Assembly (NCBI GenBank): GCA_025453955.1
Contig: JALOPJ010000001.1
Span: forward strand, 12,515 to 76,514
Origin: Candidatus Edwardsbacteria bacterium
Lineage (GTDB): Bacteria > Edwardsbacteria > AC1 > EtOH8
Direction of reading: 5' to 3'
DNA: 64,000 nucleotides
Part shown: in pieces, positions 1-64,000 of the stretch
Numbering within the stretch: position 1 is the stretch's first letter
Layout of the letters: each line of letters begins with the position of its first letter
Translations under genes and position numbers: made by a program
The notes under the pieces: model-generated
Told to the model about the DNA's origin: nothing
Seen by the model: only the letters and a program-made list of their open reading frames with translations
Database searches by the model: none

Positions 1-192
1 GAAGGCGGCGAAGCCGATGGCCAGCGCGGCGCCGATGGCCTTGAAGATCACCTTATAGTCGATGTCGCCCTTGGCCTGCTCGGTGGTGCCGGCCGGCTGG
101 GCCGCCGCCGGCGCCTCGTGCTGGGCCCAGGCGGCGGAGGCGAAGGTCATCGCGATGACGGACAGCATCAGGATCGCCAGGAACTTTTTCAT
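1..192 (-). CDS. ntpK: V-type ATP synthase subunit K (proteolipid), N-terminal part; the gene continues beyond the window start
   Basis: Minus-strand translation from the ATG at 190-192 gives MKKFLAILMLSVIAMTFASAAWAQHEAPAAAQPAGTTEQAKGDIDYKVIFKAIGAALAIGFAA... The Gly/Ala-rich proteolipid helix follows the normal V-ATPase I-K gene order. The ORF is open to coordinate 1. Confidence 0.55.
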   Translation of the reverse strand, partial: MKKFLAILMLSVIAMTFASAAWAQHEAPAAAQPAGTTEQAKGDIDYKVIFKAIGAALAIGFAAF

Positions 193-2087
193 GGGGTCTC
201 TCCCGTTGTTTTGAAGGGTTTGTATTGTTTGCCGGGATAATCGTGGTACTTGAACTTGGTGAAGAACTCCACCACCTGGAGACGGAACGGCTGCATGATG
301 GGACTGATCAGGCCCAGCGCGAAGAACAGCGGATGGATCACCAAGGCGGCCACCAGGAACCCCGCCACCCCGCCGATGGTGCGGCCGATCAGGTTGGCCG
401 CATACGCCAGATATGCCGCGGACAATCCGATCGCGAACAAACGGGCGTACGAGAGGATGTTCCCGACGTTGCCGAAGATCTCGATCGGCCCGGCCACGCC
501 GGCCAGGATGCCCAACGTGACCGCGCACACTCCGGCCACTACCACCGAGGGCCACATCAGCGCGACCGGCAGGACCTTGACCATCACGGTGAAGAAGATG
601 CCGAACACCGCGACCACTCCCAGGGCGAAGGCGATGGGCTCCAAAACGTGGTGCAGGTTGCGATGCTTGATCCCGTTGTAGAGCATGATCCCGTAGCCGA
701 CATAGACCTGCACGAAACCGATCACCAGCGACAGCTGGAACAGGGACATGATCGACTCGGTGCTCAGACGGTTCATGCTCTCGGAAACCGGCTTGATCCA
801 GTGCATATGCTCGCCGAAATCGCCGAACAGCTCGCCGTAGACGAAGCCCCAGACGATCGTCCACAGCGCGCAGATGCCGAAGATGGTCGCCAGCGAACGG
901 GCCAGTCGTGAACTGCGGTACTTCAGCCAGATGACCGCGACGGCGAGCGACATGACCGCTCCGTATCCGATGTCGCCGACGATGAAGCCGAAGAAGAACG
1001 GGAAGAAGAACGCGATGAACGGTGTGGGGTCCACCGCCCCGTACTGGGGAGGGTTGAAGATGGAGAGCAGCAGCTCGAAGGGCCTGACCACCGGGTTGTT
1101 CCTGAGGGTCACCGGCACCCGGGGCGCGTCGTGGTGGCCGATCTCCAGCAGTTGGACCGTCACCGCGTCCTTGAACTGCGCGCGCAGCGCGTCCTGCAGC
1201 GCCGGCAGGTCGTCCTGCGGCAGGTAGCCCCGCAGCGAGAAGCTGAAGCGGCCCTCGCCGGCCCGGCCCCGGGCGTCGAACCGCGCCAGCTCGTCGGCTG
1301 CCTGGCGGCGCCAGCCGGCCAGTTCCGGCCCCCACTGGTCCGCCAGCGCGCGGATCTCGGTCCGCGCGGCGCGGATCCGCTGCGGCAGGTCGTGCAGCTT
1401 GCGCTTGAGCTGGCGCACCGCCTCCGGCACCGGCAGCTCCGCCACGGTCGACGGCAGCTTCAGCTCGTTGATCCCGGCCTTGGAGAAGAAGCCGCGCACC
1501 CGGTCGGCGTCGGCGGCGTGGTAGGCCACCAGCGCGGCCACCCGGCCGTCGCCCAGCGCCTGGGCGTACAGCTCGCAGCGGCCGGCGGTGGCCTTGGCCA
1601 GCTCGCGCCGCACCGGTTCGACCGCCGCGGCATCGGCGCCCCGCGCCACGAAACCGAAGGCCCGCAGCTTGGCGCTGCCCTCCAGCCGCGTCAACAGCGG
1701 CGAGAGCGCCTCCAGCGCCGACTGATAGCTGGCGATCAGCGCCAGTTCGTCCCTCAGCTCCAGCTCCCCGCGGACCAGCGCGCGCGCCTGCTCCTGCCGC
1801 TCACGCAGCAGCTGTTCCAGGGACGCCCAATCGGCCACCACGGCCGTTGGCGCGGGCGGGCCGCGGTGGCCCAGCAGCGACAGCAACCCGTCGATCGCCG
1901 CGGCGGCTTTCTCCAGCAGCGACCGCCGCTCGTCCTCGTCCGGCGACAGCCGGCCGGTGGCCACGCCGGCCGCGGTTCCGGGCATCGTGGCCAGGTGCAC
2001 CCGCCCCGCCCGCTGGACCGCGGCGATCACCGCCGGCAGCAGCGGCCGCGGCCCGACCATCAGGATGTTCGCCATGGGGACGATCAT
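189..2087 (-). CDS. ntpI: V-type ATP synthase subunit I (116-kDa a-subunit homolog)
   Basis: 632-aa ORF. The N-terminal soluble domain has the I-subunit pattern (MANILMVGPRPLLPAVIAAVQRAGRVHL). The C-terminal membrane domain carries the conserved SYARLFAIGLSAAYLA motif and multiple TM helices. Confidence 0.85.
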   Translation of the reverse strand: MIVPMANILMVGPRPLLPAVIAAVQRAGRVHLATMPGTAAGVATGRLSPDEDERRSLLEKAAAAIDGLLSLLGHRGPPAPTAVVADWASLEQLLRERQEQARALVRGELELRDELALIASYQSALEALSPLLTRLEGSAKLRAFGFVARGADAAAVEPVRRELAKATAGRCELYAQALGDGRVAALVAYHAADADRVRGFFSKAGINELKLPSTVAELPVPEAVRQLKRKLHDLPQRIRAARTEIRALADQWGPELAGWRRQAADELARFDARGRAGEGRFSFSLRGYLPQDDLPALQDALRAQFKDAVTVQLLEIGHHDAPRVPVTLRNNPVVRPFELLLSIFNPPQYGAVDPTPFIAFFFPFFFGFIVGDIGYGAVMSLAVAVIWLKYRSSRLARSLATIFGICALWTIVWGFVYGELFGDFGEHMHWIKPVSESMNRLSTESIMSLFQLSLVIGFVQVYVGYGIMLYNGIKHRNLHHVLEPIAFALGVVAVFGIFFTVMVKVLPVALMWPSVVVAGVCAVTLGILAGVAGPIEIFGNVGNILSYARLFAIGLSAAYLAYAANLIGRTIGGVAGFLVAALVIHPLFFALGLISPIMQPFRLQVVEFFTKFKYHDYPGKQYKPFKTTGETP

Positions 2088-2438
2088 CTATGACCGCTCC
2101 GGCAGCACGCTGTTGACCACTTCCGCCACCGCGGCGTCCATCCGGGATGCCGCGCCGGCCCGCAGCCGCTGCTCCTCCTGCCGGGCCTGCGCCTGCCTCG
2201 CGGCGCCGATCTCCGCCGCGATGCCCGCCAGGCGCTGCTGGTGCTCGGCCATCAGCAGCCGCTCGGCCTCGGCGGCCTCGCGCTCGACCCGGGCGGCATC
2301 AGCCTGCGCCTGTTCGACGATGCGCCGGGCCTCGGCCTGCGCCTGCTCGACCGTGCGCTCCAGCTCCCGCTCGCGCTCGGCCAGCTGCTCGATGATGTCG
2401 AGCCCCTGGTCCCGGTGGCCGTCGTGTCCGTGCGTCAT
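2088..2438 (-). CDS. V-type ATPase peripheral-stalk subunit G/H-like coiled-coil protein
   Basis: Short, highly charged A/E/R/Q-rich coiled-coil ORF (MTHGHDGHRDQGLDIIEQLAERERELERTVEQAQAEARRIVEQAQADAARVEREAAEAERL...) immediately upstream of and abutting subunit I, as in atpG/ntpF-I-K operons. I use the internal ATG at 2438, which avoids overlap with the upstream gene; the track ORF extends to 2492. Confidence 0.5.
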   Translation of the reverse strand: MTHGHDGHRDQGLDIIEQLAERERELERTVEQAQAEARRIVEQAQADAARVEREAAEAERLLMAEHQQRLAGIAAEIGAARQAQARQEEQRLRAGAASRMDAAVAEVVNSVLPERS

Positions 2439-2449
2439 CGTGATACCCT

Positions 2450-2827
2450 TCAGCCTGCGTAGAGAAACTTGGCGAAATCGTCCGTCGCCCACCGCATCTG
2501 CAGCCGCGCCATGCCCAGGTTCCCGGCGCCGGCCGGCAGCCCCACCCCGAGGTAGAAGTCGCTGCCGACCATCTTGAGGATGATCATGATGCGGTCGGTG
2601 GCGACGATCAGCTCGGTGATGTCCCCCACCTGGAGGTTCCCGGCGGCGCGGTTGGCCGCGGCCAGCATGGTGGCGAACTCGGCGTCGGCCAGCGTGGTGT
2701 CCAGCGCGGGGTCGGCGTTGTAGGTCGCGATCCCGATGCCGTCGATGCCGGTCAGGTTGGCCGATACCGCGCCCGGGATGCTGTCGACCAGTTCCCTCAG
2801 CCGTTGCTCGTAATCGGCCATGTCCAT
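2450..2827 (-). CDS. Roadblock/LC7 (MglB-like) domain protein
   Basis: 125-aa ORF with the Roadblock/LC7 signature (GAVSANLTGIDGIGIATYNADP...TELIVATDRIMIIL). It sits directly upstream of the V-ATPase genes. Confidence 0.65.
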   Translation of the reverse strand: MDMADYEQRLRELVDSIPGAVSANLTGIDGIGIATYNADPALDTTLADAEFATMLAAANRAAGNLQVGDITELIVATDRIMIILKMVGSDFYLGVGLPAGAGNLGMARLQMRWATDDFAKFLYAG

Positions 2828-2860
2828 GCGCGGGACCTCACGTGATGGCTGCGGCGACGT

Positions 2861-3517
2861 TCAGCCGCCGAACATTTTCCCGAAGAACCCCTTCTTCTCC
2901 TTGGCGATCTGCTCCAGCCGCTGCTTGGCGGTGACGTTGTTGGGGTCCCACTTGAGGGCCTCCTTGAACTGCTCCTTGGCCTTGTCGTGCTGCCCCGCCA
3001 GCTGGTAGATGATCCCCATCGACAGGTAGTGCTCGGGGTTGTACATCTCCAATTGCTGGGCCTTCTCGCACTGGGCGCGGGCCTCGTCGACCGGGCCGCC
3101 GGCCTTGACCAGCGCGATCCCCAGCCGGTCGTAGTAGGACGCCTTCTTGGGATTGAGCCGCACCGCCGCCTTGAAATACTCCACGGACCGCTTGAAGTTC
3201 TGCTCGTTGTAGGCCTTGACGCCCTGCCGGTAGACCATCTCCGCCTGGTTGGCCTCGTGGCCGTGGCCGTCGGTCACCCCGGACTGGCGGTCCATCAGCA
3301 GCTTGTTGTAGGCCTCCCGCTTCCTGCGGTCGACCAGCGTGTGGTAGGCCTCGTTGACGTCCTGGAACTGGCTGCTGGCGAAGCCCAGCTTGCTCTCGGA
3401 CGGGTTCTTGTCCGGATGCAGCCTGATGGCCAGCCTGCGGTAGGCCTGCTTGATGTCCTGGTCGCCCGCCGAGCGGCTGATCCCCAGGATCACGTAGTAG
3501 TCCTTGAATTCAGCCAT
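2861..3517 (-). CDS. J-domain (DnaJ-like) protein with TPR repeats
   Basis: Start MAEFKDYYVILGISRSAGDQDIKQAYRRLAIRLHPDKN gives a canonical J-domain with the HPD motif. The C-terminal half has TPR-like repeats (YRQGVKAYNEQNFKRSVEYFKAAVRLNP..., SMGIIYQLAGQHDKAKEQFKEALKWDPNN). Start verified at the cat at 3515-3517. Confidence 0.75.
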   Translation of the reverse strand: MAEFKDYYVILGISRSAGDQDIKQAYRRLAIRLHPDKNPSESKLGFASSQFQDVNEAYHTLVDRRKREAYNKLLMDRQSGVTDGHGHEANQAEMVYRQGVKAYNEQNFKRSVEYFKAAVRLNPKKASYYDRLGIALVKAGGPVDEARAQCEKAQQLEMYNPEHYLSMGIIYQLAGQHDKAKEQFKEALKWDPNNVTAKQRLEQIAKEKKGFFGKMFGG

Positions 3518-3677
3518 GTCCGATGGTCCCCATCGCGCCACCTGACAGGCCAGCGGCGGCCACGGCTGTCGGGATACCAACGGCCCGGCGGCGACGCCGG
3601 GCAGCGAAACGCCCCAGGGTCCGCTGCAGGGCCTGGTCGCAGGAGTGGTCCTTGATGATCGGGTCGACGAAGGTCAT
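3513..3677 (-). CDS. Hypothetical small protein (55 aa) translationally coupled to the J-domain gene
   Basis: Minus-strand ATG at 3675-3677 encodes MTFVDPIIKDHSCDQALQRTLGRFAARRRRRAVGIPTAVAAAGLSGGAMGTIGHG. Its stop TGA (3510-3512) overlaps the J-domain ATG as ATGGCTGA. GC3 is high, consistent with coding. It is too short for the ORF track, and I have no homology evidence. Confidence 0.25.
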
Positions 3678-3764
3678 TGCTGTGGCTCGCTACGTCGCGG
3701 AGCTGTCTGGGCGGGTATCGGAGGGATCGACCGCGGCCGTTCCGCGGCGGGGCGAAAGGGGACA

Positions 3765-3851
3765 TGGTGCCGGGAGTGGGACTTGAACCCACATGGCTTG
3801 CGCCATACGCACCTCAAACGTACGTGTCTACCAAAATTCCACCATCCCGGC
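3765..3851 (-). tRNA. tRNA-Leu (anticodon GAG), type II with long variable arm; CCA is genomically encoded
   Basis: The reverse complement GCCGGGATGGTGGAATTTTGGTAGACACGTACGTTTGAGGTGCGTATGGCGCAAGCCATGTGGGTTCAAGTCCCACTCCCGGCACCA folds as follows. Acceptor GCCGGGA/TCCCGGC. D stem GTG/CAC with a long D loop. Anticodon stem TACGT/GCGTA with loop TTGAGGT, giving anticodon GAG and G37. Variable arm GGC-GCAA-GCC. T arm GTGGG-TTCAAGT-CCCAC. Discriminator A, then CCA. Confidence 0.85.
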
Positions 3852-3979
3852 ACTGCGACGGGCCGTTGATGCCAGAGGTTAACCTGTTATTGTTCTATGC
3901 GGTTATCGTTGATGACCATCGGGATATTGTATCGTAAAACGACCGGGGCTGTCAACCCAAAACCGGGCAAAAACACCGG

Positions 3980-5484
3980 TCAACCGTTGAGCAGCCTGTC
4001 GCCGTCGAGGTCCCGCACCGCGAACTGGGACATCGGCAGCTGCTTGTCGGCGACCAGGTACACCTCGGCCCGCCGCGTCCGGCGCAGCTCGGCGATGACA
4101 TGGACCCCCTCCCCCCGCAGGTAGTCTTGAAAGGCCGGCGCCACCGAGATCTGCAGCCGCTTGCGCTTGAGGGCCTCACCCTGGGCGGCCAGCCAGCGCT
4201 CCAGCTTGAGGGCCATGGTCAGGGGCGAGACCACCCGGCCGGTGCCGCCGCAGGTCGGGCATTCCTGGGACAGCGACTGCCACAGGCTGGGCCGCACCCG
4301 CTTGCGGCTCATCTCCACCAGGCCCAGCGGCGAGATGTCGTAGACCTTGGGACGGGAGCGGTCGCTGGCCAGCGCCTTCTTGAACTCGTCGACCACCGAC
4401 GAGCGGTGGCTGCGCTTCTCCATGTCGATGAAGTCGACCACGATGATGCCGCCCATGTCCCGCAGCCGCACCTGGCGCGCCACCTCGCGGGCCGCGGCCA
4501 TGTTGACCTTGTAGACGGTGTCCTCCGGACTGCCGCCGCGCTTGCCGACGAACTTGCCGGAATTGACGTCGATGGCCGCCAGGGCCTCGGTCTGCTCGAT
4601 GGTGATGTGCCCGCCGCCCTTCAGCCAGACCTTGCGCTCCACCGCCTTCTCCAGCTGCTCCTCGACGCCGTGGACCTCGAACAGCGGCCGGGCCTCCTTG
4701 GCGAGCCGCACCTTCTTCTTGAGGTCGGGATCGGTCTTGGCCAGCTGGTCGCACAGCAGCCTGTGCATCTCCCTGCCGTCGGTGACCACCTGCCGGATAT
4801 CGTAGGAGGCCAGGTCCTGCAGCAGGCCCAGCACCAGCGGCGGCTGGGCGTGCACCTTGGCCGGCGCCACCGCCTTCTTGCCCGCCTTCTCGACGGCCTC
4901 CCAGGTCTTGACCAGCCAGGCCAGGTCGGCCTTCAGCTTCTTGTCGGGCATCCCCTCGGCCGCGGTGCGGACGATGGCGCCGCAGCCCGGCGGCAGCAGC
5001 CCGCCGATGGCCTCCTTCAGCCGCCGCCGCTCCCCGCGGTCCTCGATCTTGCGCGAGACGCCGATGCCCTGCTCGAACGGCACCAGCACGCAGGCGCGGC
5101 CGGGCAGCGAGATCTGGGCGGTGAGGCGCGGGCCCTTGGTCGAGATCGGTTCCTTGGTGACCTGCACCAGCACCTCCTGGCCGGCCTTCAGCATCCGCTC
5201 CAGGCGGCGGGGCCGCGCGCCCTTGCCGCCCTCCTCATCCTCGAAGTCGGACGGGTCGAACACGGCGTCGTCCAGCGACAGGAAGCCGCTCTTCCCGGCG
5301 CCGATGTCGACGAAGGCCGCCTGCAGGCCGGCCAGCACCTTCTCCACCCGCCCCTTGTAGATGTCGCCCACCGCGGCGCGGGCCTCGCCCCGGTCCATCC
5401 AGAACTCGACCAGCTGGCCGTCCTCGAGCACGGCGATCCTGGTCTCCGCGGGCATGGCGTTGATGATGATGTCGAAGGGCATCG
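3980..5484 (-). CDS. rng: Ribonuclease G (RNase E/G family)
   Basis: 501 aa from MPFDIIINAMPAETRIAVLEDGQLVEFWMDRGEARAAVGDIYKGRVEKVLAGLQAAFVDIG, an S1 domain followed by the RNase E/G catalytic core (DVNSGKF...GIIVVDFIDM, Zn-link CPTCGGTGRV). The track ORF 3980..6277 carries a 265-aa spurious upstream extension. Start verified at the cat at 5482-5484. Confidence 0.85.
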
Positions 5485-5520
5485 ATGGTTCCGATCGTGT
5501 GAGGCTCGGCGCGGCCGCTG

Positions 5521-6285
5521 TCAGCGCTTCTTGTCCCTGATCTCGATGCCGGCCAGCAGGACGTTGATGCCCTTCAGCATCAGCAGGGGGTCGCAGGTCC
5601 AGCCCTTGAGGTCCGGGGCGAACAGCGGGCCCAGGCCGCCGGTCAGCAGCAGGCGCGGCTTGGCCTGCAGTTCGCGGGCGATCCGCTCCGCCAGTTCCCG
5701 CACCATCCCCACCGTGCCCCAGTAGACGCCGGAGCGGACGCACTCGGCGGTGTCCCGGCCGGTGGCCAGCGGCGCCCGCTTCAGGACCACCTCCGGCAGC
5801 TGGGCGGTGCGCTCGGCCAGCGCCTTCAGCAGCAGGCCCGGGCCGGGGGCGATGGCCCCGCCCCGGAACACGCCGCGGGAGTCCACCGCGTCCCAGGTGA
5901 CGGCGGTGCCGATGTCCACCACCAGCGCCGGCCCGCCGTGCAGCTTCCAGGCGGCATAGGCGTTGACCAGCCGGTCGGCCCCCAGCTGCTCGGGCCGGCG
6001 GTAGCTGACCTTGAACCCCGGCAGCAGCCGGGAATGGATCACCAGCGGGTTGACGGCCAGCAGCTCCCGGATCACGCCGCTGGCGGTCTTGGTGAGATCG
6101 GGCACCACCGAGACGATGGCCGCCTTCTTGATGGAGCGGACGCCGATCACCTTCTCCAGGTAGCTGAAGAACCCCTCGTGGGTCAGGGTCCGGCTGTGCT
6201 CCAGCCGGGCCTGGCGGATCAGCTTGTCGCCCGAGAACACCGCCAGGGCGATCTTGGTGTTGCCGATGTCGAGGCACAGGTTCAT
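5521..6285 (-). CDS. coaX: Type III pantothenate kinase
   Basis: 254 aa from MNLCLDIGNTKIALAVF..., with the CoaX/Bvg-accessory-factor fold motifs DIGNT and VVDIGTAVTWD. The longer track ORF 5521..6732 is an upstream extension. Overlaps birA by 4 nt. Confidence 0.85.
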   Translation of the reverse strand: MNLCLDIGNTKIALAVFSGDKLIRQARLEHSRTLTHEGFFSYLEKVIGVRSIKKAAIVSVVPDLTKTASGVIRELLAVNPLVIHSRLLPGFKVSYRRPEQLGADRLVNAYAAWKLHGGPALVVDIGTAVTWDAVDSRGVFRGGAIAPGPGLLLKALAERTAQLPEVVLKRAPLATGRDTAECVRSGVYWGTVGMVRELAERIARELQAKPRLLLTGGLGPLFAPDLKGWTCDPLLMLKGINVLLAGIEIRDKKR

Positions 6286-7073
6286 GCGCCGGCCTCCAGC
6301 ACGCTTCCCGACGTGACGCGCATCGTCTCCCCCTTCTCGTTGATCAAAAGCAGCGCCCCCTGGCCGTCGTAGCCGGTGACTACCCCGGAGCTCGACGCGC
6401 CGTCGTCGCCGGCGACCGTCACCCGCTTCCCGGCCAGGTACGACCGGGCCTGCAGCGGCGCCAGCAGCGATTCCAACCCGCCGCGGGCGAACTCCAGGTA
6501 GTCCCGCTCGATCGCGGCCAGCAGCCCCACCAGCAGGCCCTCGCGGAAGACCGACGACCCGGACTCCAGCGCCAGCGACGTGGCGCTCTCGCACAGCTCC
6601 AGCGGCAGGAAATCGTTGTTGACGTTGATGCCGATCCCGACCGCGGCGTAGGCCACGTCGGACTTGGCCGCGCTGATCTCGGTCAGGATGCCCCCGCACT
6701 TGCGGCCGTTGCAGAACAGGTCGTTGGGCCACTTGACGGCGACGGCCACGCCCGCGGCCGCCTCGATGGCGGTGGCCGCGGCGTGGCCCAGCGCCAGGGT
6801 CAGCCCCGACAGCCGGATCAGCGGCAGCTGCGGCCGCAGCAGCAGCGAGCAGTACAGCCCGGTGCCGGGCGGCGAGTACCAGCTGCTGCCCTGGCGGCCG
6901 TGCCCGGCCGTCTGCTGCTCGGCGATCACCACGCTGCCCTCGGCCGCGCCGTCGGCGGCCATGGCCTTGAGCCGCGCGCTGGTCGAGTCCAGCCGCTCGA
7001 AATAGGTCAGCTTCCGCCCGATGATGGCGGTGTGGAGGTTTTCCCTGACGTAGTCGATCTGCAGATATCTCAT
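6282..7073 (-). CDS. birA: Biotin--[acetyl-CoA-carboxylase] ligase, group I (no N-terminal HTH repressor domain)
   Basis: Start MRYLQIDYVRENLHTAIIGRKLTYFERLDSTS... with the biotin-protein ligase catalytic motif (QTAGHGRQGSSWYSPPGTGLYCSLLLR, KWPNDL) and a C-terminal SH3-like domain. At 263 aa it lacks the E. coli-type wHTH. The stop overlaps coaX as ATGA. Confidence 0.85.
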   Translation of the reverse strand: MRYLQIDYVRENLHTAIIGRKLTYFERLDSTSARLKAMAADGAAEGSVVIAEQQTAGHGRQGSSWYSPPGTGLYCSLLLRPQLPLIRLSGLTLALGHAAATAIEAAAGVAVAVKWPNDLFCNGRKCGGILTEISAAKSDVAYAAVGIGINVNNDFLPLELCESATSLALESGSSVFREGLLVGLLAAIERDYLEFARGGLESLLAPLQARSYLAGKRVTVAGDDGASSSGVVTGYDGQGALLLINEKGETMRVTSGSVLEAGA

Positions 7074-7120
7074 ATCCGGCCGCCGGGTGCGATAATGCGC
7101 ATAAAACTTTTCAACATAGT

Positions 7121-7149
7121 ATTTTACACGAAACACGGCCAACTTTCAA
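7121..7149 (-). promoter_or_regulatory. Candidate sigma70 promoter for the birA-coaX(-rng) transcription unit
   Basis: On the minus strand: TTGAAA - 17 nt - TAAAAT (plus-strand tttcaa at 7144-7149, atttta at 7121-7126), about 45 nt upstream of the birA start. Confidence 0.4.
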
Positions 7150-7261
7150 CAAAAAAACCACAGGGAAAATGATCCGGCGGCATGACGGCTCCGCCGCCAT
7201 GCGAACGGCGATCGATACGCCTCGAGGAAGTGCGGGGTGCGGACGGCCGGGCACGCAAACG

Positions 7262-7290
7262 TGCGCCCCTCTCCGGTCTCACCGGAGAGG
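7262..7290 (-). terminator. GC-rich stem-loop downstream of the membrane-protein gene (terminator-like, no U-tract)
   Basis: cccctctccgg-tctca-ccggagagggg, an 11-bp perfect stem immediately 3' of the 7318..8430 gene on the minus strand. Confidence 0.35.
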
Positions 7291-7317
7291 GGCGGGAGGA
7301 CGACCGCGGAAGGCCCG

Positions 7318-8430
7318 TCAGGCCTTGGCCGGCGCCGGAGCCGGCGGCTCGCAGATCTCCCCTTCGCGCTTGAGCTCGGCGGCCCGCTTGATCTCGGCGC
7401 GGGTCATGAAGCCCACGGCGATGAAGATGAACACCAGCGCCAGCCAGTCTTCCGACTTGGGATACTTGCCCCCGAAGAACAGGGCGAAGACCAGGGTGGC
7501 CAGGGTGCCGGCCACGAGCGAGGTCAGCCGGTTGGCCAGCCCGGCAAACGTGGCGGTGCGGCCCTTGAACATGAAGATGAACACCGAGGAAAAGGCCACG
7601 ATGCCGAACACTCCGCCGGCCACCACCACCATCGGCCAGTGGATCGAGGCCGCAACATAGCCGCGGTGCAGCGCCTCCAGAATCTTGCCGGAGCCGGAGG
7701 GCAGGAGCATCAGGACCGCCAGGGCCAGCAGGATGGTGATCGATGCCGAGACCTGCTCCACCGCGAAGAAGGCTTTGTTGTCCTGCTTGCATCCCTTGCC
7801 CCTGGTGTTCTTGTAGTAGTTCATGATGTAGATCCGGATGAAATAGGCCAGCAGATAGCTGCACAGCACCAGCATTGCCAGCGTGTTTTTCAACAGGTCG
7901 CTCCCGCCCGCCTCCTTGACGAAGAACAGCTGGAGCCCGACCGCCGCGATGGCGAACAGCACCGCCACCTCCTCCTCCCAGAAGACCTTCTTGTGGAGGA
8001 TGCCCTGTTTGATCTGGATGGCATCGATGATCCGGGAGAAGATGATCACCGACCCCCGCATGATCAGCATGGCCACCATCACCGAGCGCAGCAGGACATA
8101 CAACAGGGTGGTAGTGGGGATGACCACGGCCGTGCAGATGCCCGAGGGGATGATGTACAGGTATTCGGCCGGGAAACGGAGCTTTCCCCAGGTGATCATG
8201 TTGGCGGACTCCATCCGCGCCCAGCGGAAAATGGATACCACCGCCATGCAGATCAGGCTGCCGCCCAATGTGCTGTAGACCAGAAATTCCCAGTTGTTGA
8301 CCCCGGGCAGGCCGCGCGACACCGGGCCGGTGTAGTATTTGGTGGCCACCGTGTAGATGGTATACGTGCCCAGGTAGGCCAGGCACAACTCGACCAACGC
8401 GGCGGTACTGCCCTCTTTTGACTTGAACAT
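7318..8430 (-). CDS. Integral membrane protein of unknown function (two-repeat, about 10 TM; DMT/EamA-like topology)
   Basis: 370-aa, strongly hydrophobic ORF with two internally similar 5-TM halves and a charged C-terminal tail (AEIKRAAELKREGEICEPPAPAPAKA). Its GC content is visibly lower than the flanking DNA. Confidence 0.55.
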   Translation of the reverse strand: MFKSKEGSTAALVELCLAYLGTYTIYTVATKYYTGPVSRGLPGVNNWEFLVYSTLGGSLICMAVVSIFRWARMESANMITWGKLRFPAEYLYIIPSGICTAVVIPTTTLLYVLLRSVMVAMLIMRGSVIIFSRIIDAIQIKQGILHKKVFWEEEVAVLFAIAAVGLQLFFVKEAGGSDLLKNTLAMLVLCSYLLAYFIRIYIMNYYKNTRGKGCKQDNKAFFAVEQVSASITILLALAVLMLLPSGSGKILEALHRGYVAASIHWPMVVVAGGVFGIVAFSSVFIFMFKGRTATFAGLANRLTSLVAGTLATLVFALFFGGKYPKSEDWLALVFIFIAVGFMTRAEIKRAAELKREGEICEPPAPAPAKA

Positions 8431-8492
8431 TCTCGCGCTGTCCTCTGATGAAAGTTTCGCTAATGGCCAGTGTTGTCATGCCGTGTCCTGGT

Positions 8493-8564
8493 GTCATTCC
8501 GGCGAAGGCCGGAATCCAGCGACGAACGCTTATTTGGCTGGATTCCGATTTTCATCGGAATGAC
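8493..8564. repeat. Nested palindromic (REP/MITE-like) element overlapping the ispG stop codon
   Basis: gtcattccgg-cgaagg-ccggaatccag ... ctggattccg-attttcat-cggaatgac. The outer 9-bp and inner 10-bp inverted repeats can fold either as two adjacent hairpins or as one long hairpin. Confidence 0.5.
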
Positions 8565-9639
8565 GGTTCCCCAGTTCGCCGATCTCCCGCAGCAGGGCCG
8601 GGACCAGGTCCCGCTCCCGCACCGTCGCCACGACCTTCCCCTTGCGGATCACCGCGCCGCGGCCCTGACCGCCGCAGATGCCGACGTCGGCCTGCCGCGC
8701 CTCGCCCGGGCCGTTGACCGCGCAGCCCATCACGGCGATCCGCAGCGGCCGCGTCATGCCCCGGACCGCGGCCTCGACCCGGCGCGCGATCCGCTCGACG
8801 TCGATCTGGCAGCGGCCGCAGGTGGGGCAGGCGATCACGGTCGGCCCGAAGACGCGCAGGTCCAGCGACTGCAGGATCAGCCGGGCGGCGGCGATCTCCT
8901 TCACCGGGTCGCCGCACAGCGACACGCGGATGGTGTCCCCGATGCCCTCGGCCAGCAGCGCGCCGATCCCCACGGCCGAGCGCACCGCGCCGGCGAAGGC
9001 CGTCCCCGCCTCGGTGATGCCCAGGTGCAGCGGGTAGCGGCAGGCCCGCGCGGCCAGCCGGTAGGCGGCGATGGTCATCGGCACGTCCGAGCCCTTCAGC
9101 GACAGCACGATGTCCCCGAACCCGGCCCGCTCCAGCAGCCGCACGTGGCGCAGGGCGCTCTCCACCATGCCCGCCGCGGTGGGGTGCCCGTGCTTGCGCA
9201 GGATGTCGCGCTCCAGCGAGCCGGCGTTGACGCCGATGCGAATGGGAACGTTTCGTGCCTTTGCGGCCTTTACCACTTTCCACACATTTTCGGCCGGCCC
9301 GATGTTCCCGGGGTTGATCCGCAGCTTGTCGACGCCGGCGTCCAGCGCCGCCAGCGCCAGCCGGTGGTCGAAATGGATGTCGGCCACCAGCGGCAGGTCG
9401 GTGCGCCGGCGGATCCCGGCCAGCGCTGCTGCTGCGGCGGCGTCGGGCACGGCCAGCCGCACGATCTCGCAGCCGGCCTTGGCCAGGCGGCGGATCTGCG
9501 CCACGGTCGACCGGACGTCCCGGGTGTCGGTGTTGGTCATCGACTGGATGGCGACGGGCCGGCCGCCGCCGAGGGCCACGCCCCCGACCCGCACCATCCT
9601 GGTGCGCCGTCGCTCGATGCTGCCGTCTCGGTTCGTCAT
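8530..9639 (-). CDS. ispG: 4-hydroxy-3-methylbut-2-en-1-yl diphosphate synthase (IspG/GcpE)
   Basis: MTNRDGSIERRRTRMVRVGGVALGGGRPVAIQSMTNTDTRDV aligns with the E. coli IspG N-terminus. The C-terminal 4Fe-4S motif is present (CPTCGRC...GCAVNGPGE). The track ORF starts at a GTG at 9660; the ATG at 9639 is preferred. Confidence 0.9.
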   Translation of the reverse strand: MTNRDGSIERRRTRMVRVGGVALGGGRPVAIQSMTNTDTRDVRSTVAQIRRLAKAGCEIVRLAVPDAAAAAALAGIRRRTDLPLVADIHFDHRLALAALDAGVDKLRINPGNIGPAENVWKVVKAAKARNVPIRIGVNAGSLERDILRKHGHPTAAGMVESALRHVRLLERAGFGDIVLSLKGSDVPMTIAAYRLAARACRYPLHLGITEAGTAFAGAVRSAVGIGALLAEGIGDTIRVSLCGDPVKEIAAARLILQSLDLRVFGPTVIACPTCGRCQIDVERIARRVEAAVRGMTRPLRIAVMGCAVNGPGEARQADVGICGGQGRGAVIRKGKVVATVRERDLVPALLREIGELGNRHSDENRNPAK

Positions 9640-9741
9640 ATCGGTATTATAGAACTTCACCGAACGCTTTGCAATAGAAATATCGCCGGGATAACGGGTT
9701 GGACTATGCCGACAAAAATGGAAAAATCGTGCGGTCGCCCC

Positions 9742-9770
9742 TTGACAAACGACCGATTCGTGACTATAAT
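9742..9770 (+). promoter_or_regulatory. Perfect consensus sigma70 promoter
   Basis: TTGACA (9742-9747) - 17 nt - TATAAT (9765-9770), divergent from ispG. Confidence 0.7.
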
Positions 9771-9776
9771 GGCGAT

Positions 9777-10006
9777 GGAACGGTGGCTAGCTCCAATGTA
9801 CTACTGGTGTGACACTGGTCTACCCGGTAACCCGTGAATCAACCTAACGTTGGAGTGCGGTACCTTCCCCGGTACCCTGGAATCCGGTGACTTGGGACTC
9901 TGGAGACATGGAGCAACGGTATCCGGTACTCTGGACACCCCGGGACCCGGAGCTAGCCACCAGGTTCTTCACTGGGAAACCCCGATGAGCGATCATCGGG
10001 GTTTTT
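9777..10006 (+). ncRNA. Structured small RNA of about 230 nt (6S RNA-like candidate; alternative CsrB/RsmZ-like)
   Basis: Transcript predicted from the consensus promoter to an intrinsic terminator. ggtggctagctcc (9782-9794) is perfectly complementary to ggagctagccacc (9949-9961), closing an irregular helix of about 180 nt with an apical GGUACC hairpin (9858-9880). There are multiple CCGGTA and GGA motifs, and no plausible ORF. Confidence 0.6.
9980..10006 (+). terminator. Rho-independent terminator
   Basis: ccccgatga-gcga-tcatcgggg followed by ttttt. It may act bidirectionally for the convergent minus-strand gene. Confidence 0.7.
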
Positions 10007-10023
10007 CGTCGCCGGCCGCGCCG

Positions 10024-10446
10024 TCATTCCAGCTGCGGGTCCGGCAGGCGGATCCAGCGCAGGCATCCCCGGTAGCGTCGCGGGATGACATATCCCTCGA
10101 TCAAACGCACGTCGACGAATCCGCTGTCGGCGCTGCGGGCGACCGTCGCGATCGCCAGTCGTCCCCGGAACGATTCCCGGAACTGCCTGGCCGTCACCGA
10201 GACCCGGACGGTCATCTCCCCGTCCGCGCCGGTGTCCGCCCGGGCGACCCTGACGCGGTCGGCCGCCAGCAGCCGCAACACTCGTCCGCAGTGCGCGGTG
10301 TCGGTGCCGAGGTCGAGCATCAGGGAGTCAACCCCGGTGTTCGATATGCTGATCCCTGCCGCGCCCGTTGCCGGCGGTTCGGGCACCGGCAGGTCATCGC
10401 AGACCGCGCTGGTTACGAAAGCAGTCGCGGCGAACAGCACCATCAT
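10024..10446 (-). CDS. Hypothetical small secreted protein downstream of the subtilase
   Basis: MMVLFAATAFVTSAVCDDLPVPEPP... has a signal-peptide-like N-terminus (possible lipobox ending in Cys), runs 140 aa, shows a high-GC3 codon pattern, and starts 45 nt after the subtilase stop. I have no homology evidence. Confidence 0.35.
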   Translation of the reverse strand: MMVLFAATAFVTSAVCDDLPVPEPPATGAAGISISNTGVDSLMLDLGTDTAHCGRVLRLLAADRVRVARADTGADGEMTVRVSVTARQFRESFRGRLAIATVARSADSGFVDVRLIEGYVIPRRYRGCLRWIRLPDPQLE

Positions 10447-10490
10447 GCCTGCACATGAAACCGGCGGTCCCGCCCGCGACCGGTCGCCCG

Positions 10491-12236
10491 TCACCGCAGC
10501 AGCACCACCTTCGACGTGGCCGTCGCGCCTGCCGCCGCCAGCCGGCAGAGATAGACGCCGCCGGCCGCCCGGCGCCCCGCCCGGTCGAGGCCGTCCCAGC
10601 GGAGCGCGCCGCCGCCCGCCGGCAGGCGGACGCCGGGCAGCACGCGCACCAGCCGCCCGGCGACGTCGTAGATCGACACCGAGGCCTCGGCGGCGCGGGG
10701 CATCGCGCAGGCCAGTGTCACAGCGGAACGGGACGGGTTCGGCCAGCAGGACAACCGCAGCCCCGGGCTGATCGCGGCGCCGGGATGATTGTGGCCCACG
10801 CCGCTGCCGTCGTAGTGGATGGCGGCCCAGGCGTCGATGATCCCCCAGCCGTAGGTGGTGCTGTCGGGCGCCGCGCTGCGGTCGGCGGTCATCATCAGGG
10901 CCTCGCGCACTTGCAGCGCGGTCCACCCGGGATGGGCCTCCAGCACCAGGGCGCAGGCGCCCGCCACCAGCGGCGTGGCGCAGGAGGTGCCGGTGGCGTA
11001 ATGGGTGTAGTTGCTGGCGCCGGTCCAGCTGGCCCAGTAGATGTTGGTGCCCTGGGCGCAGACCTCGGGCTTGGGCCGCCCGTCGTAGGTCGGGCCGCGG
11101 GAACTGCCGGGATTGATCATCCCGAACGAGTCGACGTTGCCCACCGCAAGGATCGAGTCGGCGTCGGCCGGGGCGGACAGCGACCCGGCCGACGGGCCGC
11201 TGTTGCCCATGGCATTGCAGACGATGATGCCCAGCGCCGCGGCGTGGCGCGCCGCCAGCGACGAGATCGCGGTGCTGCCGTCCATGTCCGCGTAGGAATA
11301 GGACTGCTGGGAGGAGTCGAAGGTGAAATACCCCAGCGAGCTGGAGACGACGTCCGCGCCGACCGAGTCGGCCCGCTGCAGCGCGGCCGCCCAGTGGTCC
11401 TCTTCGACGTTGAGCTCGAAGCGGTTGTCCTCGGTGTGGTAGATCGCCCACAGGGCGCCGTACGCCGGGCCGATCAGCTGTCCCGGCACGTAGCCGCCGG
11501 CCTCTGACCAGGTGCCGGTGCCGTGCGAGGCCCACTCGACGGTGTCGGCGTTGGTGCAGAAATCCCATTCGTCGACCAGCCGCCCCGAGGCGAAGATCGA
11601 GTCGAACGCCTGGTGGTCCCTGCGGAAACCGTTGTCGAACATGGCGACCAGCACGCCGGCGCCGGAGTAGCCGGAGTCGTGGCAGATGACGGCATTGACC
11701 AGGCTGTCCTGGGTGAGCGACGGCCCGTAGTCCAGCAGGTGGGACTTGGGCGCCGGTGACCCGCCCCCGGGCGCGCTGGCCGCTGGCGGCTCGGGCCGGA
11801 TCGTCCGCCGCCGCGCCGGCAGCAGGTCGATCTTCATCACGAACGGGAGGTCCGCGGCGGCGGCGGCCTGCGCCGCGGTCATCTCGAAACTGGCGGCGTT
11901 GAACCAGTTCAGCCGCTGCCGCTGCCGCGCCCCGGTGGCCTCGATCTCCCGGACGTACTGCTCGCAGACCGGCAGGTCCTCGAAGGTCACCGCTGCCCCG
12001 CACTTGGCGCGGCGGGCCAGTGCCCGCTGGCTGAGCTGCAGCCGCCGGGCGTCCAGCGCGGCCCGGTCGGCGATGCCCTTGTCCCGGAAAAAGACCAGCA
12101 CCGGAACCGGCACCGCGGGAACGCTGTGTTCGAGCTGCGCTACCAGCCGCGGCGTGACGGTCGGCGGCACGACCGCGACCGCAGCCATCGTCGGCACGAG
12201 CATCCCGGCGATAGTAATCCAATAAAGCTGTCTCAT
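10491..12236 (-). CDS. Secreted subtilisin-like serine protease (S8) with C-terminal T9SS/FlgD-Ig-like sorting domain
   Basis: Signal peptide MRQLYWITIAGMLVPTMAAVAVV. Catalytic triad context: D in AMFDNGF, H in HGTGT, S in GTSCATP. The C-terminus CWPNPSRSAVTL...VSIYDVAGRLVRVL...WDGLDRAGRRAAGGVYLCRL...SKVVLLR matches the por-secretion CTD pattern. Confidence 0.85.
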   Translation of the reverse strand: MRQLYWITIAGMLVPTMAAVAVVPPTVTPRLVAQLEHSVPAVPVPVLVFFRDKGIADRAALDARRLQLSQRALARRAKCGAAVTFEDLPVCEQYVREIEATGARQRQRLNWFNAASFEMTAAQAAAAADLPFVMKIDLLPARRRTIRPEPPAASAPGGGSPAPKSHLLDYGPSLTQDSLVNAVICHDSGYSGAGVLVAMFDNGFRRDHQAFDSIFASGRLVDEWDFCTNADTVEWASHGTGTWSEAGGYVPGQLIGPAYGALWAIYHTEDNRFELNVEEDHWAAALQRADSVGADVVSSSLGYFTFDSSQQSYSYADMDGSTAISSLAARHAAALGIIVCNAMGNSGPSAGSLSAPADADSILAVGNVDSFGMINPGSSRGPTYDGRPKPEVCAQGTNIYWASWTGASNYTHYATGTSCATPLVAGACALVLEAHPGWTALQVREALMMTADRSAAPDSTTYGWGIIDAWAAIHYDGSGVGHNHPGAAISPGLRLSCWPNPSRSAVTLACAMPRAAEASVSIYDVAGRLVRVLPGVRLPAGGGALRWDGLDRAGRRAAGGVYLCRLAAAGATATSKVVLLR

Positions 12237-12310
12237 GGATCACCTCCTCTACGGCATGAGTGTACCGCCGTCGCACCCGAAAGTCAAGCGGTCATCGCGG
12301 TCGGGGATGC

Positions 12311-12341
12311 GGAAACCCCTTCCCGATGCGGGAAGGGGTTT
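12311..12341 (-). terminator. Terminator-like hairpin after rpsA
   Basis: aaaccccttcccg-atgc-gggaaggggttt, immediately downstream of the rpsA stop on the minus strand. Confidence 0.35.
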
Positions 12342-12356
12342 AGGGTCACTGCGGGA

Positions 12357-14120
12357 TCAGGCCTGCGCGTCCGGCTTGTTCTCCTCCTGCTTCTGCAGGG
12401 CCTCCTTCAGCGCGTCGCCCATGGCGGTGCCGCCGCCGGCCGCGCTCTCCTTGAGGAACGGCTTGACGTCCTGGTTCTCCTGGGCCTTGGTGTGCGCCTT
12501 CTGGGACAGCGCGATCCGCCGGTTGACCTGGTCGATCTCGATGATCAGCAGGTCCAGCGGCTCGCCGCCCTTGAACGCCTCGGCCAGCTTGGCCTCGTCC
12601 ACGCCCTCCAGTTCGGTCACCGGCACGAATCCCTCGAAGCCGTGGTCCATGTCCACCAGCAAGCCCCGTTCCAGCGAACGGTTGACGGCGCAGCGCACGG
12701 TCTGCCCCAGCTTGAAGCGAGAGCCGATCAGCATCCAGGGGTCCTCCTGCAGCTGCTTGGTGCCCAGCGAGATGCGGCGGTTGTCCTTGTCGATGTTGGT
12801 GACCACGCACTTCACCAGGTCGCCCTTCTTGACCACCTCGGAGGGGTGCTTGATGCGCTTGGTCCAGGAGATGTCGGAGATGTGGATCAGGCCGTCGATG
12901 CCCTCCTCGATCTCCACGAAGATCCCGAAGTTGGTGATGTTCCGCACCTTGCCTTCGACCGTGCTGCCCACCGGATACTTGCGGTCAATGGTGAACCAGG
13001 GATCGGGCTCCAGCTGGCGCAGCCCCAGGCTGATCTTCTGCTCGTTCTTGTCGATCTTCAGCACCACCGCGTCCACCAGGTCGCCGATCGACAGGATCTT
13101 GGAGGGGTGCTTGACCTGCTTGGTCCACGACATCTCGGAGATGTGGATCAGGCCCTCGACGCCGCGCTCCAGCTCGATGAAGGCGCCGTAGTCCACGATC
13201 GAGACGATCTTGCCCTTGATGGTGGCGCCCACCGGGAACTTGGTCTCGATGTTCTCCCAGGGGTGCGGCGTCAGCTGCTTCAGGCCCAGCGACACCCGCG
13301 AGCGGTCACGGTCGTACTCCAGGATCTTGACCTTGACCCGCTGGCCGATCTTCACCACCTCGGTGGGATGGTTGATCCGGCCCCAGGAGATGTCGGTGAT
13401 GTGCAGCAGGCCGTCCAGGCCGCCCAGGTCGATGAAGGCGCCGAAGTCGGTGATGTTCTTGACCACGCCCTCGCGGATCTGGCCCTTGTCGATCTCGGCC
13501 AGGATCACGTCGCGCAGCTTGGCGCGCTCGGCGTCCATCACCACCCGCCGCGACACCACGATGTTGCGGCGCTTCTTGTTGATCTTGATCACCTTGAGCG
13601 GGACCATGTTGCCGACCAGCGAGTCCTGGGACTCCAGCGGCCGCAGGCCGATCTGGGAGGCCGGCAGGAAGGCGTCGACGCCCATCAGGTCGATGATCAG
13701 GCCGCCCTTGACGCGGCGCACCACCCGGCCCTCCACCACCTTCTCGCCGTCCAGCGACTCCTTGACCTTGTCCCACACCCGGATGAAGTCGGCGCGCTGC
13801 TTGGACAGCACGATCTGGCCCTCGTCGTCCTCCACCTTCTCCAGGTACAGCTCCAGCTTGTCGCCGGGTTTCACCGCCTCGATGTCGGTGAACTCGTTGG
13901 TCGGCACCACGCCTTCCGACTTGAAGCCGATGTCCACGATCACCGAGTCCCCCGAGATCCGCAGCACCGTGCCCTGCACCACCTCCCCCTCCTCGAACTT
14001 CTTGTGGTGGAGGGACTGGTCCAGCAACTGGCGGAACTCCTCCGCGGCCTGGATCTCCTGCTGATCCGTGATCAGCTCGTCGTTCAGGTCCTCTGAACGC
14101 AGTTTGTTGGGTTTTGCCAT
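12357..14120 (-). CDS. rpsA: 30S ribosomal protein S1
   Basis: 587 aa with six S1 repeats (e.g. GEVVQGTVLRISGDSVIVDIG, GQIREGVVKNITDFGAFIDLGG, GATIKGKIVSIVDYGAFIEL). Confidence 0.95.
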   Translation of the reverse strand: MAKPNKLRSEDLNDELITDQQEIQAAEEFRQLLDQSLHHKKFEEGEVVQGTVLRISGDSVIVDIGFKSEGVVPTNEFTDIEAVKPGDKLELYLEKVEDDEGQIVLSKQRADFIRVWDKVKESLDGEKVVEGRVVRRVKGGLIIDLMGVDAFLPASQIGLRPLESQDSLVGNMVPLKVIKINKKRRNIVVSRRVVMDAERAKLRDVILAEIDKGQIREGVVKNITDFGAFIDLGGLDGLLHITDISWGRINHPTEVVKIGQRVKVKILEYDRDRSRVSLGLKQLTPHPWENIETKFPVGATIKGKIVSIVDYGAFIELERGVEGLIHISEMSWTKQVKHPSKILSIGDLVDAVVLKIDKNEQKISLGLRQLEPDPWFTIDRKYPVGSTVEGKVRNITNFGIFVEIEEGIDGLIHISDISWTKRIKHPSEVVKKGDLVKCVVTNIDKDNRRISLGTKQLQEDPWMLIGSRFKLGQTVRCAVNRSLERGLLVDMDHGFEGFVPVTELEGVDEAKLAEAFKGGEPLDLLIIEIDQVNRRIALSQKAHTKAQENQDVKPFLKESAAGGGTAMGDALKEALQKQEENKPDAQA

Positions 14121-14220
14121 GGTTTGGGTACGCTCCTTTTCCTAGGATCGGCCGACCAATGCCGGCCGTCTAAAACCAAAACAGAATGCGGAAACGGATC
14201 CGTCCATCGCGGGCGTCGGG

Positions 14221-15087
14221 TCACTGCCCGCGCCGTCTTCGGCCTTCTGCCTTCGTTTTCCCGGTCGTGAGTTCCCGGATCCGTCTGACCACCCGCTGCA
14301 CGGTCGCCGCCGGCGTCGAGGCTCCGGCGGTGACCCCCACCTTGCGCACGCCCCGGAACCAGGCGGTCCGCAGCTCGTCCTCGGTCTCCACCGAGCGGGT
14401 CGGCTGGCCCACCCGCTTGCACAGCTCGGCCAGTCGCGCGGTGTTGGCCGAGTCGCGGCCGCCCACCACCACCATCAGGTCGGACCGCTGGGCCAGCTCC
14501 ATGGTCTGGCGCTGGCGGATCTGGGTGGCGTTGCAGATAGTGTTGAAGATGTGGATGTCGGACGCCTGCTTGCCGAACGCCAGCAGCGCCCGCACGAAGT
14601 CGTCCTCGCTGACCGTGGTCTGGGACAGCACGCCGATCCGGTTCTTGATCCGCACCGGCTGGTGGTTGAAGATCACCGAGTCGCGGCCGGCGTAGCCCTT
14701 CAGCGCCACCACCTCGGGGTGGCGGGGCTCGCCCACGATCACCACCTGGCGCCCCTCGCCCCGCAGCGCCGCCGCCGCCCGCTGGGCCTTGGTGACGAAG
14801 GGGCAGGTGGCGTCGACCACCGTCAGGCCCCGCCGCCGCAGCGATTCGATCACGTCAGGGTGCACGCCGTGGGAGCGGATGATCACGGTGCCCCGCCGGA
14901 TGTGACGGGCGTCGGCGATGGCCCGCACCCCGTGCCGTTCCAGCTCCGCCACCACCTGGGGGTTGTGGATGATCGGCCCCAGCGTGTGGACCGGCCCGCC
15001 CGATGTGCGGGCGGTCTCGAAGGCCAGCTGCACCGCGCGCTTGACCCCGAAGCAGAACCCGGCGTTGCGGGCGACCTCGATCTTCAA
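14221..15087 (-). CDS. ispH: 4-hydroxy-3-methylbut-2-enyl diphosphate reductase (IspH/LytB)
   Basis: AGFCFGVKRAV, TLGPIIHNPQVV, DATCPFVTKAQ and ICNATQIRQ are conserved LytB motifs with three Cys ligands. Confidence 0.9.
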   Translation of the reverse strand: MKIEVARNAGFCFGVKRAVQLAFETARTSGGPVHTLGPIIHNPQVVAELERHGVRAIADARHIRRGTVIIRSHGVHPDVIESLRRRGLTVVDATCPFVTKAQRAAAALRGEGRQVVIVGEPRHPEVVALKGYAGRDSVIFNHQPVRIKNRIGVLSQTTVSEDDFVRALLAFGKQASDIHIFNTICNATQIRQRQTMELAQRSDLMVVVGGRDSANTARLAELCKRVGQPTRSVETEDELRTAWFRGVRKVGVTAGASTPAATVQRVVRRIRELTTGKTKAEGRRRRGQ

Positions 15088-15731
15088 CCGCTGTCCTTCC
15101 CGCCGTCCCGCAGCAAGGCAATGCGGTCCATCACCAGCCGGCTGAGGGCTTGGTAGCCGTCGCGGTCGTCGGGGAAGCGTCCGACCTCCCGGGCGGTGAT
15201 CGGCCGCCCGATCCGTCCCACCAGCGGCGTTCTCCGCAACAGCAGCTCAGGCAGCGGGCGTTGCGTCCCGTCGATGTACATCGGCAGCACCGGCACGCCC
15301 AGCTTGATCGCCATCAGGCCGATGCCCGGCTTGGGATCGAGGAAATGCCCGGCCCGGCTGCGGGTTCCCTCGGGGAACACCATCACCGGGATGCCGCGGT
15401 CCAGCGTGCGTCGGACGTGCCGCAGCGCCGCGGTGTCCCAGCCACCCCGCCGGATCGGCACGGCGTTGTGCGCGGTGATCAGCGCCCGCAGCCAGGGGTT
15501 GGCGAACAGCTCCTTCTTGGCCAGGAATCCGCATTCCCGGTTCAGGCAGGCGCCGGCGTAGGGCGGGTCGAGCAGGGCGACGTGGTTGGCCGCCACCAGG
15601 AACGCGCCGTCCCGCGGCACATGGCTGCGGCCGCCGACCCGCCAGTCGAACAGCGCCGGGATCAGGGCATTGAGGGTGTACCACGACAGGCGGAAGGCCC
15701 GCGACCGGAACGCCCGGCTCTCCCAGATCAC
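15084..15731 (-). CDS. plsC: 1-acyl-sn-glycerol-3-phosphate acyltransferase
   Basis: The HxxxxD motif (VAANHVALLDP) and the FPEGTRS motif are typical of PlsC. Confidence 0.8.
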   Translation of the reverse strand: MIWESRAFRSRAFRLSWYTLNALIPALFDWRVGGRSHVPRDGAFLVAANHVALLDPPYAGACLNRECGFLAKKELFANPWLRALITAHNAVPIRRGGWDTAALRHVRRTLDRGIPVMVFPEGTRSRAGHFLDPKPGIGLMAIKLGVPVLPMYIDGTQRPLPELLLRRTPLVGRIGRPITAREVGRFPDDRDGYQALSRLVMDRIALLRDGGKDSG

Positions 15732-16411
15732 GACGACCGTTCCTTGGCCGCCGCCGCCAGGGCCGCCACCCGCTCGACCTGCTGGGCGATGGACATCCCG
15801 GTGGTGTCGATCACCACCGCGCCGGGCGCGCGGGCCAGCGGGCTGTCGTGCCGCCCGCTGTCCTGCCGGTCGCGGGCGGCGATCTGCGACTCCAGCTCGT
15901 CGGCCCGGGCCGCGATGCCGCGGGCGGAGAGCTCCGACCCGCGACGCCGGGCGCGCTCGGCCAGGGACGCTTCCATGTACACCTTGACCTCGGCGTCCGG
16001 GAACACCACGGTCCCGATGTCGCGGCCCTCCATCACCACCCCGCCCGAGCGGCCCATGGCCTGCTGCAGCGCCACCAGACGGCGGCGCACCGCCGAGATG
16101 GTGGAGATGTCGGAGGCGGCCTGCGAGATCTCGGGGCTGCGGATGGCGGCGCTGACGTCCTCGCCGTCCAGGAACGTCGCCACCCCGCCGGGGACCTGCT
16201 GCTGCCGGACCTCGGTGCGCTCGGCCATGGCCGCGACGGCCGCCAGGTCGGCCAGCGGGATGCCGAGGCGGCGCGCCTTCAGCCCCATCGCCCGGTACAT
16301 GGCGCCGGTGTCGATGTACAGGTACCCCAGCCGTTCGGCCACCAGCCGGGCCGTGGTGCTCTTGCCCGACGCGGCCGGTCCGTCGATGGCGATCACCAGC
16401 TGGCGGGGCAT
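15728..16411 (-). CDS. cmk: Cytidylate kinase
   Basis: IAIDGPAASGKST P-loop, the YIDTGAMYR motif, and the conserved cmk-rpsA neighbourhood. Confidence 0.9.
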   Translation of the reverse strand: MPRQLVIAIDGPAASGKSTTARLVAERLGYLYIDTGAMYRAMGLKARRLGIPLADLAAVAAMAERTEVRQQQVPGGVATFLDGEDVSAAIRSPEISQAASDISTISAVRRRLVALQQAMGRSGGVVMEGRDIGTVVFPDAEVKVYMEASLAERARRRGSELSARGIAARADELESQIAARDRQDSGRHDSPLARAPGAVVIDTTGMSIAQQVERVAALAAAAKERSS

Positions 16412-16430
16412 GCTCGTACCCGGATCCGGT

Positions 16431-17534
16431 CTACCGCGACCGGCCGGCCAGCGCCTTCTTCAGGGCGGCGACCAGCCGCCGGTTCTGGGGCGGCGTGCCC
16501 ACCGTCACCCGCAGCTGCGTCGGCATCCCGTAGTTCTTCACCGGGCGGACGATGACGCCCAGCTGCTGCATGGCCAGGAACACCGGCTGCGAGTCGCGCC
16601 CGGTGTCGATCAGGATGAAATTGCCCTGGGACGGCACGGCGGGGACGCCCAGGGCCTGGAACCGGGCGTACAAGTATTTCTTCCCCGCGGCGTTGACGCG
16701 GCGGCTCCGCGCCACGTGCCGCCGGTCGCCGATGGCCGCCCGGCAGGCCAGCTGCGACAGCAGGCCGACGTTGAACGGCAGCCGCACCTTGCGGATCGCC
16801 GCGATCAGGTCGGGATGCCCGATGCCGTAGCCCACCCGCAGCCCGGCCAGGCCGTAGATCTTGGAGAACGTGCGCAGCACGATCAGGTTGGGGTGCTCGG
16901 CCAGCAGCCCGATGCTGTCCGGGAACGCGGGGTCATCGACGTACTCGTAATAGGCCTCGTCGAACACCACCAGGCAGGACCGGGGGACCTTCCTCAGGAA
17001 GGCGCTGGCCTGGCGCTGGCCGAACGCGGTGCCGGTCGGGTTGTTCGGGTTGACGACGAAGACGACCTTGGTCCGCGCGTCCACCGCCCGGGCCATCGCA
17101 TCCAAGTCGTGGGTGTGGTCCCTGAGGGGGACGACGGTGGCCCGGGCGCCGGCCACCTTGGCCGCGATGGCGTACATGATGAAGGACTGGTCGGCCAGGA
17201 CCACGTGGTCGCCGGGGGACACGTAGGACTTCATCACGAAGTCGATCACCTCCACCGCCCCGTTGCCGAAGATCAGCTGGTCCTCGGCCACGCCGAGGTG
17301 CCCGGCCAGGCGCCGGCCCAGGTAGTAGCAGCTGTCGTCGGGATACAGGTGGACGCCCGTCAGCCCCTGGCGCAGGGCGGCCAGCGCCAGCGGCGACGGG
17401 CCCAGCGGGTTCTCGTTGGAGGCCAGCTTGAGGATCTCGCCCTTCAGCCCGAGCTCGCGCCGCACCTCTTCGATCGGCTTGCCCGGGACGTAGGGGCTGA
17501 TCTCCTGGACGTTCTGCTTCGGCTGGGGGATCAT
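16431..17534 (-). CDS. hisC: Histidinol-phosphate aminotransferase
   Basis: LASNENPLGPSP, class II aminotransferase fold, PLP lysine in TFSKIYGLAGLRVGY. Confidence 0.9.
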   Translation of the reverse strand: MIPQPKQNVQEISPYVPGKPIEEVRRELGLKGEILKLASNENPLGPSPLALAALRQGLTGVHLYPDDSCYYLGRRLAGHLGVAEDQLIFGNGAVEVIDFVMKSYVSPGDHVVLADQSFIMYAIAAKVAGARATVVPLRDHTHDLDAMARAVDARTKVVFVVNPNNPTGTAFGQRQASAFLRKVPRSCLVVFDEAYYEYVDDPAFPDSIGLLAEHPNLIVLRTFSKIYGLAGLRVGYGIGHPDLIAAIRKVRLPFNVGLLSQLACRAAIGDRRHVARSRRVNAAGKKYLYARFQALGVPAVPSQGNFILIDTGRDSQPVFLAMQQLGVIVRPVKNYGMPTQLRVTVGTPPQNRRLVAALKKALAGRSR

Positions 17535-17568
17535 GTCGGCATCTCGCGTTGACGGCAGATAACCGTGT

Positions 17569-17598
17569 ATTATATCACAAAAGACCGTGCGAAATCAA
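17569..17598 (-). promoter_or_regulatory. Candidate extended -10 sigma70 promoter for hisC-cmk-plsC-ispH
   Basis: Minus strand: TTGATT - 18 nt - TGaTATAAT (plus attata at 17569-17574), 35 nt upstream of the hisC ATG. Confidence 0.35.
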
Positions 17599-17601
17599 TC
17601 A

Positions 17602-18810
17602 TCAAACGCTGCCGGTCGCCGCAGCCGCGCCGTCGATCCGGCGCGCCGCCAGGGCCAATCCCAGCATCGTCCACATCACGGTCACCGGCACCGACGACCC
17701 GAAGTTGTACTCGGCCAGGCCCATCACCATGAACCCGACGGCGCAGGCCAGCCCCCCCCGGGCGACGGGCCGCAGGGCCGGGCCGGAAACGCGCAGCGCG
17801 GCCGCCAGCTCCCGGAAAACGGCGGTCCACATCAGCACGAACGCGGCCAGGCCGACGGCCCCGGTGGTGACGGCGAACTGGATGAAATTGTTGTGCAGAT
17901 GGCCGGTCGACATCGCGATCCCCCAGTAGGGATTGTCGCAGGGGATATGGCAATACTGGTCCTGCAGCGAGATCAGTCCGAACCCGGTGAGGGGACGCTG
18001 CTGGAAGAGGTGCCACCCCATCCGCCAGAGGTTGAAGCGGATCTGGAGGCTGACCGGCTTGTTGCCGGTGAAGAACAGCCAGGCTTCCATCGGCCGGTCC
18101 CGGAACGTCACCGCCAACAGGGCGACGGCGGCCAGCGCGACCGCGGCGACCAGCCACCACCAGCGCCGCCGGATCAGCAGCGTCAGCCCCGCCACCCAGC
18201 CGGCCCAGGCGCTGATCGTCTTGGTCAGCGCCAGCCCGGCGACGACGGCCGCACCGGCCGCGGCCAGCGCCCAGGCCCGGCCCCGCTGGCGGGCGGCGAT
18301 GCTGCCGGAGAGCAGCGACAGCGCCAGCAGCGCGGCCATCATGTAGATGCCGCCGGAGTGCATCGCGGTCGGCTGGGTCCCCAGCAGGCGCCCGTCGACG
18401 CCGATCGCGACCTTGGCCAGGCCGTACCCGGCGGTGAGCGCCGCCCCGGCCAGGAACGACCCGGCCAGCCAGCGCAGCTGCCGGGCGTCCTTGACCGCGA
18501 ACTGCAGCAGGTACACCGGCGTGACCAGGTAGAACTTCTTCAGCATCACGGCGCTGTCGGCCGGCCGCGGCGAGAACGCGGTCGCCAGCAGGCAGGCGGC
18601 CAGGAACAGGCCGAACCACTTGTCCAGCGGCGTGGCGAACCCCAGCCAGCGGCGCGACACCCCGCATTTCGCCAGCCAGAGCACGATCGCCACGAACAGC
18701 GAGATCTGGGTCAGCGCGATGCCGACCGTCAGGCTGAAGGCGAACAGCAGCAGGACGGCAGCGAGGACGCGGTCCAGCGCCCGGAGCGCGGCCGGGGCGG
18801 GCCCGGTCAT
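17602..18810 (-). CDS. waaL: O-antigen ligase family protein (WaaL/Wzy_C domain)
   Basis: 402-aa polytopic membrane protein with the Wzy_C signature (HLHNNFIQFAVTTGAVGLAAF) and a periplasmic loop. It is the last gene of the polysaccharide locus. Confidence 0.65.
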   Translation of the reverse strand: MTGPAPAALRALDRVLAAVLLLFAFSLTVGIALTQISLFVAIVLWLAKCGVSRRWLGFATPLDKWFGLFLAACLLATAFSPRPADSAVMLKKFYLVTPVYLLQFAVKDARQLRWLAGSFLAGAALTAGYGLAKVAIGVDGRLLGTQPTAMHSGGIYMMAALLALSLLSGSIAARQRGRAWALAAAGAAVVAGLALTKTISAWAGWVAGLTLLIRRRWWWLVAAVALAAVALLAVTFRDRPMEAWLFFTGNKPVSLQIRFNLWRMGWHLFQQRPLTGFGLISLQDQYCHIPCDNPYWGIAMSTGHLHNNFIQFAVTTGAVGLAAFVLMWTAVFRELAAALRVSGPALRPVARGGLACAVGFMVMGLAEYNFGSSVPVTVMWTMLGLALAARRIDGAAAATGSV

Positions 18811-19403
18811 GGCAGCTCGATCCAGTACTCATTCATGCGGCGGCCCTCCGGCGTCGCGTATTCGCGGCCCACGGCGAACCCGCAGCGCCGGTAGAATCCG
18901 TTGACGGCGTCGTTGCCGTCCCGGTCCGTCGTCAGGAAAACGCGGCGCGCCCCGCGGCGGACGGCCTCGTCCAGGAACGCCCGCACCAGCTCCCGGCCGG
19001 CGCCCCGGCCCTGCTCGCGGGGGTGGACGCCCAGCGAGAACAGCCCGGCGACCTCCCCGCCCGGCGGGTTGACCGAGGGCTGGCGCAGCGCCCGCAGCAG
19101 GCGCGGGACGACCGCCGGCCGCCGGACCACCGCCGCCAGCGCCGCCAGCCCGAACCGCAGCCAGTCCCGCCGCAGCAGCCCGGCATAGAAGCCCCGGGGA
19201 TCAGCCGCCCCTGCGACGAAGCCGGACGGACGCCCCCCGCCGTCCAGGTGCACGAAGGCGATCCCCTGCGGCGAGCGACAGACGCCCCGGTAGAACAGCG
19301 CCAGGAATCTGGTCCCCAGGGTGCTGAGGAAGAACCCGGGGAAACTGGCCTCGTGGACCGCCGCGATGTCGCGGCAGTCCACGGCCCTCATCGGGCGGAT
19401 CAC
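18807..19403 (-). CDS. GNAT family N-acetyltransferase
   Basis: Acetyl-CoA binding motif (QGRGAGRELVRAFLDEAVRRGARRVFL). Overlaps its neighbours by 4 nt. Confidence 0.7.
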   Translation of the reverse strand: MIRPMRAVDCRDIAAVHEASFPGFFLSTLGTRFLALFYRGVCRSPQGIAFVHLDGGGRPSGFVAGAADPRGFYAGLLRRDWLRFGLAALAAVVRRPAVVPRLLRALRQPSVNPPGGEVAGLFSLGVHPREQGRGAGRELVRAFLDEAVRRGARRVFLTTDRDGNDAVNGFYRRCGFAVGREYATPEGRRMNEYWIELP

Positions 19404-20632
19404 GGCCCGCCCCTCCCCGCCCGTGCCAGCAGCCGCTGGTAGGCGGCGGTGGCGGCGCGGCGCTCGCAGTACCGCCGCAGGAAGTCCCGGCCGTTGCGGC
19501 CCAGGCGGGCGCGGCGGGCACGGTCGCGGCGGAGCGCCAGGATGGCGTCCGCCAGCGCCGGCGCGTCACCGGGAGCGACCGTAATCCCGCAGTCCGCCCG
19601 TTCTATCAACGAGCGGGTGTCGCTGTCCGCGTCGACGCTGGCGATGACCGGGCGGGCAGCCGCCATGTACCCCAGCACCTTGCTCGGCACCGAGGTCCGG
19701 CCCATCCCCGGCCCCAGGGTGACCACCGATACGTCCGCGGTTGATTGCACCAGCGGCAGCAGCTGCCGCGGCTGGAAGGGGAGGAACACCATGTTGGCGA
19801 GTCGGCGCCGCCGGGCCAGGTCCCGGACCTCGTCCTTGGCCACCCCTTCGCCCACGAACAGGAAGACGATGTCGCGGTGGCGGGCGAGGCGTTCGGCGCA
19901 GTCGACCAGCAGGGCGGCCCCGGAGATCAGGCCGATGGTGCCGGAGTACAGCACCACGAACTTGCCGACCAGCCCGTGGGCGCGGGCGAACCGGTTGTCG
20001 CGGGGCGCCGGGGCGATCTCGGACGCGTCCAGCCAGTTGTAGACCAGGTCGACCTTGTCCGCCGGCTGGCCTTTGGCCACGATCGCGTTGCGGAACCCCT
20101 CGGAGATCACGGCGACCCGTCGCGCCCGGCCGTAGATCGCGCCCTCCAGCCGGCGCAGGGCCCCGATCAGGCGCTGATCGGTGATGACCCCGGCGTTGAC
20201 GGCCGCGTCGGGGTACAGGTCCTGGACGTTGAAGACGTAGGGCACGCCGCGCAGCCGCGACAGCGCGATCGCGATCAGCCCGTTGGTCAGCGGCGGCGAG
20301 GGCAGCAACGCCACGTCCTGCCGCGGCAGCCGCAGCGACGCCAGCAGCGCGGTGAGTCCGAAACTGGCGTAGGTCAGCACCCGCGACAGCGTCGTCCGGC
20401 GGGGGGAGGAGAATTGGTAGCAGCGCACCACGTCGACGCCGCCCAGCCGCTCCCGCCGCGCCAGGCGCTGCCGCCAGCCCGGGAACACCACGCCGGCGGG
20501 ATGGCTGGGGAATCCGGTGACCACGGTGACGCGATGCCCCCCCGCCGCCAGGTCGTCGGCCAGCTCCTTCATCATCACCCCGATCGGCGCGACCTCCGGC
20601 GGGAAGTACTGGCAGATGATCAGTATCCTCAT
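19400..20632 (-). CDS. Glycosyltransferase family 4 (GT-B, GT1-type)
   Basis: Start MRILIICQYFPPEVAPIGVMMKEL (verified at the cat at 20630-20632). The C-terminal EX7E-type region (GPGMGRTSVPSKVLGYMAAARPVIAS) is present. The track ORF carries an 80-aa spurious N-terminal extension. Confidence 0.8.
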   Translation of the reverse strand: MRILIICQYFPPEVAPIGVMMKELADDLAAGGHRVTVVTGFPSHPAGVVFPGWRQRLARRERLGGVDVVRCYQFSSPRRTTLSRVLTYASFGLTALLASLRLPRQDVALLPSPPLTNGLIAIALSRLRGVPYVFNVQDLYPDAAVNAGVITDQRLIGALRRLEGAIYGRARRVAVISEGFRNAIVAKGQPADKVDLVYNWLDASEIAPAPRDNRFARAHGLVGKFVVLYSGTIGLISGAALLVDCAERLARHRDIVFLFVGEGVAKDEVRDLARRRRLANMVFLPFQPRQLLPLVQSTADVSVVTLGPGMGRTSVPSKVLGYMAAARPVIASVDADSDTRSLIERADCGITVAPGDAPALADAILALRRDRARRARLGRNGRDFLRRYCERRAATAAYQRLLARAGRGGP

Positions 20633-20648
20633 CGCCCCCCTCGCTTCT

Positions 20649-21665
20649 TCATGGCGCGTCCCGTCCGGCCCCGGCGAATTTCCCGAGCTTCGCCGGCAGC
20701 CAGCGCCGGTCGAGCGCGGCGCCGATCTCCGCCGGCGTCGCCGTCCGCAGGGACTGGACGGCCTGGCGCTTGCGCCGGATCGACGGGAGTTGCCGCACCA
20801 GGTCCCGCTTGGCCCGCAGGAACGCATCCACCCTGCCGATCCTGGCGAAATAGGCGAAGCTGCCCAGCGCATAGGCCAGGTGCAGCGGCCCGTATCTTGC
20901 CAGCAACGCCGCCGGCATGTTCTTCAGGAACGTGGCGCTCACGTTCCGTTGGCCGTGGTACACGAATCCGGCGCTGTTGTGGACCTGGCTGAGCGACACC
21001 TTATGGTACACGCGGGCCGCCGGTTCGTTGACGATCCGATAGCCGGCCAAATGGGCCCGGAACGACCAATCCACGTCCTCGTAGCCGTTGAAGAACGCGT
21101 CGTCGAAGAATCCGATGGCATCGATCGCGGACCGCCGGTAGATGGCCGCGCAGGCCACGGCCACGAAGACATCGGCCGCGGCCGCCGTGGCGGGCCCGTC
21201 CGCCAGCCCGCTCCAGCGCGCCTGCACCGATCCGGCGACGGTGTAGGACGCCCCGGCGGCCCAGATGATGTGCGGCCGGTCGTAGTAGAGCACTTTCGAG
21301 TCGCAGGCGGCGATGCGGTCATCGGCGCTGATCCGGCGGTGCAGCGCGGCCAGCCAGCCCGGTTCCACCCGGGTGTCGTTGTTGAGCAGCGCGACGTACC
21401 TGCCCCGGGCCAGCGACAGGCCGGCGTTGTTGCCGGCGCTGAAACCGGTGTTGGACACCAGGCGCAGCAGCCGCACCCGGGGATGGTGCCGGGCGACCCA
21501 TGCGGCGGAACCGTCGGTCGAGCCGTTGTCGACCAGGATGGTCTCGCAGTCGCGGAACGATTGGGCCGACAGCGACCCCAGGCAGTCGCCGAGCAGCGCC
21601 CGCCCGTTCCAGTTGACGACGATGACGCTGATCTCAGGACAGGATGGCGGGGTGCGCATGCGCAC
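20649..21665 (-). CDS. Glycosyltransferase family 2
   Basis: ISVIVVNWNG, DNGSTDGS and a DxD-type region (LNNDTRV), the GT-A fold typical of rhamnosyl/glucosyl transferases. Confidence 0.8.
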   Translation of the reverse strand: MRMRTPPSCPEISVIVVNWNGRALLGDCLGSLSAQSFRDCETILVDNGSTDGSAAWVARHHPRVRLLRLVSNTGFSAGNNAGLSLARGRYVALLNNDTRVEPGWLAALHRRISADDRIAACDSKVLYYDRPHIIWAAGASYTVAGSVQARWSGLADGPATAAAADVFVAVACAAIYRRSAIDAIGFFDDAFFNGYEDVDWSFRAHLAGYRIVNEPAARVYHKVSLSQVHNSAGFVYHGQRNVSATFLKNMPAALLARYGPLHLAYALGSFAYFARIGRVDAFLRAKRDLVRQLPSIRRKRQAVQSLRTATPAEIGAALDRRWLPAKLGKFAGAGRDAP

Positions 21666-22881
21666 GCTCCGGAACAGGTTGAACGGCGCCCCGGGCCCTG
21701 GCGAGGCCGCTGCGGGATCGGCATTGTTCGGACCAGAAGAAGACGACTGCCAGCATCCCGGTAGAATTGAACAGCAGGGGGTTGCTGCCGGCGATGACCA
21801 GATATGACGAAAGCCCTACCAGGATGAATCCGTTGGGAGGGCCGAACGGGGCGATCAGGAGCAGCAGGAAACAGAGGCTGCCGGCGAGGCCGAAATAGCG
21901 CACCATGTCGAGATAGGTGAGCTCCGTCTGATAGACCTCCTGCTCGACGCCCGGAGCAGCGCTGAAATACGAGGCCCCCAGTCCGTCCCCTGTCAGCAGC
22001 ACCGTCGGTTGTTCATCGATGTGGGCGATGAATGACCTGGCGTGCGCTATTTTCACGGAGTTCGATCGCTCGACGGCCGAGAACAGCGAAGTCCGTCTGA
22101 GTGCGATCAGGGCCGGGACGGAACAGGCCATCGCGACGAGCAGCGTCCCGGCGACCAGCCACGGCCTGCGTTTGACCGCCACCAGAATGCACGCCACGCT
22201 TTCCAGCAGCAGGACGAGGAGCAGTGCCCTTGAGGCCGACAGGATTGCCGCTGCGACGATCAGAAGCAGGAACAATGTCGCGCCGATCCTGGCGCCGGCG
22301 CCCGTGCGCCGGCCCACGATCGCGGCGATCAGGGACGGCACCGGCACGGCCAGGAGCGGCGACGTGACGAAGAAGATCATCATCAGATCCAGTCCCGCGA
22401 AGCTCCGGGAACCGATCAGCGCCACGTTGTGATCGATCAGGAACACGGAGACCCGTTGCTGGAGGGTCGGGTCCACGATCGATCCCAGGCCGAGGCCGAT
22501 GGTGCTCAGCGCCAGCAGCCCGGTCCAGAGAAAGACGGGCCGTCGCAGGTCGATGCCCAGGGCGACCACCGGCAGCACCAGGGCCACCGCCCACAACGCC
22601 TTGGCCAGCGACAGCCCGTCGGCGATGCTCTGCCCGGGATGGCGGATGACGAAGACGGCCATCGAAACGGCGGGGAACGCGACGGCGATGCAGAGCACGC
22701 GGAGCAGCAGATCCCGCGGCACGGTCACCCGGTCGAGCGCAATCAACGCCAAAAATAGGGACAGGATGACCGCGAAGACCGTGGGCTTCATTCCCGCGAC
22801 GCTGTCCGAAGGGTCGAAGACCGCGATCCCGCAGTAGAGAGCGGTAAACAGGGCGATGGCCGGAACGAGCAGCCGCTTCAT
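21634..22881 (-). CDS. Polytopic membrane protein, O-antigen polymerase (Wzy)-like
   Basis: 415 aa with about 10-12 TM helices and a large loop, no soluble domains, embedded among GT genes. Function assigned from context only. Confidence 0.45.
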   Translation of the reverse strand: MKRLLVPAIALFTALYCGIAVFDPSDSVAGMKPTVFAVILSLFLALIALDRVTVPRDLLLRVLCIAVAFPAVSMAVFVIRHPGQSIADGLSLAKALWAVALVLPVVALGIDLRRPVFLWTGLLALSTIGLGLGSIVDPTLQQRVSVFLIDHNVALIGSRSFAGLDLMMIFFVTSPLLAVPVPSLIAAIVGRRTGAGARIGATLFLLLIVAAAILSASRALLLVLLLESVACILVAVKRRPWLVAGTLLVAMACSVPALIALRRTSLFSAVERSNSVKIAHARSFIAHIDEQPTVLLTGDGLGASYFSAAPGVEQEVYQTELTYLDMVRYFGLAGSLCFLLLLIAPFGPPNGFILVGLSSYLVIAGSNPLLFNSTGMLAVVFFWSEQCRSRSGLARARGAVQPVPERAHAHPAILS

Positions 22882-23738
22882 CGGTGCTCACGGTTTGCCA
22901 GGACGTCGGACAGGTGCCGCAGGGTCAGGCGGGACAGCACCCGATCCCCGGCCAGGGCTTGCCGGCAGGCCCGGGCCGCCACAGCCAACAGATGGTAGAT
23001 GAAGTCGACCTTGCGGCAACAGGTCCGGTAATACCGGGTCTCCGCCCGCAGCACCGACCGATACCGCCCCGGGGTGACCCGACGCAGCCGTTGTCCGATC
23101 GAGAGGTCGTGGCCCACCACCGCCTCGGTGGCGTAGACCGTCCGCCCCTGGCGGCGGACCATGGCGAACAGCCAGTGGTCCAGATAATCCAGCGGGAACG
23201 CCTCGTTGAAACCGCCCAGATCTGCCATGAACGACGTCCGGATGAGGGTGCCGGAATTGATGGCGGTCACCGTGCCCCGGAGGACTCCCGCCGCGGTCCC
23301 GGCCAGCGGCCGGATCATCCCCCCCCACCGCAGCCGGGCGGGTGAGACCGGTACGCCGTGGTCGGCAACCCTGGGCACGACCGCCACCGTTCCCGGTCCG
23401 ATCGTTTCACCTGCCCGCCGGGTGACGGCGAGGAACCGGTCCGGCAGCGAGGAATCCTGGTCGAGCAGCAACAGCCATTCGTATCGACCGGCCGCGGCCA
23501 TCGCCAGCGCGCGGTTATACGCCCTGGCCAATCCGCCGTTCGATGGGTCGTGCAGGTACTGGTGCTCGAACGGCAACGCCACCGTCATGTCCTGGGCGGC
23601 CGGGCCGTTGTCATGGATGACCAGCGTCAGCCGCGGCCGGTCCTGCGGACAATGCTCCCAGGATCGCACCAGGGAAGCGATTGTGGATGACTCGTCAGGC
23701 CGGCATTGGTACAAGACCACCACGGCGATGATGTTCAT
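22878..23738 (-). CDS. Glycosyltransferase family 2 (rhamnosyltransferase-like)
   Basis: Start MNIIAVVVLYQCRPDESSTIASL (ATG at 23738; the track ORF extends to 23765), with a DQD motif (LLLDQDSSL). Confidence 0.75.
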   Translation of the reverse strand: MNIIAVVVLYQCRPDESSTIASLVRSWEHCPQDRPRLTLVIHDNGPAAQDMTVALPFEHQYLHDPSNGGLARAYNRALAMAAAGRYEWLLLLDQDSSLPDRFLAVTRRAGETIGPGTVAVVPRVADHGVPVSPARLRWGGMIRPLAGTAAGVLRGTVTAINSGTLIRTSFMADLGGFNEAFPLDYLDHWLFAMVRRQGRTVYATEAVVGHDLSIGQRLRRVTPGRYRSVLRAETRYYRTCCRKVDFIYHLLAVAARACRQALAGDRVLSRLTLRHLSDVLANREHR

Positions 23739-24595
23739 CCTCTGCCCCGGGCCTTGCCGATGCAAGCCGCTATCGTCTGCATCATGGTCCGCTTGCGGGG
23801 CAGGCCGGCGATCGCGTCCTCCCGCTCCCGGATCGCTTCATCGATGGCCGGCTGACAGTCGGGGCGTCCCAGGTGGTCCGACAGCAGCCGCAGCATCTCG
23901 ATCTCGCGCAGCCATTTCGACATGGCCGGCGCCCCGCCCCAGGCCCCGGTCTGATGGATCCGGTAGACGGCCATCGTCTCGTTGATGAAACCGATCTTCC
24001 CGTGCCGGGCCGCCAGCACGAAATAGGGCCAGTCGAGGGGCGTGACCCGATCGAACCACGGCGGCAGCACATCGGACCGATGGTTGCGGACCATGCATGA
24101 CGCCGTGTAGATGAAGTTGCGCCGGCACAGGTCCGCGATGGTCAGGGTTGGGGCCAGGCGGCCGCTGGAGCGCCGGCGCCTGAAGAGGTTCGCGACGGTC
24201 CGGGGGTACGACAGGACCACGCGGTGGAAGCACAGCGCATAGTCCGGATTGGCCTCCAGGAAGTCCACCTGCTGCTGCAGCTTGTCGGGATCGGTCCAGT
24301 AGTCGTCGCCTTCCAGACATGCGATGTATCTCCCGGTGCATAATGGCAACGCAGACTCGTACGCATTGCGCATGGCCCCCACGTTCTTTGTCTGGCAGAC
24401 CGCGGTGATCGCACCCGGATGGGTGGCCTGGTATCGCTTGACGATGTCCGTCGTGCCATCGGTCGAGCAGTCATCACCGATGACGAGTCGGTAATCGAAG
24501 CTGGTCCGCTGCATCAACACGCTTTCGATCGCCCGAGCGATGTACCTCGCATGATTGTAGGTGACCATCCATACGCTGACCATGGGCTCGGCCAC
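23735..24595 (-). CDS. Glycosyltransferase family 2
   Basis: VSVWMVTYNHARYIARAIESVLMQ, DDCSTDGT and a DxD-type region (LEGDDYW). Confidence 0.8.
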   Translation of the reverse strand: MAEPMVSVWMVTYNHARYIARAIESVLMQRTSFDYRLVIGDDCSTDGTTDIVKRYQATHPGAITAVCQTKNVGAMRNAYESALPLCTGRYIACLEGDDYWTDPDKLQQQVDFLEANPDYALCFHRVVLSYPRTVANLFRRRRSSGRLAPTLTIADLCRRNFIYTASCMVRNHRSDVLPPWFDRVTPLDWPYFVLAARHGKIGFINETMAVYRIHQTGAWGGAPAMSKWLREIEMLRLLSDHLGRPDCQPAIDEAIREREDAIAGLPRKRTMMQTIAACIGKARGRG

Positions 24596-25278
24596 TAGTA
24601 CAGCCCCCCGTTCACATCGATGCTCGTCCCGGTGATATAGCCGCAGCTGATCAAGTACTTGATCGTTGTCAGGATCTCCGATGGCTCGCCCAACGCCCTG
24701 GACGGGATGGCCCGTTTCACCTCTTCCCGCAATTCCGTCGGCACATCACTGATCATCCCGATGTCGAAATATCCCAGGTTGATGTTGTTGATGGTGATAC
24801 CCCGGTCTGCGTTTTCCGCTGCGATCGCCCTGGTCATCCCCCATAATCCTGCCTTGGAGGCGGCGTACGCGCTCGTCCCGGGCACGGCTTTCTGGGCGAC
24901 GACCGATGACAAGTTAATGATCCTCCCGTAGCGTTGCTCCCGCATCATCGGCAACAAGGCGTTGATGACGTGGAAGGTCCCCACCAGGTTGACCGTGATC
25001 AAACGGGCCCACCGCGCCGGGTCCGCCTTGTGCGCCAGCGCGTTGTAATTCACGCCGGCGCAATTGATCAGCACCATCTTGCTGCCGTTGCGCTTTTTGA
25101 TGGCGGCCGCGAAGGCCGCGACATCCGCTGGATCGGCGACATCGACCCGGCGCATCGAGCCGACGTTTTTGTTCGGCGCCGTGCTGTTGAAAAGGCCGAT
25201 GACATCCTGCTCCTCACGGATGAATTCCCCCATGAGGTACAGCCCGATGCCCTTAGATGCGCCGGTAATGATGATCAT
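24595..25278 (-). CDS. Short-chain dehydrogenase/reductase (FabG-like 3-oxoacyl reductase)
   Basis: Start MIIITGASKGIGLYL (cat at 25276-25278), catalytic YxxxK (YAASKAGL) and NAG motif (NNAG...). The track ORF has a 55-aa spurious extension. Confidence 0.8.
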   Translation of the reverse strand: MIIITGASKGIGLYLMGEFIREEQDVIGLFNSTAPNKNVGSMRRVDVADPADVAAFAAAIKKRNGSKMVLINCAGVNYNALAHKADPARWARLITVNLVGTFHVINALLPMMREQRYGRIINLSSVVAQKAVPGTSAYAASKAGLWGMTRAIAAENADRGITINNINLGYFDIGMISDVPTELREEVKRAIPSRALGEPSEILTTIKYLISCGYITGTSIDVNGGLY

Positions 25279-25300
25279 GGTTGGCACCTTGCATTGGATC

Positions 25301-26293
25301 TCAAGACCATTTGATGATCGAGGCGCCCCACGTCCAGCCTGAGCCGACGGCGGCAAAAAGCACGAGCGTGCCGGGACTGAGCTTCCCCGATCGGTTGACC
25401 TCGTCCAGCAAGATTGGGATCGTTCCTCCCGAGGTGTTCGCATACCGGTCCATGTTGGTCATCACTTTTTCGAATGGCAGCCCGATCATTTCTGCGGTCT
25501 TCTTCAGGATGGCGATGCTCGGTTGATGCGGGATCATGTAATCGATATCAGCGATGCGGAGATTGGTGTCCGAGAGGACCTGGGTGATCGCCTGCGACAG
25601 CACCTTGGTCCCGGTATTGTAGACTTCCCTGCCGTTCATCGTGAAAAACTGCAATCCTTCCCGGATGTTCTCCTCAGTCAGGGGGATCTCGGAGCCGCCC
25701 CCGGGCACGGTGAAGTTGAACTTCCCCCTGCCGTCCGAATAGAGCCGAAAAGCCAAGAACCCTTCGTCGCCGCTGCTGTGCGACAGGACGGCGGCGCCGG
25801 CCCCGTCGCCGAAGAAGACGGCGTCCCTGCTGGTCCAATCCGTGATCCGCGAGAATATGTCGGCCCCGACGACGAGCACGTTGTTGTACACGCCGCTGGC
25901 GATGAACTGCGCGGCCGTCGACATTGCGAAGAGAAAACCCGAGCAGACGGCCGCCAAGTCGAACGCGACCGCGTTGTACGCCTGGATCTTGTCCTGGACG
26001 ATGCAGGCCGTCGACGGGGCTTTCCGGTCAGGCGTGGCGGTCGCGACGATGATCAAGTCGATGTCCGGGGGACGCAACCCAGCGTTCGCGATCGCGGACA
26101 GGCCGGCCTTGGCGGCCAAATCGCTCGTGGTCTCGTTTTCGGCGGCGATCCTTCTTTCCCTGATGCCCAGCGTCGATTGGATCCACGCAGCCGAGGTCGG
26201 CACGATGCTTTCGAGATACTCGTTCGTACAAACCTTTTCGGGGACGTACGAACCCGTCCCCGAGATCTTCACCCTGCGGATGAGCTGTCTCAT
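25301..26293 (-). CDS. fabH: 3-oxoacyl-[ACP] synthase III (KAS III/FabH family)
   Basis: Active-site Cys context (AFDLAAVCSGFLFAM), His (IPHQPSIAIL) and Asn (YANTSGGTIP). Sits inside a sugar-modification gene block. Confidence 0.8.
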   Translation of the reverse strand: MRQLIRRVKISGTGSYVPEKVCTNEYLESIVPTSAAWIQSTLGIRERRIAAENETTSDLAAKAGLSAIANAGLRPPDIDLIIVATATPDRKAPSTACIVQDKIQAYNAVAFDLAAVCSGFLFAMSTAAQFIASGVYNNVLVVGADIFSRITDWTSRDAVFFGDGAGAAVLSHSSGDEGFLAFRLYSDGRGKFNFTVPGGGSEIPLTEENIREGLQFFTMNGREVYNTGTKVLSQAITQVLSDTNLRIADIDYMIPHQPSIAILKKTAEMIGLPFEKVMTNMDRYANTSGGTIPILLDEVNRSGKLSPGTLVLFAAVGSGWTWGASIIKWS

Positions 26294-26844
26294 GGCTCAA
26301 GCTCGTATCGCTGCTTGACCTGGATGTATTCTTCCTGCAGGATGCTCAGCAGCCACGTATTCTTGTGCTCGCCGTTCTTATACACATAGTTCCGCATCAA
26401 TCCCTCCTTGCGAAAGCCGGCTTTTTCCATCAGCTTGATCGCCACGCCATGCTCTTCGAGCGCATGACCGATGCATCGGACCATCCGCAACTCCTCGAAC
26501 ACGTACTTCAAGATCATCAGGGCGGTCTGGAGGCCGTACCCCTTGCCCGATTTCTCGGGCGCCAGCTTGATGCCGCTCCAGAAGCAACTGCCGTTGCGGT
26601 AATCGATATCCGCTATCGACGTGTACCCGATGATGCCGTCGTTGCCGTTTTCGCATATCGCCAGGTACACTGCCGACGGGTTGTCGCCCTGGATGATGTC
26701 CTGCACCCATTTGAGCTCCCGCTCCGGGGACACGAACCGCTTCACGCCCCCGATCTTGTTCTCCATCGCCTCGATCCGCCGCAAGGCGTTGATGAACAGA
26801 GCGTCCTCGGTCCGGAAAGCCCTGAGGTAAATGCCGAATACCAT
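26290..26844 (-). CDS. GNAT family N-acetyltransferase (RimJ/RimL-like)
   Basis: 184 aa with the acetyltransferase fold motif (GKGYGLQTALMILKYVFEELRMVRC). Lower GC than its surroundings. Confidence 0.75.
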   Translation of the reverse strand: MVFGIYLRAFRTEDALFINALRRIEAMENKIGGVKRFVSPERELKWVQDIIQGDNPSAVYLAICENGNDGIIGYTSIADIDYRNGSCFWSGIKLAPEKSGKGYGLQTALMILKYVFEELRMVRCIGHALEEHGVAIKLMEKAGFRKEGLMRNYVYKNGEHKNTWLLSILQEEYIQVKQRYELEP

Positions 26845-26848
26845 GTCG

Positions 26849-27799
26849 TTACCCTCCTATCAACGTGCTGAGTTCTTGGAGATCGGCTTTCCCGTACCGC
26901 TGATCGATGGGCAGCGCCAGCAAGTCGTCCGCCAGATGCCGCTCGAAGGGACTGGGCCGGGCGGCCAGCGACGACGGCCCCCAGTACTGGGCGACGTACA
27001 CCTTGTTCCTGATCAGCGCCTTCCTGATCACCTTCCCGTCGCCGCGCAGGTAGGGATAGATCAACGGGCAGTCGCGCGCCCCCAAGTGTACCCGGAGTTC
27101 GTTCGTTCCGCCCAATCGCGAATGCAGGAACGCGAAATTGCCCCGCCGGATGGTCCTGACGGCCTCATAGTCGATGTTCCGCAACAACGCCAGGGTCAGC
27201 GCCGACATCGCGGCGATGGGCTGCCCGGCCAGTGACCGTTCGTTTCGGACGAAGTCGCGATATCCCTGATCGGGATTGCCGTCGATCCTTTTCAGGAGAT
27301 GCCTCATCCGGTGCCAGGAACTGGCCGGTCGCGGCGCCGCCGCGAGTCTTTTCTCGGTATAGAGATAGCCGCCATCGGGTACGCCGAAAAATTTTCTGGG
27401 CGAATAGAAGGCGTCGACCCCCGGCAGTGGCGTGGCGTAAAACGCCTGGGCGTTGTCGATGATCACGTTGGGGCATACCCGGGCGATCCGCTGCGCCCCG
27501 CGCCCGTGCAGGCCGAAGTAATTGGTATACACGAAGGCCTCCCGGGGCCGGACCAGCGCAACGTCGAACAGGGGTTCCAACCGCTCATCGAGATGGTAGT
27601 ATTGGCACGCCAGCCCCAGCTTCCGGATCGGCTCCCGCATCACATCACAGGTGTACGCTGGCAGGTATACCTTGCGGTACTTCCCGGCCCGCAGGAGGTA
27701 TTCGAAGGCATTGCGGGCGGTGTTCACCCGGATCGCCCCCGGGTGGTACTCTGCGCCCTTGCGCAGTTCCAATTCGAAATACCCGCCGACGGCTCTCAT
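26849..27799 (-). CDS. Short, divergent DegT/DnrJ/EryC1-like (PLP-fold) protein
   Basis: 316 aa. VYLPAYTCDVMREPIRKLGLACQYYHLDE resembles the DegT AAT-fold region, and FYSPRKFFGVPDGGYLYT resembles the SFHATK...EGG PLP-lysine region. It is about 60 aa shorter than canonical DegT. Confidence 0.45.
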   Translation of the reverse strand: MRAVGGYFELELRKGAEYHPGAIRVNTARNAFEYLLRAGKYRKVYLPAYTCDVMREPIRKLGLACQYYHLDERLEPLFDVALVRPREAFVYTNYFGLHGRGAQRIARVCPNVIIDNAQAFYATPLPGVDAFYSPRKFFGVPDGGYLYTEKRLAAAPRPASSWHRMRHLLKRIDGNPDQGYRDFVRNERSLAGQPIAAMSALTLALLRNIDYEAVRTIRRGNFAFLHSRLGGTNELRVHLGARDCPLIYPYLRGDGKVIRKALIRNKVYVAQYWGPSSLAARPSPFERHLADDLLALPIDQRYGKADLQELSTLIGG

Positions 27800-28491
27800 A
27801 TCAGTTCATGCTCGTTCAGCATGCGGCCGATGGCTTCCCGCGAATTGAACATGATCACGTCGATGATGGACAGGTCGGGGACGAACTGCGGGCAATTCTG
27901 CCGATACCGGACGTCCTTGCTCCTGATGAAGCTCAACCGTATCCCGTTGCCTGCGAAATCCTCCTTCCGGTACAGCGACCGGCCGCCGATCGGGTTGATA
28001 TAGTCGGTCGCGCCGTTCAAGCGGCAAATCTCGACCAAGCGCCCGGTCTTCTCCAGTCCCTTCGTCGCCGCTGCATGGCTGCTGCTGGCCTGGAAACTGG
28101 TGTCGATGCCCAGGTAGTGCGATACCTTCGTGACGGATCGCATCGCCAGCTCGCCGATCAGCGTGGTGTCGCTGCGCAAGCAGTCCTCGACCACCGGCCA
28201 GGCCTGCCCGAAAAAGGGCGCCTTCTGGTACGCCTGTTGGATCGTTTTCAACAGCTTGCCCCTGTTGTCGGTGAACTCGACGCGATTGATCGGCGAGAAG
28301 GAACTGGCATTCTTCAATTGGACGGTCAGGTAATGCGGTGCCCCGTCGATGAGGATGCGGTTGCGGTTGATCCAGCCATTCTTGATAAAATTCACATCAT
28401 CATAGAAAACGAACGTATCGGCCGCGCGCACCAGCTGGAAATACCCGAGGTACGGGAAAAAGTACGGCTGCATGACGGCGAGTTTGTTCAT
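27796..28491 (-). CDS. WbqC-like family protein
   Basis: MNKLAVMQPYFFPYLGYFQLVRAADTFVFYDDVNF matches the WbqC family (PF08889) N-terminus. The family is typical of O-antigen clusters that make N-acylated amino sugars. Confidence 0.75.
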   Translation of the reverse strand: MNKLAVMQPYFFPYLGYFQLVRAADTFVFYDDVNFIKNGWINRNRILIDGAPHYLTVQLKNASSFSPINRVEFTDNRGKLLKTIQQAYQKAPFFGQAWPVVEDCLRSDTTLIGELAMRSVTKVSHYLGIDTSFQASSSHAAATKGLEKTGRLVEICRLNGATDYINPIGGRSLYRKEDFAGNGIRLSFIRSKDVRYRQNCPQFVPDLSIIDVIMFNSREAIGRMLNEHELI

Positions 28492-29600
28492 GTCCGCCGC
28501 AACAGCCCGGCCACGTGATCGACGTCGGCCGGATCAAGGTCCGAGTAGAGCGGCAGGCAGATGACCTGCCCGGCCACCCGCTCCGCCACCGGCAGGTTCC
28601 CGGGCGCGGCGCTGGGCAGGCCCTTGTAGGTCGGGAACTGGCTGATCAGCGGGTAAAAGTAGCGGCGGCCGAACACGTTGTGCCGCTTCAGTTCCTCGTA
28701 CACGGCGTCGCGCGAGCGCCCGTAGCAGCCCTGGTCGATCAGGACCGGGAAATAGGGATAACAGTGGACCACCCCGGGCGCGTCCTCGAGGAACGACAAC
28801 CCGGCGATGCCCCGCAGGCGCTCCCGGTAGCGCCGGGCGAGGCCCTGCCGCTTTGCGATCGACCCGTCGACGTATTTCAGCTGCAGCAGGCCCAGCGCCG
28901 CCTGGAACTCGTTCATCTTGGCGTTGATCCCCGGCGCCACCACGGTGGTCTCGCCGGCAAACCCGAAATTCTTCAGGAAATCGATCCGTTGCTTCATGGC
29001 TCCGTCGTGGCAGACGATGGCCCCGCCCTCGAACGTGTGGTAGACCTTGGTGGCGTGGAAGCTCATCACCGACAGGTCGCCGAAGTTCAGCACCGGCTGG
29101 CCACCCACGGTGACGCCGAAGGTGTGGCAGGCGTCGTAGATCAGCTTCAGCCCGTAGGCGTCGGCGATCTTCTGCAGCCGGTCGACCTGGCAGGGGTTGC
29201 CGTACACATGGACCGGCATGATGGCGGTGGTCTGCGGGGTGATGGCCGCCTCCACTTTGTCGGGGTCCAGGTTGAAGTACCCGGGCTCGATGTCGGCGAA
29301 CACCGGCTTGATGTTGTTCCACCAGATGGAGTGGGCGGTGGCCACGAAGCTGAAGGGCGTGGTGATCACCTCGCCGGTGATCCGCAGCGCCTGCAGGGCG
29401 GTGATCAGCGCCAGGGTGCCGTTGGAGAACAGCGAGATGTGCTCGACCCCCAAATAGCGGCACAGCGCCCGCTCGAGTTCCTGGTGGTACTTCCCGTTGT
29501 TGGTCACCCACTTGGTGTCCCAGATGTCCCGCAGGGCGGCCTCGAATTCCTCCAGCGGCGGGAGGAACGGCTGGGTCACGTAGATCGGTTTGCTGGTCAT
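28488..29600 (-). CDS. DegT/DnrJ/EryC1/StrS family sugar aminotransferase
   Basis: IYVTQPFLPPLEEF, GTLALITALQALRI and the PLP lysine in SFHATKVYHTFEGGAIV, 370 aa. Confidence 0.85.
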   Translation of the reverse strand: MTSKPIYVTQPFLPPLEEFEAALRDIWDTKWVTNNGKYHQELERALCRYLGVEHISLFSNGTLALITALQALRITGEVITTPFSFVATAHSIWWNNIKPVFADIEPGYFNLDPDKVEAAITPQTTAIMPVHVYGNPCQVDRLQKIADAYGLKLIYDACHTFGVTVGGQPVLNFGDLSVMSFHATKVYHTFEGGAIVCHDGAMKQRIDFLKNFGFAGETTVVAPGINAKMNEFQAALGLLQLKYVDGSIAKRQGLARRYRERLRGIAGLSFLEDAPGVVHCYPYFPVLIDQGCYGRSRDAVYEELKRHNVFGRRYFYPLISQFPTYKGLPSAAPGNLPVAERVAGQVICLPLYSDLDPADVDHVAGLLRRT

Positions 29601-29659
29601 CAGCGGTCCGCCTATGTCATGATGCAGTCAGAACCGGTCGGGCCGGACGGCCCGAACAG

Positions 29660-31897
29660 TCACGGTTTCGAGGCGACGTACAGCACCGAGCCTTCGTGGA
29701 TGCCGCAGCGGTCGAACTGCTGCCGGCCGAAGTGATCCACGGCGAGCTCCTCGATGGTGAATCCGACGCTTTGCACTTTCGCGGTGAACCCCGGCTTGGA
29801 GTAGGTCCGGACATGGTCGTCCTGGCCGTAATGGTGCCACCGCTCCGCCGCCGTCAACGGTCCGCCGACCTGGTAATCGCGCTCCAGTCCCAGCTGGATC
29901 GGCACCATCAGGATCGCCCGCCCGCCCGGGGACAGCACCCGGTACAGCTCCCGCATCGCCTTGACGTCATCCTCCACGTGCTCCAGGATGTGCGAGCAGA
30001 TGATGAAATCGTAGTTGCCGTCTGGATAGATCGACATATCGGTGATGTCGACCGTATCGTCGACCCCCGGCATGTGGAGGTCGGCGGTCCGGTGCCGCAC
30101 GCCCCGGTGGGAGCGGATCAACGCCGCCAGCGGCCGGGACGGTGCCATCTCCAGCAGTTGCAGCTCCTTGCCCGCCAGGTATGCGTCGAGGTACAGCGCG
30201 GACAGGCGGTCCCGGTCGCTGGCGCCGCAGGAGGGGCAGGCGTAGGCCAGGATATTGATCGTTTCGCCGTTGAAGATGCTGTGCACATACCGGTGCTTCA
30301 TCCATTGCCGGAAATAGGCGTCAGGCAGGCGCTCGAATCCGCGCACCCTGCGCCGGCACACCGGGCAGTAAAACCGCCGCCGGCCGAACAGCGCGGCCAC
30401 GTCCTTGAGCACGGCGACCGGCACGTACGGCCGCAGCCGGCTTCTCAGTTTTTCCCCCATCCGCATCATGAACGACCTGGCGATCCCTTTCATCTCGAGG
30501 TATTCCGGGTTGCGGACCGTTTCCGATATGGCCACCAGCAGCGCGGCCCCCGATGCCAGCTGGACCGCCAGCAGCAGCGGCCGGCCGGCGTTGATGAAGC
30601 GGGTCTCGAGGAACAGGACGGCGCTGACGACCGCTCCGATGACGAAGGACGGCAGGATGTCCGCGATCTGCTCCCGGGCGCCGTACCGGATCAGCTTGCC
30701 CGAGTAATACCCGTTCAGGAAGAACGCGCCGAAGGAGATGGCGATCAGACCGGCCAGCATCGCCTTGATCCCCATCGCCATCGCCGCCAGGATGATCGGG
30801 ATCACCAGGAGTTTCTTCACGATCTCGATCCTCAGCGACAGGTCGGAGCGACCCTTGACGTGCAGGACGTTCAGGTTCAGGGCGTGCAGCGGATACAGCA
30901 TGGCGGAGAAGCACAGCAGCTGCAAGTACACGGCGGAGGTGGCCCATTGTTCGCCGATCAGCGTGGTGACGAGCGGTTGCGCCACCGCGGCCAGCCCCAT
31001 CATCGAGATGAAGGAAATGAACATGGTGTTCTTGATGATCCGCTGGAACCCGGCCTTCAGCTTGTGCGGCTCATCCTGCAGCTGCGACAGCACCGGGTAG
31101 CTGACCCGCTGGACGACGGTCGTGATGTTCGACGAGGGCAGATTGCTGAACTCCTCGGCCTTGGTGTAGTATCCCAGTTGGGCCGCGCTGAAGTACCGTC
31201 CGATCAGAAGATAGTAGATGTTCTGGTAGACCGTGTTGATCAGGTTGGTGAACAGCAGCTTGTACCCGAACCGGAAATGCTCCTTGAAGGCGCTGAGGCT
31301 GAACGCCGGCAGCGGCTGCCAGCGCGTCCACGCCCACAGCAGCACCGTGGACAACGCCGTCGCGGTGATGGCCTTCCACACCAGGCTCCACACCCCGAAC
31401 CCGCGGTAGGCCATGCCGATCGCCACGGCGCCCGAAGCGGCGGCCGCGATCACCGAGATGGTGGTCTGGGTCCGGAAGTCGATCCGCTTGACGAGGATCG
31501 TCCGGTGGATGATCCCGAGGCTGCCGATCACGAGGCCGACGGCGACCACCCGCACGATCGGGACCAGTCTCGGTTCGTGGAAGAAGACGCTGACCGGCCC
31601 GGCCAGGACATAGAGGGCCAGGTACGCGACGGCGCTCCCGGCCAGGTTGAAGTAGAAGACCGTGCTGTAATCTTCCTGGGTGCAGGACGTTTTCCGGATC
31701 AGCGAGTGGCTGAAGCCGCCGTCGATGACTATCAGGGAAACGGCGACGAACACCGTGACCATGCCGATCAGGCCGAACTCGCCCGGGGACAACAAGCGGG
31801 CCAGGATGATCCCGACGATGAACTGGATGCCGAGGCTGGCGACGTTCTCGGTGACGCTCCAGGCAAGCCCGTCGATCGTCTGCTGCTTCAGGGACAT
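29660..31897 (-). CDS. wzx: Wzx-type polysaccharide flippase (MOP superfamily) fused to a C-terminal SAM-dependent methyltransferase domain with Cys4 Zn-ribbon
   Basis: Residues 1-480 form a 12-TM polysaccharide biosynthesis protein (LAWSVTENVASLGIQFIVGIILARLL...). Residues about 500-745 hold CPVCRRRV...CPSCGAS and a class I MTase core (DFIICSHILEHVEDDVKAMRELYRVLSPGGRAILMVP). A single uninterrupted ORF of 745 aa. Confidence 0.7.
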   Translation of the reverse strand: MSLKQQTIDGLAWSVTENVASLGIQFIVGIILARLLSPGEFGLIGMVTVFVAVSLIVIDGGFSHSLIRKTSCTQEDYSTVFYFNLAGSAVAYLALYVLAGPVSVFFHEPRLVPIVRVVAVGLVIGSLGIIHRTILVKRIDFRTQTTISVIAAAASGAVAIGMAYRGFGVWSLVWKAITATALSTVLLWAWTRWQPLPAFSLSAFKEHFRFGYKLLFTNLINTVYQNIYYLLIGRYFSAAQLGYYTKAEEFSNLPSSNITTVVQRVSYPVLSQLQDEPHKLKAGFQRIIKNTMFISFISMMGLAAVAQPLVTTLIGEQWATSAVYLQLLCFSAMLYPLHALNLNVLHVKGRSDLSLRIEIVKKLLVIPIILAAMAMGIKAMLAGLIAISFGAFFLNGYYSGKLIRYGAREQIADILPSFVIGAVVSAVLFLETRFINAGRPLLLAVQLASGAALLVAISETVRNPEYLEMKGIARSFMMRMGEKLRSRLRPYVPVAVLKDVAALFGRRRFYCPVCRRRVRGFERLPDAYFRQWMKHRYVHSIFNGETINILAYACPSCGASDRDRLSALYLDAYLAGKELQLLEMAPSRPLAALIRSHRGVRHRTADLHMPGVDDTVDITDMSIYPDGNYDFIICSHILEHVEDDVKAMRELYRVLSPGGRAILMVPIQLGLERDYQVGGPLTAAERWHHYGQDDHVRTYSKPGFTAKVQSVGFTIEELAVDHFGRQQFDRCGIHEGSVLYVASKP

Positions 31898-31907
31898 GGG
31901 GACCGCG

Positions 31908-32879
<972 letters not shown>

Positions 32880-33656
32880 TCACCGTTGTGTGTGTGCCGT
32901 CCGGCCGCGGGCCGCACGGAGCAACGCCGCACCCACGATACCAGCCAGCAGGCCAAGGATGGCGCTGGCCGCTGCATGGACGCCCCGCTGGGGCGCGACG
33001 GGCACCGGATCCGTCACCGGGTCACCGACGAAATGGTAGCCACCGAGGTGTTCGAGCGAGCTGCGCGCGCGGCGCAGTTCCGCCTGTAACGCGACCAGGC
33101 CCGCCTCGGCCGCCACGACGTCGCTGGCGCTGCGCCGCGGCGCGCGTACGACCCGTTCCACGGCCTGTTCCAGGTCCCGCTGCCGGGCCTCGGCCTCGGC
33201 CCGGGCCACCGCGACCCGGTCCCGTACGGCCGGCAGATCGCGCAGGTGATCGAGCGCCTTGGCCGACAGCGCCGCCGCCGCACTGGGGTCGTCACGGGAG
33301 ATCACCGTCAGGCGGAACCACGACTCGGCGGCGCCGACCTGGCTGAGCGAAACGCTGTGGCAGAGCGGCAGCAACGGGTCGCCCGGGGCCAGGGCACCGG
33401 ACGGGAACCGCGCCAGCAGCAGCCGGGTCTCGGAGACCGTGAACAGGGGCGCGTCGCAGCCGGCGCTGTCGGCGGCCGGCCAGCGCCAGGCGGCGGGCAG
33501 CTCCACCAGCGACTGGCAGCGGTAGAGCAGCGGCGCCCGCAGGTCGGCCAGCAGCGCGGCGCCGCCGAAGATCACGGCTCCGGCCAGCCCCGCGGGCCAG
33601 CCGCGCCGGGCGGCTCGCCAGAGCGCCGTCAGGTCGATGATCGCGTCAGTGCTCAT
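32880..33656 (-). CDS. Wzz-like chain-length determinant / co-polymerase-like membrane protein
   Basis: 258 aa with TM helices at both ends and a periplasmic coiled-coil region (ARAEAEARQRDLEQAVERV...LQAELRRARSSLEHL), i.e. PCP-like topology. Weak. Confidence 0.35.
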   Translation of the reverse strand: MSTDAIIDLTALWRAARRGWPAGLAGAVIFGGAALLADLRAPLLYRCQSLVELPAAWRWPAADSAGCDAPLFTVSETRLLLARFPSGALAPGDPLLPLCHSVSLSQVGAAESWFRLTVISRDDPSAAAALSAKALDHLRDLPAVRDRVAVARAEAEARQRDLEQAVERVVRAPRRSASDVVAAEAGLVALQAELRRARSSLEHLGGYHFVGDPVTDPVPVAPQRGVHAAASAILGLLAGIVGAALLRAARGRTAHTQR

Positions 33657-33708
33657 GACTCGAACGATGCGGTGAACGGACTGATCAACGCGTCCACGCC
33701 CGGGCGAC

Positions 33709-35088
33709 TCACCGCGCGCCCTTCTGCAGCAGCACCACCGGGATGGTCAGCAGCAGGATCTTGAGGTCCAGCCACAGCGACCAGCTGTCGATGTACTGCA
33801 TGTCCAGCTTCATCCACTCCGTGAAGTCGATGTCGTTGCGCCCGCTGATCTGCCAGAGGCAGGTGATCCCCGGCAGCACGCTGAGCCGGCGCTGCTCGTT
33901 GAGCTTGAACTTCTTGATCTCGTAGGCCGGGAGCGGCCGCGGCCCCACCAGGCTGATCTCGCCCCGCACCACGTTCCACAGCTGCGGCAGCTCGTCCAGG
34001 CTGGCGCGGCGCAGGAACCGGCCGACCGGCGTCAGCCGCGGGTCGTTGGTCAGCTTGAACACCGGCCCGGACATCTCGTTCTGGTCCTCGAGCTTCTCGC
34101 GCAGCTGCTCCGCGCCGGCCACCATCGAACGGAACTTGTAGAGCTGGAACAGCCGGCCGTTGAGGCCGCTGCGAACCTGGCTGAAGATCACCGGGCCCGG
34201 GGAGGTCAGCTTGATCACCAGCGCGATCGCCGCCAGCAGCGGGGACAGCACCACCAGGCCCAGCCCGGCCCCCACCAGGTCGATGGCCCGCTTGATCACG
34301 GTCTCCCAGGCCCTGCGCTTGGCCGAGTCCAGGGTGATCACCGGCAGGCCGAAGAAGTCCTCCATCCGCACCTTGCCGGCGCGGTTCTTGAACCAGTCCG
34401 TCATGATGTGGATGGCGACGCCCCGTTCCTCGCACAGCATGATGTCCGGTTCGATGTCCTGCAGCTTGGTCCGTCCCAGGGTGAAGATGACGTCGTCGAT
34501 CACCATCGTCCCCAGCGCGGCCGCCAGCCGCACCGGGTCGCGGCGCTCCATGGTCTCGACCACCGTGACGCCCCACTCCTCCCGCAGGCGCTCGAACATG
34601 CCCTGCTGCGGCAGCTTGCCGGCGTCCCCCACCACCAGGATATGGCGGCGGTCGAGATCGCGGGCGAACAGCCGGCGGGAGGACAGCAGCAACAGCCGCC
34701 AGACGGTCAGCAGCAGGCAGTTGACGAGGAAGAACAGCAGCACCAGCGCCCGGCTGACCGAGGCCAGTTTCAGGAAGTAGGCGATGGTGATGGCCACCGC
34801 CATGCCGATCAGGTTGGCGCGGTAGGCCGGCAGCAGCGGCAGCGTGTAGCGGCCCAGGATCTTGACGGGGTGGTACTGCCCCATCCGGTAGTAGAGGAAC
34901 CACCACAGCGGCAGCAGCAGCAGCAGGGCCTTCATCGTCACCGCCAGCGGATAGACGCCGCCCTCCTGGAACCACGGCACCGGCAGCGCCACCCGCAGCC
35001 AGTAGGCCGTGAAGAAGGCGACGACGGTGATCACCAGGTCGATCGCCAGCATCGACAGCGACAGGATCGAACGCTTATCACGCAGCAT
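33709..35088 (-). CDS. wbaP: Undecaprenyl-phosphate hexose-1-phosphate transferase (WbaP/CpsE-type initiating sugar transferase)
   Basis: N-terminal TM domain, then the conserved sugar-transferase C-terminus (PVIFSQVRSGLNGRLFQLYKFRSM...GPRPLPAYEIKKF...LPGITCLWQISGRNDIDF). Confidence 0.85.
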   Translation of the reverse strand: MLRDKRSILSLSMLAIDLVITVVAFFTAYWLRVALPVPWFQEGGVYPLAVTMKALLLLLPLWWFLYYRMGQYHPVKILGRYTLPLLPAYRANLIGMAVAITIAYFLKLASVSRALVLLFFLVNCLLLTVWRLLLLSSRRLFARDLDRRHILVVGDAGKLPQQGMFERLREEWGVTVVETMERRDPVRLAAALGTMVIDDVIFTLGRTKLQDIEPDIMLCEERGVAIHIMTDWFKNRAGKVRMEDFFGLPVITLDSAKRRAWETVIKRAIDLVGAGLGLVVLSPLLAAIALVIKLTSPGPVIFSQVRSGLNGRLFQLYKFRSMVAGAEQLREKLEDQNEMSGPVFKLTNDPRLTPVGRFLRRASLDELPQLWNVVRGEISLVGPRPLPAYEIKKFKLNEQRRLSVLPGITCLWQISGRNDIDFTEWMKLDMQYIDSWSLWLDLKILLLTIPVVLLQKGAR

Positions 35089-35141
35089 GGGATTCCTCCC
35101 TCGCGAACAGCGGTCCCTTTGGTGTTGCGGCCACGCCCGGA

Positions 35142-36127
35142 TTACCCTTCACCCTGAACTCGGCTCGGGACGCCGCCAGCCAGCCACTCGGCGACCGCGG
35201 CCCGCAGGTCGTACCGGAACGAGAACCCGTCGCCTGACAGCGCCTGCGGCACCGCATCGGTCGACCGGTACAGCTTGTCGATCCTTCTGGGGTGCAGCCC
35301 GTTGCGCAGCCCGGCCTTCTCCAGCAGCGGCCCGATCTTGGCCAGCCACCGCATCGGGCGGTACGGCAGCACCGGCACCCAACGCCTCCATCCCTCTGCG
35401 TCGCAGATCGTATCGACGATCTGGCCGACGTCGTACCGGGCCGGGAACACGCAGTTGTACACGGCGCTCTTCGCCGCCGGTGTCTCCATGAATCGCAGGC
35501 ACGACGCTACGTCGCGGACGTAGACGCTGCCCTTGATCGTCGTACGACGGCCGACGAAGCAGAACAGATTGTACTGCAGCGCGCGGTGCAACCGGATGAA
35601 GTTGCCGTAGTCGCCCGGGCCGAACACTACGCCCGGCCGGACGATCCGCAGCCGGTTCCCTTCTGCCGCCCACCGCTCCAGTTCTCGCTCCGCCAGCAGC
35701 TTCGACTCGCCGTAGGCGGTATCGGGCCGCGGCTCGGCCGACTCGTCGCAGGGCCGGTCACCGGGCGGGTACACCATGATGGTGCTGGTGAAGACGATGC
35801 TGCGGATGCCCCGCCGTCGGCACAGGTCGATCACGTTCCTGGTCCCGATATGGTTGGTAGCGAAGTATTCCTGCCGTTCGTGACCCGGTTCCCGGCACAC
35901 AGCCGCCAGGTGGAAGCAGGTGCCGGTCCCGCCCGGCAGGTCGACCTCCAGGGGCCGGCGGATGTCCGCGATCACCGTTTCCAGGCGCGGGTCAGGCGCG
36001 CCGGGGTACGGCCGCAGGTCGAGGTTGACCACCTTCGCCGTGCCCGGATCCCGCAGCAGGTCGGCGATCAGGTGGCCGCCGATGAACCCGCTGCCGCCGG
36101 TGACGAGGTACCTCCGGTCGATATTCA
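35142..36127 (-). CDS. NAD-dependent epimerase/dehydratase family protein
   Basis: Start MNIDRRYLVTGGSGFIGGHLIADLL with YxxxK (YGESKLLAE). The track ORF carries a 49-aa N-terminal extension from a GTG. Start coordinate is uncertain by 1 nt. Confidence 0.75.
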
Positions 36128-36189
36128 TCGGTGATGCTGAGCAGTGGCAGGTGTAGCCACCCGGCATGCTGGCCGGTGCGTAGTGCCGC

Positions 36190-36924
36190 TCATCTCCGAT
36201 CGCCTTGTGGATACGCGATGAAGTAGTATTCTGCACCGGTTTCGAAAAGGTGTTCGAATCTCTCACGGCTGACACCGGTTTTCCCGTTTAGCCATCGATC
36301 CAAGGTCGATACGTTCATACCGCATTCCCGGGTAAGGAAATCGTGGAGGTCCCCAGGGTTCGTCCCATAGTATTCTGCGGATCCAAGACCGCATTCGAAC
36401 ACGATAACGGGTCGGCATCGTTTGATGGTCTCCCGTGCGCCTCGCAGGACGTTGAATTCCCCACCCTCCACATCGAGCTTGATGAATGCGACCGCCTCGT
36501 CGCCTGGCAGGCAGCGGTCGAGGGTGTCTTTCGTGACTTTGATGGTGCGGATGATCGGGTTGGAAATATCGTAGCGTCGGATCTTCAACCCACTGTAGGC
36601 CGGGGCATTCTCGATGAAGTTGAACTCCGCAGTGCCCGTAGCATCACTGAGGGCGGTATCGGATACCGTGACGGACCGATTCCGGTATCTCTCCTGCAGC
36701 TCTGCAAATAGCTCGGGAATCGGTTCGAAGGCGTAATGGTGTCCGTGCGGTGCCTGTTTGATGATAGTGTCCAGCACTTCGCCACGATGACACCCGATGT
36801 CGACGCATGTAGATCCAGCACTCAGGACCCGTTTGATGATCCGTTCAGTTTTCCGGTCGTACTGCATGTTCCGCGTGATGTCAAGATGCAGCAGGTACAG
36901 CAGTTTTTTAACAAGTTTTTTCAT
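36190..36924 (-). CDS. FkbM-family SAM-dependent methyltransferase
   Basis: Start MKKLVKKLLYLL (cat at 36922-36924). Motifs VDIGCHRGEV and IKLDVEGGEFNVLRGA match FkbM-domain methyltransferases. GC is conspicuously low (about 50%). Confidence 0.75.
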   Translation of the reverse strand: MKKLVKKLLYLLHLDITRNMQYDRKTERIIKRVLSAGSTCVDIGCHRGEVLDTIIKQAPHGHHYAFEPIPELFAELQERYRNRSVTVSDTALSDATGTAEFNFIENAPAYSGLKIRRYDISNPIIRTIKVTKDTLDRCLPGDEAVAFIKLDVEGGEFNVLRGARETIKRCRPVIVFECGLGSAEYYGTNPGDLHDFLTRECGMNVSTLDRWLNGKTGVSRERFEHLFETGAEYYFIAYPQGDRR

Positions 36925-37070
36925 TTTGTCCTGTGATCCAAGAAGATTTATCACTCCGCATCGGCTGCGGCAACCCCGGCTGGGTCGCCTCGTGATGCAC
37001 TTTGATGACGGTATTGATGAACAGCCGTGTGACCGTCGCGACATCATCGCGGATGGTCGATGAGCGTTGA

Positions 37071-38366
37071 TCAGGGGCGACGCTGGCCACCATCAGGTTC
37101 CCGCAGCCCGAGGACGTCCAGGAACGTGTTCCGGATCGTACCATCGTCGTGGTGCTTGGCCGAATAGTCGCGCGCCGCCAGGGATAGACGTTTCCGCAGG
37201 CGCACGTCGCCCATCAGTCGGATGACGTGGTCGGCGTATTCATCGTCGGTTTTCGCGATCAAAATGTCCTCGCGGTCCGAGACCGGAAGCCCATCGGCGC
37301 CGGTGGTCGTCGTCACCACCGGCATCCCCAGTGCCAAGGCATCGATGATCTTGACATTGACGCCCGATCCGCTATAGATCGGCGCGATAAATATCTCGGT
37401 CTGGCACACGGCCGACCGATAATCCTCGACGAACCCGGCCAGCACGATGCGATCGTTATGCGCAGCGACAGCCTTCCTGATCTCGGCCGTCGGTTTGGAC
37501 CCGATGATGCGGAACGTGACGTCAGGGTACTGGGAGACGACCGCTGGAAAGATATTCCTGATGAACCGTAGAAGCCCTTCTTCGTTCGGGGAGTAATTGA
37601 GCAGGCCCATGAAGCTGAGGCTGTGCGTGATCGGACGGCACGCTGCCGTGCCTCTCGTCGCTGCAGGCGGAATCCCGACAACCGACGCTTCCGGGTATTC
37701 TCTTTTCAGCCGCGCTGCCTCCACGGGTGATACAAGGATCGTGTGGTCGACGGCCCGGATGTATTTCGCCTCGCTCGCCGCCAAGCGCTTCACCTCACTC
37801 GTCAACAGGATCGTCCGTAGCATCCTGTCGGCGAGGATACCGACGAACGCCGGCAGGTTCTCGGTGAAGGAACCGAGCACCTTCAGGTTGGTACGCAACA
37901 TCCCACGATATCGATCCGAAAGGATGTCCTGCATTAGAAACACTGAACGGGCGGCGCCGGTCTTCAATTCCGAATGGTACTGTACCGTGCGCACCATATC
38001 GAAGCATATGATGTCCGGGCGATGCTCGGCGACCGCGGCTCGCAACCTGCCGAGAGCGGGCCGATCGTAATAGAGGCATTCTTGGAAGCTCTTGTTCCTC
38101 TTCAGCAGCGCATAACATAGGCAGTTGACGGCTGCCGTGAGCGGGGACGGTAGGTCGAGCAAGACGACCTCGCGGATGGACGGCAGCGCGCGGGTCAACT
38201 CCTTGCAGCGTTCCCCGATATCGGTGTCGTGCCGCGAACGGAAGGAACACAACACCACGGTATTGTCGCGACGATCCAGGAACGAAAGGTACTGCATAAG
38301 CACCTTCTCCGCGCCGCTCCTGGGCGGATACGGGAACCTCGTCGATATGAAAAGAACTCGGGTCAT
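37071..38366 (-). CDS. Glycosyltransferase family 4 (GT1-type)
   Basis: MTRVLFISTRFPYPPRSGAEKVLMQ N-terminal GT-B domain and a C-terminal nucleotide-sugar binding domain (GSGVNVKIIDALALGMPVVTT). Confidence 0.8.
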   Translation of the reverse strand: MTRVLFISTRFPYPPRSGAEKVLMQYLSFLDRRDNTVVLCSFRSRHDTDIGERCKELTRALPSIREVVLLDLPSPLTAAVNCLCYALLKRNKSFQECLYYDRPALGRLRAAVAEHRPDIICFDMVRTVQYHSELKTGAARSVFLMQDILSDRYRGMLRTNLKVLGSFTENLPAFVGILADRMLRTILLTSEVKRLAASEAKYIRAVDHTILVSPVEAARLKREYPEASVVGIPPAATRGTAACRPITHSLSFMGLLNYSPNEEGLLRFIRNIFPAVVSQYPDVTFRIIGSKPTAEIRKAVAAHNDRIVLAGFVEDYRSAVCQTEIFIAPIYSGSGVNVKIIDALALGMPVVTTTTGADGLPVSDREDILIAKTDDEYADHVIRLMGDVRLRKRLSLAARDYSAKHHDDGTIRNTFLDVLGLREPDGGQRRP

Positions 38367-39586
38367 GCGGGGGCGGCACTCGCTCGCCGCACTACCTCCT
38401 GGATGATCTTCTCAGTCCGAGAGACGGCGGCGGGCCAACTGTACTCATTCTCCACCAAAGACCGGCCATTGGCGACCAACCGTTGCGCGTGCTCATCATC
38501 GTTCAACAGCGTGACGACCGACCGCGCGAATTCATCGGCATCATCCGCGATCATCAGGTAGCGTCCATTTTCCGCGGTGATACCTTCCGCGCCGATGCTG
38601 GTGGAGACGATGGGGATACCCGCCGCCATGTAATTGAGGATCTTGATCCTCATTCCGCCGCCGACCCACAGCGGGACCACCGCCAGGCGGCAGCGGGCGA
38701 ACATGTCGTCAGGGTTTTCGACAAAACCGGCCACTTCGACGTTCGGGCCGCGGTACCGCTTGAAATGAGTCGGCATGTTGCGGCCGGCCACCACCAGCTT
38801 GGCATCGGGCGCTAGCGCGACGATCTTCGGGAACACACTCCGTAAGAACCACGTTAAACCCTGCCTGTTGGGTAGCCAATCCATCGAGGCCAAGTGGAGG
38901 ATCACCCGCGTCTGGTTCACCCGGCCGCTGCAGCACCGTGAGAGGTCGACGCCCGCCGGCACCACGTGCGTCCTCCCGGCAAGGGTTCTATCCAATGCGA
39001 TGATCCGTTCCCGATCCTCCGTCGTGATGGCTAAAATGGCGTCGAACCTGCCGAGCATCTCACGTTCGTATCTCACCAGTCGCCCGGCCTGCGATCGGTA
39101 GAGGGCGCGCTTGAACGGGTTTCGTTCGTTCGCGGCCAGCCGCCCCATGATAGCACTGTCGACATCATGCTCGCGTAATATGACCGGCAGCTCGGGCCAC
39201 CTGCGTTTTATCGCCGCGGCATAATGCGACATGTGCAGATAGTCAACATGAACGCAATCGACAGCGGTCCGCTCGAGATACGACATGATGTAACCAAGGA
39301 TTTCATCGGACATGTACTTGGTCATGTTATACGGCAAACGCGAGCACAGCGCGTTGGCGAGGAACGACGAGCGCCGGTTGTCCACGTCCCGATAGAAGAC
39401 CATGCAATGCCTAGCTAGTTCCCGCAGCGGCGCTAGATTGACGTTCCGTTCTTGGTCCGGTGCTATCACGACCAGATGGACCTCATGACCGCGGGCGGAG
39501 TATTGGCGGGTAAAATTATAGATGCTGATCTTCCCGCCGTCGATCGGCGGGTACGGCAGGCGGTGGCAGAGCTGGAGAATCTTCAC
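38363..39586 (-). CDS. Glycosyltransferase family 4 (GT1-type)
   Basis: MKILQLCHRLPYPPIDGGKISIYNF, plus a C-terminal GGMRIKILNYMAAGIPIVSTSIGAEG. Confidence 0.8.
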   Translation of the reverse strand: MKILQLCHRLPYPPIDGGKISIYNFTRQYSARGHEVHLVVIAPDQERNVNLAPLRELARHCMVFYRDVDNRRSSFLANALCSRLPYNMTKYMSDEILGYIMSYLERTAVDCVHVDYLHMSHYAAAIKRRWPELPVILREHDVDSAIMGRLAANERNPFKRALYRSQAGRLVRYEREMLGRFDAILAITTEDRERIIALDRTLAGRTHVVPAGVDLSRCCSGRVNQTRVILHLASMDWLPNRQGLTWFLRSVFPKIVALAPDAKLVVAGRNMPTHFKRYRGPNVEVAGFVENPDDMFARCRLAVVPLWVGGGMRIKILNYMAAGIPIVSTSIGAEGITAENGRYLMIADDADEFARSVVTLLNDDEHAQRLVANGRSLVENEYSWPAAVSRTEKIIQEVVRRASAAPA

Positions 39587-40584
39587 ACCGCCCCCCTGCC
39601 AGGACGGACCGGCACCACTCGTCGCGGGCTCGGCACGTGTGCGGCGACGATCCCGGCCCGTCGTACCAAACGGTCGCTGAGGAATACCAACGAGGCGTGG
39701 GCTGCGGGGAAACGGCTCGCCAGCCGTGCATAGGACCGCAGCAAGCTCCCCCGAGGGCCTGCCGCGCGCACGAGGGCATCAACGACCCTGATATCGGCCA
39801 GCGCGGCACCCGTTCGGCGGATGGCAGGCACGAGACTCATCTCGTCGAGAATGCAGGTGGCCTTGGTCGTGAAGAGGCTGTAGGTTTCGGCGGTCAGCGG
39901 AAAGGACGAATGCCAAGCGTCGCTCGATGTCGTATCGGTCGGGCACAGATACTCCCGCAGTTTCCGTTTCAGGCTGGCGGACAACGGCGCGTCACGCCGG
40001 AATGGCTGCTGGTCGTAGCCGCACGCAAAGAATTCTGCGGCGCGCAATCGAGGCCATTCCAGCCGCTGCAGCACCCGGTACGGGAGGATCAACACATTGC
40101 TGCGGACCCAGTGGTTGAATCGCTCGCCCTTGATCTCGTATGTCGCTGGCGCATGCGTGACGAACCGCAGCCAGCCGCGGTGACGGTTGAATCCGTAGGT
40201 CAAGCCTGCGCAAGCCGACTGGCCGATGACGAACTCAAACAGCTCGTCGGTCAAGCAGTGGCGGTACTCCCCGGCATTCAACCGATAGGTCTCGTTGGCG
40301 AACATCACGGCGTCTGGGCGGACGTCCTGCTGCAACGCGTACTGGATGCCCCGCATCCAGCCCGAGAACTCGCGGTAGCTGTTGTCACCGCCGATCACTA
40401 CCTCGTCGGGCGCGAGGCGCGATGCGGGGCGGGATTCGTCCTTGTTGTCGACGATGCAGTACTGGAAACTGCCTCGCCGGCAGCGGTCGAAGTACCGTTT
40501 GAACTCAGCGACGGACGACTGGAACTTGCCCTGGTCGTATTGGACGTAGATCACCAGAACGGAATAGTGCTTTGCCGGGTTCAT
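39583..40584 (-). CDS. Hypothetical protein within the polysaccharide locus
   Basis: Start MNPAKHYSVLVIYVQYDQGKF (cat at 40582-40584), no recognisable motifs and no TM segments. Translationally coupled (4-nt overlap) to the downstream GT4. Confidence 0.45.
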   Translation of the reverse strand: MNPAKHYSVLVIYVQYDQGKFQSSVAEFKRYFDRCRRGSFQYCIVDNKDESRPASRLAPDEVVIGGDNSYREFSGWMRGIQYALQQDVRPDAVMFANETYRLNAGEYRHCLTDELFEFVIGQSACAGLTYGFNRHRGWLRFVTHAPATYEIKGERFNHWVRSNVLILPYRVLQRLEWPRLRAAEFFACGYDQQPFRRDAPLSASLKRKLREYLCPTDTTSSDAWHSSFPLTAETYSLFTTKATCILDEMSLVPAIRRTGAALADIRVVDALVRAAGPRGSLLRSYARLASRFPAAHASLVFLSDRLVRRAGIVAAHVPSPRRVVPVRPGRGAV

Positions 40585-40588
40585 CGGT

Positions 40589-41545
40589 TCACAGTTTGAT
40601 GTTCTTGAACGTCTTGATGTTGTAGAACCGGTCATCGCCGTAGTCGCCATACTGCGGGCGGTGGGCGTAGAGGTCCGCCACGATGTCGGGAATGTCGTAA
40701 ATTGGCTGGAACCCCAACTCGGTCTTGGCCTTCTCGCAGGTGACCTTGTAGTTCCGGAAATCCTCGATGTTCTTCATCTCGATCGCGATATGCCTGTCCG
40801 TCAGCGTCTCGACCTCGTGCTTGACCAGGTCGGCCACCTGTCCCACCGTGTAGTTCCCGGAGGTGACGTTGAACACGCCGTTGACCGCGCCGCCCGCCTG
40901 GATCGCCCTGAAGTATGCGTTGACCGCGTCTCGCAGGTCGTAGATCGGACGCCAGATGGCTGGATTGTTGACGATGATCCTGCCCTCGGTCATCGCGGAC
41001 TTGAACATGGTGTTGACGATGAGGTCGAATCGCATCCGCGGGCTGTGTCCGCAGACAGTGCCCTGGCGCAGCGCGATCACCGAGAACGAGTCGTCGTGGA
41101 GCTGCAGGACCCCGCGCTCCCCCTGCAGTTTCGAGATGCCGTACGGATAGGCGCAGGTGACCGGCGATTCCTCGTCATAGAGCTGGTTTACGGTGTACCC
41201 GTACACCGAACATGACGAGGCGTAGATGTACCTCCAGACGCCGACCCGTTTGGCGATGTACGCCAGGTACGACGGCAGCGCGCCGTTGTAGATGAAGTTG
41301 TTGGCCGGGCTGTACTCGGCCATCGGGTCGTTTGAAAGGCCGGCCAGGAAGACCAGCTGATCGAAGCCCTCCAGATCCCGCTCGGTGCAGTCGAACAGGT
41401 TCTTGCGAGTGACCTTGACCGCGTCCGGCAGCATGTTGCCGAACCAGCAGAGGTCGATCACCTCCACCTTGTAGCCATGGTCTAGCAGGGCGGGGGCCAG
41501 CATGGAGCCGATGTAGCCGGCGCCGCCGGCCAGCAGGATGCGCAT
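40589..41545 (-). CDS. NAD-dependent sugar epimerase/dehydratase (SDR extended family)
   Basis: MRILLAGGAGYIGSMLAPALLDHGYKV and catalytic YGISK. Confidence 0.8.
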   Translation of the reverse strand: MRILLAGGAGYIGSMLAPALLDHGYKVEVIDLCWFGNMLPDAVKVTRKNLFDCTERDLEGFDQLVFLAGLSNDPMAEYSPANNFIYNGALPSYLAYIAKRVGVWRYIYASSCSVYGYTVNQLYDEESPVTCAYPYGISKLQGERGVLQLHDDSFSVIALRQGTVCGHSPRMRFDLIVNTMFKSAMTEGRIIVNNPAIWRPIYDLRDAVNAYFRAIQAGGAVNGVFNVTSGNYTVGQVADLVKHEVETLTDRHIAIEMKNIEDFRNYKVTCEKAKTELGFQPIYDIPDIVADLYAHRPQYGDYGDDRFYNIKTFKNIKL

Positions 41546-41548
41546 CGT

Positions 41549-42274
41549 TCACTCCTTGGTTTCGATGAGGTCGTGGAGGCGGCTGACGTCGAGCGATGTG
41601 TCGACCGGGACCTTGAAGTCGACATCGTTGATCGACAGTGGCTCGATGACCCTGGCCGGGTCGAGCGAGTGCGCATATTCCATAACGGTCTTGCGCTTGC
41701 CACCAACATGTACGGTGCCGGACGCGTCCTTCTCCAGCAGCGCGACGATCATCCGGGCAATCGTCCGTACCGGCTCGCGGCTGGTCCATTGATCGGTGAA
41801 CGCCTTATCGTACGGGAAAACATTGGGGCCGAACGTCGTTCTTATAATCAGCGACTTGTCGTACAGCCGGACGGCGCATTCGCCGCCCAGTTTGGACCAG
41901 GCGTACTTGTTGACCGGGTAAACCGAATCGTCCTCGGTGTAGTTGCCCCGGTCCCCACGGAACACGTAGTCGGTGCAGATATAGGCAAGCTTGAGTCCGT
42001 GCTTCATGCACAGCTTGACCACGCTGGCTGTCCCCGCGATGTTGACGTCCAAGGCTTGGAGCGGGTCCTGGTCTATCTTGGGGGGCGAGACGAAGGCTGC
42101 GGCATGAAGCATCAGCGAGAACGCGCGCCCCTCCAGGTACCGGTCCATCTGGCAGTAGTTGGTTAGGTTGAAATCAGCCTCTGACGGGTAGTCTGCCTCC
42201 GGCAGGAGTTTCCGGATCTCGCCGCCGAGCAAGCCGCTGCCGCCCGTCATGATCATCGTCGACTGGTCGAACAT
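41549..42274 (-). CDS. dTDP-4-dehydrorhamnose reductase-like NAD(P)-dependent oxidoreductase
   Basis: Start MFDQSTMIMTGGSGLLGGEI (cat at 42272-42274), YxxxK (YAWSKLGGE), RmlD-like size after trimming. The track ORF has a 71-aa spurious extension. Confidence 0.65.
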   Translation of the reverse strand: MFDQSTMIMTGGSGLLGGEIRKLLPEADYPSEADFNLTNYCQMDRYLEGRAFSLMLHAAAFVSPPKIDQDPLQALDVNIAGTASVVKLCMKHGLKLAYICTDYVFRGDRGNYTEDDSVYPVNKYAWSKLGGECAVRLYDKSLIIRTTFGPNVFPYDKAFTDQWTSREPVRTIARMIVALLEKDASGTVHVGGKRKTVMEYAHSLDPARVIEPLSINDVDFKVPVDTSLDVSRLHDLIETKE

Positions 42275-42324
42275 GTCGTCGCCACCCTGTGCTGGTTGAT
42301 GCATTGCCGGTGTCGCTGGTCGGG

Positions 42325-43173
42325 TCACCCGGTTCGCCCCATGGTCGCCATCATTCGCCCGATGACCTCCTGCCAATCGACGGCCGGGGCCAGACCAGTC
42401 GTTTCGAGATGGGTTCCCAGCGCCGGCATCGGGACCCACAGCCGGCGCCGGCTTCCGAGCAGGATGTACGGCCAGCAGTACAGCCATGCCTTAATGATGA
42501 TCCTGAACACGCCGCTCCCGGACAGAGCGTGGCGAACGAAGCTGCCCGGACCCAGCTGGTGCTTCGTCATGCCGAGCCATAGGCTGGCGTCGTCGTTTCC
42601 CCGCGCGAAGCTAAGAACACAACGACGTGTTCGCCGCAGTGTGGCTTTCGTTGTCAGGAATGTAAGACAAGTCGAGTTGGCGGTCCTCCAGTGGCGGCCG
42701 CCATGCACGCAGATGTGGCTCGGGTGGTCGTGCAGCGGTGCCGTGTAGAGGTCGATGTGGTCATAGGCCGAGATGAAATCCGCATCGGTCCGTGCGCGCA
42801 GGAACCCGACCATGTCGACGAGCGCGTTCGGAAGGTAGAGGTAATCGTCCTCGGCAACATACACGACTTCGGAGCACTCCTGCGCGAGTAACGACTTGAC
42901 CTGCGTCGCGAACGTCGCCCTGTTCCCGATGGCATCGGTGTTGATCACCGTGAGGTCGGCGGCGGCGAATGAAGCCCGGAACAGCTCTTCGTACGCCGGC
43001 GGGCAGCCGTCGAGGATGACAATCATCTTAGCACGCAGCGAACCGAGCGCCCCCAGCAGCGACCGCAGGCACAGCCGGACCAGCGCGAGCTTGTCGTCCG
43101 CGTGAGCCAGCGGCCGTTTCGAGATGGACGGGCAGACGCGATATGCGATGGCGATATCGTAGTGTCTATCCAT
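42325..43173 (-). CDS. Putative glycosyltransferase (nucleotide-diphospho-sugar transferase-like), uncharacterised
   Basis: 282 aa with IAIAYRVCPS...MIVILDGCPPAYEELF...VYVAEDDYLY (DD motif). The assignment is tentative. Confidence 0.4.
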   Translation of the reverse strand: MDRHYDIAIAYRVCPSISKRPLAHADDKLALVRLCLRSLLGALGSLRAKMIVILDGCPPAYEELFRASFAAADLTVINTDAIGNRATFATQVKSLLAQECSEVVYVAEDDYLYLPNALVDMVGFLRARTDADFISAYDHIDLYTAPLHDHPSHICVHGGRHWRTANSTCLTFLTTKATLRRTRRCVLSFARGNDDASLWLGMTKHQLGPGSFVRHALSGSGVFRIIIKAWLYCWPYILLGSRRRLWVPMPALGTHLETTGLAPAVDWQEVIGRMMATMGRTG

Positions 43174-44449
43174 GCGCGACCGTCCCTGGGGCCTTTCCCG
43201 TCGCGGTGTCGAGCAGACAGCGCTCCAATCGCACCGTCGCCTGCGTCAGTGTCCATCGCCGCTCGACCTCGGCCAGCCCCTGCTTGCCCATTACGTCACG
43301 CAATCGTCCGTCGCTTACCAAGCGCCCGATGCCAGCCGCCATTGACTCCGGGTCCGGTGCCACCAGCAGCCCGTTCTCCTGGTCGACGATCGTCTCCCGC
43401 ACGCCCCCCTCCGCGGCAGCGACCACGGGGATCCGGCAGGCGTTTGCCTCGAGGGTGACATACCCGAACGGCTCCAGCCGCGGGGCGTAGACGGCGAATA
43501 GTGCACCGTTGTAGAGCTCGACCAGCTCCCGGTCAGGGACGTTCACCCTGATGTCGATCGAGATGCCGTGGTCGTGCGCATAGCGGATGACCTCATCCCG
43601 GTAGTCCGGGTCGAAGCCGTTCGCAACACACACCAGCGCGGGCCGGTCCCGCTTCAGGGAACGGAGCGCTCGCAGCAGGAACATGGTGTTCTTCAGCGGA
43701 TTGACGGAACCGACAGTGATGACGTACGCGCCCTTGCCGACGGTTGCGACCGGGCGGAACAGTGAGGTATCAACCCCCAGATAGCAGACCGTCGCATCCA
43801 GCCCGTACGCTCGCAGCGTGCTCTCCCGCGAGAAATATGAATTGACCAGGATGGAATCGAAGGCCGCCGCGTTGTCGTGCTCTTCCCGCGCCTGCACCCG
43901 CAGGTAATGGATCCGTAACTGGTCCTCGGCTCGCTCGCAAAGATGCCGGACGGGATTACTCCCGGCACGGAAGGGTGGCGGCGCCTTCCACGGCAGTACC
44001 GGCACCGCCTCGTACAGCGCCCGGTTCGGTTCCTGCAGGTACAGCACCCTGGGCAATGTTGCATAGCGCCCGATGTAGGGCGCGGACATCACGGCGCAGG
44101 GATGGGCGAGCAGGACATCGAACCCACCATCGTCGATCTCTCGGGCGCACGTCCGACCGTGGCGCCCCAGCGTATCGAACGACCGCCACTTACGGGACAG
44201 TTTCCGGGCCGCACCGGCGATCGCCCCGGCAGAGATGTTCCCCCACTCGATGCGCCGAGGAACCTCCTCCCATGCCAACGGCCGGACGTGTTCCGGGATC
44301 AGCTGCCGCAGCGACAGGTAGTCGACCGCCGCCGTCGTGGGGCACCATGCCGCGACAAGGTGGCCCCGCGCCAAGAGTCCCTTCACCTGTTGGTGCAGCG
44401 CTCGTTTGCCGCCGCCGCTTGGCAGGTTGTGCCAGATCGCTATCCTCAT
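43166..44449 (-). CDS. Glycosyltransferase family 4 (GT1-type)
   Basis: Start MRIAIWHNLPSGGGKRALHQQVKGL (cat at 44447-44449), plus a C-terminal EX7E-like region (EPFGYVTLEANACRIPVVAAAEGGVRE). Confidence 0.75.
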   Translation of the reverse strand: MRIAIWHNLPSGGGKRALHQQVKGLLARGHLVAAWCPTTAAVDYLSLRQLIPEHVRPLAWEEVPRRIEWGNISAGAIAGAARKLSRKWRSFDTLGRHGRTCAREIDDGGFDVLLAHPCAVMSAPYIGRYATLPRVLYLQEPNRALYEAVPVLPWKAPPPFRAGSNPVRHLCERAEDQLRIHYLRVQAREEHDNAAAFDSILVNSYFSRESTLRAYGLDATVCYLGVDTSLFRPVATVGKGAYVITVGSVNPLKNTMFLLRALRSLKRDRPALVCVANGFDPDYRDEVIRYAHDHGISIDIRVNVPDRELVELYNGALFAVYAPRLEPFGYVTLEANACRIPVVAAAEGGVRETIVDQENGLLVAPDPESMAAGIGRLVSDGRLRDVMGKQGLAEVERRWTLTQATVRLERCLLDTATGKAPGTVAHG

Positions 44450-44472
44450 ATTCGCCGTCGCCGCCGCTCCGT

Positions 44473-45732
44473 TCAGAGCCAGCGGTCCTTCACAAGATAG
44501 ATCCCCTGCTGCCTGACGAAGACCACCATCAGGACCAGCACGCACAACTCCGACAACATGAATACGGACGCCGTCCCGATCCCTTTGAAGAACGGCACGA
44601 CGACCAGTGCGGTGGCCACCGAGACGATCCCAGCAGCGACGATCGCGGTCATGAACTTGCGCGCCTGCCCGATGTTGATCAGCACCTGCGTCCCATAGAG
44701 GTTGTCAATGAAGATCGTCAGCGGGGCAAGAGCCATGATCCGGACCATTGCCGCGATCGCCGGGTCGTCACCGCCTGCGACGATCCGGACGAGCAAATCC
44801 GCCCCCACGATGACGGCTGCGCAGATCACACCGAACAACACTGCCCCGTAACGCAGCACCCTGCGCATCACCGCCACCGCTTCGGTGGTCGACTGTTCGA
44901 ACAGCGCGCTGGCTTGCGGAAAGAGCGCCGTACTGATCGGGGTACAGACATTGATGAATATCCGGACGATCTTCTCCGCGATCGCGAACGCCCCGACGGC
45001 CTGGTTGTTCGCGAACATACCGAGAATGATCACGCCCGTATTGTTGACAAGCGTCGAGGATAAGATGGAGACGAACACCACCCACCCCTCCGACAGCAGC
45101 TTCCGGATCTCGGCTACGGACGGCAGGTACCATCGGATCGGATACCAGCGCGCGACCAGGCCGAGGGCCACCAGACCCGAGAACACAACACTCGAAGACT
45201 GGAGCAGAACCGCGGTGTGCAGCCCGTCTGGGCCCTTGACGAACAGCAGCAACGCCACCGTGAAAATGACCTTGCTCGCAAGATTGATCAGGGACAGGAT
45301 CTTGATACGTTCGATGCCCTGGAAGTACCAGACCGGAAAAAGAAAATTCCCGAGAACGGCGATGTAAGCGATCAAATAAGTCGCCCACTCCGGCCGTAGC
45401 CTGGGCAGCGCTAGTACGACCGTGGTGAAGATGGCGAACCCCGCGATCAGCAAGAAGAGTTTGATAATCATGACCGACCAGAAGGTCGACGCCAGCTGTT
45501 GCGGGTCCTGGCGCTGGATGGCGATCCGACGCGTTGCGCTGAGGTTGAATCCGTAATCGACGAAAACGACGAAGTACTGCACCAATGCCATGGCGTACGA
45601 CATCAGGCCGAAATTCCCGACGCCCAACATCCTGACGAGGTACGGGAACGACACCAACGGGATGACGTAGTTGGCGAACTGCACCACCATCAGCGACGAC
45701 AGGTTCTCAAAGAACCGCTTCTTCCTCGACAT
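44473..45732 (-). CDS. wzx: Wzx-type polysaccharide flippase (MOP superfamily)
   Basis: Start MSRKKRFFENLSSLMVVQFANYVIPLVSFPYLVRMLGVGNFGL (cat at 45730-45732), 419 aa, 12 predicted TM helices. The track ORF has a 62-aa spurious extension. Confidence 0.8.
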   Translation of the reverse strand: MSRKKRFFENLSSLMVVQFANYVIPLVSFPYLVRMLGVGNFGLMSYAMALVQYFVVFVDYGFNLSATRRIAIQRQDPQQLASTFWSVMIIKLFLLIAGFAIFTTVVLALPRLRPEWATYLIAYIAVLGNFLFPVWYFQGIERIKILSLINLASKVIFTVALLLFVKGPDGLHTAVLLQSSSVVFSGLVALGLVARWYPIRWYLPSVAEIRKLLSEGWVVFVSILSSTLVNNTGVIILGMFANNQAVGAFAIAEKIVRIFINVCTPISTALFPQASALFEQSTTEAVAVMRRVLRYGAVLFGVICAAVIVGADLLVRIVAGGDDPAIAAMVRIMALAPLTIFIDNLYGTQVLINIGQARKFMTAIVAAGIVSVATALVVVPFFKGIGTASVFMLSELCVLVLMVVFVRQQGIYLVKDRWL

Positions 45733-45748
45733 GGTCCCCGGATGCGCT

Positions 45749-47137
45749 TCAGGAGGTGGCGGGCGACACAACGATGCCCATCTGATCCGCATTGCGGGCG
45801 AAACGGATGGCGATCGCGTACAACGTCCAGAACAGCATCCCATAGTGGTAGAGCGGGAGCGTCGCTTCCATTTGGCTGTTCGCCAGCGCGACCAAGTACG
45901 GCAGCATGAGCAACGCATACAGCGCCCTGCCCTGCTGCGGGTCGTCCCGCAGCAGCCGGGCGTTTCTCACCACTGGAATGGCGAGTAACACCAGCAAAAT
46001 GATGATCGCGATTCCGCCGATATCGACACCGTACCGCAGGAAGAGATTGTGAGGGTCCGTCTGCGGCAGGAAGAAGTCGTTGTAGCGGTACTGGTCTGGC
46101 CCCACCCCGATCAGCGGGTGGCGACGGATCGCCAGCAATGCATCCCTGATCATATACATGCGGGATAGCATTGAAAGGTCAAACTTGAGATCCTTGAAAC
46201 GCTCGATCAGCGCCAACAGCGATTTCTGCAGGACAACGCCCAGGACGAAGACACCGATCGCGGCGGTGGTCGCCCACTTCGCGATGTTGATCCTACGTTC
46301 CAGCAACGCCCGGAAGGCGACGAACATGCCAGCTCCGGCCACGAGGCTGATGATCGCGCCCCGAGAGACGATGACCAGTGCGATGCCGACCAGCATCGTG
46401 GCGATCGTATAGTAGAGGAGCCTGACCACTGCACGTTGTCGCTTGATAAGTGGGTTGGGCAGGATCATGGCTGCGATCAGCACCGCGATGGCGGCGAGGG
46501 TGTTTGAGCGGGTCCAGCCGAGATCGAAACCGTAGCGATATGTGACCCAGTGATGCTCGGAGACGATGGTGTTGACGAGGTTGAGCGCTATCACCTGGAC
46601 GATCATCCATGCACCGGCGAACGGTACGTACACCGTGAAGAACCGGCGGCATCCGGCGGCACTGACAAAGTCGTCCTGGAACAGCACGTACAGTGACAAC
46701 GGCAACGCGAACGCGTACTGCATGCCGTGGATACCCTTGCCGACATCGTTCCATCGCGGTATCGTCAACACCGTCACCAACGCCATCGCGGCCCACGACA
46801 GCACGACTGCATCGATCCGCAGCAGCGGCCGCCGCATGAGGAACCGACGGAGCAGCGCCAGCAACAACAGGAAGTAGATGATCGGGTTCCCGAACTTGTG
46901 CGGCAGGTCGGAAAAATTGGTCAGGATGCCGACGAAGAGCACAGCATCGGGTGCCGCCAGGCACAGGAAGCCGATCAGCGGCGCGGCCAGCAGGCCGAGC
47001 AGCACGAAACCTGCGGTGAACTGGTTGATAGCGAATAGGACGACCGCGCCGCACCCCAGCAGCGCTGCCCCGCCATACAGCGCGCGGCGTACGTCCACAA
47101 CCGGTAATCCAGCGCTGGTTACTATGTTCGCGGCCAT
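45749..47137 (-). CDS. wzy: O-antigen polymerase (Wzy)/O-antigen ligase-like membrane protein
   Basis: 462 aa, polytopic, with a large periplasmic loop. Positioned between wzx and wzz as in Wzy-dependent loci. Confidence 0.55.
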   Translation of the reverse strand: MAANIVTSAGLPVVDVRRALYGGAALLGCGAVVLFAINQFTAGFVLLGLLAAPLIGFLCLAAPDAVLFVGILTNFSDLPHKFGNPIIYFLLLLALLRRFLMRRPLLRIDAVVLSWAAMALVTVLTIPRWNDVGKGIHGMQYAFALPLSLYVLFQDDFVSAAGCRRFFTVYVPFAGAWMIVQVIALNLVNTIVSEHHWVTYRYGFDLGWTRSNTLAAIAVLIAAMILPNPLIKRQRAVVRLLYYTIATMLVGIALVIVSRGAIISLVAGAGMFVAFRALLERRINIAKWATTAAIGVFVLGVVLQKSLLALIERFKDLKFDLSMLSRMYMIRDALLAIRRHPLIGVGPDQYRYNDFFLPQTDPHNLFLRYGVDIGGIAIIILLVLLAIPVVRNARLLRDDPQQGRALYALLMLPYLVALANSQMEATLPLYHYGMLFWTLYAIAIRFARNADQMGIVVSPATS

Positions 47138-47158
47138 CGGTGGATCATCTTGTCCCTT

Positions 47159-48355
47159 TTAGCGGGTGCCGCGCAGCTCCTCGACGAATCGTCGGACCAG
47201 CGTCCGGTGACGCTCGTCGTCCGAAAACCGCTGCCACCAGAACGAGTACGCCGCGACGATGATGCCGACAAAAATACCGACGAAAGCGGACAACGCAACG
47301 ATCGGCAGGCGTTTGGGCCAACTCTTGCGATACGGCGGGGCCGCCCGCTCCAGGAACTGGACTTTTGGCGTGTCCTTGGCCTCCAAGATCTTCGCCTGCT
47401 CCAACTGCTGCATCAGTAACGCATACAGCTCCTGATGGATCCTTACGTCCCGAGTCAGCTGCCCCAGCATAATCCCAATCTCCGGTGCCTTGGCAAAGGA
47501 AACGAACAACGTCTTCCCCCGCCCCCCGGCGACTAGCGTGTTCAGCTCCTGCTGCGACTTCGCAATCTGGTTCTCGAGGACCTTCACCTGGGTGTTGTCA
47601 TCGGTCGCATACGATTTGAGGGCGTCCAGTTCGATCTTCTGGCCGATGATCTTGGCTTCCAGCGTCGCGGTCATCTCGACCAGGGCCTTCATCTCATCTG
47701 GCAGTGAAATCGTCTTGTACCGCTGCTGGAACTGCTTGAGCGAATCCTCGGTCTGCTGCAGCAGCGACTCCTCCTGGAGCAGGCGTTTCTCGATGAACTC
47801 CCGCATCTTGCCGCCTTGGGTCATGGTCATCTTCGCATAGACACGGTCCAAGGCCTCGCCGTAAGCGTTAGCAATATCGGCGGCCTTGGTTTTACTCTTA
47901 TCCTCGACCGTGATGGTAATGAACCGCTCGTCGGTGACATTGATGACGGTGGCCCGTTTCAACCGTTTGGCGACGTTGTCCATCGCCTTATCCTGCCGCT
48001 TTGCGAACGCCCTGTCCTGCTTGTAATGATTGACCAGGCCGCACTCACCGATGACGATGCTGGCGACCGTTCCGCTCCTCAGCATGTAGGCGAACACGTC
48101 GGATGGTGTGATCATCCCTGGCATGAAACCGGTACCGCCGATCTCGGGATCGGACATCAGGCTGGTTCGGCTCATCAATGACATGAGGCTGGCACCCTGC
48201 GAGACCGGCGGCATCAGCGTAGCAGTGGCCTTATACTTCTTTGGGATGGCCAAGCTCATCGCCAATCCGAACGCCGTAAAACCGATGGTCGTCCACATGA
48301 TCAGCCTGCGGTTCCTTGCAAACGCAAGCAGCATCTCGTACATGCTGTTGAACAT
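47159..48355 (-). CDS. wzz: Polysaccharide co-polymerase / chain-length determinant (Wzz/GumC family)
   Basis: N-terminal TM (LIMWTTIGFTAFGLAMSLAI), a long coiled-coil periplasmic domain, and a C-terminal TM (LPIVALSAFVGIFVGIIVAAY). Confidence 0.75.
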   Translation of the reverse strand: MFNSMYEMLLAFARNRRLIMWTTIGFTAFGLAMSLAIPKKYKATATLMPPVSQGASLMSLMSRTSLMSDPEIGGTGFMPGMITPSDVFAYMLRSGTVASIVIGECGLVNHYKQDRAFAKRQDKAMDNVAKRLKRATVINVTDERFITITVEDKSKTKAADIANAYGEALDRVYAKMTMTQGGKMREFIEKRLLQEESLLQQTEDSLKQFQQRYKTISLPDEMKALVEMTATLEAKIIGQKIELDALKSYATDDNTQVKVLENQIAKSQQELNTLVAGGRGKTLFVSFAKAPEIGIMLGQLTRDVRIHQELYALLMQQLEQAKILEAKDTPKVQFLERAAPPYRKSWPKRLPIVALSAFVGIFVGIIVAAYSFWWQRFSDDERHRTLVRRFVEELRGTR

Positions 48356-48363
48356 GACCCCTC

Positions 48364-49296
48364 CTACTGCACTCGTGCAACTTGCCAGACGATGAAGCCC
48401 ATCGTCGTCACCTGGGCCAGCAGGTTGATGTAGTCGCGCCAGCCCTTGATCTGCATCTCGCCCACCACCACCACGTCGCCGGGCTCCATGGTGGTGCTTT
48501 CCTTCCCCTTCACCGCCTTGCCGCCCCAGCGGTTGATCCTGATGTTCCCGGTGCTGGCGCGCTCGGCGTAGCCGCCGGCCATGCCGATGTAGTAGGACAG
48601 CAGGGTGCCGGGCTCGAACGGGAAGGTGCCGCCCTTCTGCACCTGGCCCACTACCGTGATCGTGGTCGGCGTGGTCGGCACGGTGATGATGTCGCCCTCC
48701 TGCAGCGGGATGTCGAGCGCGGGATCACGGTCGATGGAAAGCCGCTTGAAATCGATGCTGATCACGCTGTCCAGCCGGGCGATGTTCTGGACCTTGATGT
48801 TCTCACGGGTGGCGATGGGCGTGAATCCCCCGGCCATCACGATCGCGTCCATCAGCCGCTCGCCCTGCTTGATCTCGTACTTGCCGGGCCGGAACACCTG
48901 GCCGGCGATGGTCACCATGTTCTCGGCCAGCGGAAAGAACACGATGTCCCCGTCCCTCACCTCGGGGTTCTCCTCCTGCCGGTTCTGGGTCATATACCGG
49001 TAGAGGTCGAGCGTGTCGATCGGCTGGCCGCCCCGGATAAGCACCACCGAGCGGATCGAGGCCTGCTCGTTGGGGCCGCCCGCGACGCCCACCGCGTTGG
49101 CCACGCGGTCGTAGGCCTGCAGGGTGTGGAGACCGGGGTTGCGCACCTGGCCCAGCACCTGCACCTTGATCGCCGGGCGTTCCCGGGTCCAGTCCAGGCC
49201 GGTCTGCTGGACGATCGTCCGCTGCGACAGCGCCGGTGCGGCCAGGACGAGCATCGAGGCTATCACTGCGACAATAATGGTAGAGCGTCTCATCAT
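48364..49296 (-). CDS. wza: Polysaccharide export protein (Wza family; Poly_export + SLBB domains)
   Basis: Signal peptide MMRRSTIIVAVIASMLVLAAPALS. Motifs VQVLGQVRNPGLHTL and TVVGQVQKGGTFPFEPGTLLSYYI are SLBB-like. Start at the cat-cat at 49291-49296. Confidence 0.8.
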   Translation of the reverse strand: MMRRSTIIVAVIASMLVLAAPALSQRTIVQQTGLDWTRERPAIKVQVLGQVRNPGLHTLQAYDRVANAVGVAGGPNEQASIRSVVLIRGGQPIDTLDLYRYMTQNRQEENPEVRDGDIVFFPLAENMVTIAGQVFRPGKYEIKQGERLMDAIVMAGGFTPIATRENIKVQNIARLDSVISIDFKRLSIDRDPALDIPLQEGDIITVPTTPTTITVVGQVQKGGTFPFEPGTLLSYYIGMAGGYAERASTGNIRINRWGGKAVKGKESTTMEPGDVVVVGEMQIKGWRDYINLLAQVTTMGFIVWQVARVQ

Positions 49297-49687
49297 GATA
49301 TCCATGTGATACTGCTGTTTGATTGATCCTTGATACCGACAGGTCATTTACCGGGGATGGCCGTGCCTCCCGATACATCCGCCGCAGGTCGAGTGGCCGC
49401 CATCTCGATACGAACCGGTCACGGTCCTACTCGATGTGCGGCTGTATCGAGACCCGGCGGACTACTCGAGGCACGGCCCGGTTCAGCAACAAAAACCGGG
49501 CGACCGTCAGACGGCGCCCGGCAAAGGAATGCGAGGTCCTTTGTCTCCAAAGAAGCTTGGATACGGCGCGCCGTGCCAAAGCGGGGTTTCGAGCAATCCC
49601 GAGCTTTCGAAGGTATGTCAGAATGTCCGAAAACCGCCGACTTTAACGCTCTCGCCCGTACGCTCCCTTGGATTGATAATTGCCGAT

Positions 49688-49716
49688 ATTTTACACCAGA
49701 ATGCCTGATTTGTCAA
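49688..49716 (-). promoter_or_regulatory. Near-consensus sigma70 promoter for the polysaccharide locus (wza operon)
   Basis: Minus strand: TTGACA (plus tgtcaa at 49711-49716) - 17 nt - TAAAAT (plus atttta at 49688-49693). It is followed by a roughly 385-nt leader before wza. Confidence 0.5.
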
Positions 49717-49735
49717 GCACTTAATGCATTATCTT

Positions 49736-49787
49736 GACCCCGCCCTGCCCTCCCCGAATGCGTTCGGGGTGGGTCAAGGGAGGGGTC
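49736..49787 (-). terminator. Imperfect GC-rich hairpin immediately after the oxidoreductase gene stop (terminator-like)
   Basis: gaccccgccctgccctcccc-gaatgcgttc-ggggtgggtcaagggaggggtc. Separates the upstream gene from the wza promoter. Confidence 0.35.
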
Positions 49788-50895
49788 ATGCCTGTCGCAG
49801 CAGGTCAGCCACCTGCTCCCCGATCGCCAGGCTGGCCGTCAGACCGGGCGACTCGATCCCCAGCAGGTCGACGAATCCCGGGAACCCGCGGCCGGCCTCT
49901 TCCCGGATGACGAAGTCCCGGACCTCGTCATCGCCCGGGCCCTGCAGCTTGGGCCGGACCCCGGCCTGGTCCGGCGCCAGCCGGGCGGCGTCGATGGCGG
50001 GGAACAGCCGCCGCGCGGCGGCCTGGAACGCCGCCAGCTTGCGTTCGTCCACCGTGAAGTCGTCGGTCGACGACACGTACTCCACGTCCGGCCCGAACCG
50101 CAGCCGGCCGGCCAGGTCGATGGTGGCGTGCACGCCCAGGCCGGTCAATCCCTTCTCCGGGATCGGGTAGACCAGGTGCGTCACCCGGTGCGTTCCCGCA
50201 TAGGCGAAGTACGATCCCTTGCAGGGGTGCATGGCCTCCGGCTCCAGCCCCGGCATCCGGGCGACGGCCGGCGCGCCCAAGCCGCCGGCGTTGACCACGG
50301 TCGCCGATCCGAACTCCTCGCCGGAGCGCAGCCGCAGCCGGTACCCGGCGCCAGCCCGGTCCAGTGCCACCACCTCGGACTCGTAGGAAACGGTTCCGTT
50401 GTCCGCTGCGATGTCGGACTCCAGCGCCTTCATGTAGGAATGGGTGTCGAAGATGCCGGTCTCGGCCAGGAACAGCGCCGCGCTGGCCCGCACCTCCGGT
50501 TCCAGCGCCGCCGCCTGTCCGCCGGTCAGGCGCTCGACGTTCTCGATCCCGTTGCGGAGGCCTTTCTGATAGAGCGCCTCCAGCTCCGGTTCCTCGACAG
50601 CGTCGGCGGCCACCACCAGCTTGCCGCACTTCTTGAACGGGACGCCCCTGGCCTCGCAGTATTGGTACAGGGCGCGCCGCCCCCCGACGCACAGCCGGTG
50701 CTTGAGGCTGCCGGTGGGGTAGTACAGGCCGGAATGGACCACCTCGCTGTTGCGGCTGGAGATCCCCGTCCCGAACGACTTGCCCTGCTCGACCACCAGC
50801 ACGTCGTTCTCGCCGTGAAAGCGCGCTGCCAGCGCGCGGGCCACGGCCAAGCCGACCGCGCCCGCGCCGATCACCGTACAGCGGAACGACAGCAC
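49786..50895 (-). CDS. FAD-dependent oxidoreductase (L-2-hydroxyglutarate oxidase/LhgO-like)
   Basis: N-terminal dinucleotide-binding motif (VIGAGAVGLAVARALA) in the DAO family. Confidence 0.75.
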   Translation of the reverse strand: MLSFRCTVIGAGAVGLAVARALAARFHGENDVLVVEQGKSFGTGISSRNSEVVHSGLYYPTGSLKHRLCVGGRRALYQYCEARGVPFKKCGKLVVAADAVEEPELEALYQKGLRNGIENVERLTGGQAAALEPEVRASAALFLAETGIFDTHSYMKALESDIAADNGTVSYESEVVALDRAGAGYRLRLRSGEEFGSATVVNAGGLGAPAVARMPGLEPEAMHPCKGSYFAYAGTHRVTHLVYPIPEKGLTGLGVHATIDLAGRLRFGPDVEYVSSTDDFTVDERKLAAFQAAARRLFPAIDAARLAPDQAGVRPKLQGPGDDEVRDFVIREEAGRGFPGFVDLLGIESPGLTASLAIGEQVADLLRQA

Positions 50896-50899
50896 CGCG

Positions 50900-51538
50900 T
50901 CAGCACTTCCCGTGGATGAAGTTGTCGGACCTGGGGTCGGCCCGCCAGGCCTTCAGCGTGAACCCGTCGCGGTCCTTGTCGGTGATCAGGGCGCCGGCCG
51001 CGACCAGCGAGTCGAACTCCCGCTTCAGCGCCGGGTCGCACAGCGCCCAGTCGATGTCCGGGGCCAGCGGCGAGATGCCGGCCTCGCAGCCCGGGCTGTA
51101 CTCGCCCGAGCAGAAGTACTCGATCCGGCTCTCGGCGGTGAAGTAGTTGCCGTGGGCGAAGCCGGCCGGCACCCAGATCCACTCGCCGTGGGGCGCGTCG
51201 GGGTCGTCGGGCAGGTCGCAGGCGGCGGCCTGGCCGAAGGTCGGCGATCCCTTCCTGATGTCGAGGAACAGGTCCACCATCCGGCCGGACGTGGTGCGCA
51301 CCAGCTTGCCCATGTACGGGTTCCACTGGAAGTGCAGGCCGCGCACCGTGCCGGGCCGCGACCGGCTCTCGTTGCACTGGCCGAACGAAACGCCCCGCAT
51401 GAAATCCAGCTCCGGCAGTCGCTCGAAATCGCTGCGGCGGTAGGTCTCGGTGAAGTAGCCCCGGTGGTCGGCGAACCGCTGGTAGCGGACCACCTTGACG
51501 TCGGGGATGGCCAGGTTGGTAACGCTGAGAATCTTCAT
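50900..51538 (-). CDS. rfbC: dTDP-4-dehydrorhamnose 3,5-epimerase-like (RmlC cupin)
   Basis: RFADHRGYFTETY...RGLHFQ has the conserved RmlC His/Asp/Tyr context, 212 aa. Confidence 0.75.
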   Translation of the reverse strand: MKILSVTNLAIPDVKVVRYQRFADHRGYFTETYRRSDFERLPELDFMRGVSFGQCNESRSRPGTVRGLHFQWNPYMGKLVRTTSGRMVDLFLDIRKGSPTFGQAAACDLPDDPDAPHGEWIWVPAGFAHGNYFTAESRIEYFCSGEYSPGCEAGISPLAPDIDWALCDPALKREFDSLVAAGALITDKDRDGFTLKAWRADPRSDNFIHGKC

Positions 51539-51566
51539 TCGTCCCTCCGTGTGATACTATTTCTTT

Positions 51567-52340
51567 CTACCTGCGACTGACGATCGTCGCCGACGCCTGG
51601 GCGGTCGGCATGATCACGATGGTCTCGATGTCGACATGGGCGGGGCGCTCGCAGGCCCAGACCACGGCCTCGGCGACGTCGGCCGCCGCCAGCGGCCGCA
51701 GCCCCTGGTAGACCTTCTTGGCCCGTTCCCGGTCGCCGCGGAAGCGGACCACCGAGAACTCGGTCTCGGCCAGGCCGGGGTCGACGCTGGTGACCCGCAC
51801 GCCGGTGCCGGACAGGTCCATCCGCATCGCCTTGGTGAGCGCCCGCACCGCCGCCTTGGTGGCGCAGTAGACGTTGCCGGACGGATAGGTCTCGTGCCCG
51901 GCGATCGAGCCGACGTTGACCACGTGCCCGCCGCCCCGCGCCGCCATGCCCGGCAGCACGGCGCGGGTGACGTAGAGCAGGCCCTTGACGTTGGTGTCGA
52001 TCATCTCCTCCCAGTCGCGGACCTCGCCCGCCTGGAGGGGGTTGAGGCCGCGCGACAGCCCGGCGTTGTTCACCAGGATGTCGATGTCCCGCCAGCCGCG
52101 CGGCAGCCCGGCGATCGCCGCGGACACCGCACGGCGGTCCCGCACGTCCAGGGGCATGGTGCGGACCTCGGCGCCATGCTCGCGGATCAGCCCGCGGGCC
52201 AGCTGCCGCAGGCGGCCGATCCGCCGGGCGGCGACGATCAGCCGCGCGCCCCGCGCGGCGAAGGCCTCGGCGCAGGCCAGCCCGAAGCCGCTGGAGGCCC
52301 CGGTGACCAGGACGGTCTTCCCCGTCATCGACGTGCTCAT
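51567..52340 (-). CDS. SDR family oxidoreductase
   Basis: VLVTGASSGFGLA, NNAG, YCATKAAV (YxxxK). Confidence 0.8.
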   Translation of the reverse strand: MSTSMTGKTVLVTGASSGFGLACAEAFAARGARLIVAARRIGRLRQLARGLIREHGAEVRTMPLDVRDRRAVSAAIAGLPRGWRDIDILVNNAGLSRGLNPLQAGEVRDWEEMIDTNVKGLLYVTRAVLPGMAARGGGHVVNVGSIAGHETYPSGNVYCATKAAVRALTKAMRMDLSGTGVRVTSVDPGLAETEFSVVRFRGDRERAKKVYQGLRPLAAADVAEAVVWACERPAHVDIETIVIMPTAQASATIVSRR

Positions 52341-53641
52341 AACGTCTCCACGATCAGCGGCGGCGGCTCGGGACGCTGCGGCGATACCCGGATCAGCTCG
52401 GTCAGCCGGGCCGCGGCCGCGGCCGCCTTGGCCCGGTCGTCGCTATGGACCGTCGCCACCGGCTCGCCCTGCGCCACCGGGTCGCCGATCTTCTTGAGGA
52501 AGGTGAACCCGGCCGCCGGGTCGACGGCGTCGGCCATCGTCCGCCGGCCGCAGCCCAGGTCGACCGAGGCCATCCCCACCTCCCGGTTGTCCATGCCGGC
52601 GACGAACCCGTCATCCGGCGCGTAGACCGCGACGGTGCCGGCCGCCTGCGGCAGCCGCTGCTTCGGCTCGTCCGCCACCCGCGGGTCGCCGCCCTGGGCG
52701 GCCACCATCTCGCGGAACTTTTCCAGGCCCTGGCCGGAGTCGACGATGCCGCGCAGGGCCCGGCGGGCGGCATCCAGGTCGGCGGCCCGCTCGCCCATCA
52801 CCAGCATCTCGGCGCCCAGCTCGTAGGTGACCGCCATCAGGTCGGCCGGGCCGCCGCCCCGCAGGCACTCGACGCATTCCCCGATCTCCAGGGCGTTGCC
52901 GACCGTCCGTCCCAGCGGCTGGTTCATGTCGGTGATCACCGCCCGCATCCGCCGGCCCATCCCCGCGCCGATGGCCAGCATCGTCCGGGCCAGGGCCCGG
53001 GAGTCGTCCAGTCCCTGCATGAAGGCGCCGCTGCCGGTCTTGACGTCCAGCACCAGGCCGTCGGCGCCCTCGGCCAGCTTCTTGGACATGATCGACGCCG
53101 AGATCAGCTGCAGGCAGTCCACGGTGGCGGTGACGTCGCGCAGGGCGTAGAGCTTCTTGTCGGCCGGCGCCATGTCGGCGGTCTGGCCCATCATCGCCAG
53201 GCCGGTGCGGGCCAGGATCCGCTTGAACTCGTCGTAGGACAGGTTCGTGCGGAAGCCGGGGATCGACTCCAGCTTGTCGAGGGTGCCGCCGGTGTGGCCC
53301 AGCCCCCGTCCCGACACCATCGGCACCGGGACGCCGGCGGCGGCGACCAGCGGCGCCAGGACGATCGACACCTTGTCGCCCACCCCGCCGGTGGAATGCT
53401 TGTCGACCTTGATCCCGGGGATGTCCGACAGGTCGAACACCCGGCCCGACTCCATCATGGCCGTGGCCAGCTGGGTGGTCTCCGCGAAGTCCATCCCTTT
53501 CAGGAAGACCGCCATCAGCAGAGCCGCCGCCTGGTAGTCGGGGATCTCCCCGGCGGTGTACCGTTCGACGAACCAGCGGATCTCGGCCGCGGTCAGCGCC
53601 CCGCCGTTGCGTTTCTTGTAGATGATCTGGTATGGCGTCAT
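52337..53641 (-). CDS. deoA: Thymidine/pyrimidine-nucleoside phosphorylase
   Basis: Start MTPYQIIYKKRNGGALTAAEIRWFV (cat at 53639-53641). Conserved KHSTGGVGDK and SGRGLGHTGGTLDKLE motifs. Confidence 0.85.
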   Translation of the reverse strand: MTPYQIIYKKRNGGALTAAEIRWFVERYTAGEIPDYQAAALLMAVFLKGMDFAETTQLATAMMESGRVFDLSDIPGIKVDKHSTGGVGDKVSIVLAPLVAAAGVPVPMVSGRGLGHTGGTLDKLESIPGFRTNLSYDEFKRILARTGLAMMGQTADMAPADKKLYALRDVTATVDCLQLISASIMSKKLAEGADGLVLDVKTGSGAFMQGLDDSRALARTMLAIGAGMGRRMRAVITDMNQPLGRTVGNALEIGECVECLRGGGPADLMAVTYELGAEMLVMGERAADLDAARRALRGIVDSGQGLEKFREMVAAQGGDPRVADEPKQRLPQAAGTVAVYAPDDGFVAGMDNREVGMASVDLGCGRRTMADAVDPAAGFTFLKKIGDPVAQGEPVATVHSDDRAKAAAAAARLTELIRVSPQRPEPPPLIVETL

Positions 53642-53732
53642 GGTGCTCCATCGGTGACGGCCGGCGCGGCCGGCCCGGGGCGCCGGCAAAAACGCCCTGA
53701 ACGGACGTCAGGGCGCGGGAGCGGCGGCGCCG

Positions 53733-54197
53733 TCACGACTTGCTGCGCAGCGACAGGTTCAGCAGCACCGGCCCGTGGCGGGTCTCCACCGGGATGGTGA
53801 CGATCTCCATGCCGCTGTTGGTGATGTCCATGTCGTGGCCGGTGAACAGCGTCGGCGGGTTGATGTCCATCCGCAGGCCGCGGTTGACCAGGGCCGACAC
53901 CGCCTGGCCGCAGACCATGTTGTTGAGCTCGTTGATGGTGGAGCTGACCATGGCGTCGTAGGAGCCGGCCGGCTCGCCGCTCATGGCCCCGGCCAGGCTG
54001 CAGGCGGTCTCCCGCGACATGTCCAGCACCGCCCGGCCCTCGGACGACCCGGTGATGCCGATGATGCTGGCCACCCCCATGGTGGCGATGGGCGACGATT
54101 TGACGCCGACCGCCCCGCGCTTCACCGGCTGGCCGGTGGACTGCTCCAGCACCTTGACCAGCGCGTCGACGAACGGCTGGATGAACTCGCTCCTCAT
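53733..54197 (-). CDS. cheX: CheX-like chemotaxis phosphatase domain protein (CheC/CheX/FliY family)
   Basis: 154 aa. MRSEFIQPFVDALVKVLEQSTGQPVKRG...SIIGITGSSEGRAVLDMSRETACSLAGAMSG matches the CheX fold pattern. Confidence 0.7.
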   Translation of the reverse strand: MRSEFIQPFVDALVKVLEQSTGQPVKRGAVGVKSSPIATMGVASIIGITGSSEGRAVLDMSRETACSLAGAMSGEPAGSYDAMVSSTINELNNMVCGQAVSALVNRGLRMDINPPTLFTGHDMDITNSGMEIVTIPVETRHGPVLLNLSLRSKS

Positions 54198-54242
54198 GGA
54201 TCGGCCTCTCTTCTGGCTCCGTGTTCGCGGGGCGCCGCCCGG

Positions 54243-55703
54243 TCAGTCGTACCCGATCAGCATCAGCAGCCCGTTGACCACCTCGGGATCGAACTGGGTG
54301 CCGCTGTTGCGCTTGATCTCGCCCACGATGTCCGGCAGCCCCAGCGCCTGGCGGTAGACCCGCGGCGACACCATGGCGTCGAAGGCGTCCGCCAGCGCCA
54401 GGATCCGGGCCTTGATCGGGATCTGTTCCCGGGACAGCCGGTCGGGATAGCCGCCGCCGTCCCAGCGCTCGTGGTGGTGGCGGATGTCCGCGGTGATGGC
54501 CCGCAGGTTGTCGATCTTGGAGACGATCTCGGCGCCCAGCACCGAATGCCGCCGCACGATGGCCCACTCGTCGTCGCTCAAGGCGCCCTTGTAGTTGAGG
54601 ATGTGCTTGGGCACGCCCAGCTTGCCGACGTCGTGCAGCAGCGCCGCCATCTCCAGCTCCTTGAGGTCGAACAGGCCGTGCGACATCAGGTAGGCCTGGT
54701 TCATGGCCGAGGCGATGTTCTTGGCCTTGATCGCCACCCGCTCGGAATGGCCGCTCTCGTAGGGATCGCTGATCTGCAGGGCGTTGACCAGCACCTTGAC
54801 CATCTGGAAGCGGTTCTGCTCGAACTCGTCCTGCAGCGAGAAGACCCGGTTCAGCTCATGGGCCATCTCGTGCTGCATCCGGTCCATCTCGCTCTCGTAG
54901 GAGACCCGGACCTGGGACTTGACGGTGCGCTTCAGCTCGCGCGAGCGGTCCACCGCCCGCCGCAGCGCGGCGGCGATCTCGTCGACCGGCTCGTCGTACG
55001 ACAGGAAATCCGCCGCCCCCGCCCGCAGCGCCCGGCGGATCTCGTCGTAGTCCCTGTCCCGGGCCACCATCGCGACCGGCGTGAACCGGTGCTGGGCGGC
55101 GAACCGCTCGACCAGCTGCCAGCCGGCGCGGTCGGCCACCGGCACCAGCAGGGCGTCGACGGCGGTGGTGGCGTAGCGTTCCAGCAGCGCCGGGGCGTCC
55201 GCGGCCGTCGTCACCGTGAATCCGCCCCGCTGCCGCAGCCGCCGCGCCAGGGCCCGGTCGTCGTCGCCGCGTTCCCAGGCCAGCAGCTGGAGGTCGCTGC
55301 CGCCGCCCTCACCGCCCCCGGTCCCGGCGGCCAGCTCCCGCGACAGCTCGCTGCGGATCTTCTGCACCAGGGTGTCGACGTCGAACGGCTTCTCCAGGTA
55401 CTGCCGCGCGCCCAGGGCCCGGCCGCGCTCCTCCATCTCCTGCGTGCCGAAGGCCGTCATCAGCATCACCGGCACCCCGGGATGGTTGGTCTTCATGTAC
55501 TCCAGCAGCTCGAAGCCGTCCATCTGGGGCATCTTGATGTCGGTGACCAGCAGGTCGACGGTCTGGCGCTTCAGCACCGCGACCGCGGCCCGGCCGTTCT
55601 CGGCGGTGATGATCCCGAAATCCTGCTCGTGGCCCTGCAGGCCCTGCGACAGGATGGACAGGAACGCCCGCTCGTCGTCGACGATCAGTACCTGTTTCAT
55701 CAT
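54243..55703 (-). CDS. Response regulator with tandem receiver domains and C-terminal HD-GYP phosphodiesterase domain
   Basis: REC1 is VLIVDDERAF...LLVTDIKMPQMDG...EKP. The second REC-like domain is degenerate. HD-GYP is LLHDVGKLGVP...HHERWDGGGYP. Confidence 0.85.
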   Translation of the reverse strand: MMKQVLIVDDERAFLSILSQGLQGHEQDFGIITAENGRAAVAVLKRQTVDLLVTDIKMPQMDGFELLEYMKTNHPGVPVMLMTAFGTQEMEERGRALGARQYLEKPFDVDTLVQKIRSELSRELAAGTGGGEGGGSDLQLLAWERGDDDRALARRLRQRGGFTVTTAADAPALLERYATTAVDALLVPVADRAGWQLVERFAAQHRFTPVAMVARDRDYDEIRRALRAGAADFLSYDEPVDEIAAALRRAVDRSRELKRTVKSQVRVSYESEMDRMQHEMAHELNRVFSLQDEFEQNRFQMVKVLVNALQISDPYESGHSERVAIKAKNIASAMNQAYLMSHGLFDLKELEMAALLHDVGKLGVPKHILNYKGALSDDEWAIVRRHSVLGAEIVSKIDNLRAITADIRHHHERWDGGGYPDRLSREQIPIKARILALADAFDAMVSPRVYRQALGLPDIVGEIKRNSGTQFDPEVVNGLLMLIGYD

Positions 55704-55760
55704 GGGTCCTCCCTGCTGCCGATTATAGCCAAAGCCCCGTCGAAAAGCAAGCGCTTTCGG

Positions 55761-57692
55761 TCAGGCGCCGGCGGGTTCCGCGGCGCCCGCGTCCTGCGGC
55801 GCCGTGGCCGGGATGGAGATCACCACCTCCGTGCCCCGGCCGATCCGGCTGTCGACCTCGATGGTGCCGTTCATCTTGGCGATGATGTTCTTGGTGATCA
55901 CCAGCCCCAGCCCGGTCCCGGTCGACTTGGAGGTGTAGAACGGCTTGAACAGGTTGGCCAACTGTTCGGCCGACATGCCGCAGCCGTTGTCCCGCAGGGC
56001 GATCCGCACCAGTGCGCCATCCCGCCGGGCCGTGATGTCGATCTGCTTGGCGTCCCGGCCCTCCAGGGCGTCGGCGGCGTTGGACAGCAGGTTCAGCATC
56101 ACCTGGTGCAGGGCCCGGGGATCAGCCCAGGCGCTGGCGGCGTCGGGATCGCAGCGGTGGTTGATCTTGATGCCCTTGCTCTTGAAATCGCCGGTGGCCA
56201 GCATCACCAGTTTCTTGAGGAAATCGGCGACGTCGACGGGCTGGATCTTGGGGGCCTCGTACATGCTGAAGTTCTTGAGGGAGCGCAGCAGGTCCTCCAT
56301 CCGCGCCACCTCGTTCATGGCCATGTCGACGAACTTGCGCAGCGCCTCGGGCTGCCAGCCGGACAGGTTCTTCTGGACGATGCTGGTGGCCATCTTCATC
56401 GAGTTGAGGGCGTTGCCGATCTCGTGGCGGATGCCGGAGAAGACGTAGCCGATGTTGTTCATGGTGTTGGCCGCCTCGGCGATCGACTGCAGCCGCCGCT
56501 TCTCGGTGACGTCCCGGGTGATGGCCACGAAATTGAAGATCTCGCCGTCGGCGTTCTGCACCGCCGAGATGGTGGCCTCCTCCTCGAAGACGGTGCCGTC
56601 CTTCTTGCGGTTGAGGAAGTATCCCTGCCAGGTCGTGCCCGCCAGCAGGTGCTGCCACAGGGACCGGTAGAACTCGGCATCGTGCCGGCCGCTCTTCCAC
56701 AGCGACGGCGTGCGCCCCCGCACCTCGTCCGCCGCGTAGCCGGTCACCGCCGTGAACCGGGGATTGACGTACTGGATGACGCCGTCGCGGTCGGTGATCA
56801 CCACCGACTCGTCCATCTGCTCCATCGCCTGCGAGAGGCGGTTCAGCGCCTCCCGGCTGGTGCGGCGCTCCAGGGCCGTGGAGATGTGCCGCGAGACGAA
56901 GTTCAGCAGCTCCTTGCCCTTCTCGCCGAACCGCAGCTTGCCGCTGTAGCTCTGCACCGCCAGCACGCCGATCGTCTGCTCTCGCCGCTTGAGCGGGACC
57001 CCCAGCCACTCGACCGATTGGGTGCCGAAGGGGACCAGGTCCGGCAACGTCGAGTGGCGGGTCAGCTCGTCGCGGGAATCGAGGAACGGCTGGCCGGTCT
57101 TGATCACGTAGTCGGTGACCCCACCGCTCAGTCGGCGGGGCCCGGAGGGCGGGTCGTGCTCGTCCTCCCAGAACGGGAAGCTCATCGTATCGCTGGCCGG
57201 GTCGTAGAGGGCGATGTACATGTTCCCGGTCCCCATCAGCCGCTGGACGATGCCGTGGATCTCGCGGTAGAACTCCTGCATGCTCTCGGCCCGTTCGGTC
57301 AGTTCGCCGATGGCGTAGAGCGCCTGCTGCAGGTCCTCGGCCTGCTTGCGTTCGGTGATGTCGCGCTCGATGGCCACGTAATTGATGGTCTCGCCGTCGT
57401 CGCCCCGCACCGGCGAGATGGTGACCTCCTCGTCGTGGAGGGTGCCGTCCTTCCGGCGGTTGGTCAGGGTGCCCTGCCAGATGCGCCCCTGCGCCAGCTG
57501 CGCCCACATCTCGCGGTAGAAACCGTCGCCCTGCCGGCCGCTGTTCCATGCCCGCGGGTTGCGGCCCACCACCTCGCCGCGGTCGTAGCCGCTGATCTTG
57601 GTGAAGGCCGGGTTGACGTACTGGATGGTGCCGTCGCGGTCGGTGATCACCACCGACTCCTCCATGCTCTCGATGGCCAGCCCCAGCCGCAT
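55761..57692 (-). CDS. Sensor histidine kinase, C-terminal fragment (PAS-GAF-PAS-HisKA-HATPase_c) of a disrupted giant hybrid kinase
   Basis: 643-aa ORF with PAS (VVITDRDGTIQYVNPAF), GAF, PAS, an H-box (HEIGNALNSM) and N/G boxes (LLSNAADA..., DNGCGM, GTGLGLV). In-frame upstream sequence still aligns with the preceding GAF repeat. Confidence 0.8.
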   Translation of the reverse strand: MRLGLAIESMEESVVITDRDGTIQYVNPAFTKISGYDRGEVVGRNPRAWNSGRQGDGFYREMWAQLAQGRIWQGTLTNRRKDGTLHDEEVTISPVRGDDGETINYVAIERDITERKQAEDLQQALYAIGELTERAESMQEFYREIHGIVQRLMGTGNMYIALYDPASDTMSFPFWEDEHDPPSGPRRLSGGVTDYVIKTGQPFLDSRDELTRHSTLPDLVPFGTQSVEWLGVPLKRREQTIGVLAVQSYSGKLRFGEKGKELLNFVSRHISTALERRTSREALNRLSQAMEQMDESVVITDRDGVIQYVNPRFTAVTGYAADEVRGRTPSLWKSGRHDAEFYRSLWQHLLAGTTWQGYFLNRKKDGTVFEEEATISAVQNADGEIFNFVAITRDVTEKRRLQSIAEAANTMNNIGYVFSGIRHEIGNALNSMKMATSIVQKNLSGWQPEALRKFVDMAMNEVARMEDLLRSLKNFSMYEAPKIQPVDVADFLKKLVMLATGDFKSKGIKINHRCDPDAASAWADPRALHQVMLNLLSNAADALEGRDAKQIDITARRDGALVRIALRDNGCGMSAEQLANLFKPFYTSKSTGTGLGLVITKNIIAKMNGTIEVDSRIGRGTEVVISIPATAPQDAGAAEPAGA

Positions 57693-60600
57693 CAGCGATT
57701 CCTGGCTGCGGCTCGCCGCTCTTGAGCGGGACGCCCAGCCAGTCGACCGACGGGCTGCCGATGGTGGCGATCCCCTTGTCCAGCTGGATCCGCTCGGCCC
57801 CGTCGCCCGTCAGGAACAGCGGCTCCCCGGTGGTGATGATGTAGTCGGTCAGCCCGTTGGCCAGCTCCCGCGGCGGCGGCGGCGAGTCCATCTCGTCGAT
57901 GAAGTAGGGGAAGCTGACCCGGCGGGTGGCCGGATCGTAGAGGGCGATGAAGAAGTTCGGGGTGTAGATCAGCGCCTCGATCACCCGGTGCACCGCCGCG
58001 TAGAATTCCTGGAGGTCCCCGGCGGTGTTGGTGATCTCCTCGATGCGGTAGAGCGCTGCCTGCAGGGCCTCCGACTGCTTGCGTTCGCTGATGTCGCGGC
58101 TGTTGATGATGATCCCGCTGACCACCGGGTCCCGCAGCAGGTTGTTGCCGACCGATTCCAGGTAGACCCAGGTGCCGTCGGCCCGCCGGGCCCGGTACTC
58201 GATCTGCCGGATCAGCCCCGGCTGGTCGAGGTGGCTCTGCAGCGCGTCCATCACCCGGGGGCGGTCGTCGGGATGGACCAGGTCGTAGGCGCTGGTCCCC
58301 AGCAGGGCGCCGGGATCGTACCCCAGCACGTGGGTCGACTCGTAGGTGATGGTCCCGGCCGCGTCGACCACGATGATGTCGTCGCTGGAGTGCTGCACCA
58401 TGGCCCGGAACCGCTCCTCGCTGCGGGCCAGCGCCGCCACGGCCCGCCGCCGCTCGTCGATGTCCATCAGGGTCAGGCAGACGCCGTAGACCTGCCCGGA
58501 GGCGTCGTGCACGGGGTTGAAGCCCGCCTCGAACCAGTGCTGTTCCCCCTGGCGCACGAACGGCAGTTCGGCCGCCAGCGACCGGCCCTGCTTGGCGGTG
58601 TTGATCTGCGCGGTGAACCCGTCGGCCTGGTCGGGTGCGAGGTAATAGTAGATCAGGTCGTCCTGCCGCAGCGCCCGGCCGCAGTAGGCCTGGGACCAGT
58701 CCGCCGCCCGGCTGTTGAACGACTTGATCTTCTGGTGGAGGTCCAGCAGGATGAACACCTGGTTGCTGCTGTTGAACACGGCCCGCAGGTCGGCCTCCGA
58801 CCGCCGCAGCGCCTCCTGGGTGCGCTTGCGCTCCAGCGCCACGGCCACCTGCTGGGCGACGTAGGTCAGGATCTCCTTGTCGCGTTCGACGAAGAACATG
58901 CTGTCCGCGTAACTCTGCACCACCAGCGCGCCGATGGTGGCCTGGGACGTCTTGAGCGGCACCGCCAGCAGCGCGGTGGGCAGGGCCCCCTGGATGTCGA
59001 CCGCCGACTCGTCCATCAGCTTGCGGAGGTGCTCGCGGAACGCCAGCAGCGGCTGGTTGTGGCGGATGATGTACTCGGTCAGGCCGCGGCCCATGCGGCG
59101 CGACTGGGGCGGCAGGTCGAACTCGTCGACGAAGTACGGGTAGGTCAACTGCTGGGTGGCGGGATCGAGCAGGCAGATGAAGAAGTTCCGGGCGTACATC
59201 AGCTCCGCCACCACCCGGTGGATCCCGGCGAAGAACTCCCCCATGTCGCCCGCGGCGTTGGTCAGCTCGGACAGCTTGTAGATGGCGTGCTGCAGCTGGT
59301 CGGCCTGGCGCCGCTCGGTGACGTCGCGCGAGTTGATGATCACGCCGTTGATCACCGGGTCGGCGATCAGGTTCTGGGCGATGTGCTCCAGCGTGCGCCA
59401 GGACCCGTCGGCGTGCCGGATGCGGCATTCCACCGGCGGCAACGGCCCGACCAGCGACAGGTTGCGCCGCAGCGTGCGGCGGACCGCCGGGACGTCGTCG
59501 GGGTGCACCAGGGACAGCAGCGGCCGCCCGGCCACCGCGTCGGGCGCCAGCCCCAGCACGGTCCCCGCCGACGGGCTGGCATAGCGGATGGTCTGGTCGG
59601 CGTCGACGATGGTGATGATGTCGCTGGAGTTCTTGAGCAGGGCCCGAAAGCGCTCCTCGTTGTTGCGCAGGTCCTCGTCGGCCCGTTTGCGCTCGCTGAC
59701 GTCCTGCGTCAGGCTGACCACCCGGTCCACGACCCCGTCCCGGCCGGTGATCCCGTAGATCTGCTGGGAGATCCAGGTGACGCTGCCGTCGTCCTGGTCC
59801 ACCACCCGCAGCTCGGGGAAGGCCAGGGTGCCGCCGCGGTCGAACACCTCGGCCACCCGCGCCGTGTCGACGCCCCAGGAAGCGTATGACCGGATGATCG
59901 TCTCCATGTCCACCTGGCGCACCCGCGGGATATCGGCGTCGGTGATCCGGCAGATGCGCTGCCAGGCCCCGTTGTGGATCAGCAGCCGGCCGGCGCGGTC
60001 GCGCACGGTGATCCCGACCGGGGAATGCTCGATCACCGTGCGGCTGAACTCCTCGCTCTGGCGCAGCTGCAGCTCGGCCCACTTGCGCTGGATAGCCAGC
60101 GCTGCCTGGTTGATGATGGTCTCGACCACCGGCCGGTTCTCGATGGTGTCGCCCTGCCGCAGCAGCACGACCACGCCGCCGTAGAGCCGGCCCTCGATGG
60201 TGAACCCCATGCTCTGCACCTGGCGCACGCCCAGCAGGCGCTCGACGGCCCGGCAGACGGCACGGGGCAGCCGGCGGGCCGACAGCGTGTGCAGCCCCCC
60301 GGGAACCGCCATCAGCTTGCCGCTGGTGAACCAGCCCAGCTCCTCGGCGGTCATCTCGTCGGTGCGGATGGCCAGCGTCCGGGGCTCCAGCCCCAGCGCC
60401 TCGGTGACCCGTCCCAGCTGCTGCTCGAACCCCCAGCTGCTGTGGATCCGGATCGTCCCGTCGTCGGGTTCGTACCGGCAGATGATCAGGTACGGGCCGT
60501 TGGTCAGCTCGCGGAGCACCTCCCCGAGGTACTGGAAGATCCCCTCGATCCCGTCCATCGAGTTCAACAGCGACGTCGTCTCGTAGAGCACCGACAGCTC

Positions 60601-61386
60601 CCGCAGGTACTGCCGCTCCTTCTCCTCGGCCAGCCGCCGGGAGGAGATGTCCTCGACCCATCCCTCGTAGTAGAGGACGCTGCCGTCCGCGGCCCGCACC
60701 GCCGTCGCGCTCTCCCGGACGACGATCCGCTGCCCGTCCCTGGCGCGCCAAATCGATTCGTGGTTGGCCACGTGGCCGTCGCGGTCGAGTGCGGCGAAGA
60801 ACGATTCCCGGTCGGGTGCCGGCGCCATCGCCTGCTGTTGCAGGTTGATCCGGGCCAGGCCCTCGAACGAATCGTACCGCAGCATCCGCACCAACGCCGG
60901 ATTGGCATAGAGCACCGCCCCCGCCGGCGTCGTCTGGTATACCCCGCTCGGCAGGTTCTCCAGCAGCTCGCGGTTGCGCCGTTCGCTCTCGGCCAGCGCC
61001 TGTTCGGCCTGCCGCCGCAGCAGCGAGTTGCTGATGGCGCCGGGCAGGGCGGTCAGGTAGTGGCGGTCGTGGTCCTTGATGATGTAGTCGTAGGCGCCCT
61101 GCCGCAGCGCCCGCGCCGCGATGGCCTCGTCGCCGTGGCCGGTGACGAAGATCACGGGGGTGCCGCCGGCGCGGTGCAGCACGTCGAGCCCCGTCCCCTC
61201 CCCCAGCAGGTAATCGGACAGGATCACGTCGTAGCGGTGCCCCCCGATCGATGCCAGCGCCTCGGCCAATGAACCGGCATCGGTCACCTCGTACGGCAGC
61301 CGCTGTTCGTCGAAAAAACGCCGCATGGCGGCCCGGTCGACCGGGTCGTCGTCGATCAGCAGGATGGCGTATCGGTGTTCGGTCAT
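57693..61386 (-). pseudogene. N-terminal portion (REC + multiple PAS/GAF modules) of the same giant hybrid sensor kinase, separated from the kinase core by a frameshift/deletion
   Basis: Start MTEHRYAILLIDDDPVDRAAMRRFF (receiver domain). This is followed by at least 5 PAS and 3 GAF domains in tandem repeat units. The reading frame of the 1854-aa track ORF leaves the homologous frame at about 57,700 (…VDWLGVPLKSGE then nonsense). Confidence 0.7.
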
Positions 61387-61408
61387 CGTCGCCGTTCGTC
61401 GCATGGCA

Positions 61409-62608
61409 TCAGCTGGCATCTCGTCGCAGGGTGCGGGCCCGGACCACCGCCCGCCGCCCGAAGCGTTCCCGCACGGTGTCCACCGCGGCGTCGACGGTGC
61501 GCCGCCTGCCGCGGAGGGGATCGTCGGCGGCGAACAGGTCCGGGGGGCGACCGCTGCCGCCGAAGTTGGTGACCGTAACGCCGACCAGCCGCAGCGGGCG
61601 CGTCCGGTCGCCGTGCGCCTGCAGCAGCCCCCGGGCCGCCGTGTAGAGGCCGATGGTCTCGTCCAGCCCCTCCGCCACCGTGGCACGGTGGGTGTGGGTC
61701 TCGAAGCCCTGGTAGCGCAGCTTGAGGGTGATCGTCCGGCCCCGCAGGCCCTGCCGCCGCAGCCGGGCGGCGACGCGGTCGCACAGCTCCAGCAGGGTCC
61801 GGACGATCTGTTCGCGGTCGGCCGTGTCCCGGTCGAACGTCAGCTCGGCGCCCAGCGATTTCTCCCCTCGCCCGCCGCTCACCGGGTCGTCGTCCTCGCC
61901 GGCGGCGCAGCGCTGCAGCCAGCGGCCCGATTCCCCGAACCGCGCCGCCAGCGCCGCCGGGTCCAGCGCCGCCAGCTGGCCGATCTCACCGACGCCCAGT
62001 TGCAACAGCGCCGCCTCGGTCGCCGGGCCGACGCCCCACAACCGCCGGATCGGCAGCGGCGCCAGGAAGGCCCGCGCGTCGCCGGCCGCGACCACCACCA
62101 GGCCGTCGGGCTTGCGCAGGTCGGAGGCGATCTTGGCCACCAGCTTGTTGGGCCCGATCCCCACCGACGCCGTCAGCCCGGTGCGCTGGCGGACGGCGGC
62201 CTTGATCCGGGCGCCGGTCTGATGAGCGTCGCCCCACAACCGCCGGCAGCCGCTGAGGTCGAGGAAGGCCTCGTCCACCGACACCTGCTCGACCAGGGGA
62301 GTGAAGCCTTCCAGCACGGCCATCACCTGGCCGGACACCTCGCCGTAGCGCCGCATCCGGCCCGGCAGGAACGCGGCGCCGGGACAGAGCCGGTAGGCCT
62401 GCGAGATCGGCATCGCCGAATGCACGCCGAACCGCCGCGCCTCGTATGATGCCGCCGAGACCACGCCCCGCCCCGCCCCGTTCCTGGGGTCGGCGCCGAC
62501 GATCACCGGCCGGCCGCGCAGCGACGGATCGTCCATCACCTCGACCGCCGTGAAGAACGCGTCCATGTCCACGTGGGCGATCACCCGTTCGCCGGATGCG
62601 TCCGTCAT
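61409..62608 (-). CDS. dinB: DNA polymerase IV (Y-family)
   Basis: IAHVDMDAFFTAVE, SVDEAFLD, and little-finger domain. 399 aa. Confidence 0.9.
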   Translation of the reverse strand: MTDASGERVIAHVDMDAFFTAVEVMDDPSLRGRPVIVGADPRNGAGRGVVSAASYEARRFGVHSAMPISQAYRLCPGAAFLPGRMRRYGEVSGQVMAVLEGFTPLVEQVSVDEAFLDLSGCRRLWGDAHQTGARIKAAVRQRTGLTASVGIGPNKLVAKIASDLRKPDGLVVVAAGDARAFLAPLPIRRLWGVGPATEAALLQLGVGEIGQLAALDPAALAARFGESGRWLQRCAAGEDDDPVSGGRGEKSLGAELTFDRDTADREQIVRTLLELCDRVAARLRRQGLRGRTITLKLRYQGFETHTHRATVAEGLDETIGLYTAARGLLQAHGDRTRPLRLVGVTVTNFGGSGRPPDLFAADDPLRGRRRTVDAAVDTVRERFGRRAVVRARTLRRDAS

Positions 62609-62635
62609 GATGCGGCCGTTCAGGGGGCCGTTCCG

Positions 62636-63337
62636 CTACTTGGCGGGGACCGTCTGGCTGTCGAGGGCCGCCGGCGCGATCTCCCGGTCGATCTTGCCGG
62701 ATCCGCCGTCCCAGCCGATGGCGAAGTCGTCCATGGTCGACGAGACCGCCAACTCGCCCGACTGGCCCGGCTCCGTCGTCAGCGCATAGGCCGCCCGCCG
62801 CAGCTGCCGGTCGTTCCAGACCCGCAGGTTCAGCCGCGCCTGGTCGGCGCCGACGGCCCGGATCCGCAGTTCCACCACGTCGCCGCCGGTGAACTCGGCC
62901 CTGGTCTCCCCGTCCTTCAGGGTGTACTTGAAGTTGGGGATGCGGCGGGTCACGGCGAACTCGCCGGCGCTGCCGGTCTCCTGCATCCTGGCCTTCATCT
63001 CCTCGAGGCTGGTCCGCTCCTGGGGATGGAGGTTGGGATTGCTCAGCGCCAGCTGCACCACCGGCAGGTACTCCTCGGCGGTGGCCGGTCCGGTGTGCCG
63101 GTCCTCGCTGTCGTAGAAATGGAGCTCGACCGCCCCGCTGGCCTCGACCGAGAACCCGTGCATCGTTGCCGGATCGACCCGTTTGGCCGCGGTGTCCGCC
63201 GGCGCCGCGGCCGGCAGCGAATCGAGCTTCATGCCGGTCTTGGAGGTGAACCCGGCGTCGCCGGGCTGCCGGGAGCAGCTGCCGGACAGCAGCAGGGCCC
63301 CGGCCAGGATCGTCGCCAGTGAATGTGCGCGGTTCAT
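62636..63337 (-). CDS. Hypothetical lipoprotein
   Basis: Start MNRAHSLATILAGALLLSGSC with a lipobox (LSGSC), no recognisable domain. Overlaps the nth stop by 4 nt. Confidence 0.55.
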   Translation of the reverse strand: MNRAHSLATILAGALLLSGSCSRQPGDAGFTSKTGMKLDSLPAAAPADTAAKRVDPATMHGFSVEASGAVELHFYDSEDRHTGPATAEEYLPVVQLALSNPNLHPQERTSLEEMKARMQETGSAGEFAVTRRIPNFKYTLKDGETRAEFTGGDVVELRIRAVGADQARLNLRVWNDRQLRRAAYALTTEPGQSGELAVSSTMDDFAIGWDGGSGKIDREIAPAALDSQTVPAK

Positions 63338-63963
63338 GATCGCTCCTTGCTGTGATGCCAAGTGCAGTGTCGCTGGATGGGGCAGGCCGGACAGGCTGGC
63401 CGGCCGGGATGGCAGACCGCCCGGCCGTGGGCAATGAGGTTGAGATGCAACGAAAGCACCAGCCGGTCGGGCACCAGCCGGCGGAACCGCTCCTGGAAGG
63501 CGGCGGGCGTCTCGCCGGGTCGCGCCCAGCCCAAGCGCTGCGAAATCCTGGCGATGTGGGTGTCGACCGGGAAGATCGGCGTCCCCTGGCCGAACAGCAG
63601 CGTGCAGGCTGCCGTTTTCGGCCCCACGCCCGCCAGCGACAGCAGGTAGCGGTAGGCGTCCTCCGCCGGCAGGCGCCGCAGCGGCTCGAGCGTCGGCCGG
63701 CCGAACCGCCGGGCGAACTCCGACAGCAGCGCCTTGATCCGCACCGCCTTGATGTTGGCCAACCCTCCCGACGCGATCGGGGCGGCGACCGCGCGCACCG
63801 GGGCGTCCATCACGAGATCCCAGCGGGGGAACCGGCGCCGCAGCGCCAGGTATGCCCGGTGGCTGTTGCGGTCGTTGGTGTTCTGCGACAGCACGGTCTC
63901 GACCAGCACGTCCAGCAGCGGCCGGCGGCGCGCCCGCCGGGGCCGGCCGTAGCGGCGCGCCAA
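63334..63963 (-). CDS. nth: Endonuclease III-like HhH-GPD DNA glycosylase with 4Fe-4S cluster
   Basis: HhH motif (LSLAGVGPKTAACTLLFG) and a C-x6-C-x2-C-x5-C cluster (CHPGRPACPACPIQRHC). The N-terminus lies close to the window edge. Confidence 0.75.
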   Translation of the reverse strand: MARRYGRPRRARRRPLLDVLVETVLSQNTNDRNSHRAYLALRRRFPRWDLVMDAPVRAVAAPIASGGLANIKAVRIKALLSEFARRFGRPTLEPLRRLPAEDAYRYLLSLAGVGPKTAACTLLFGQGTPIFPVDTHIARISQRLGWARPGETPAAFQERFRRLVPDRLVLSLHLNLIAHGRAVCHPGRPACPACPIQRHCTWHHSKERS

Positions 63964-64000
63964 CGCCGCCGCCGCCGCGCTGATCGTGCCCCGGGACGGC

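Follow-up and report, generated by a model that had tools for sequence, protein, structure and literature searches.

A flippase gene and a VioM-family methyltransferase gene joined in one open reading frame in a polysaccharide locus of a Candidatus Edwardsbacteria genome: probably an incidental fusion

Introduction

VioM, encoded on the viosamine island of Pseudomonas syringae pv. tabaci, is the O-methyltransferase of the modified viosamine carried on flagellin, and its activity, the 2-O-methylation of N-(3-hydroxybutanoyl)viosamine, is known only from a P. syringae deletion mutant (PMC3927599). The pathway to which it belongs is a cytoplasmic O-glycosylation of flagellin that involves neither a lipid carrier nor a flippase (PMC3927599). 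Cytoplasmic glycan O-methyltransferase domains that form one protein with a further component of their assembly or export pathway are represented by WsaE of Geobacillus stearothermophilus (PMC2943079) and by an open frame, identified in this study (L052), that includes the exporter ATPase Wzt. Both belong to ABC-transporter-dependent pathways, in which a terminal methyl group caps the chain and the exporter reads the cap. Among MOP flippases, the protein P0257 (963 aa) carries a cytoplasmic modifying-enzyme domain fused at its C-terminus, in this case one that is APH/choline-kinase-like. A literature search returned no report of a flippase-methyltransferase fusion.

Here we describe such a fusion, encoded within a stretch of 64,000 nucleotides (hereafter the window) from a metagenome-assembled genome (MAG) of a Candidatus Edwardsbacteria bacterium. 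Whereas VioM is a free protein of 241 aa, the methyltransferase of the window is attached to a flippase as its C-terminal domain, and, unlike WsaE and Wzt, it is found in a polysaccharide locus of the Wzx/Wzy type.

Results

The fused open reading frame

The fused gene and its parts are located as follows:

29660..31897, minus strand: whole fused open reading frame wzx::vioM-like, 745 aa plus stop (open reading frame list; Pfam flippase and methyltransferase domains)
30470..31897, minus strand: MOP/Wzx-type flippase part, residues 1-476 (Pfam, NCBIfam, AF2, Foldseek and relatives)
30458..30487, minus strand: fusion junction, residues 471-480, GIARSFMMRM (DNA and protein alignment with relatives)
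29660..30460, minus strand: VioM-family methyltransferase part, residues 480-745 (standalone relatives, AF2, class I methyltransferase fold)
30227..30367, minus strand: four-Cys Zn-ribbon-like element, C511, C514 ... C554, C557, followed by an invariant DRDR (Cys invariant in 49 sequences)
30140..30151, minus strand: atypical motif I, E583-M-A585-P586 (class I methyltransferases normally have GxGxG there)

The frame runs from ATG to stop over 745 aa with no stop codon and no change of frame between its halves, as the original prediction had stated, and its product is the public protein P0001. The predicted coordinates were exact, while the strand had to be corrected to minus. The DNA of the gene is base-identical in an NCBI MAG contig of 101 kb, a JGI contig of 53 kb and a Logan contig of 15 kb, although these three assemblies may share sample and reads and are not fully independent confirmation. 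Only one genome, a MAG, carries the fusion. Using Pfam, Polysacc_synt_3 was matched at residues 31-321 (E 4.9e-90, 302 bits against a cutoff of 23), Polysacc_synt with an E value of 5.4e-35 (122 bits, cutoff 28) and Methyltransf_11/23 at residues 617-717 (E about 1e-10, above the gathering scores), values that are far beyond chance for both domains and that bring together the two kinds of Pfam family which the original prediction had proposed to look for. With the AF2 models and the Foldseek matches described below, this bears out the joining of two complete proteins, a MOP flippase and a Zn-ribbon class I methyltransferase. The other strand also has an open reading frame, of 768 aa (29696-32002), which is regarded as a shadow frame due to high GC. 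At a GC3 of 0.91 the fused gene shows good adaptation to the genome that carries it, and the fusion is thus not necessarily of very recent date.

The flippase half

The flippase half passes the Pfam profile thresholds for membership of the Wzx/PST-type MOP flippases and has in common with these (WzxC/TuaB-like proteins and, structurally, MurJ and WzxE) the Polysacc_synt domains, a MurJ-like fold and a WzxE-like core. Its AF2 model (pLDDT 94.3) contains 14 predicted helices and then, spanning the junction, a C-terminal helix (464-488) that is both amphipathic and basic, and in Foldseek it aligned with MurJ at a TM of 0.70-0.75 over about 495 columns and with WzxE at a TMt of about 0.8. From this model the fold is probably the 14-helix MurJ-like one, and the 12 transmembrane segments first predicted are probably wrong; the membrane domain extends to about residue 461-476 (window about 30470-30515) and does not end, as had been expected, at about 30350-30450. 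The basic residues of this half are found in the C-terminal helix and in the loops that follow helices 2, 4 and 6, a distribution which, taken with the helix list, suggests that both termini are inside, as in the MOP fold, whose two lobes of six helices are supplemented by two further helices in MurJ-like members. By the positive-inside rule and the even helix count, the methyltransferase half would be cytoplasmic, in agreement with the original prediction.

The nearest flippase relatives are proteins of 480-490 aa with identities of up to 67%. Neither the 119 nearest relatives nor the 150 best representatives contain the C-terminal enzyme domain of 266 aa that the window flippase has. P0257, which is 41% identical, resembles the window protein in its architecture and differs in the partner domain, which is a methyltransferase in the window. 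The specific NCBIfam equivalogs remained below their cutoffs (PRK10459 with 257/273 bits, Oglyco_Wzx with 317/720 and TuaB with 198/580), so no specific flippase subfamily was assigned; the match to the NCBIfam model 'MOP flippase family protein' scored 257 bits (cutoff 273).

The methyltransferase half

Standalone methyltransferases of 266-267 aa align over 99% of the methyltransferase half with 60-62% identity, and the half is complete from the position of the start codon of these relatives through to their C-terminus. All 36 invariant columns of a 49-sequence family alignment are kept. The motifs quoted in the original prediction, CPVC (511-514), CPSC (554-557), DFIICSHILEHV and LSPGGRAILMVP, were all located in the fused protein, and C32, C35, C75, C78, D82, R83 and R85 (methyltransferase numbering) are invariant in the 49 sequences. 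In the AF2 model of this half (pLDDT 95.1), short strands at methyltransferase residues 30-32 and 37-39, in the Zn-ribbon region, have a pLDDT above 90, which fits two CxxC knuckles on short beta-hairpins in a putative Zn ribbon. One JGI annotation reads 'methyltransferase/rubredoxin'.

When the methyltransferase half was compared with the PDB using Foldseek, the top matches were all class I methyltransferases (SpnF, AtmM, RebM, MitM and PMTs; probability 1.00, TM about 0.45-0.5), of which AtmM and RebM are sugar O-methyltransferases; the model accords with the seven-stranded Rossmann-like fold of this class. A sequence search of the PDB gave weak generic matches only, with E values of 0.0025 or worse. 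The glycine-rich motif I (E/DxGxGxG) is absent, the position reading L-L-E-M-A-P-S-R-P, and the matches to the Pfam methyltransferase profiles leave out roughly the first 50 profile positions. This site has the form (D/E)-x-A-P family-wide, with A106 nearly invariant and P107 invariant, and because genetically active VioM orthologs share it, the missing glycine-rich motif represents a family variant and not decay. D127 (D606 in the full-length protein), the acidic residue with which strand 2 ends, is invariant, and DFIICSHILEHV and LSPGGRAILMVP match Methyltransf_11/23 (motifs II/III).

The junction and its split-gene relatives

The junction was analyzed by aligning the DNA and protein of the window with those of the syntenic relatives L003 (GCA_002412795.1, contig DHVS01000016.1), L005-L007, L009 and L010 (GCA_030655055.1). 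The gene order in these six is Fcl-like, a small gene, flippase (480 aa), methyltransferase (266-267 aa) and DegT, and in every one the flippase and the methyltransferase are encoded by two genes that overlap by 4 nt, an ATGA combining stop and start, as is usual where genes are translationally coupled. In such split pairs (e.g., L003 and L010) the TGA of the flippase overlaps the ATG of the methyltransferase and two proteins result, whereas the window encodes one. The gene order of L003 is also that of the window, with identities of 68% for the flippase, 60% for the methyltransferase, 77% for DegT, 80% for the Fcl-like protein, 71% for KAS III and 50% for the SDR. A chimeric assembly join was rejected, as gene-by-gene synteny with L003 at 60-80% identity continues across the junction, and a large deletion was rejected as the mechanism of fusion, as the conserved motifs YLEMK and VP are separated by 60 nt in the window and by 62 nt in the relatives. 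Defects resembling frameshifts were seen in the assemblies of two relatives, the flippase of L009 being split into 304 and 148 aa and the methyltransferase of L006 being extended to 310 aa.

The flippase tail ahead of the methyltransferase start measures 27 nt in the window and 29 nt in the relatives, and as a result the flippase and methyltransferase frames coincide in the window. The assembled letters across the junction, within window positions 30440-30500, read ...AAAGGGATCGCCAGGTCGTTCATGATGCGGATGGGG.... M480 of the fused protein corresponds to M1 of the relatives' methyltransferase in the alignment, and the tail itself has diverged, with GIARSFMMR in the window and SLINDKLKRR in the relatives. 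Three in-frame Met codons (477, 478 and 480) are kept at the junction; the ATG of the first of them, M477, is overlapped by a TGA that lies in the +1 frame. Neither these internal Met codons nor the starts of the frame itself and of DegT were seen to be preceded by a motif resembling a Shine-Dalgarno sequence.

What is seen here is probably a lineage-specific in-frame fusion of the neighbouring, translationally coupled wzx and vioM-like genes of a Wzx/Wzy-type polysaccharide locus. With a final stretch of wzx that is 27 and not 29 nt long, the flippase frame enters the methyltransferase frame directly and the overlapping TGA is no longer read. The predicted product is a 14-helix MurJ-like flippase whose basic C-terminal helix, on the cytoplasmic side, continues as a complete methyltransferase, beginning with the helical arm at the N-terminus of the enzyme and followed by its Zn ribbon and Rossmann domain.

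A sequencing or assembly artefact, in which a small consensus indel near the 3' end of wzx has merged two true genes, is an unlikely source of the same frame. A length change of 1-2 nt in the interval of ~27 nt would suffice for it, and one base less between K470 and M477 (e.g., in the AAAGGG run) would restore ...KGSPGRS, a stop and a canonical ATGA overlap on M477, but the longest homopolymers in this critical interval are of only 3 nt and short-read consensus indels are rare at sites with such short homopolymers. While frameshift-like defects do occur in the assemblies of L009 and L006, and the source of the window is itself a MAG, three different assemblies are base-identical over the whole frame and the synteny with the relatives rules out a chimeric join.

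The VioM family and the search for further fusions

The window methyltransferase is 45% identical over 237 aa (E 3e-67) to the VioM ortholog of P. caricapapayae (L069), which was identified as such by its length of 241 aa, the gene order vioA-vioM-vioT and the published primers M1/M2, which flank it with three mismatches each. The family signature, consisting of four Cys, DRDR, AP, CSHxLEH and QxDHxRxY together with D127, is kept both in the window methyltransferase and in the Pseudomonas sequences. The window protein has an additional N-terminal helical arm of ~28 residues when compared to VioM, one that is common to other non-Pseudomonas members of the family. Besides family and motif signature, the two have neighbours in common, namely a VioA-type aminotransferase, KAS III (VioS-like), an SDR (VioR-like) and an acyltransferase.

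Across 160 further loci of the methyltransferase family there was no methyltransferase-flippase fusion, and a separate flippase lies directly upstream of the methyltransferase in five. DegT directly adjoins it in 56 (downstream in 41 of 133, upstream in 15 of 138) and is fused to it in one. The conserved partner of the family is the VioA/DegT aminotransferase and not the flippase. Elsewhere, members of the same family occur in single open frames with GT2, GT1, WecG, Wzt (L052) and DegT, and the family thus fuses readily with an adjacent gene, whatever its kind.

A search of 5.8 billion protein clusters with a junction-spanning query returned the query alone, the next match having 392 bits and a coverage of at most 61%, and the recurrence of this domain architecture in databases, which the original prediction had proposed to look for, did not materialize. 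This query was used to judge other fusions in place of the methyltransferase half, a homology search with which had missed the query's own protein. An exhaustive search of representatives with the full-length protein found no second fusion, a weak negative in that the query was hidden behind an unfused representative. Exact junction peptides found no match in a metagenome scan that also missed the JGI contig bearing the gene, so that the sample is evidently absent there; the family alignment was used instead of junction peptides in a second scan. A mixed alignment of the full-length protein with flippases and methyltransferases was discarded, the methyltransferases being misplaced in it with identities to the query down to 10-16%.

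These data bear on functional coupling. The original prediction held that the fusion would couple O-methylation of the lipid-linked repeat unit, or of its terminal residue, to export; in a fuller form, the fusion would have been selected, the tethered enzyme methylating the repeat unit linked to Und-PP at the entrance of the flippase so that only methylated units are exported. Such coupling is improbable. Throughout the close clade the flippase gene is followed by a methyltransferase gene that is translationally coupled to it, but every close ortholog is split, and the original prediction had itself named orthologs that always consist of two genes, as they do in all six syntenic relatives, as speaking against it. 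That the same family shares an open frame with the exporter ATPase Wzt and with glycosyltransferases, and that P0257 has its C-terminal kinase-like domain, would fit coupling, yet the window protein is a singleton among the 5.8 billion clusters, flippase fusions number 0 of 160 family loci, the conserved partner is DegT/VioA and the VioM pathway employs no lipid carrier or flippase. Both halves are intact and the methyltransferase would sit at the cytoplasmic face beside the flippase; it begins, however, at the ancestral start codon with no dedicated linker.

The surrounding locus

Directly downstream of the fused gene is a DegT gene, followed by the rest of a modified-amino-sugar module (24595..28491, minus strand, from the WbqC-like gene to the SDR), in which KAS III, SDR and GNAT all lie within 5 kb of the methyltransferase. 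Three further genes of the locus lie upstream:

33709-35088, minus strand: Bac_transf phosphoglycosyl transferase, upstream (Pfam, NCBIfam)
32880-33656, minus strand: 258-aa protein, upstream, same locus
31908-32870, minus strand: Fcl-like epimerase/reductase, upstream (Pfam, NCBIfam; 80% identical to its L003 counterpart)
28488..29600, minus strand: DegT/VioA-like sugar 4-aminotransferase, directly downstream (DegT_DnrJ_EryC1, E 1.7e-104)
27796-28491, minus strand: WbqC-like protein (Pfam and gene calls)
26849-27799, minus strand: 316-aa protein with no family given (gene calls)
26290-26844, minus strand: GNAT acyltransferase (Pfam)
25301-26293, minus strand: KAS III/VioS-like protein (Pfam; 71% identical to the L003 gene)
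24595-25443, minus strand: SDR/VioR-like protein (Pfam; 50% identical to the L003 gene)

The gene set of this module matches that of the published viosamine island (PMC3927599). The DegT of the window shows 60% identity with the VioA ortholog in L069 and 77% with the DegT of L003. The acyltransferase of the window is a GNAT, accompanied by the WbqC-like and 316-aa genes, whereas L003 and P. syringae have a hexapeptide VioB-type enzyme, and no acp gene was seen at the window locus. Given the differing acyltransferase, the added genes and the lack of a visible acp, the sugar made here may differ from mVio. A Wzx/Wzy-pathway context is provided by the Bac_transf gene, a weak Wzy_C match (21634-22881) and GT2 and GT4 genes. 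Both a Wzx-type flippase (44473-45918) and a Wzy-like gene (45749-47137) occur for a second time in an adjacent cluster of the window.

From the homology to VioM and the VioA/VioS/VioR-like neighbours, the methyltransferase would most likely O-methylate an N-acylated 4-amino-4,6-dideoxyhexose, that is, a sugar of the modified-viosamine type, on the cytoplasmic side, and the methylated sugar would then join the repeat unit exported by the flippase.

The second flippase and Wzy-like gene would also suit a mildly deleterious or inactivating lesion, in which a recent loss of the stop codon impairs the flippase, the methyltransferase or both (e.g., by mis-insertion or for want of free methyltransferase) and the function is dispensable or backed up. 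We regard this as decidedly improbable. The fusion is a singleton and the termination-reinitiation coupling is lost, but the three in-frame Met codons could still give free methyltransferase, and the ~50 mostly helical residues between the last transmembrane helix and the Zn ribbon allow independent folding. The conserved residues are all kept in both domains, the models are of high confidence and no further lesions are present, and there are MOP flippases that carry an enzyme domain at the C-terminus.

Discussion

The fusion of wzx with the vioM-like gene is real but probably an incidental one-off, and not a new export-coupled modification machine. It is presumably tolerated rather than selected, and its product is presumably synthesized in active form. 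Recognition of a methyl cap by Wzt is known in ABC-dependent pathways, and by analogy a VioM-type methyltransferase at the cytoplasmic exit of a 14-helix Wzx might be a functional, selected checkpoint of modification for the export of repeat units linked to Und-PP; we know of no capping logic of the Wzt/WsaE kind in Wzx/Wzy pathways and consider this very improbable indeed.

The comparison assigns a large and nameless family of 'Zn-ribbon class I methyltransferases' to the VioM family, with a strong link to VioA/DegT, and this assignment allows many loci for polysaccharides and glycosylation to be annotated better. Should the fusion protein be produced in active form, it would represent a naturally occurring repeat-unit flippase bearing a glycan-tailoring enzyme and could serve to ask whether proximity to Wzx affects the timing of sugar methylation. 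At present, the evidence mainly shows how a change of 1-2 nt can turn the overlapping stop and start codons of glycan loci into gene fusions.

The Fused Open Reading Frame

In agreement with the original prediction, a flippase and a methyltransferase were found in a single open reading frame (ORF), which also contains the motifs that had been quoted for it:

29660-31897, minus strand, fused flippase-methyltransferase ORF, 745 codons from ATG to stop

In Pfam, residues 31-321 matched Polysacc_synt_3 (E 4.9e-90), residues 10-274 matched Polysacc_synt, and residues 617-717 matched several class I methyltransferase profiles (Methyltransf_11, E 2.4e-10; Methyltransf_23, E 3.6e-10), the latter through their C-terminal half only. 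NCBIfam was concordant, with MOP flippase models covering residues 1-480 and only weak generic methyltransferase matches beyond residue 600. The gene has a GC3 of 0.91, and a 768-aa ORF on its opposite strand is taken to be a shadow ORF, as is common opposite GC-rich genes. An identical public protein exists (P0001, annotated as 'MAG: oligosaccharide flippase family protein [Candidatus Edwardsbacteria bacterium]'), the single member of a protein cluster from one contig, and a base-identical ORF is present in two further assemblies, a 53-kb JGI contig and a 15-kb Logan contig. The exact public protein and these two assemblies confirm the observation. That all three assemblies are identical, and that no long homopolymer lies in the critical 27 nt at the junction, makes an artefact of assembly or sequencing unlikely, although the assemblies may share reads.

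The model of residues 1-500 (pLDDT 94.3) superposes on MurJ, the 14-helix lipid II flippase, over ~495 alignment columns (TM 0.70-0.75) and includes the whole 12-helix core of WzxE (TMt ~0.8 over ~412 columns). This superposition, the helix list and hydropathy point to a flippase with 14 membrane helices and, beyond these, an amphipathic helix of basic character (464-488), and the 12 membrane helices first proposed are probably incorrect. The loops that follow helices 2, 4, and 6 are rich in basic residues, as is the C-terminal helix, and by the positive-inside rule both flippase termini would be cytoplasmic. The methyltransferase would then also be cytoplasmic, as predicted, which agrees with the established MOP topology, in which the termini are cytoplasmic. 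The C-terminal helix continues through the junction and merges with the helical arm at the N-terminus of the methyltransferase. The last membrane helix is thus ~50 residues, most of them helical, away from the Zn ribbon, which should give both domains enough room to fold.

Origin of the Fusion

None of the 119 nearest flippase relatives, which are 477-508 aa long, has a methyltransferase domain, and the closest relatives of the methyltransferase half are likewise free proteins (266-267 aa). As these free proteins cover 99% of a query beginning at M477, there is essentially no linker between the fused halves. Contigs of the closest relatives of either half are syntenic with the window, in the order Fcl-like epimerase, small gene, flippase (480 aa), methyltransferase, DegT aminotransferase, and acyl-chain genes with GT2s. 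The flippase and methyltransferase are separate genes with a 4-nt overlap in 6/6 of these loci (L003, L005, L006, L007, L009, and L010), the flippase ending in ...PYLEMK(S/H)L(I/V)(N/T)D(K/R)L(K/M)(K/R)(R/K) and a TGA that overlaps the methyltransferase ATG.

The window reads ...EYLEMKGIARSFMMR-M480-GEKLRS... across the junction, with the CPVC motif at the same distance from M480 as from M1 of the relatives' methyltransferases. From the conserved K of YLEMK to the methyltransferase ATG there are 27 nt in the window vs. 29 nt in the relatives, which places both genes in one frame. The TCA-TGA overlapping the ATG of M477 persists in the +1 frame of the window, and deletion of one base between K470 and M477 would give back the canonical overlapping gene pair. 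A large deletion was ruled out as the mechanism, with 60 nt from YLEMK to a conserved VP motif in the window vs. 62 nt in the relatives. The flippase tail is too diverged for the exact event to be reconstructed.

It is proposed that wzx and the vioM-like gene are translationally coupled in the relatives via their ATGA overlap, and that a net 2-nt change (equivalent to +1) at the wzx end would have joined the frames in the lineage of the window. The fused protein should keep flipping repeat units and methylating its sugar substrate, the latter activity now being membrane-tethered, and free methyltransferase might also arise from M477, M478, or M480. As a recognizable Shine-Dalgarno motif was seen for none of the genes here, this motif gives no guide to such internal initiation.

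Two relatives show boundary defects of their own, namely a flippase broken into ORFs of 304 and 148 aa (L009:2604-4004) and a methyltransferase lengthened to 310 aa that overlaps DegT (L006:2511-3443). These are probably frameshift errors or variants, and they show the ease with which gene boundaries shift in such loci.

Search for Further Fusions

When 5.8 billion protein clusters were searched with residues 301-745, a query that spans the junction, the matches were its own protein (997 bits, 100% coverage) and no second flippase-methyltransferase fusion, the next matches being free methyltransferases (≤392 bits, ≤61% coverage) and flippases. The methyltransferase half alone did not return the 745-aa protein in a word-indexed homology search, and so single-domain queries of this kind can miss multidomain proteins. 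An exhaustive search of representatives, with 150 flippases among the matches listed, also gave no second fusion, a weak negative given that the query's protein stood behind an unfused representative. Of 160 methyltransferase-family loci fetched at 39-52% identity (80 species-representative genomes and 80 metagenome contigs), 0 had both domains in one open frame; a separate flippase lay directly upstream of the methyltransferase in five (L095, L100, L107, L123, and, weakly, L138) and downstream in one (L059). These negatives make the fusion a singleton, its orthologs being two separate genes in every case, and no paper describing such a fusion was found.

The Surrounding Locus

The locus is of the Wzx/Wzy polysaccharide type, with a Bac_transf initiating transferase, a Wzy-like protein, and GT2/GT4 glycosyltransferases, and from its gene content it is predicted to include a sugar module for an N-acylated, O-methylated 4-amino-4,6-dideoxyhexose. 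The Fcl-like gene is separated from the initiating transferase by a gene for a 258-aa protein without significant family match (32880-33656, minus strand). In the same position, L003 has a protein of 251 aa (25% identity) and L005-L006 have a weak Wzz match, and the window protein may therefore be a divergent chain-length regulator.

A second polysaccharide cluster adjoins the first (36190-49347, minus strand; GC 61% vs. 69-70% in the window flanks). It holds several GT1/GT4 genes, RmlD-like and epimerase genes, and the following:

36190-37047, minus strand, FkbM-type methyltransferase
44473-45918, minus strand, second Wzx-type flippase
45749-47137, minus strand, second Wzy-like gene

The window as a whole has a GC content of 66.6%, vs. 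50-58% in the syntenic relatives and 50-54 in the names of named Edwardsbacteria genomes, which we take to be GC% by naming convention. The 'Candidatus Edwardsbacteria' bin label may be wrong, or the lineage may be very different.

The Methyltransferase Half Belongs to the VioM Family

An alignment of 49 members defines a sharply bounded family with invariant ETxN, DRDR, D127, CSHxLEH, QxDHxRxY, and four Cys (CxxC...CxxC; 511, 514, 554, and 557 of the full-length protein), and a conserved (D/E)xAP where class I enzymes usually carry the GxGxG loop. All invariant residues are retained in the window. The AlphaFold model (pLDDT 95.1) best matches class I methyltransferases in the PDB, among them two that act on sugar oxygens, AtmM and RebM, with TM-scores in the moderate range (0.45-0.5). 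A DegT-type aminotransferase closely related to that of the window is a conserved neighbor, lying directly downstream in 41/133 loci, directly upstream in 15/138, and within 3 kb in 74/160, and being fused to the methyltransferase in L102.

The viosamine island of P. syringae pv. tabaci comprises vioA (aminotransferase, 372 aa), vioM (methyltransferase, 241 aa), vioT, vioS (KAS III), vioB (acyltransferase), vioR (reductase), and acp, and makes Qui4N(3-hydroxybutanoyl)2Me for flagellin; deletion of vioM removes 14 Da per glycan (PMC3927599). In the window, genes for KAS III, an SDR, and an acyltransferase lie a short way downstream. In the locus of Pseudomonas caricapapayae (L069), presumably a member of the P. 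syringae group, the methyltransferase gene lies between the sites of the published vioM primers M1 and M2, each of which has 3 mismatches; this gene encodes exactly 241 aa, with a VioA-like gene before it and a long open frame (>980 aa) after it. Its product shares 45% identity with the methyltransferase half of the window protein (E 3e-67), and the window DegT is 60% identical to the L069 VioA. This identity and the downstream neighbors place the C-terminal half as a VioM-family enzyme in a modified-viosamine-type sugar module. Where the island has a hexapeptide acyltransferase, the window carries a GNAT. It also carries genes for a WbqC-like and a 316-aa protein, and acp was not seen at the locus; its exact sugar may differ.

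The WbqC-like family (PF08889, uncharacterized; 27796-28491, minus strand, in the window) occurs with the VioM-family methyltransferase and DegT in 20/160 loci, and also in the closest relatives L005-L007, which suggests that it helps to modify the amino sugar on which these two act.

Significance of the Fusion

Taken singly, the Wzx/PST-type MOP flippase and the VioM-type methyltransferase are unremarkable representatives of known families, and their covalent combination was not found elsewhere in the databases searched. There are well-known fusions of methyltransferase domains to proteins of glycan assembly, such as WsaE (PMC2943079). Other VioM-family fusions were found in open frames measured stop-to-stop, in which the domain is N- or C-terminal when joined to glycosyltransferases (up to 1293 aa):

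L102:2824-5184, with DegT
L136:2140-3741, P0415, and P0440 (recurrent), with a WecG/TagA transferase
L146 and L148:1456-3729, with GT1
L040, L060, and L061, with GT2

A Bacillota MAG (L052:1666-3714, JAEZRV010000090.1) carries an O-antigen ABC-exporter ATPase (ABC_tran and Wzt_C) and a VioM-family methyltransferase in one open frame, with DegT directly downstream. In ABC-dependent pathways methyl caps are known export signals, and this fusion may mean more than that with Wzx. Another public protein, P0257 (963 aa), has a MOP flippase 41% identical to that of the window with a C-terminal APH/choline-kinase-like domain, which perhaps serves phosphocholine or phospho-sugar decoration.

The proposal that the fusion couples methylation to repeat-unit export is improbable, as it finds no comparative support in a singleton with split orthologs. 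Nothing indicates that tethering to the flippase is required: VioM acts in a pathway without lipid carrier or flippase (PMC3927599), the conserved partner of the family is the aminotransferase, and the family is found fused to whatever adjoins it (GT2, GT1, WecG, Wzt, or DegT), fusions that show a shared pathway and no specific mechanism. A mildly deleterious lesion, tolerable given the second flippase and second Wzy-like gene in the adjacent cluster, is possible but very unlikely, as both domains are intact. The fusion is thus real and explained, and was most likely an incidental event. Of more use is what came with it, namely that a widespread Zn-ribbon methyltransferase family without a name is assigned to VioM and found to be tightly linked to VioA/DegT.

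Follow-up and report, generated by a model that had tools for sequence, protein, structure and literature searches.

The kinase gene and its two reading frames

The minus strand of the window (the whole stretch of 64,000 nucleotides that was analysed) holds at 61386..55761 one giant REC–PAS/GAF–HisKA–HATPase sensor kinase gene, the frame of which breaks at 57710–57713. The frame opened by ATG 61386 (MTEHRY...) encodes genuine protein as far as ...SVDWLGVPLKSGE at about 57712, and nonsense thereafter up to a stop at 56122. The second frame, which runs from about 57712 until its stop at 55761, gives ...SRSQESLMRLGLAIESMEESVVITDRDG..., and ATG 57692 within it opens an ORF of 643 aa. The GC fractions at the three codon positions are 0.69/0.43/0.96 before the break and 0.96/0.61/0.42 in the same frame beyond it, while the second frame past the break gives 0.62/0.43/0.96. 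This flip falls exactly at the junction; therefore the frame switch is real. An earlier note on this DNA had placed it at about 57,700, and both the codon-position GC and a 116-nt gap against an intact allele on the contig L001 bear that out. The parts of the disrupted gene are as follows.

55761..61386, minus strand: whole disrupted gene, remnant of a 1913-aa kinase, with 99.96% nucleotide identity to the intact L001:10001-15742 besides one 116-nt gap
57712..61386, minus strand: N-terminal true coding part of 1225 aa, with REC, five PAS, an unassigned region, GAF1 and a truncated GAF2
56122..57711, minus strand: out-of-frame continuation of 529 codons plus stop, non-coding, rich in Arg, Gly, Ala and Pro
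55761..57692, minus strand: C-terminal 643-aa ORF from the internal ATG, with PAS-F, GAF3, PAS-G, HisKA and HATPase_c, identical to residues 1271-1913 of the intact protein P0001

Domain architecture

The gene had been described as REC + (PAS-GAF-PAS) x3 + HisKA-HATPase. All of these domain types were recovered by Pfam, but the strict threefold pattern was not, as seven PAS and three GAF domains were found in the order REC - PAS - 190 aa unassigned - PAS - PAS - GAF1 - PAS - PAS - GAF2 - PAS - GAF3 - PAS - HisKA - HATPase_c. The term "hybrid" kinase, also used for it, is loose, the receiver being N-terminal.

61051..61365, minus strand: REC receiver (Pfam Response_reg, 66.7 bits against a cut-off of 30.2)
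60646..60978, minus strand: PAS-A (Pfam segment search)
60049..60624, minus strand: about 190 aa between PAS-A and PAS-B, matching 0 Pfam families
59707..60048, minus strand: PAS-B, weak, only its N-terminal part matching (PAS_8, 25.5 bits against a cut-off of 21.8)
59305..59637, minus strand: PAS-C (Pfam segment search)
58831..59247, minus strand: GAF1 (GAF_2, 44.1 bits)
58444..58776, minus strand: PAS-D (Pfam segment search)
58087..58416, minus strand: PAS-E (PAS_3, 62.2 bits)
57715..58017, minus strand: truncated GAF2 (GAF_2 profile positions 3-98 of 136; 16.8 bits, below the cut-off of 28.6)
57342..57677, minus strand: PAS-F (PAS_9, 74.8 bits)
56868..57287, minus strand: GAF3 (GAF_2, 44.7 bits)
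56508..56840, minus strand: PAS-G (residues 285-395 of the 643-aa ORF)
56253..56444, minus strand: HisKA dimerisation and phospho-acceptor domain (PF00512, 28.0 bits against a cut-off of 26.9)
55803..56123, minus strand: HATPase_c (PF02518, 93.6 bits)

The conserved residues of a receiver are present in REC, namely the acidic pocket LLIDDDP, the phospho-acceptor Asp58 in VILSDYLL and Lys104 in YDYIIKD. The H-box IRHEIGN at residue 421 of the 643-aa ORF supplies the phospho-acceptor of HisKA, and HATPase_c retains the N box LNLLSNAADA, the G1 box DNGCGM, the F box FKPFYTSK and the G2 box GTGLGL. The tandem sensor modules are joined by conserved RD(I/V)(S/T)ER(K/R)Q helices, and no membrane segment is evident in the kinase sequence. 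Judged from its domains, the intact protein is a predicted cytoplasmic sensor histidine kinase of 1913 aa, with an N-terminal receiver, seven PAS and three GAF domains and HisKA-HATPase_c, encoded by one gene and not by two. The protein P0001 contains three GAF_2 stretches, whereas the GAF2 of the window is not a full-length GAF domain. Sensors and kinase core are joined in one polypeptide in L001, L002, P0002 and P0003, but not in the window.

This composition is that of the multi-sensor PAS/GAF histidine kinases with an N-terminal receiver ('PAS domain S-box protein' in NCBI and JGI), which share REC, PAS, GAF, HisKA and HATPase_c, all above the Pfam cut-offs. The ORF in the window, by contrast, is interrupted within GAF2, uncoupling the sensor array from the kinase core. 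The orthologous group P0001-P0005 of Candidatus Edwardsbacteria is uncharacterised, and approximately 190 aa after the first PAS are without a Pfam match.

Neighbouring genes

Two genes follow the kinase gene in the same direction, the first of them after a gap of 57 bp.

54243..55703, minus strand: response regulator with an HD-GYP domain (HHERWDGGGYP), from the translation and from Pfam Response_reg, HD_5 and HD matches on the near-identical L001 gene
53733..54197, minus strand: CheX-family protein, from a Pfam CheX match on the near-identical L001 gene

The REC-HD-GYP regulator is the probable cognate partner of the kinase, and the order of the two genes suggests phosphorylation-controlled hydrolysis of c-di-GMP. 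Similar to RpfC/RpfG of Xanthomonas, a kinase gene is paired here with a REC-HD-GYP regulator. RpfC is a hybrid kinase bound to the membrane and has REC and HPt domains at its C-terminus, whereas the present kinase is seemingly soluble with an N-terminal receiver, and the operon adds a CheX-family protein.

A 116-nt deletion in the second GAF domain

Alignment of window positions 45761–64000 (18 kb) against L001 (JGI 3300037461) revealed three substitutions, two of which are within the gene, and a single indel. The indel consists of 116 nt (38⅔ codons) lacking in the window between 57713 and 57712, and the lost segment corresponds to EQVIGAIVVQSYSGNLRFGTRAQEILTFVSRNIAIALERR. The earlier estimate that roughly 40 aa are missing from the second GAF domain was thus accurate.

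57710..57713, minus strand: deletion junction, its placement ambiguous through a 2-bp GC microhomology, and site of the frame shift

The letters at the junction are CGGCGA/GCCGCAG, that is, ...AAGAGCGGCGA/GCCGCAGCCAGG..., and the corresponding junctions of the intact allele read ...GGCGA/GCAGGTGATC... and ...CTGGAGCGCC/GCCGCAGCC.... Through the deletion GAF2 loses its last β-strand and half of its exit helix, the first half, and the frame shifts by -2. An AlphaFold2 model of the intact GAF2 (pLDDT 77.6) places the deleted residues in strand 136-145 and in the initial half of helix 154-192. The 116-nt segment encodes conserved GAF residues, which are likewise found in the paralogous GAF1 and GAF3. 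A programmed frameshift, an intein and an intron were rejected, as in every relative the absent 116 nt code for conserved residues of the GAF core.

The paralogous units and the deletion endpoints

Both amino-acid and nucleotide alignments agree with the paralogy of the three repeat units proposed in the earlier note. Units 2 and 3 repeat with a period of 849 nt and are 55% identical in amino acids (E 1e-71) and, across 876 nt, 72% in nucleotides; units 1 and 2 show 41-49% amino-acid and 65% nucleotide identity. The repeat quoted at about 56,790 and about 57,640 was found as an 18-mer at 56793 and 57642, inside a 30-nt exact repeat that is the longest in the gene and lies away from the junction.

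57630..57659, minus strand: 30-nt exact repeat, copy 1 (ESVVITDRDG)
56781..56810, minus strand: 30-nt exact repeat, copy 2

The three units and the 30-nt repeat might suggest a repeat-mediated deletion, or an assembly collapse, between paralogous PAS-GAF units. We give this almost no credence, as the nucleotide alignment to the intact allele already refutes it. The deletion is 116 nt long against a unit period of 849 nt, and both of its endpoints lie within GAF2 of unit 2, sharing 2 bp. The 30-nt repeat lies 54 nt downstream of the junction; if it had recombined or been collapsed, a whole unit of 849 nt would be lost, in frame. Nor are the units near-identical, as a collapse had been supposed to involve; they reach merely 65–72% identity in DNA. 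With a 2-bp endpoint homology, such diverged units and a distant 30-nt repeat, k-mer repeat collapse cannot yield the junction. In addition, a repeat search found no short repeat near the junction that coincides with the deletion endpoints.

Intact orthologs and selection

Each of the five orthologous sequences covering the site keeps the 116-nt segment, i.e. P0001, P0124, P0122, P0002 and P0003. These comprise two complete 1913-aa proteins (among them P0001; P0124 comes from L002, at 93% nucleotide identity), a junction-spanning partial of 467 aa (P0122) and two further complete proteins, one of 1906 and one of 1919 aa. A split two-gene system had been offered as one reading of the break, and orthologs with the same boundary were sought; none is split and all five are continuous at the site, therefore the locus is not a conserved two-gene system. 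A search of P0001 against the GTDB representatives gave no ortholog, the matches being confined to distant relatives with PAS domains (25-41% identity; Sulfurimonas, Ignavibacteriaceae and others), and the literature on Edwardsbacteria, the samples and the accession numbers contained nothing on this gene or these samples.

Comparison of the intact gene between L001 and L002 yields a dN/dS of 0.26, with dN = 0 within the deleted segment, and the intact gene is under purifying selection. Relative to these orthologs the frame in the window is disrupted, which is the mark of a pseudogene. Alignment with the intact alleles thus favours the pseudogene or frameshift alternative of the earlier note: one ancestral gene minus about 39 codons of GAF2, with a frameshift.

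We propose, as the probable explanation, that the window carries a very recent loss-of-function deletion allele, a pseudogene, in a Candidatus Edwardsbacteria population, coexisting with the intact allele in closely related populations. A single 116-bp deletion in the GAF2 coding region, its ends sharing 2 bp, would have arisen by illegitimate joining at the level of microhomology and not by recombination between units. The N-terminal 1225 aa would then run on into 529 nonsense codons, and the kinase core would be obtainable solely through internal initiation at ATG 57692. On this reading the junction would exist in the cells themselves and not in the library or assembly alone, and the allele is presumed non-functional.

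Possible internal initiation at ATG 57692

The in-frame ATG 57692 lies 20 nt past the junction and is preceded by an AGGA motif.

57700..57703, minus strand: AGGA, 7 nt upstream of ATG 57692, a possible Shine-Dalgarno sequence for re-initiation, unproven

These elements might point to a functional split, a gene fission in progress, in which the allele is real, a stand-alone 643-aa kinase made from ATG 57692 still signals to the REC-HD-GYP neighbour, and the N-terminal REC/PAS/GAF part acts on its own or is degraded. In the 643-aa ORF the PAS, GAF, HisKA and HATPase_c domains are indeed complete and every catalytic box is present, and the P0005 ortholog, a single protein of 1643 aa, shows that the family tolerates the loss of a whole sensor unit. 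However, the ATG and the AGGA are ordinary coding sequence (QESLM) and occur in the intact allele as well, and ribosomes in the upstream frame read past the site for 529 more codons. No ortholog is split at this site. The gene differs from the intact allele by two substitutions, hence there was no time for adaptation, and a sigma-70 scan, which is uninformative for this phylum, gave no promoter-like site for the downstream ORF. We consider such a split very unlikely. It is slightly more doubtful still that the deletion allele is real and also frequent in the population, and that gene fission is caught here in a snapshot, with the 643-aa PAS-GAF-PAS kinase translated from ATG 57692. If true, a giant multi-sensor kinase would be seen shedding its N-terminal receiver and sensor array, rewiring the adjacent REC-HD-GYP/CheX c-di-GMP module. 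Among the 22 genes called in L001, roughly half have a motif similar to AGGA.

The deletion allele in the public record

The disrupted ORF is deposited as MCU0605894.1 (P0004), a 'PAS domain S-box protein' of 1754 aa. Its last 30% is a 529-aa out-of-frame tail in which no Pfam domains were found. In the protein cluster P0004 is a singleton, the other members all being intact or partial, and no other deposited protein matches the deletion allele. Exact-protein matches to the 643-aa ORF and to P0004 were absent from the indexed assemblies, and an exact DNA scan of a metagenome contig collection gave no match to the junction 30-mer. The 34-nt left flank common to both alleles was likewise without a match in the metagenome and genome contig collections, and L001 and L002 evidently lie outside these collections.

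The deletion allele is known from one assembly only. All other assemblies covering the site are intact, including the essentially identical contig L001 with just three substitutions in 18 kb, and a one-off artefact would look alike. It is possible, if less probable, that the organism carries the intact 1913-aa gene and that the 116-nt gap was fixed in the deposited contig as a library or assembly artefact. This might have happened in vitro, by polymerase template switching in amplification or through chimeric reads, or else during consensus building, polishing or bubble resolution. In the predicted DNA fold (MFE) the flanks of the deletion pair, CTGGCTGGGCG with CGCCGCAGCCAG, which could favour template jumping. 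However, this hairpin is no stabler than shuffled sequence (z = +0.89), and hairpin-mediated slippage was not adopted for the same reason. The repeats are just 65-72% identical. The junction has 2 bp in common and no common k-mer, so graph collapse is impossible and, we infer, a de Bruijn assembler needed reads containing the junction. In addition, the remainder of the 18-kb overlap is free of indels, which argues against a noisy long-read consensus.

Whether the deletion allele arose in cells or in the library, the locus is not a new kind of system, but either a broken gene copy of the ordinary sort or an artefact of sequencing or assembly. A real allele would add one more case of strain-level loss of a sensory kinase and opens no testable question. 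The significance is chiefly one of quality control, as 30% of MCU0605894.1 is out-of-frame nonsense and the entry is without the kinase core; a two-component inventory from this MAG would miscount or mis-describe the gene. In DNA of 69% GC a frameshift can pass unflagged, as the wrong frame remains free of stops for 1.6 kb, and the 529 open codons are the reason why MCU0605894.1 presents as a 1754-aa protein. The same is seen for other frameshift pseudogenes annotated as long intact ORFs in high-GC genomes, a textbook consequence of annotation with nothing unusual about it.

Reading frames and domain organization

Translation of the kinase region, 55761-61386 (-), revealed two frames that meet inside the second GAF domain (GAF2). 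The frame from ATG 61386 (MTEHRYAILLIDDDP...) encodes 1225 residues recognisable as protein, the last being ...SPSVDWLGVPLKSGE, and beyond the break runs on as Arg/Gly/Ala/Pro-rich nonsense until a stop at 56122. The second frame (...SRSQESLMRLGLAIESMEESVVITDRDG...) reads as good protein as far as stop 55761, with its earliest start codon at ATG 57692, giving a 643-aa ORF. GC at the three codon positions is 0.69/0.43/0.96 upstream of the break, 0.96/0.61/0.42 with the first frame extended and 0.62/0.43/0.96 in the second frame. Therefore, the frame switch claimed in GAF2 by an earlier sequence-only note belongs to the DNA and is not a misreading at that first stage. The 69% GC content keeps the 529-residue nonsense tail open. 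A 1316-aa ORF runs antisense to the kinase, HD-GYP and CheX genes at 53775-57725 (+). It is an artefact, a frame kept open by high GC; several further long shadow ORFs are found in the region.

Pfam domains of the kinase (minus strand; N-terminal part and C-terminal ORF analysed separately)
N-terminal part, residues 8-112: REC
N-terminal part, residues 137-247: PAS
N-terminal part, residue 447 onward: weak PAS
N-terminal part, residues 584-694: PAS
N-terminal part, residues 714-852: GAF
N-terminal part, residues 871-981: PAS
N-terminal part, residues 991-1100: PAS
Profile positions 3-98 of 136: sub-threshold GAF fragment, 16.8 bits against a cut-off of 28.6
C-terminal ORF, residues 6-117: PAS
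C-terminal ORF, residues 136-275: GAF
C-terminal ORF, residues 285-395: PAS
C-terminal ORF, residues 417-480: HisKA
C-terminal ORF, residues 524-630: HATPase_c

Acidic pocket, phospho-acceptor Asp and Lys are all present in the receiver, as are the H, N, G1, F and G2 boxes in the kinase core. No Pfam family matches the roughly 190 residues between PAS 1 and PAS 2, at 60049-60624 (-), with E <= 0.01; this stretch is conserved among orthologs and might form a divergent GAF-like sensor domain. The intact protein displays the defining features of REC, GAF, PAS, HisKA and HATPase_c and belongs to the very large class of multi-sensor PAS/GAF histidine kinases, of which it is an uncharacterised representative. 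In the window copy the polypeptide is not continuous and GAF2 falls below the profile cut-off.

Relatives and the public record

Homologues were searched with the N- and C-terminal parts joined.

Related proteins
P0001, JGI, 1913 aa: 98% identity over 100% of the query, 39 aa longer than it
P0002, 1906 aa: 70% identity
P0003, 1919 aa, named Candidatus Edwardsbacteria: 67% identity
P0005, ENA, 1643 aa: 63% identity
P0004, NCBI MCU0605894.1, 1754 aa, 'MAG: Candidatus Edwardsbacteria bacterium': 100% identity over 65% of the query

The cluster of P0001 also contains a second complete 1913-aa protein, P0124 (Logan assembly), and three NCBI partials, one of which (P0122) spans the deletion site. 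P0004, named 'PAS domain S-box protein', is what 61386..56122 (-) encodes, residue for residue, and the public record therefore includes the 529-aa out-of-frame tail. A domain check of this mis-annotated protein found no HisKA, HATPase_c or third GAF.

A 116-nt deletion in GAF2

The 53-kb JGI contig L001 (3300037461), which encodes P0001, is syntenic with the window. Over 45761-64000, the two differ by a single indel and three substitutions.

Substitutions relative to L001
61316 (-): Tyr24 to Phe in the receiver domain
60094: synonymous
48505: substitution

Only the first two lie in the kinase gene, with Tyr24 to Phe the sole non-synonymous difference from the intact allele, deletion aside. 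In the nucleotide alignment the indel is 116 nt of L001 (GCAGGTGATC...CCTGGAGCGCC, coding for (E)QVIGAIVVQSYSGNLRFGTRAQEILTFVSRNIAIALERR) missing from the window between 57713 and 57712, in line with the roughly 40 residues of GAF2 noted earlier as absent. The Logan contig L002 (SRR22184557), 93-94% identical overall in nucleotides, has the 116 nt too, differing there by one synonymous change. Protein alignment places the segment in P0001, P0124, P0122, P0002 and P0003 as well as in the paralogous GAF1 and GAF3; orthologs covering the site are continuous, which disposes of a conserved two-gene system, an option raised in the earlier note. Comparison of L001 and L002 yields a dN/dS of 0.26 for the intact gene, with dN = 0 in the deleted segment. 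The intact gene is thus under purifying selection, which makes a functional single gene the ancestral state.

The intact GAF2 region was modelled with AlphaFold2 (mean pLDDT 77.6). Mapped onto this model, the deletion takes out the last beta-strand (model residues 136-145), the loop after it and the initial half of the long helix (154-192) by which GAF2 exits into the next PAS domain. An in-frame loss alone would already have wrecked GAF2 and its link to the downstream modules; as 116 = 3 x 38 + 2, the frame is lost too.

Origin of the lesion

The paralogous repeats described before are real. Units 2 (GAF2-PAS) and 3 (GAF3-PAS) share 55% protein and 72% DNA identity and are spaced 283 aa (849 nt) apart; units 1 and 2 share 41-49% and 65%. 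The 18-mer reported in two copies lies at 56793 and 57642, within the longest exact repeat of the gene (30 nt, 56781-56810 and 57630-57659). However, the lesion fits neither proposal built on these repeats, be it deletion mediated by them or collapse of near-identical copies. The endpoints lie 116 nt apart in one GAF domain against a period of 849 nt, the units are just 65-72% identical in DNA, and recombination across the sole long exact repeat, 54 nt from the junction, would excise exactly one unit in frame. The deletion slides by only 2 bp (GC), therefore the endpoints share no meaningful homology; they are joined illegitimately, at a microhomology of 2 bp. A DNA fold can pair the flanks, but it is no more stable than folds of shuffled sequence (z = +0.89), so that a hairpin model is not relied on.

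P0005 shows a different type of loss: residues 1101-1383 of P0001 (283 aa) are absent, amounting to exactly one GAF-PAS unit with the frame preserved. The unit that it retains matches unit 3 at 74% identity and unit 2 at 55%, therefore unit 2 is the lost one, removed at the conserved RDI(S/T)ERKQ linker. This is natural copy-number variation of sensor modules.

We favour a genuine, very recent deletion allele, set apart from the intact gene by just two substitutions, one of them synonymous. No k-mer is common to both sides of the junction, which a de Bruijn graph therefore cannot make, so junction reads must exist; that no other indel occurs in 18 kb against L001 speaks against a noisy consensus. 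A library or assembly artefact is the less probable origin, although the deletion is known from one assembly alone, the otherwise essentially identical L001 is intact, and the junction pattern had no match in the sequence collections scanned. Read-level verification is needed. Whichever applies, neither the gene nor its lesion, a frameshifting deletion or an artefact, is out of the ordinary.

If the deletion is real, the upstream product would comprise REC, five PAS, GAF1, two-thirds of GAF2 and 529 nonsense residues with no kinase core, which would be obtainable only via internal initiation at ATG 57692. An AGGA 7 nt upstream of this ATG would suit a functional split of the kinase, but these bases are just ordinary codons (QESLM) that the intact allele has as well, ribosomes cross the site in the upstream frame, and a promoter scan found no promoter-like site there, making such a split very improbable.

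Gene neighbourhood

A DinB-type polymerase gene lies upstream of the kinase; the downstream genes are on the same strand.

Downstream genes, 53733-55703 (-)
57 bp downstream of the kinase (-): REC-HD-GYP response regulator with HHERWDGGGYP and a second receiver-like region between REC and HD-GYP
Following it (-): CheX-family protein

This arrangement points to a c-di-GMP phosphodiesterase module that is controlled by phosphorylation and has a phosphatase of its own. Most likely, the intact kinase would phosphorylate the HD-GYP regulator, controlling c-di-GMP hydrolysis, with CheX as a predicted phosphatase. The N-terminal receiver would place the kinase as a node in a longer phosphorelay.

At the gathering threshold, the sole Rfam match in the 64-kb window is one tRNA at 3768-3851 (-).
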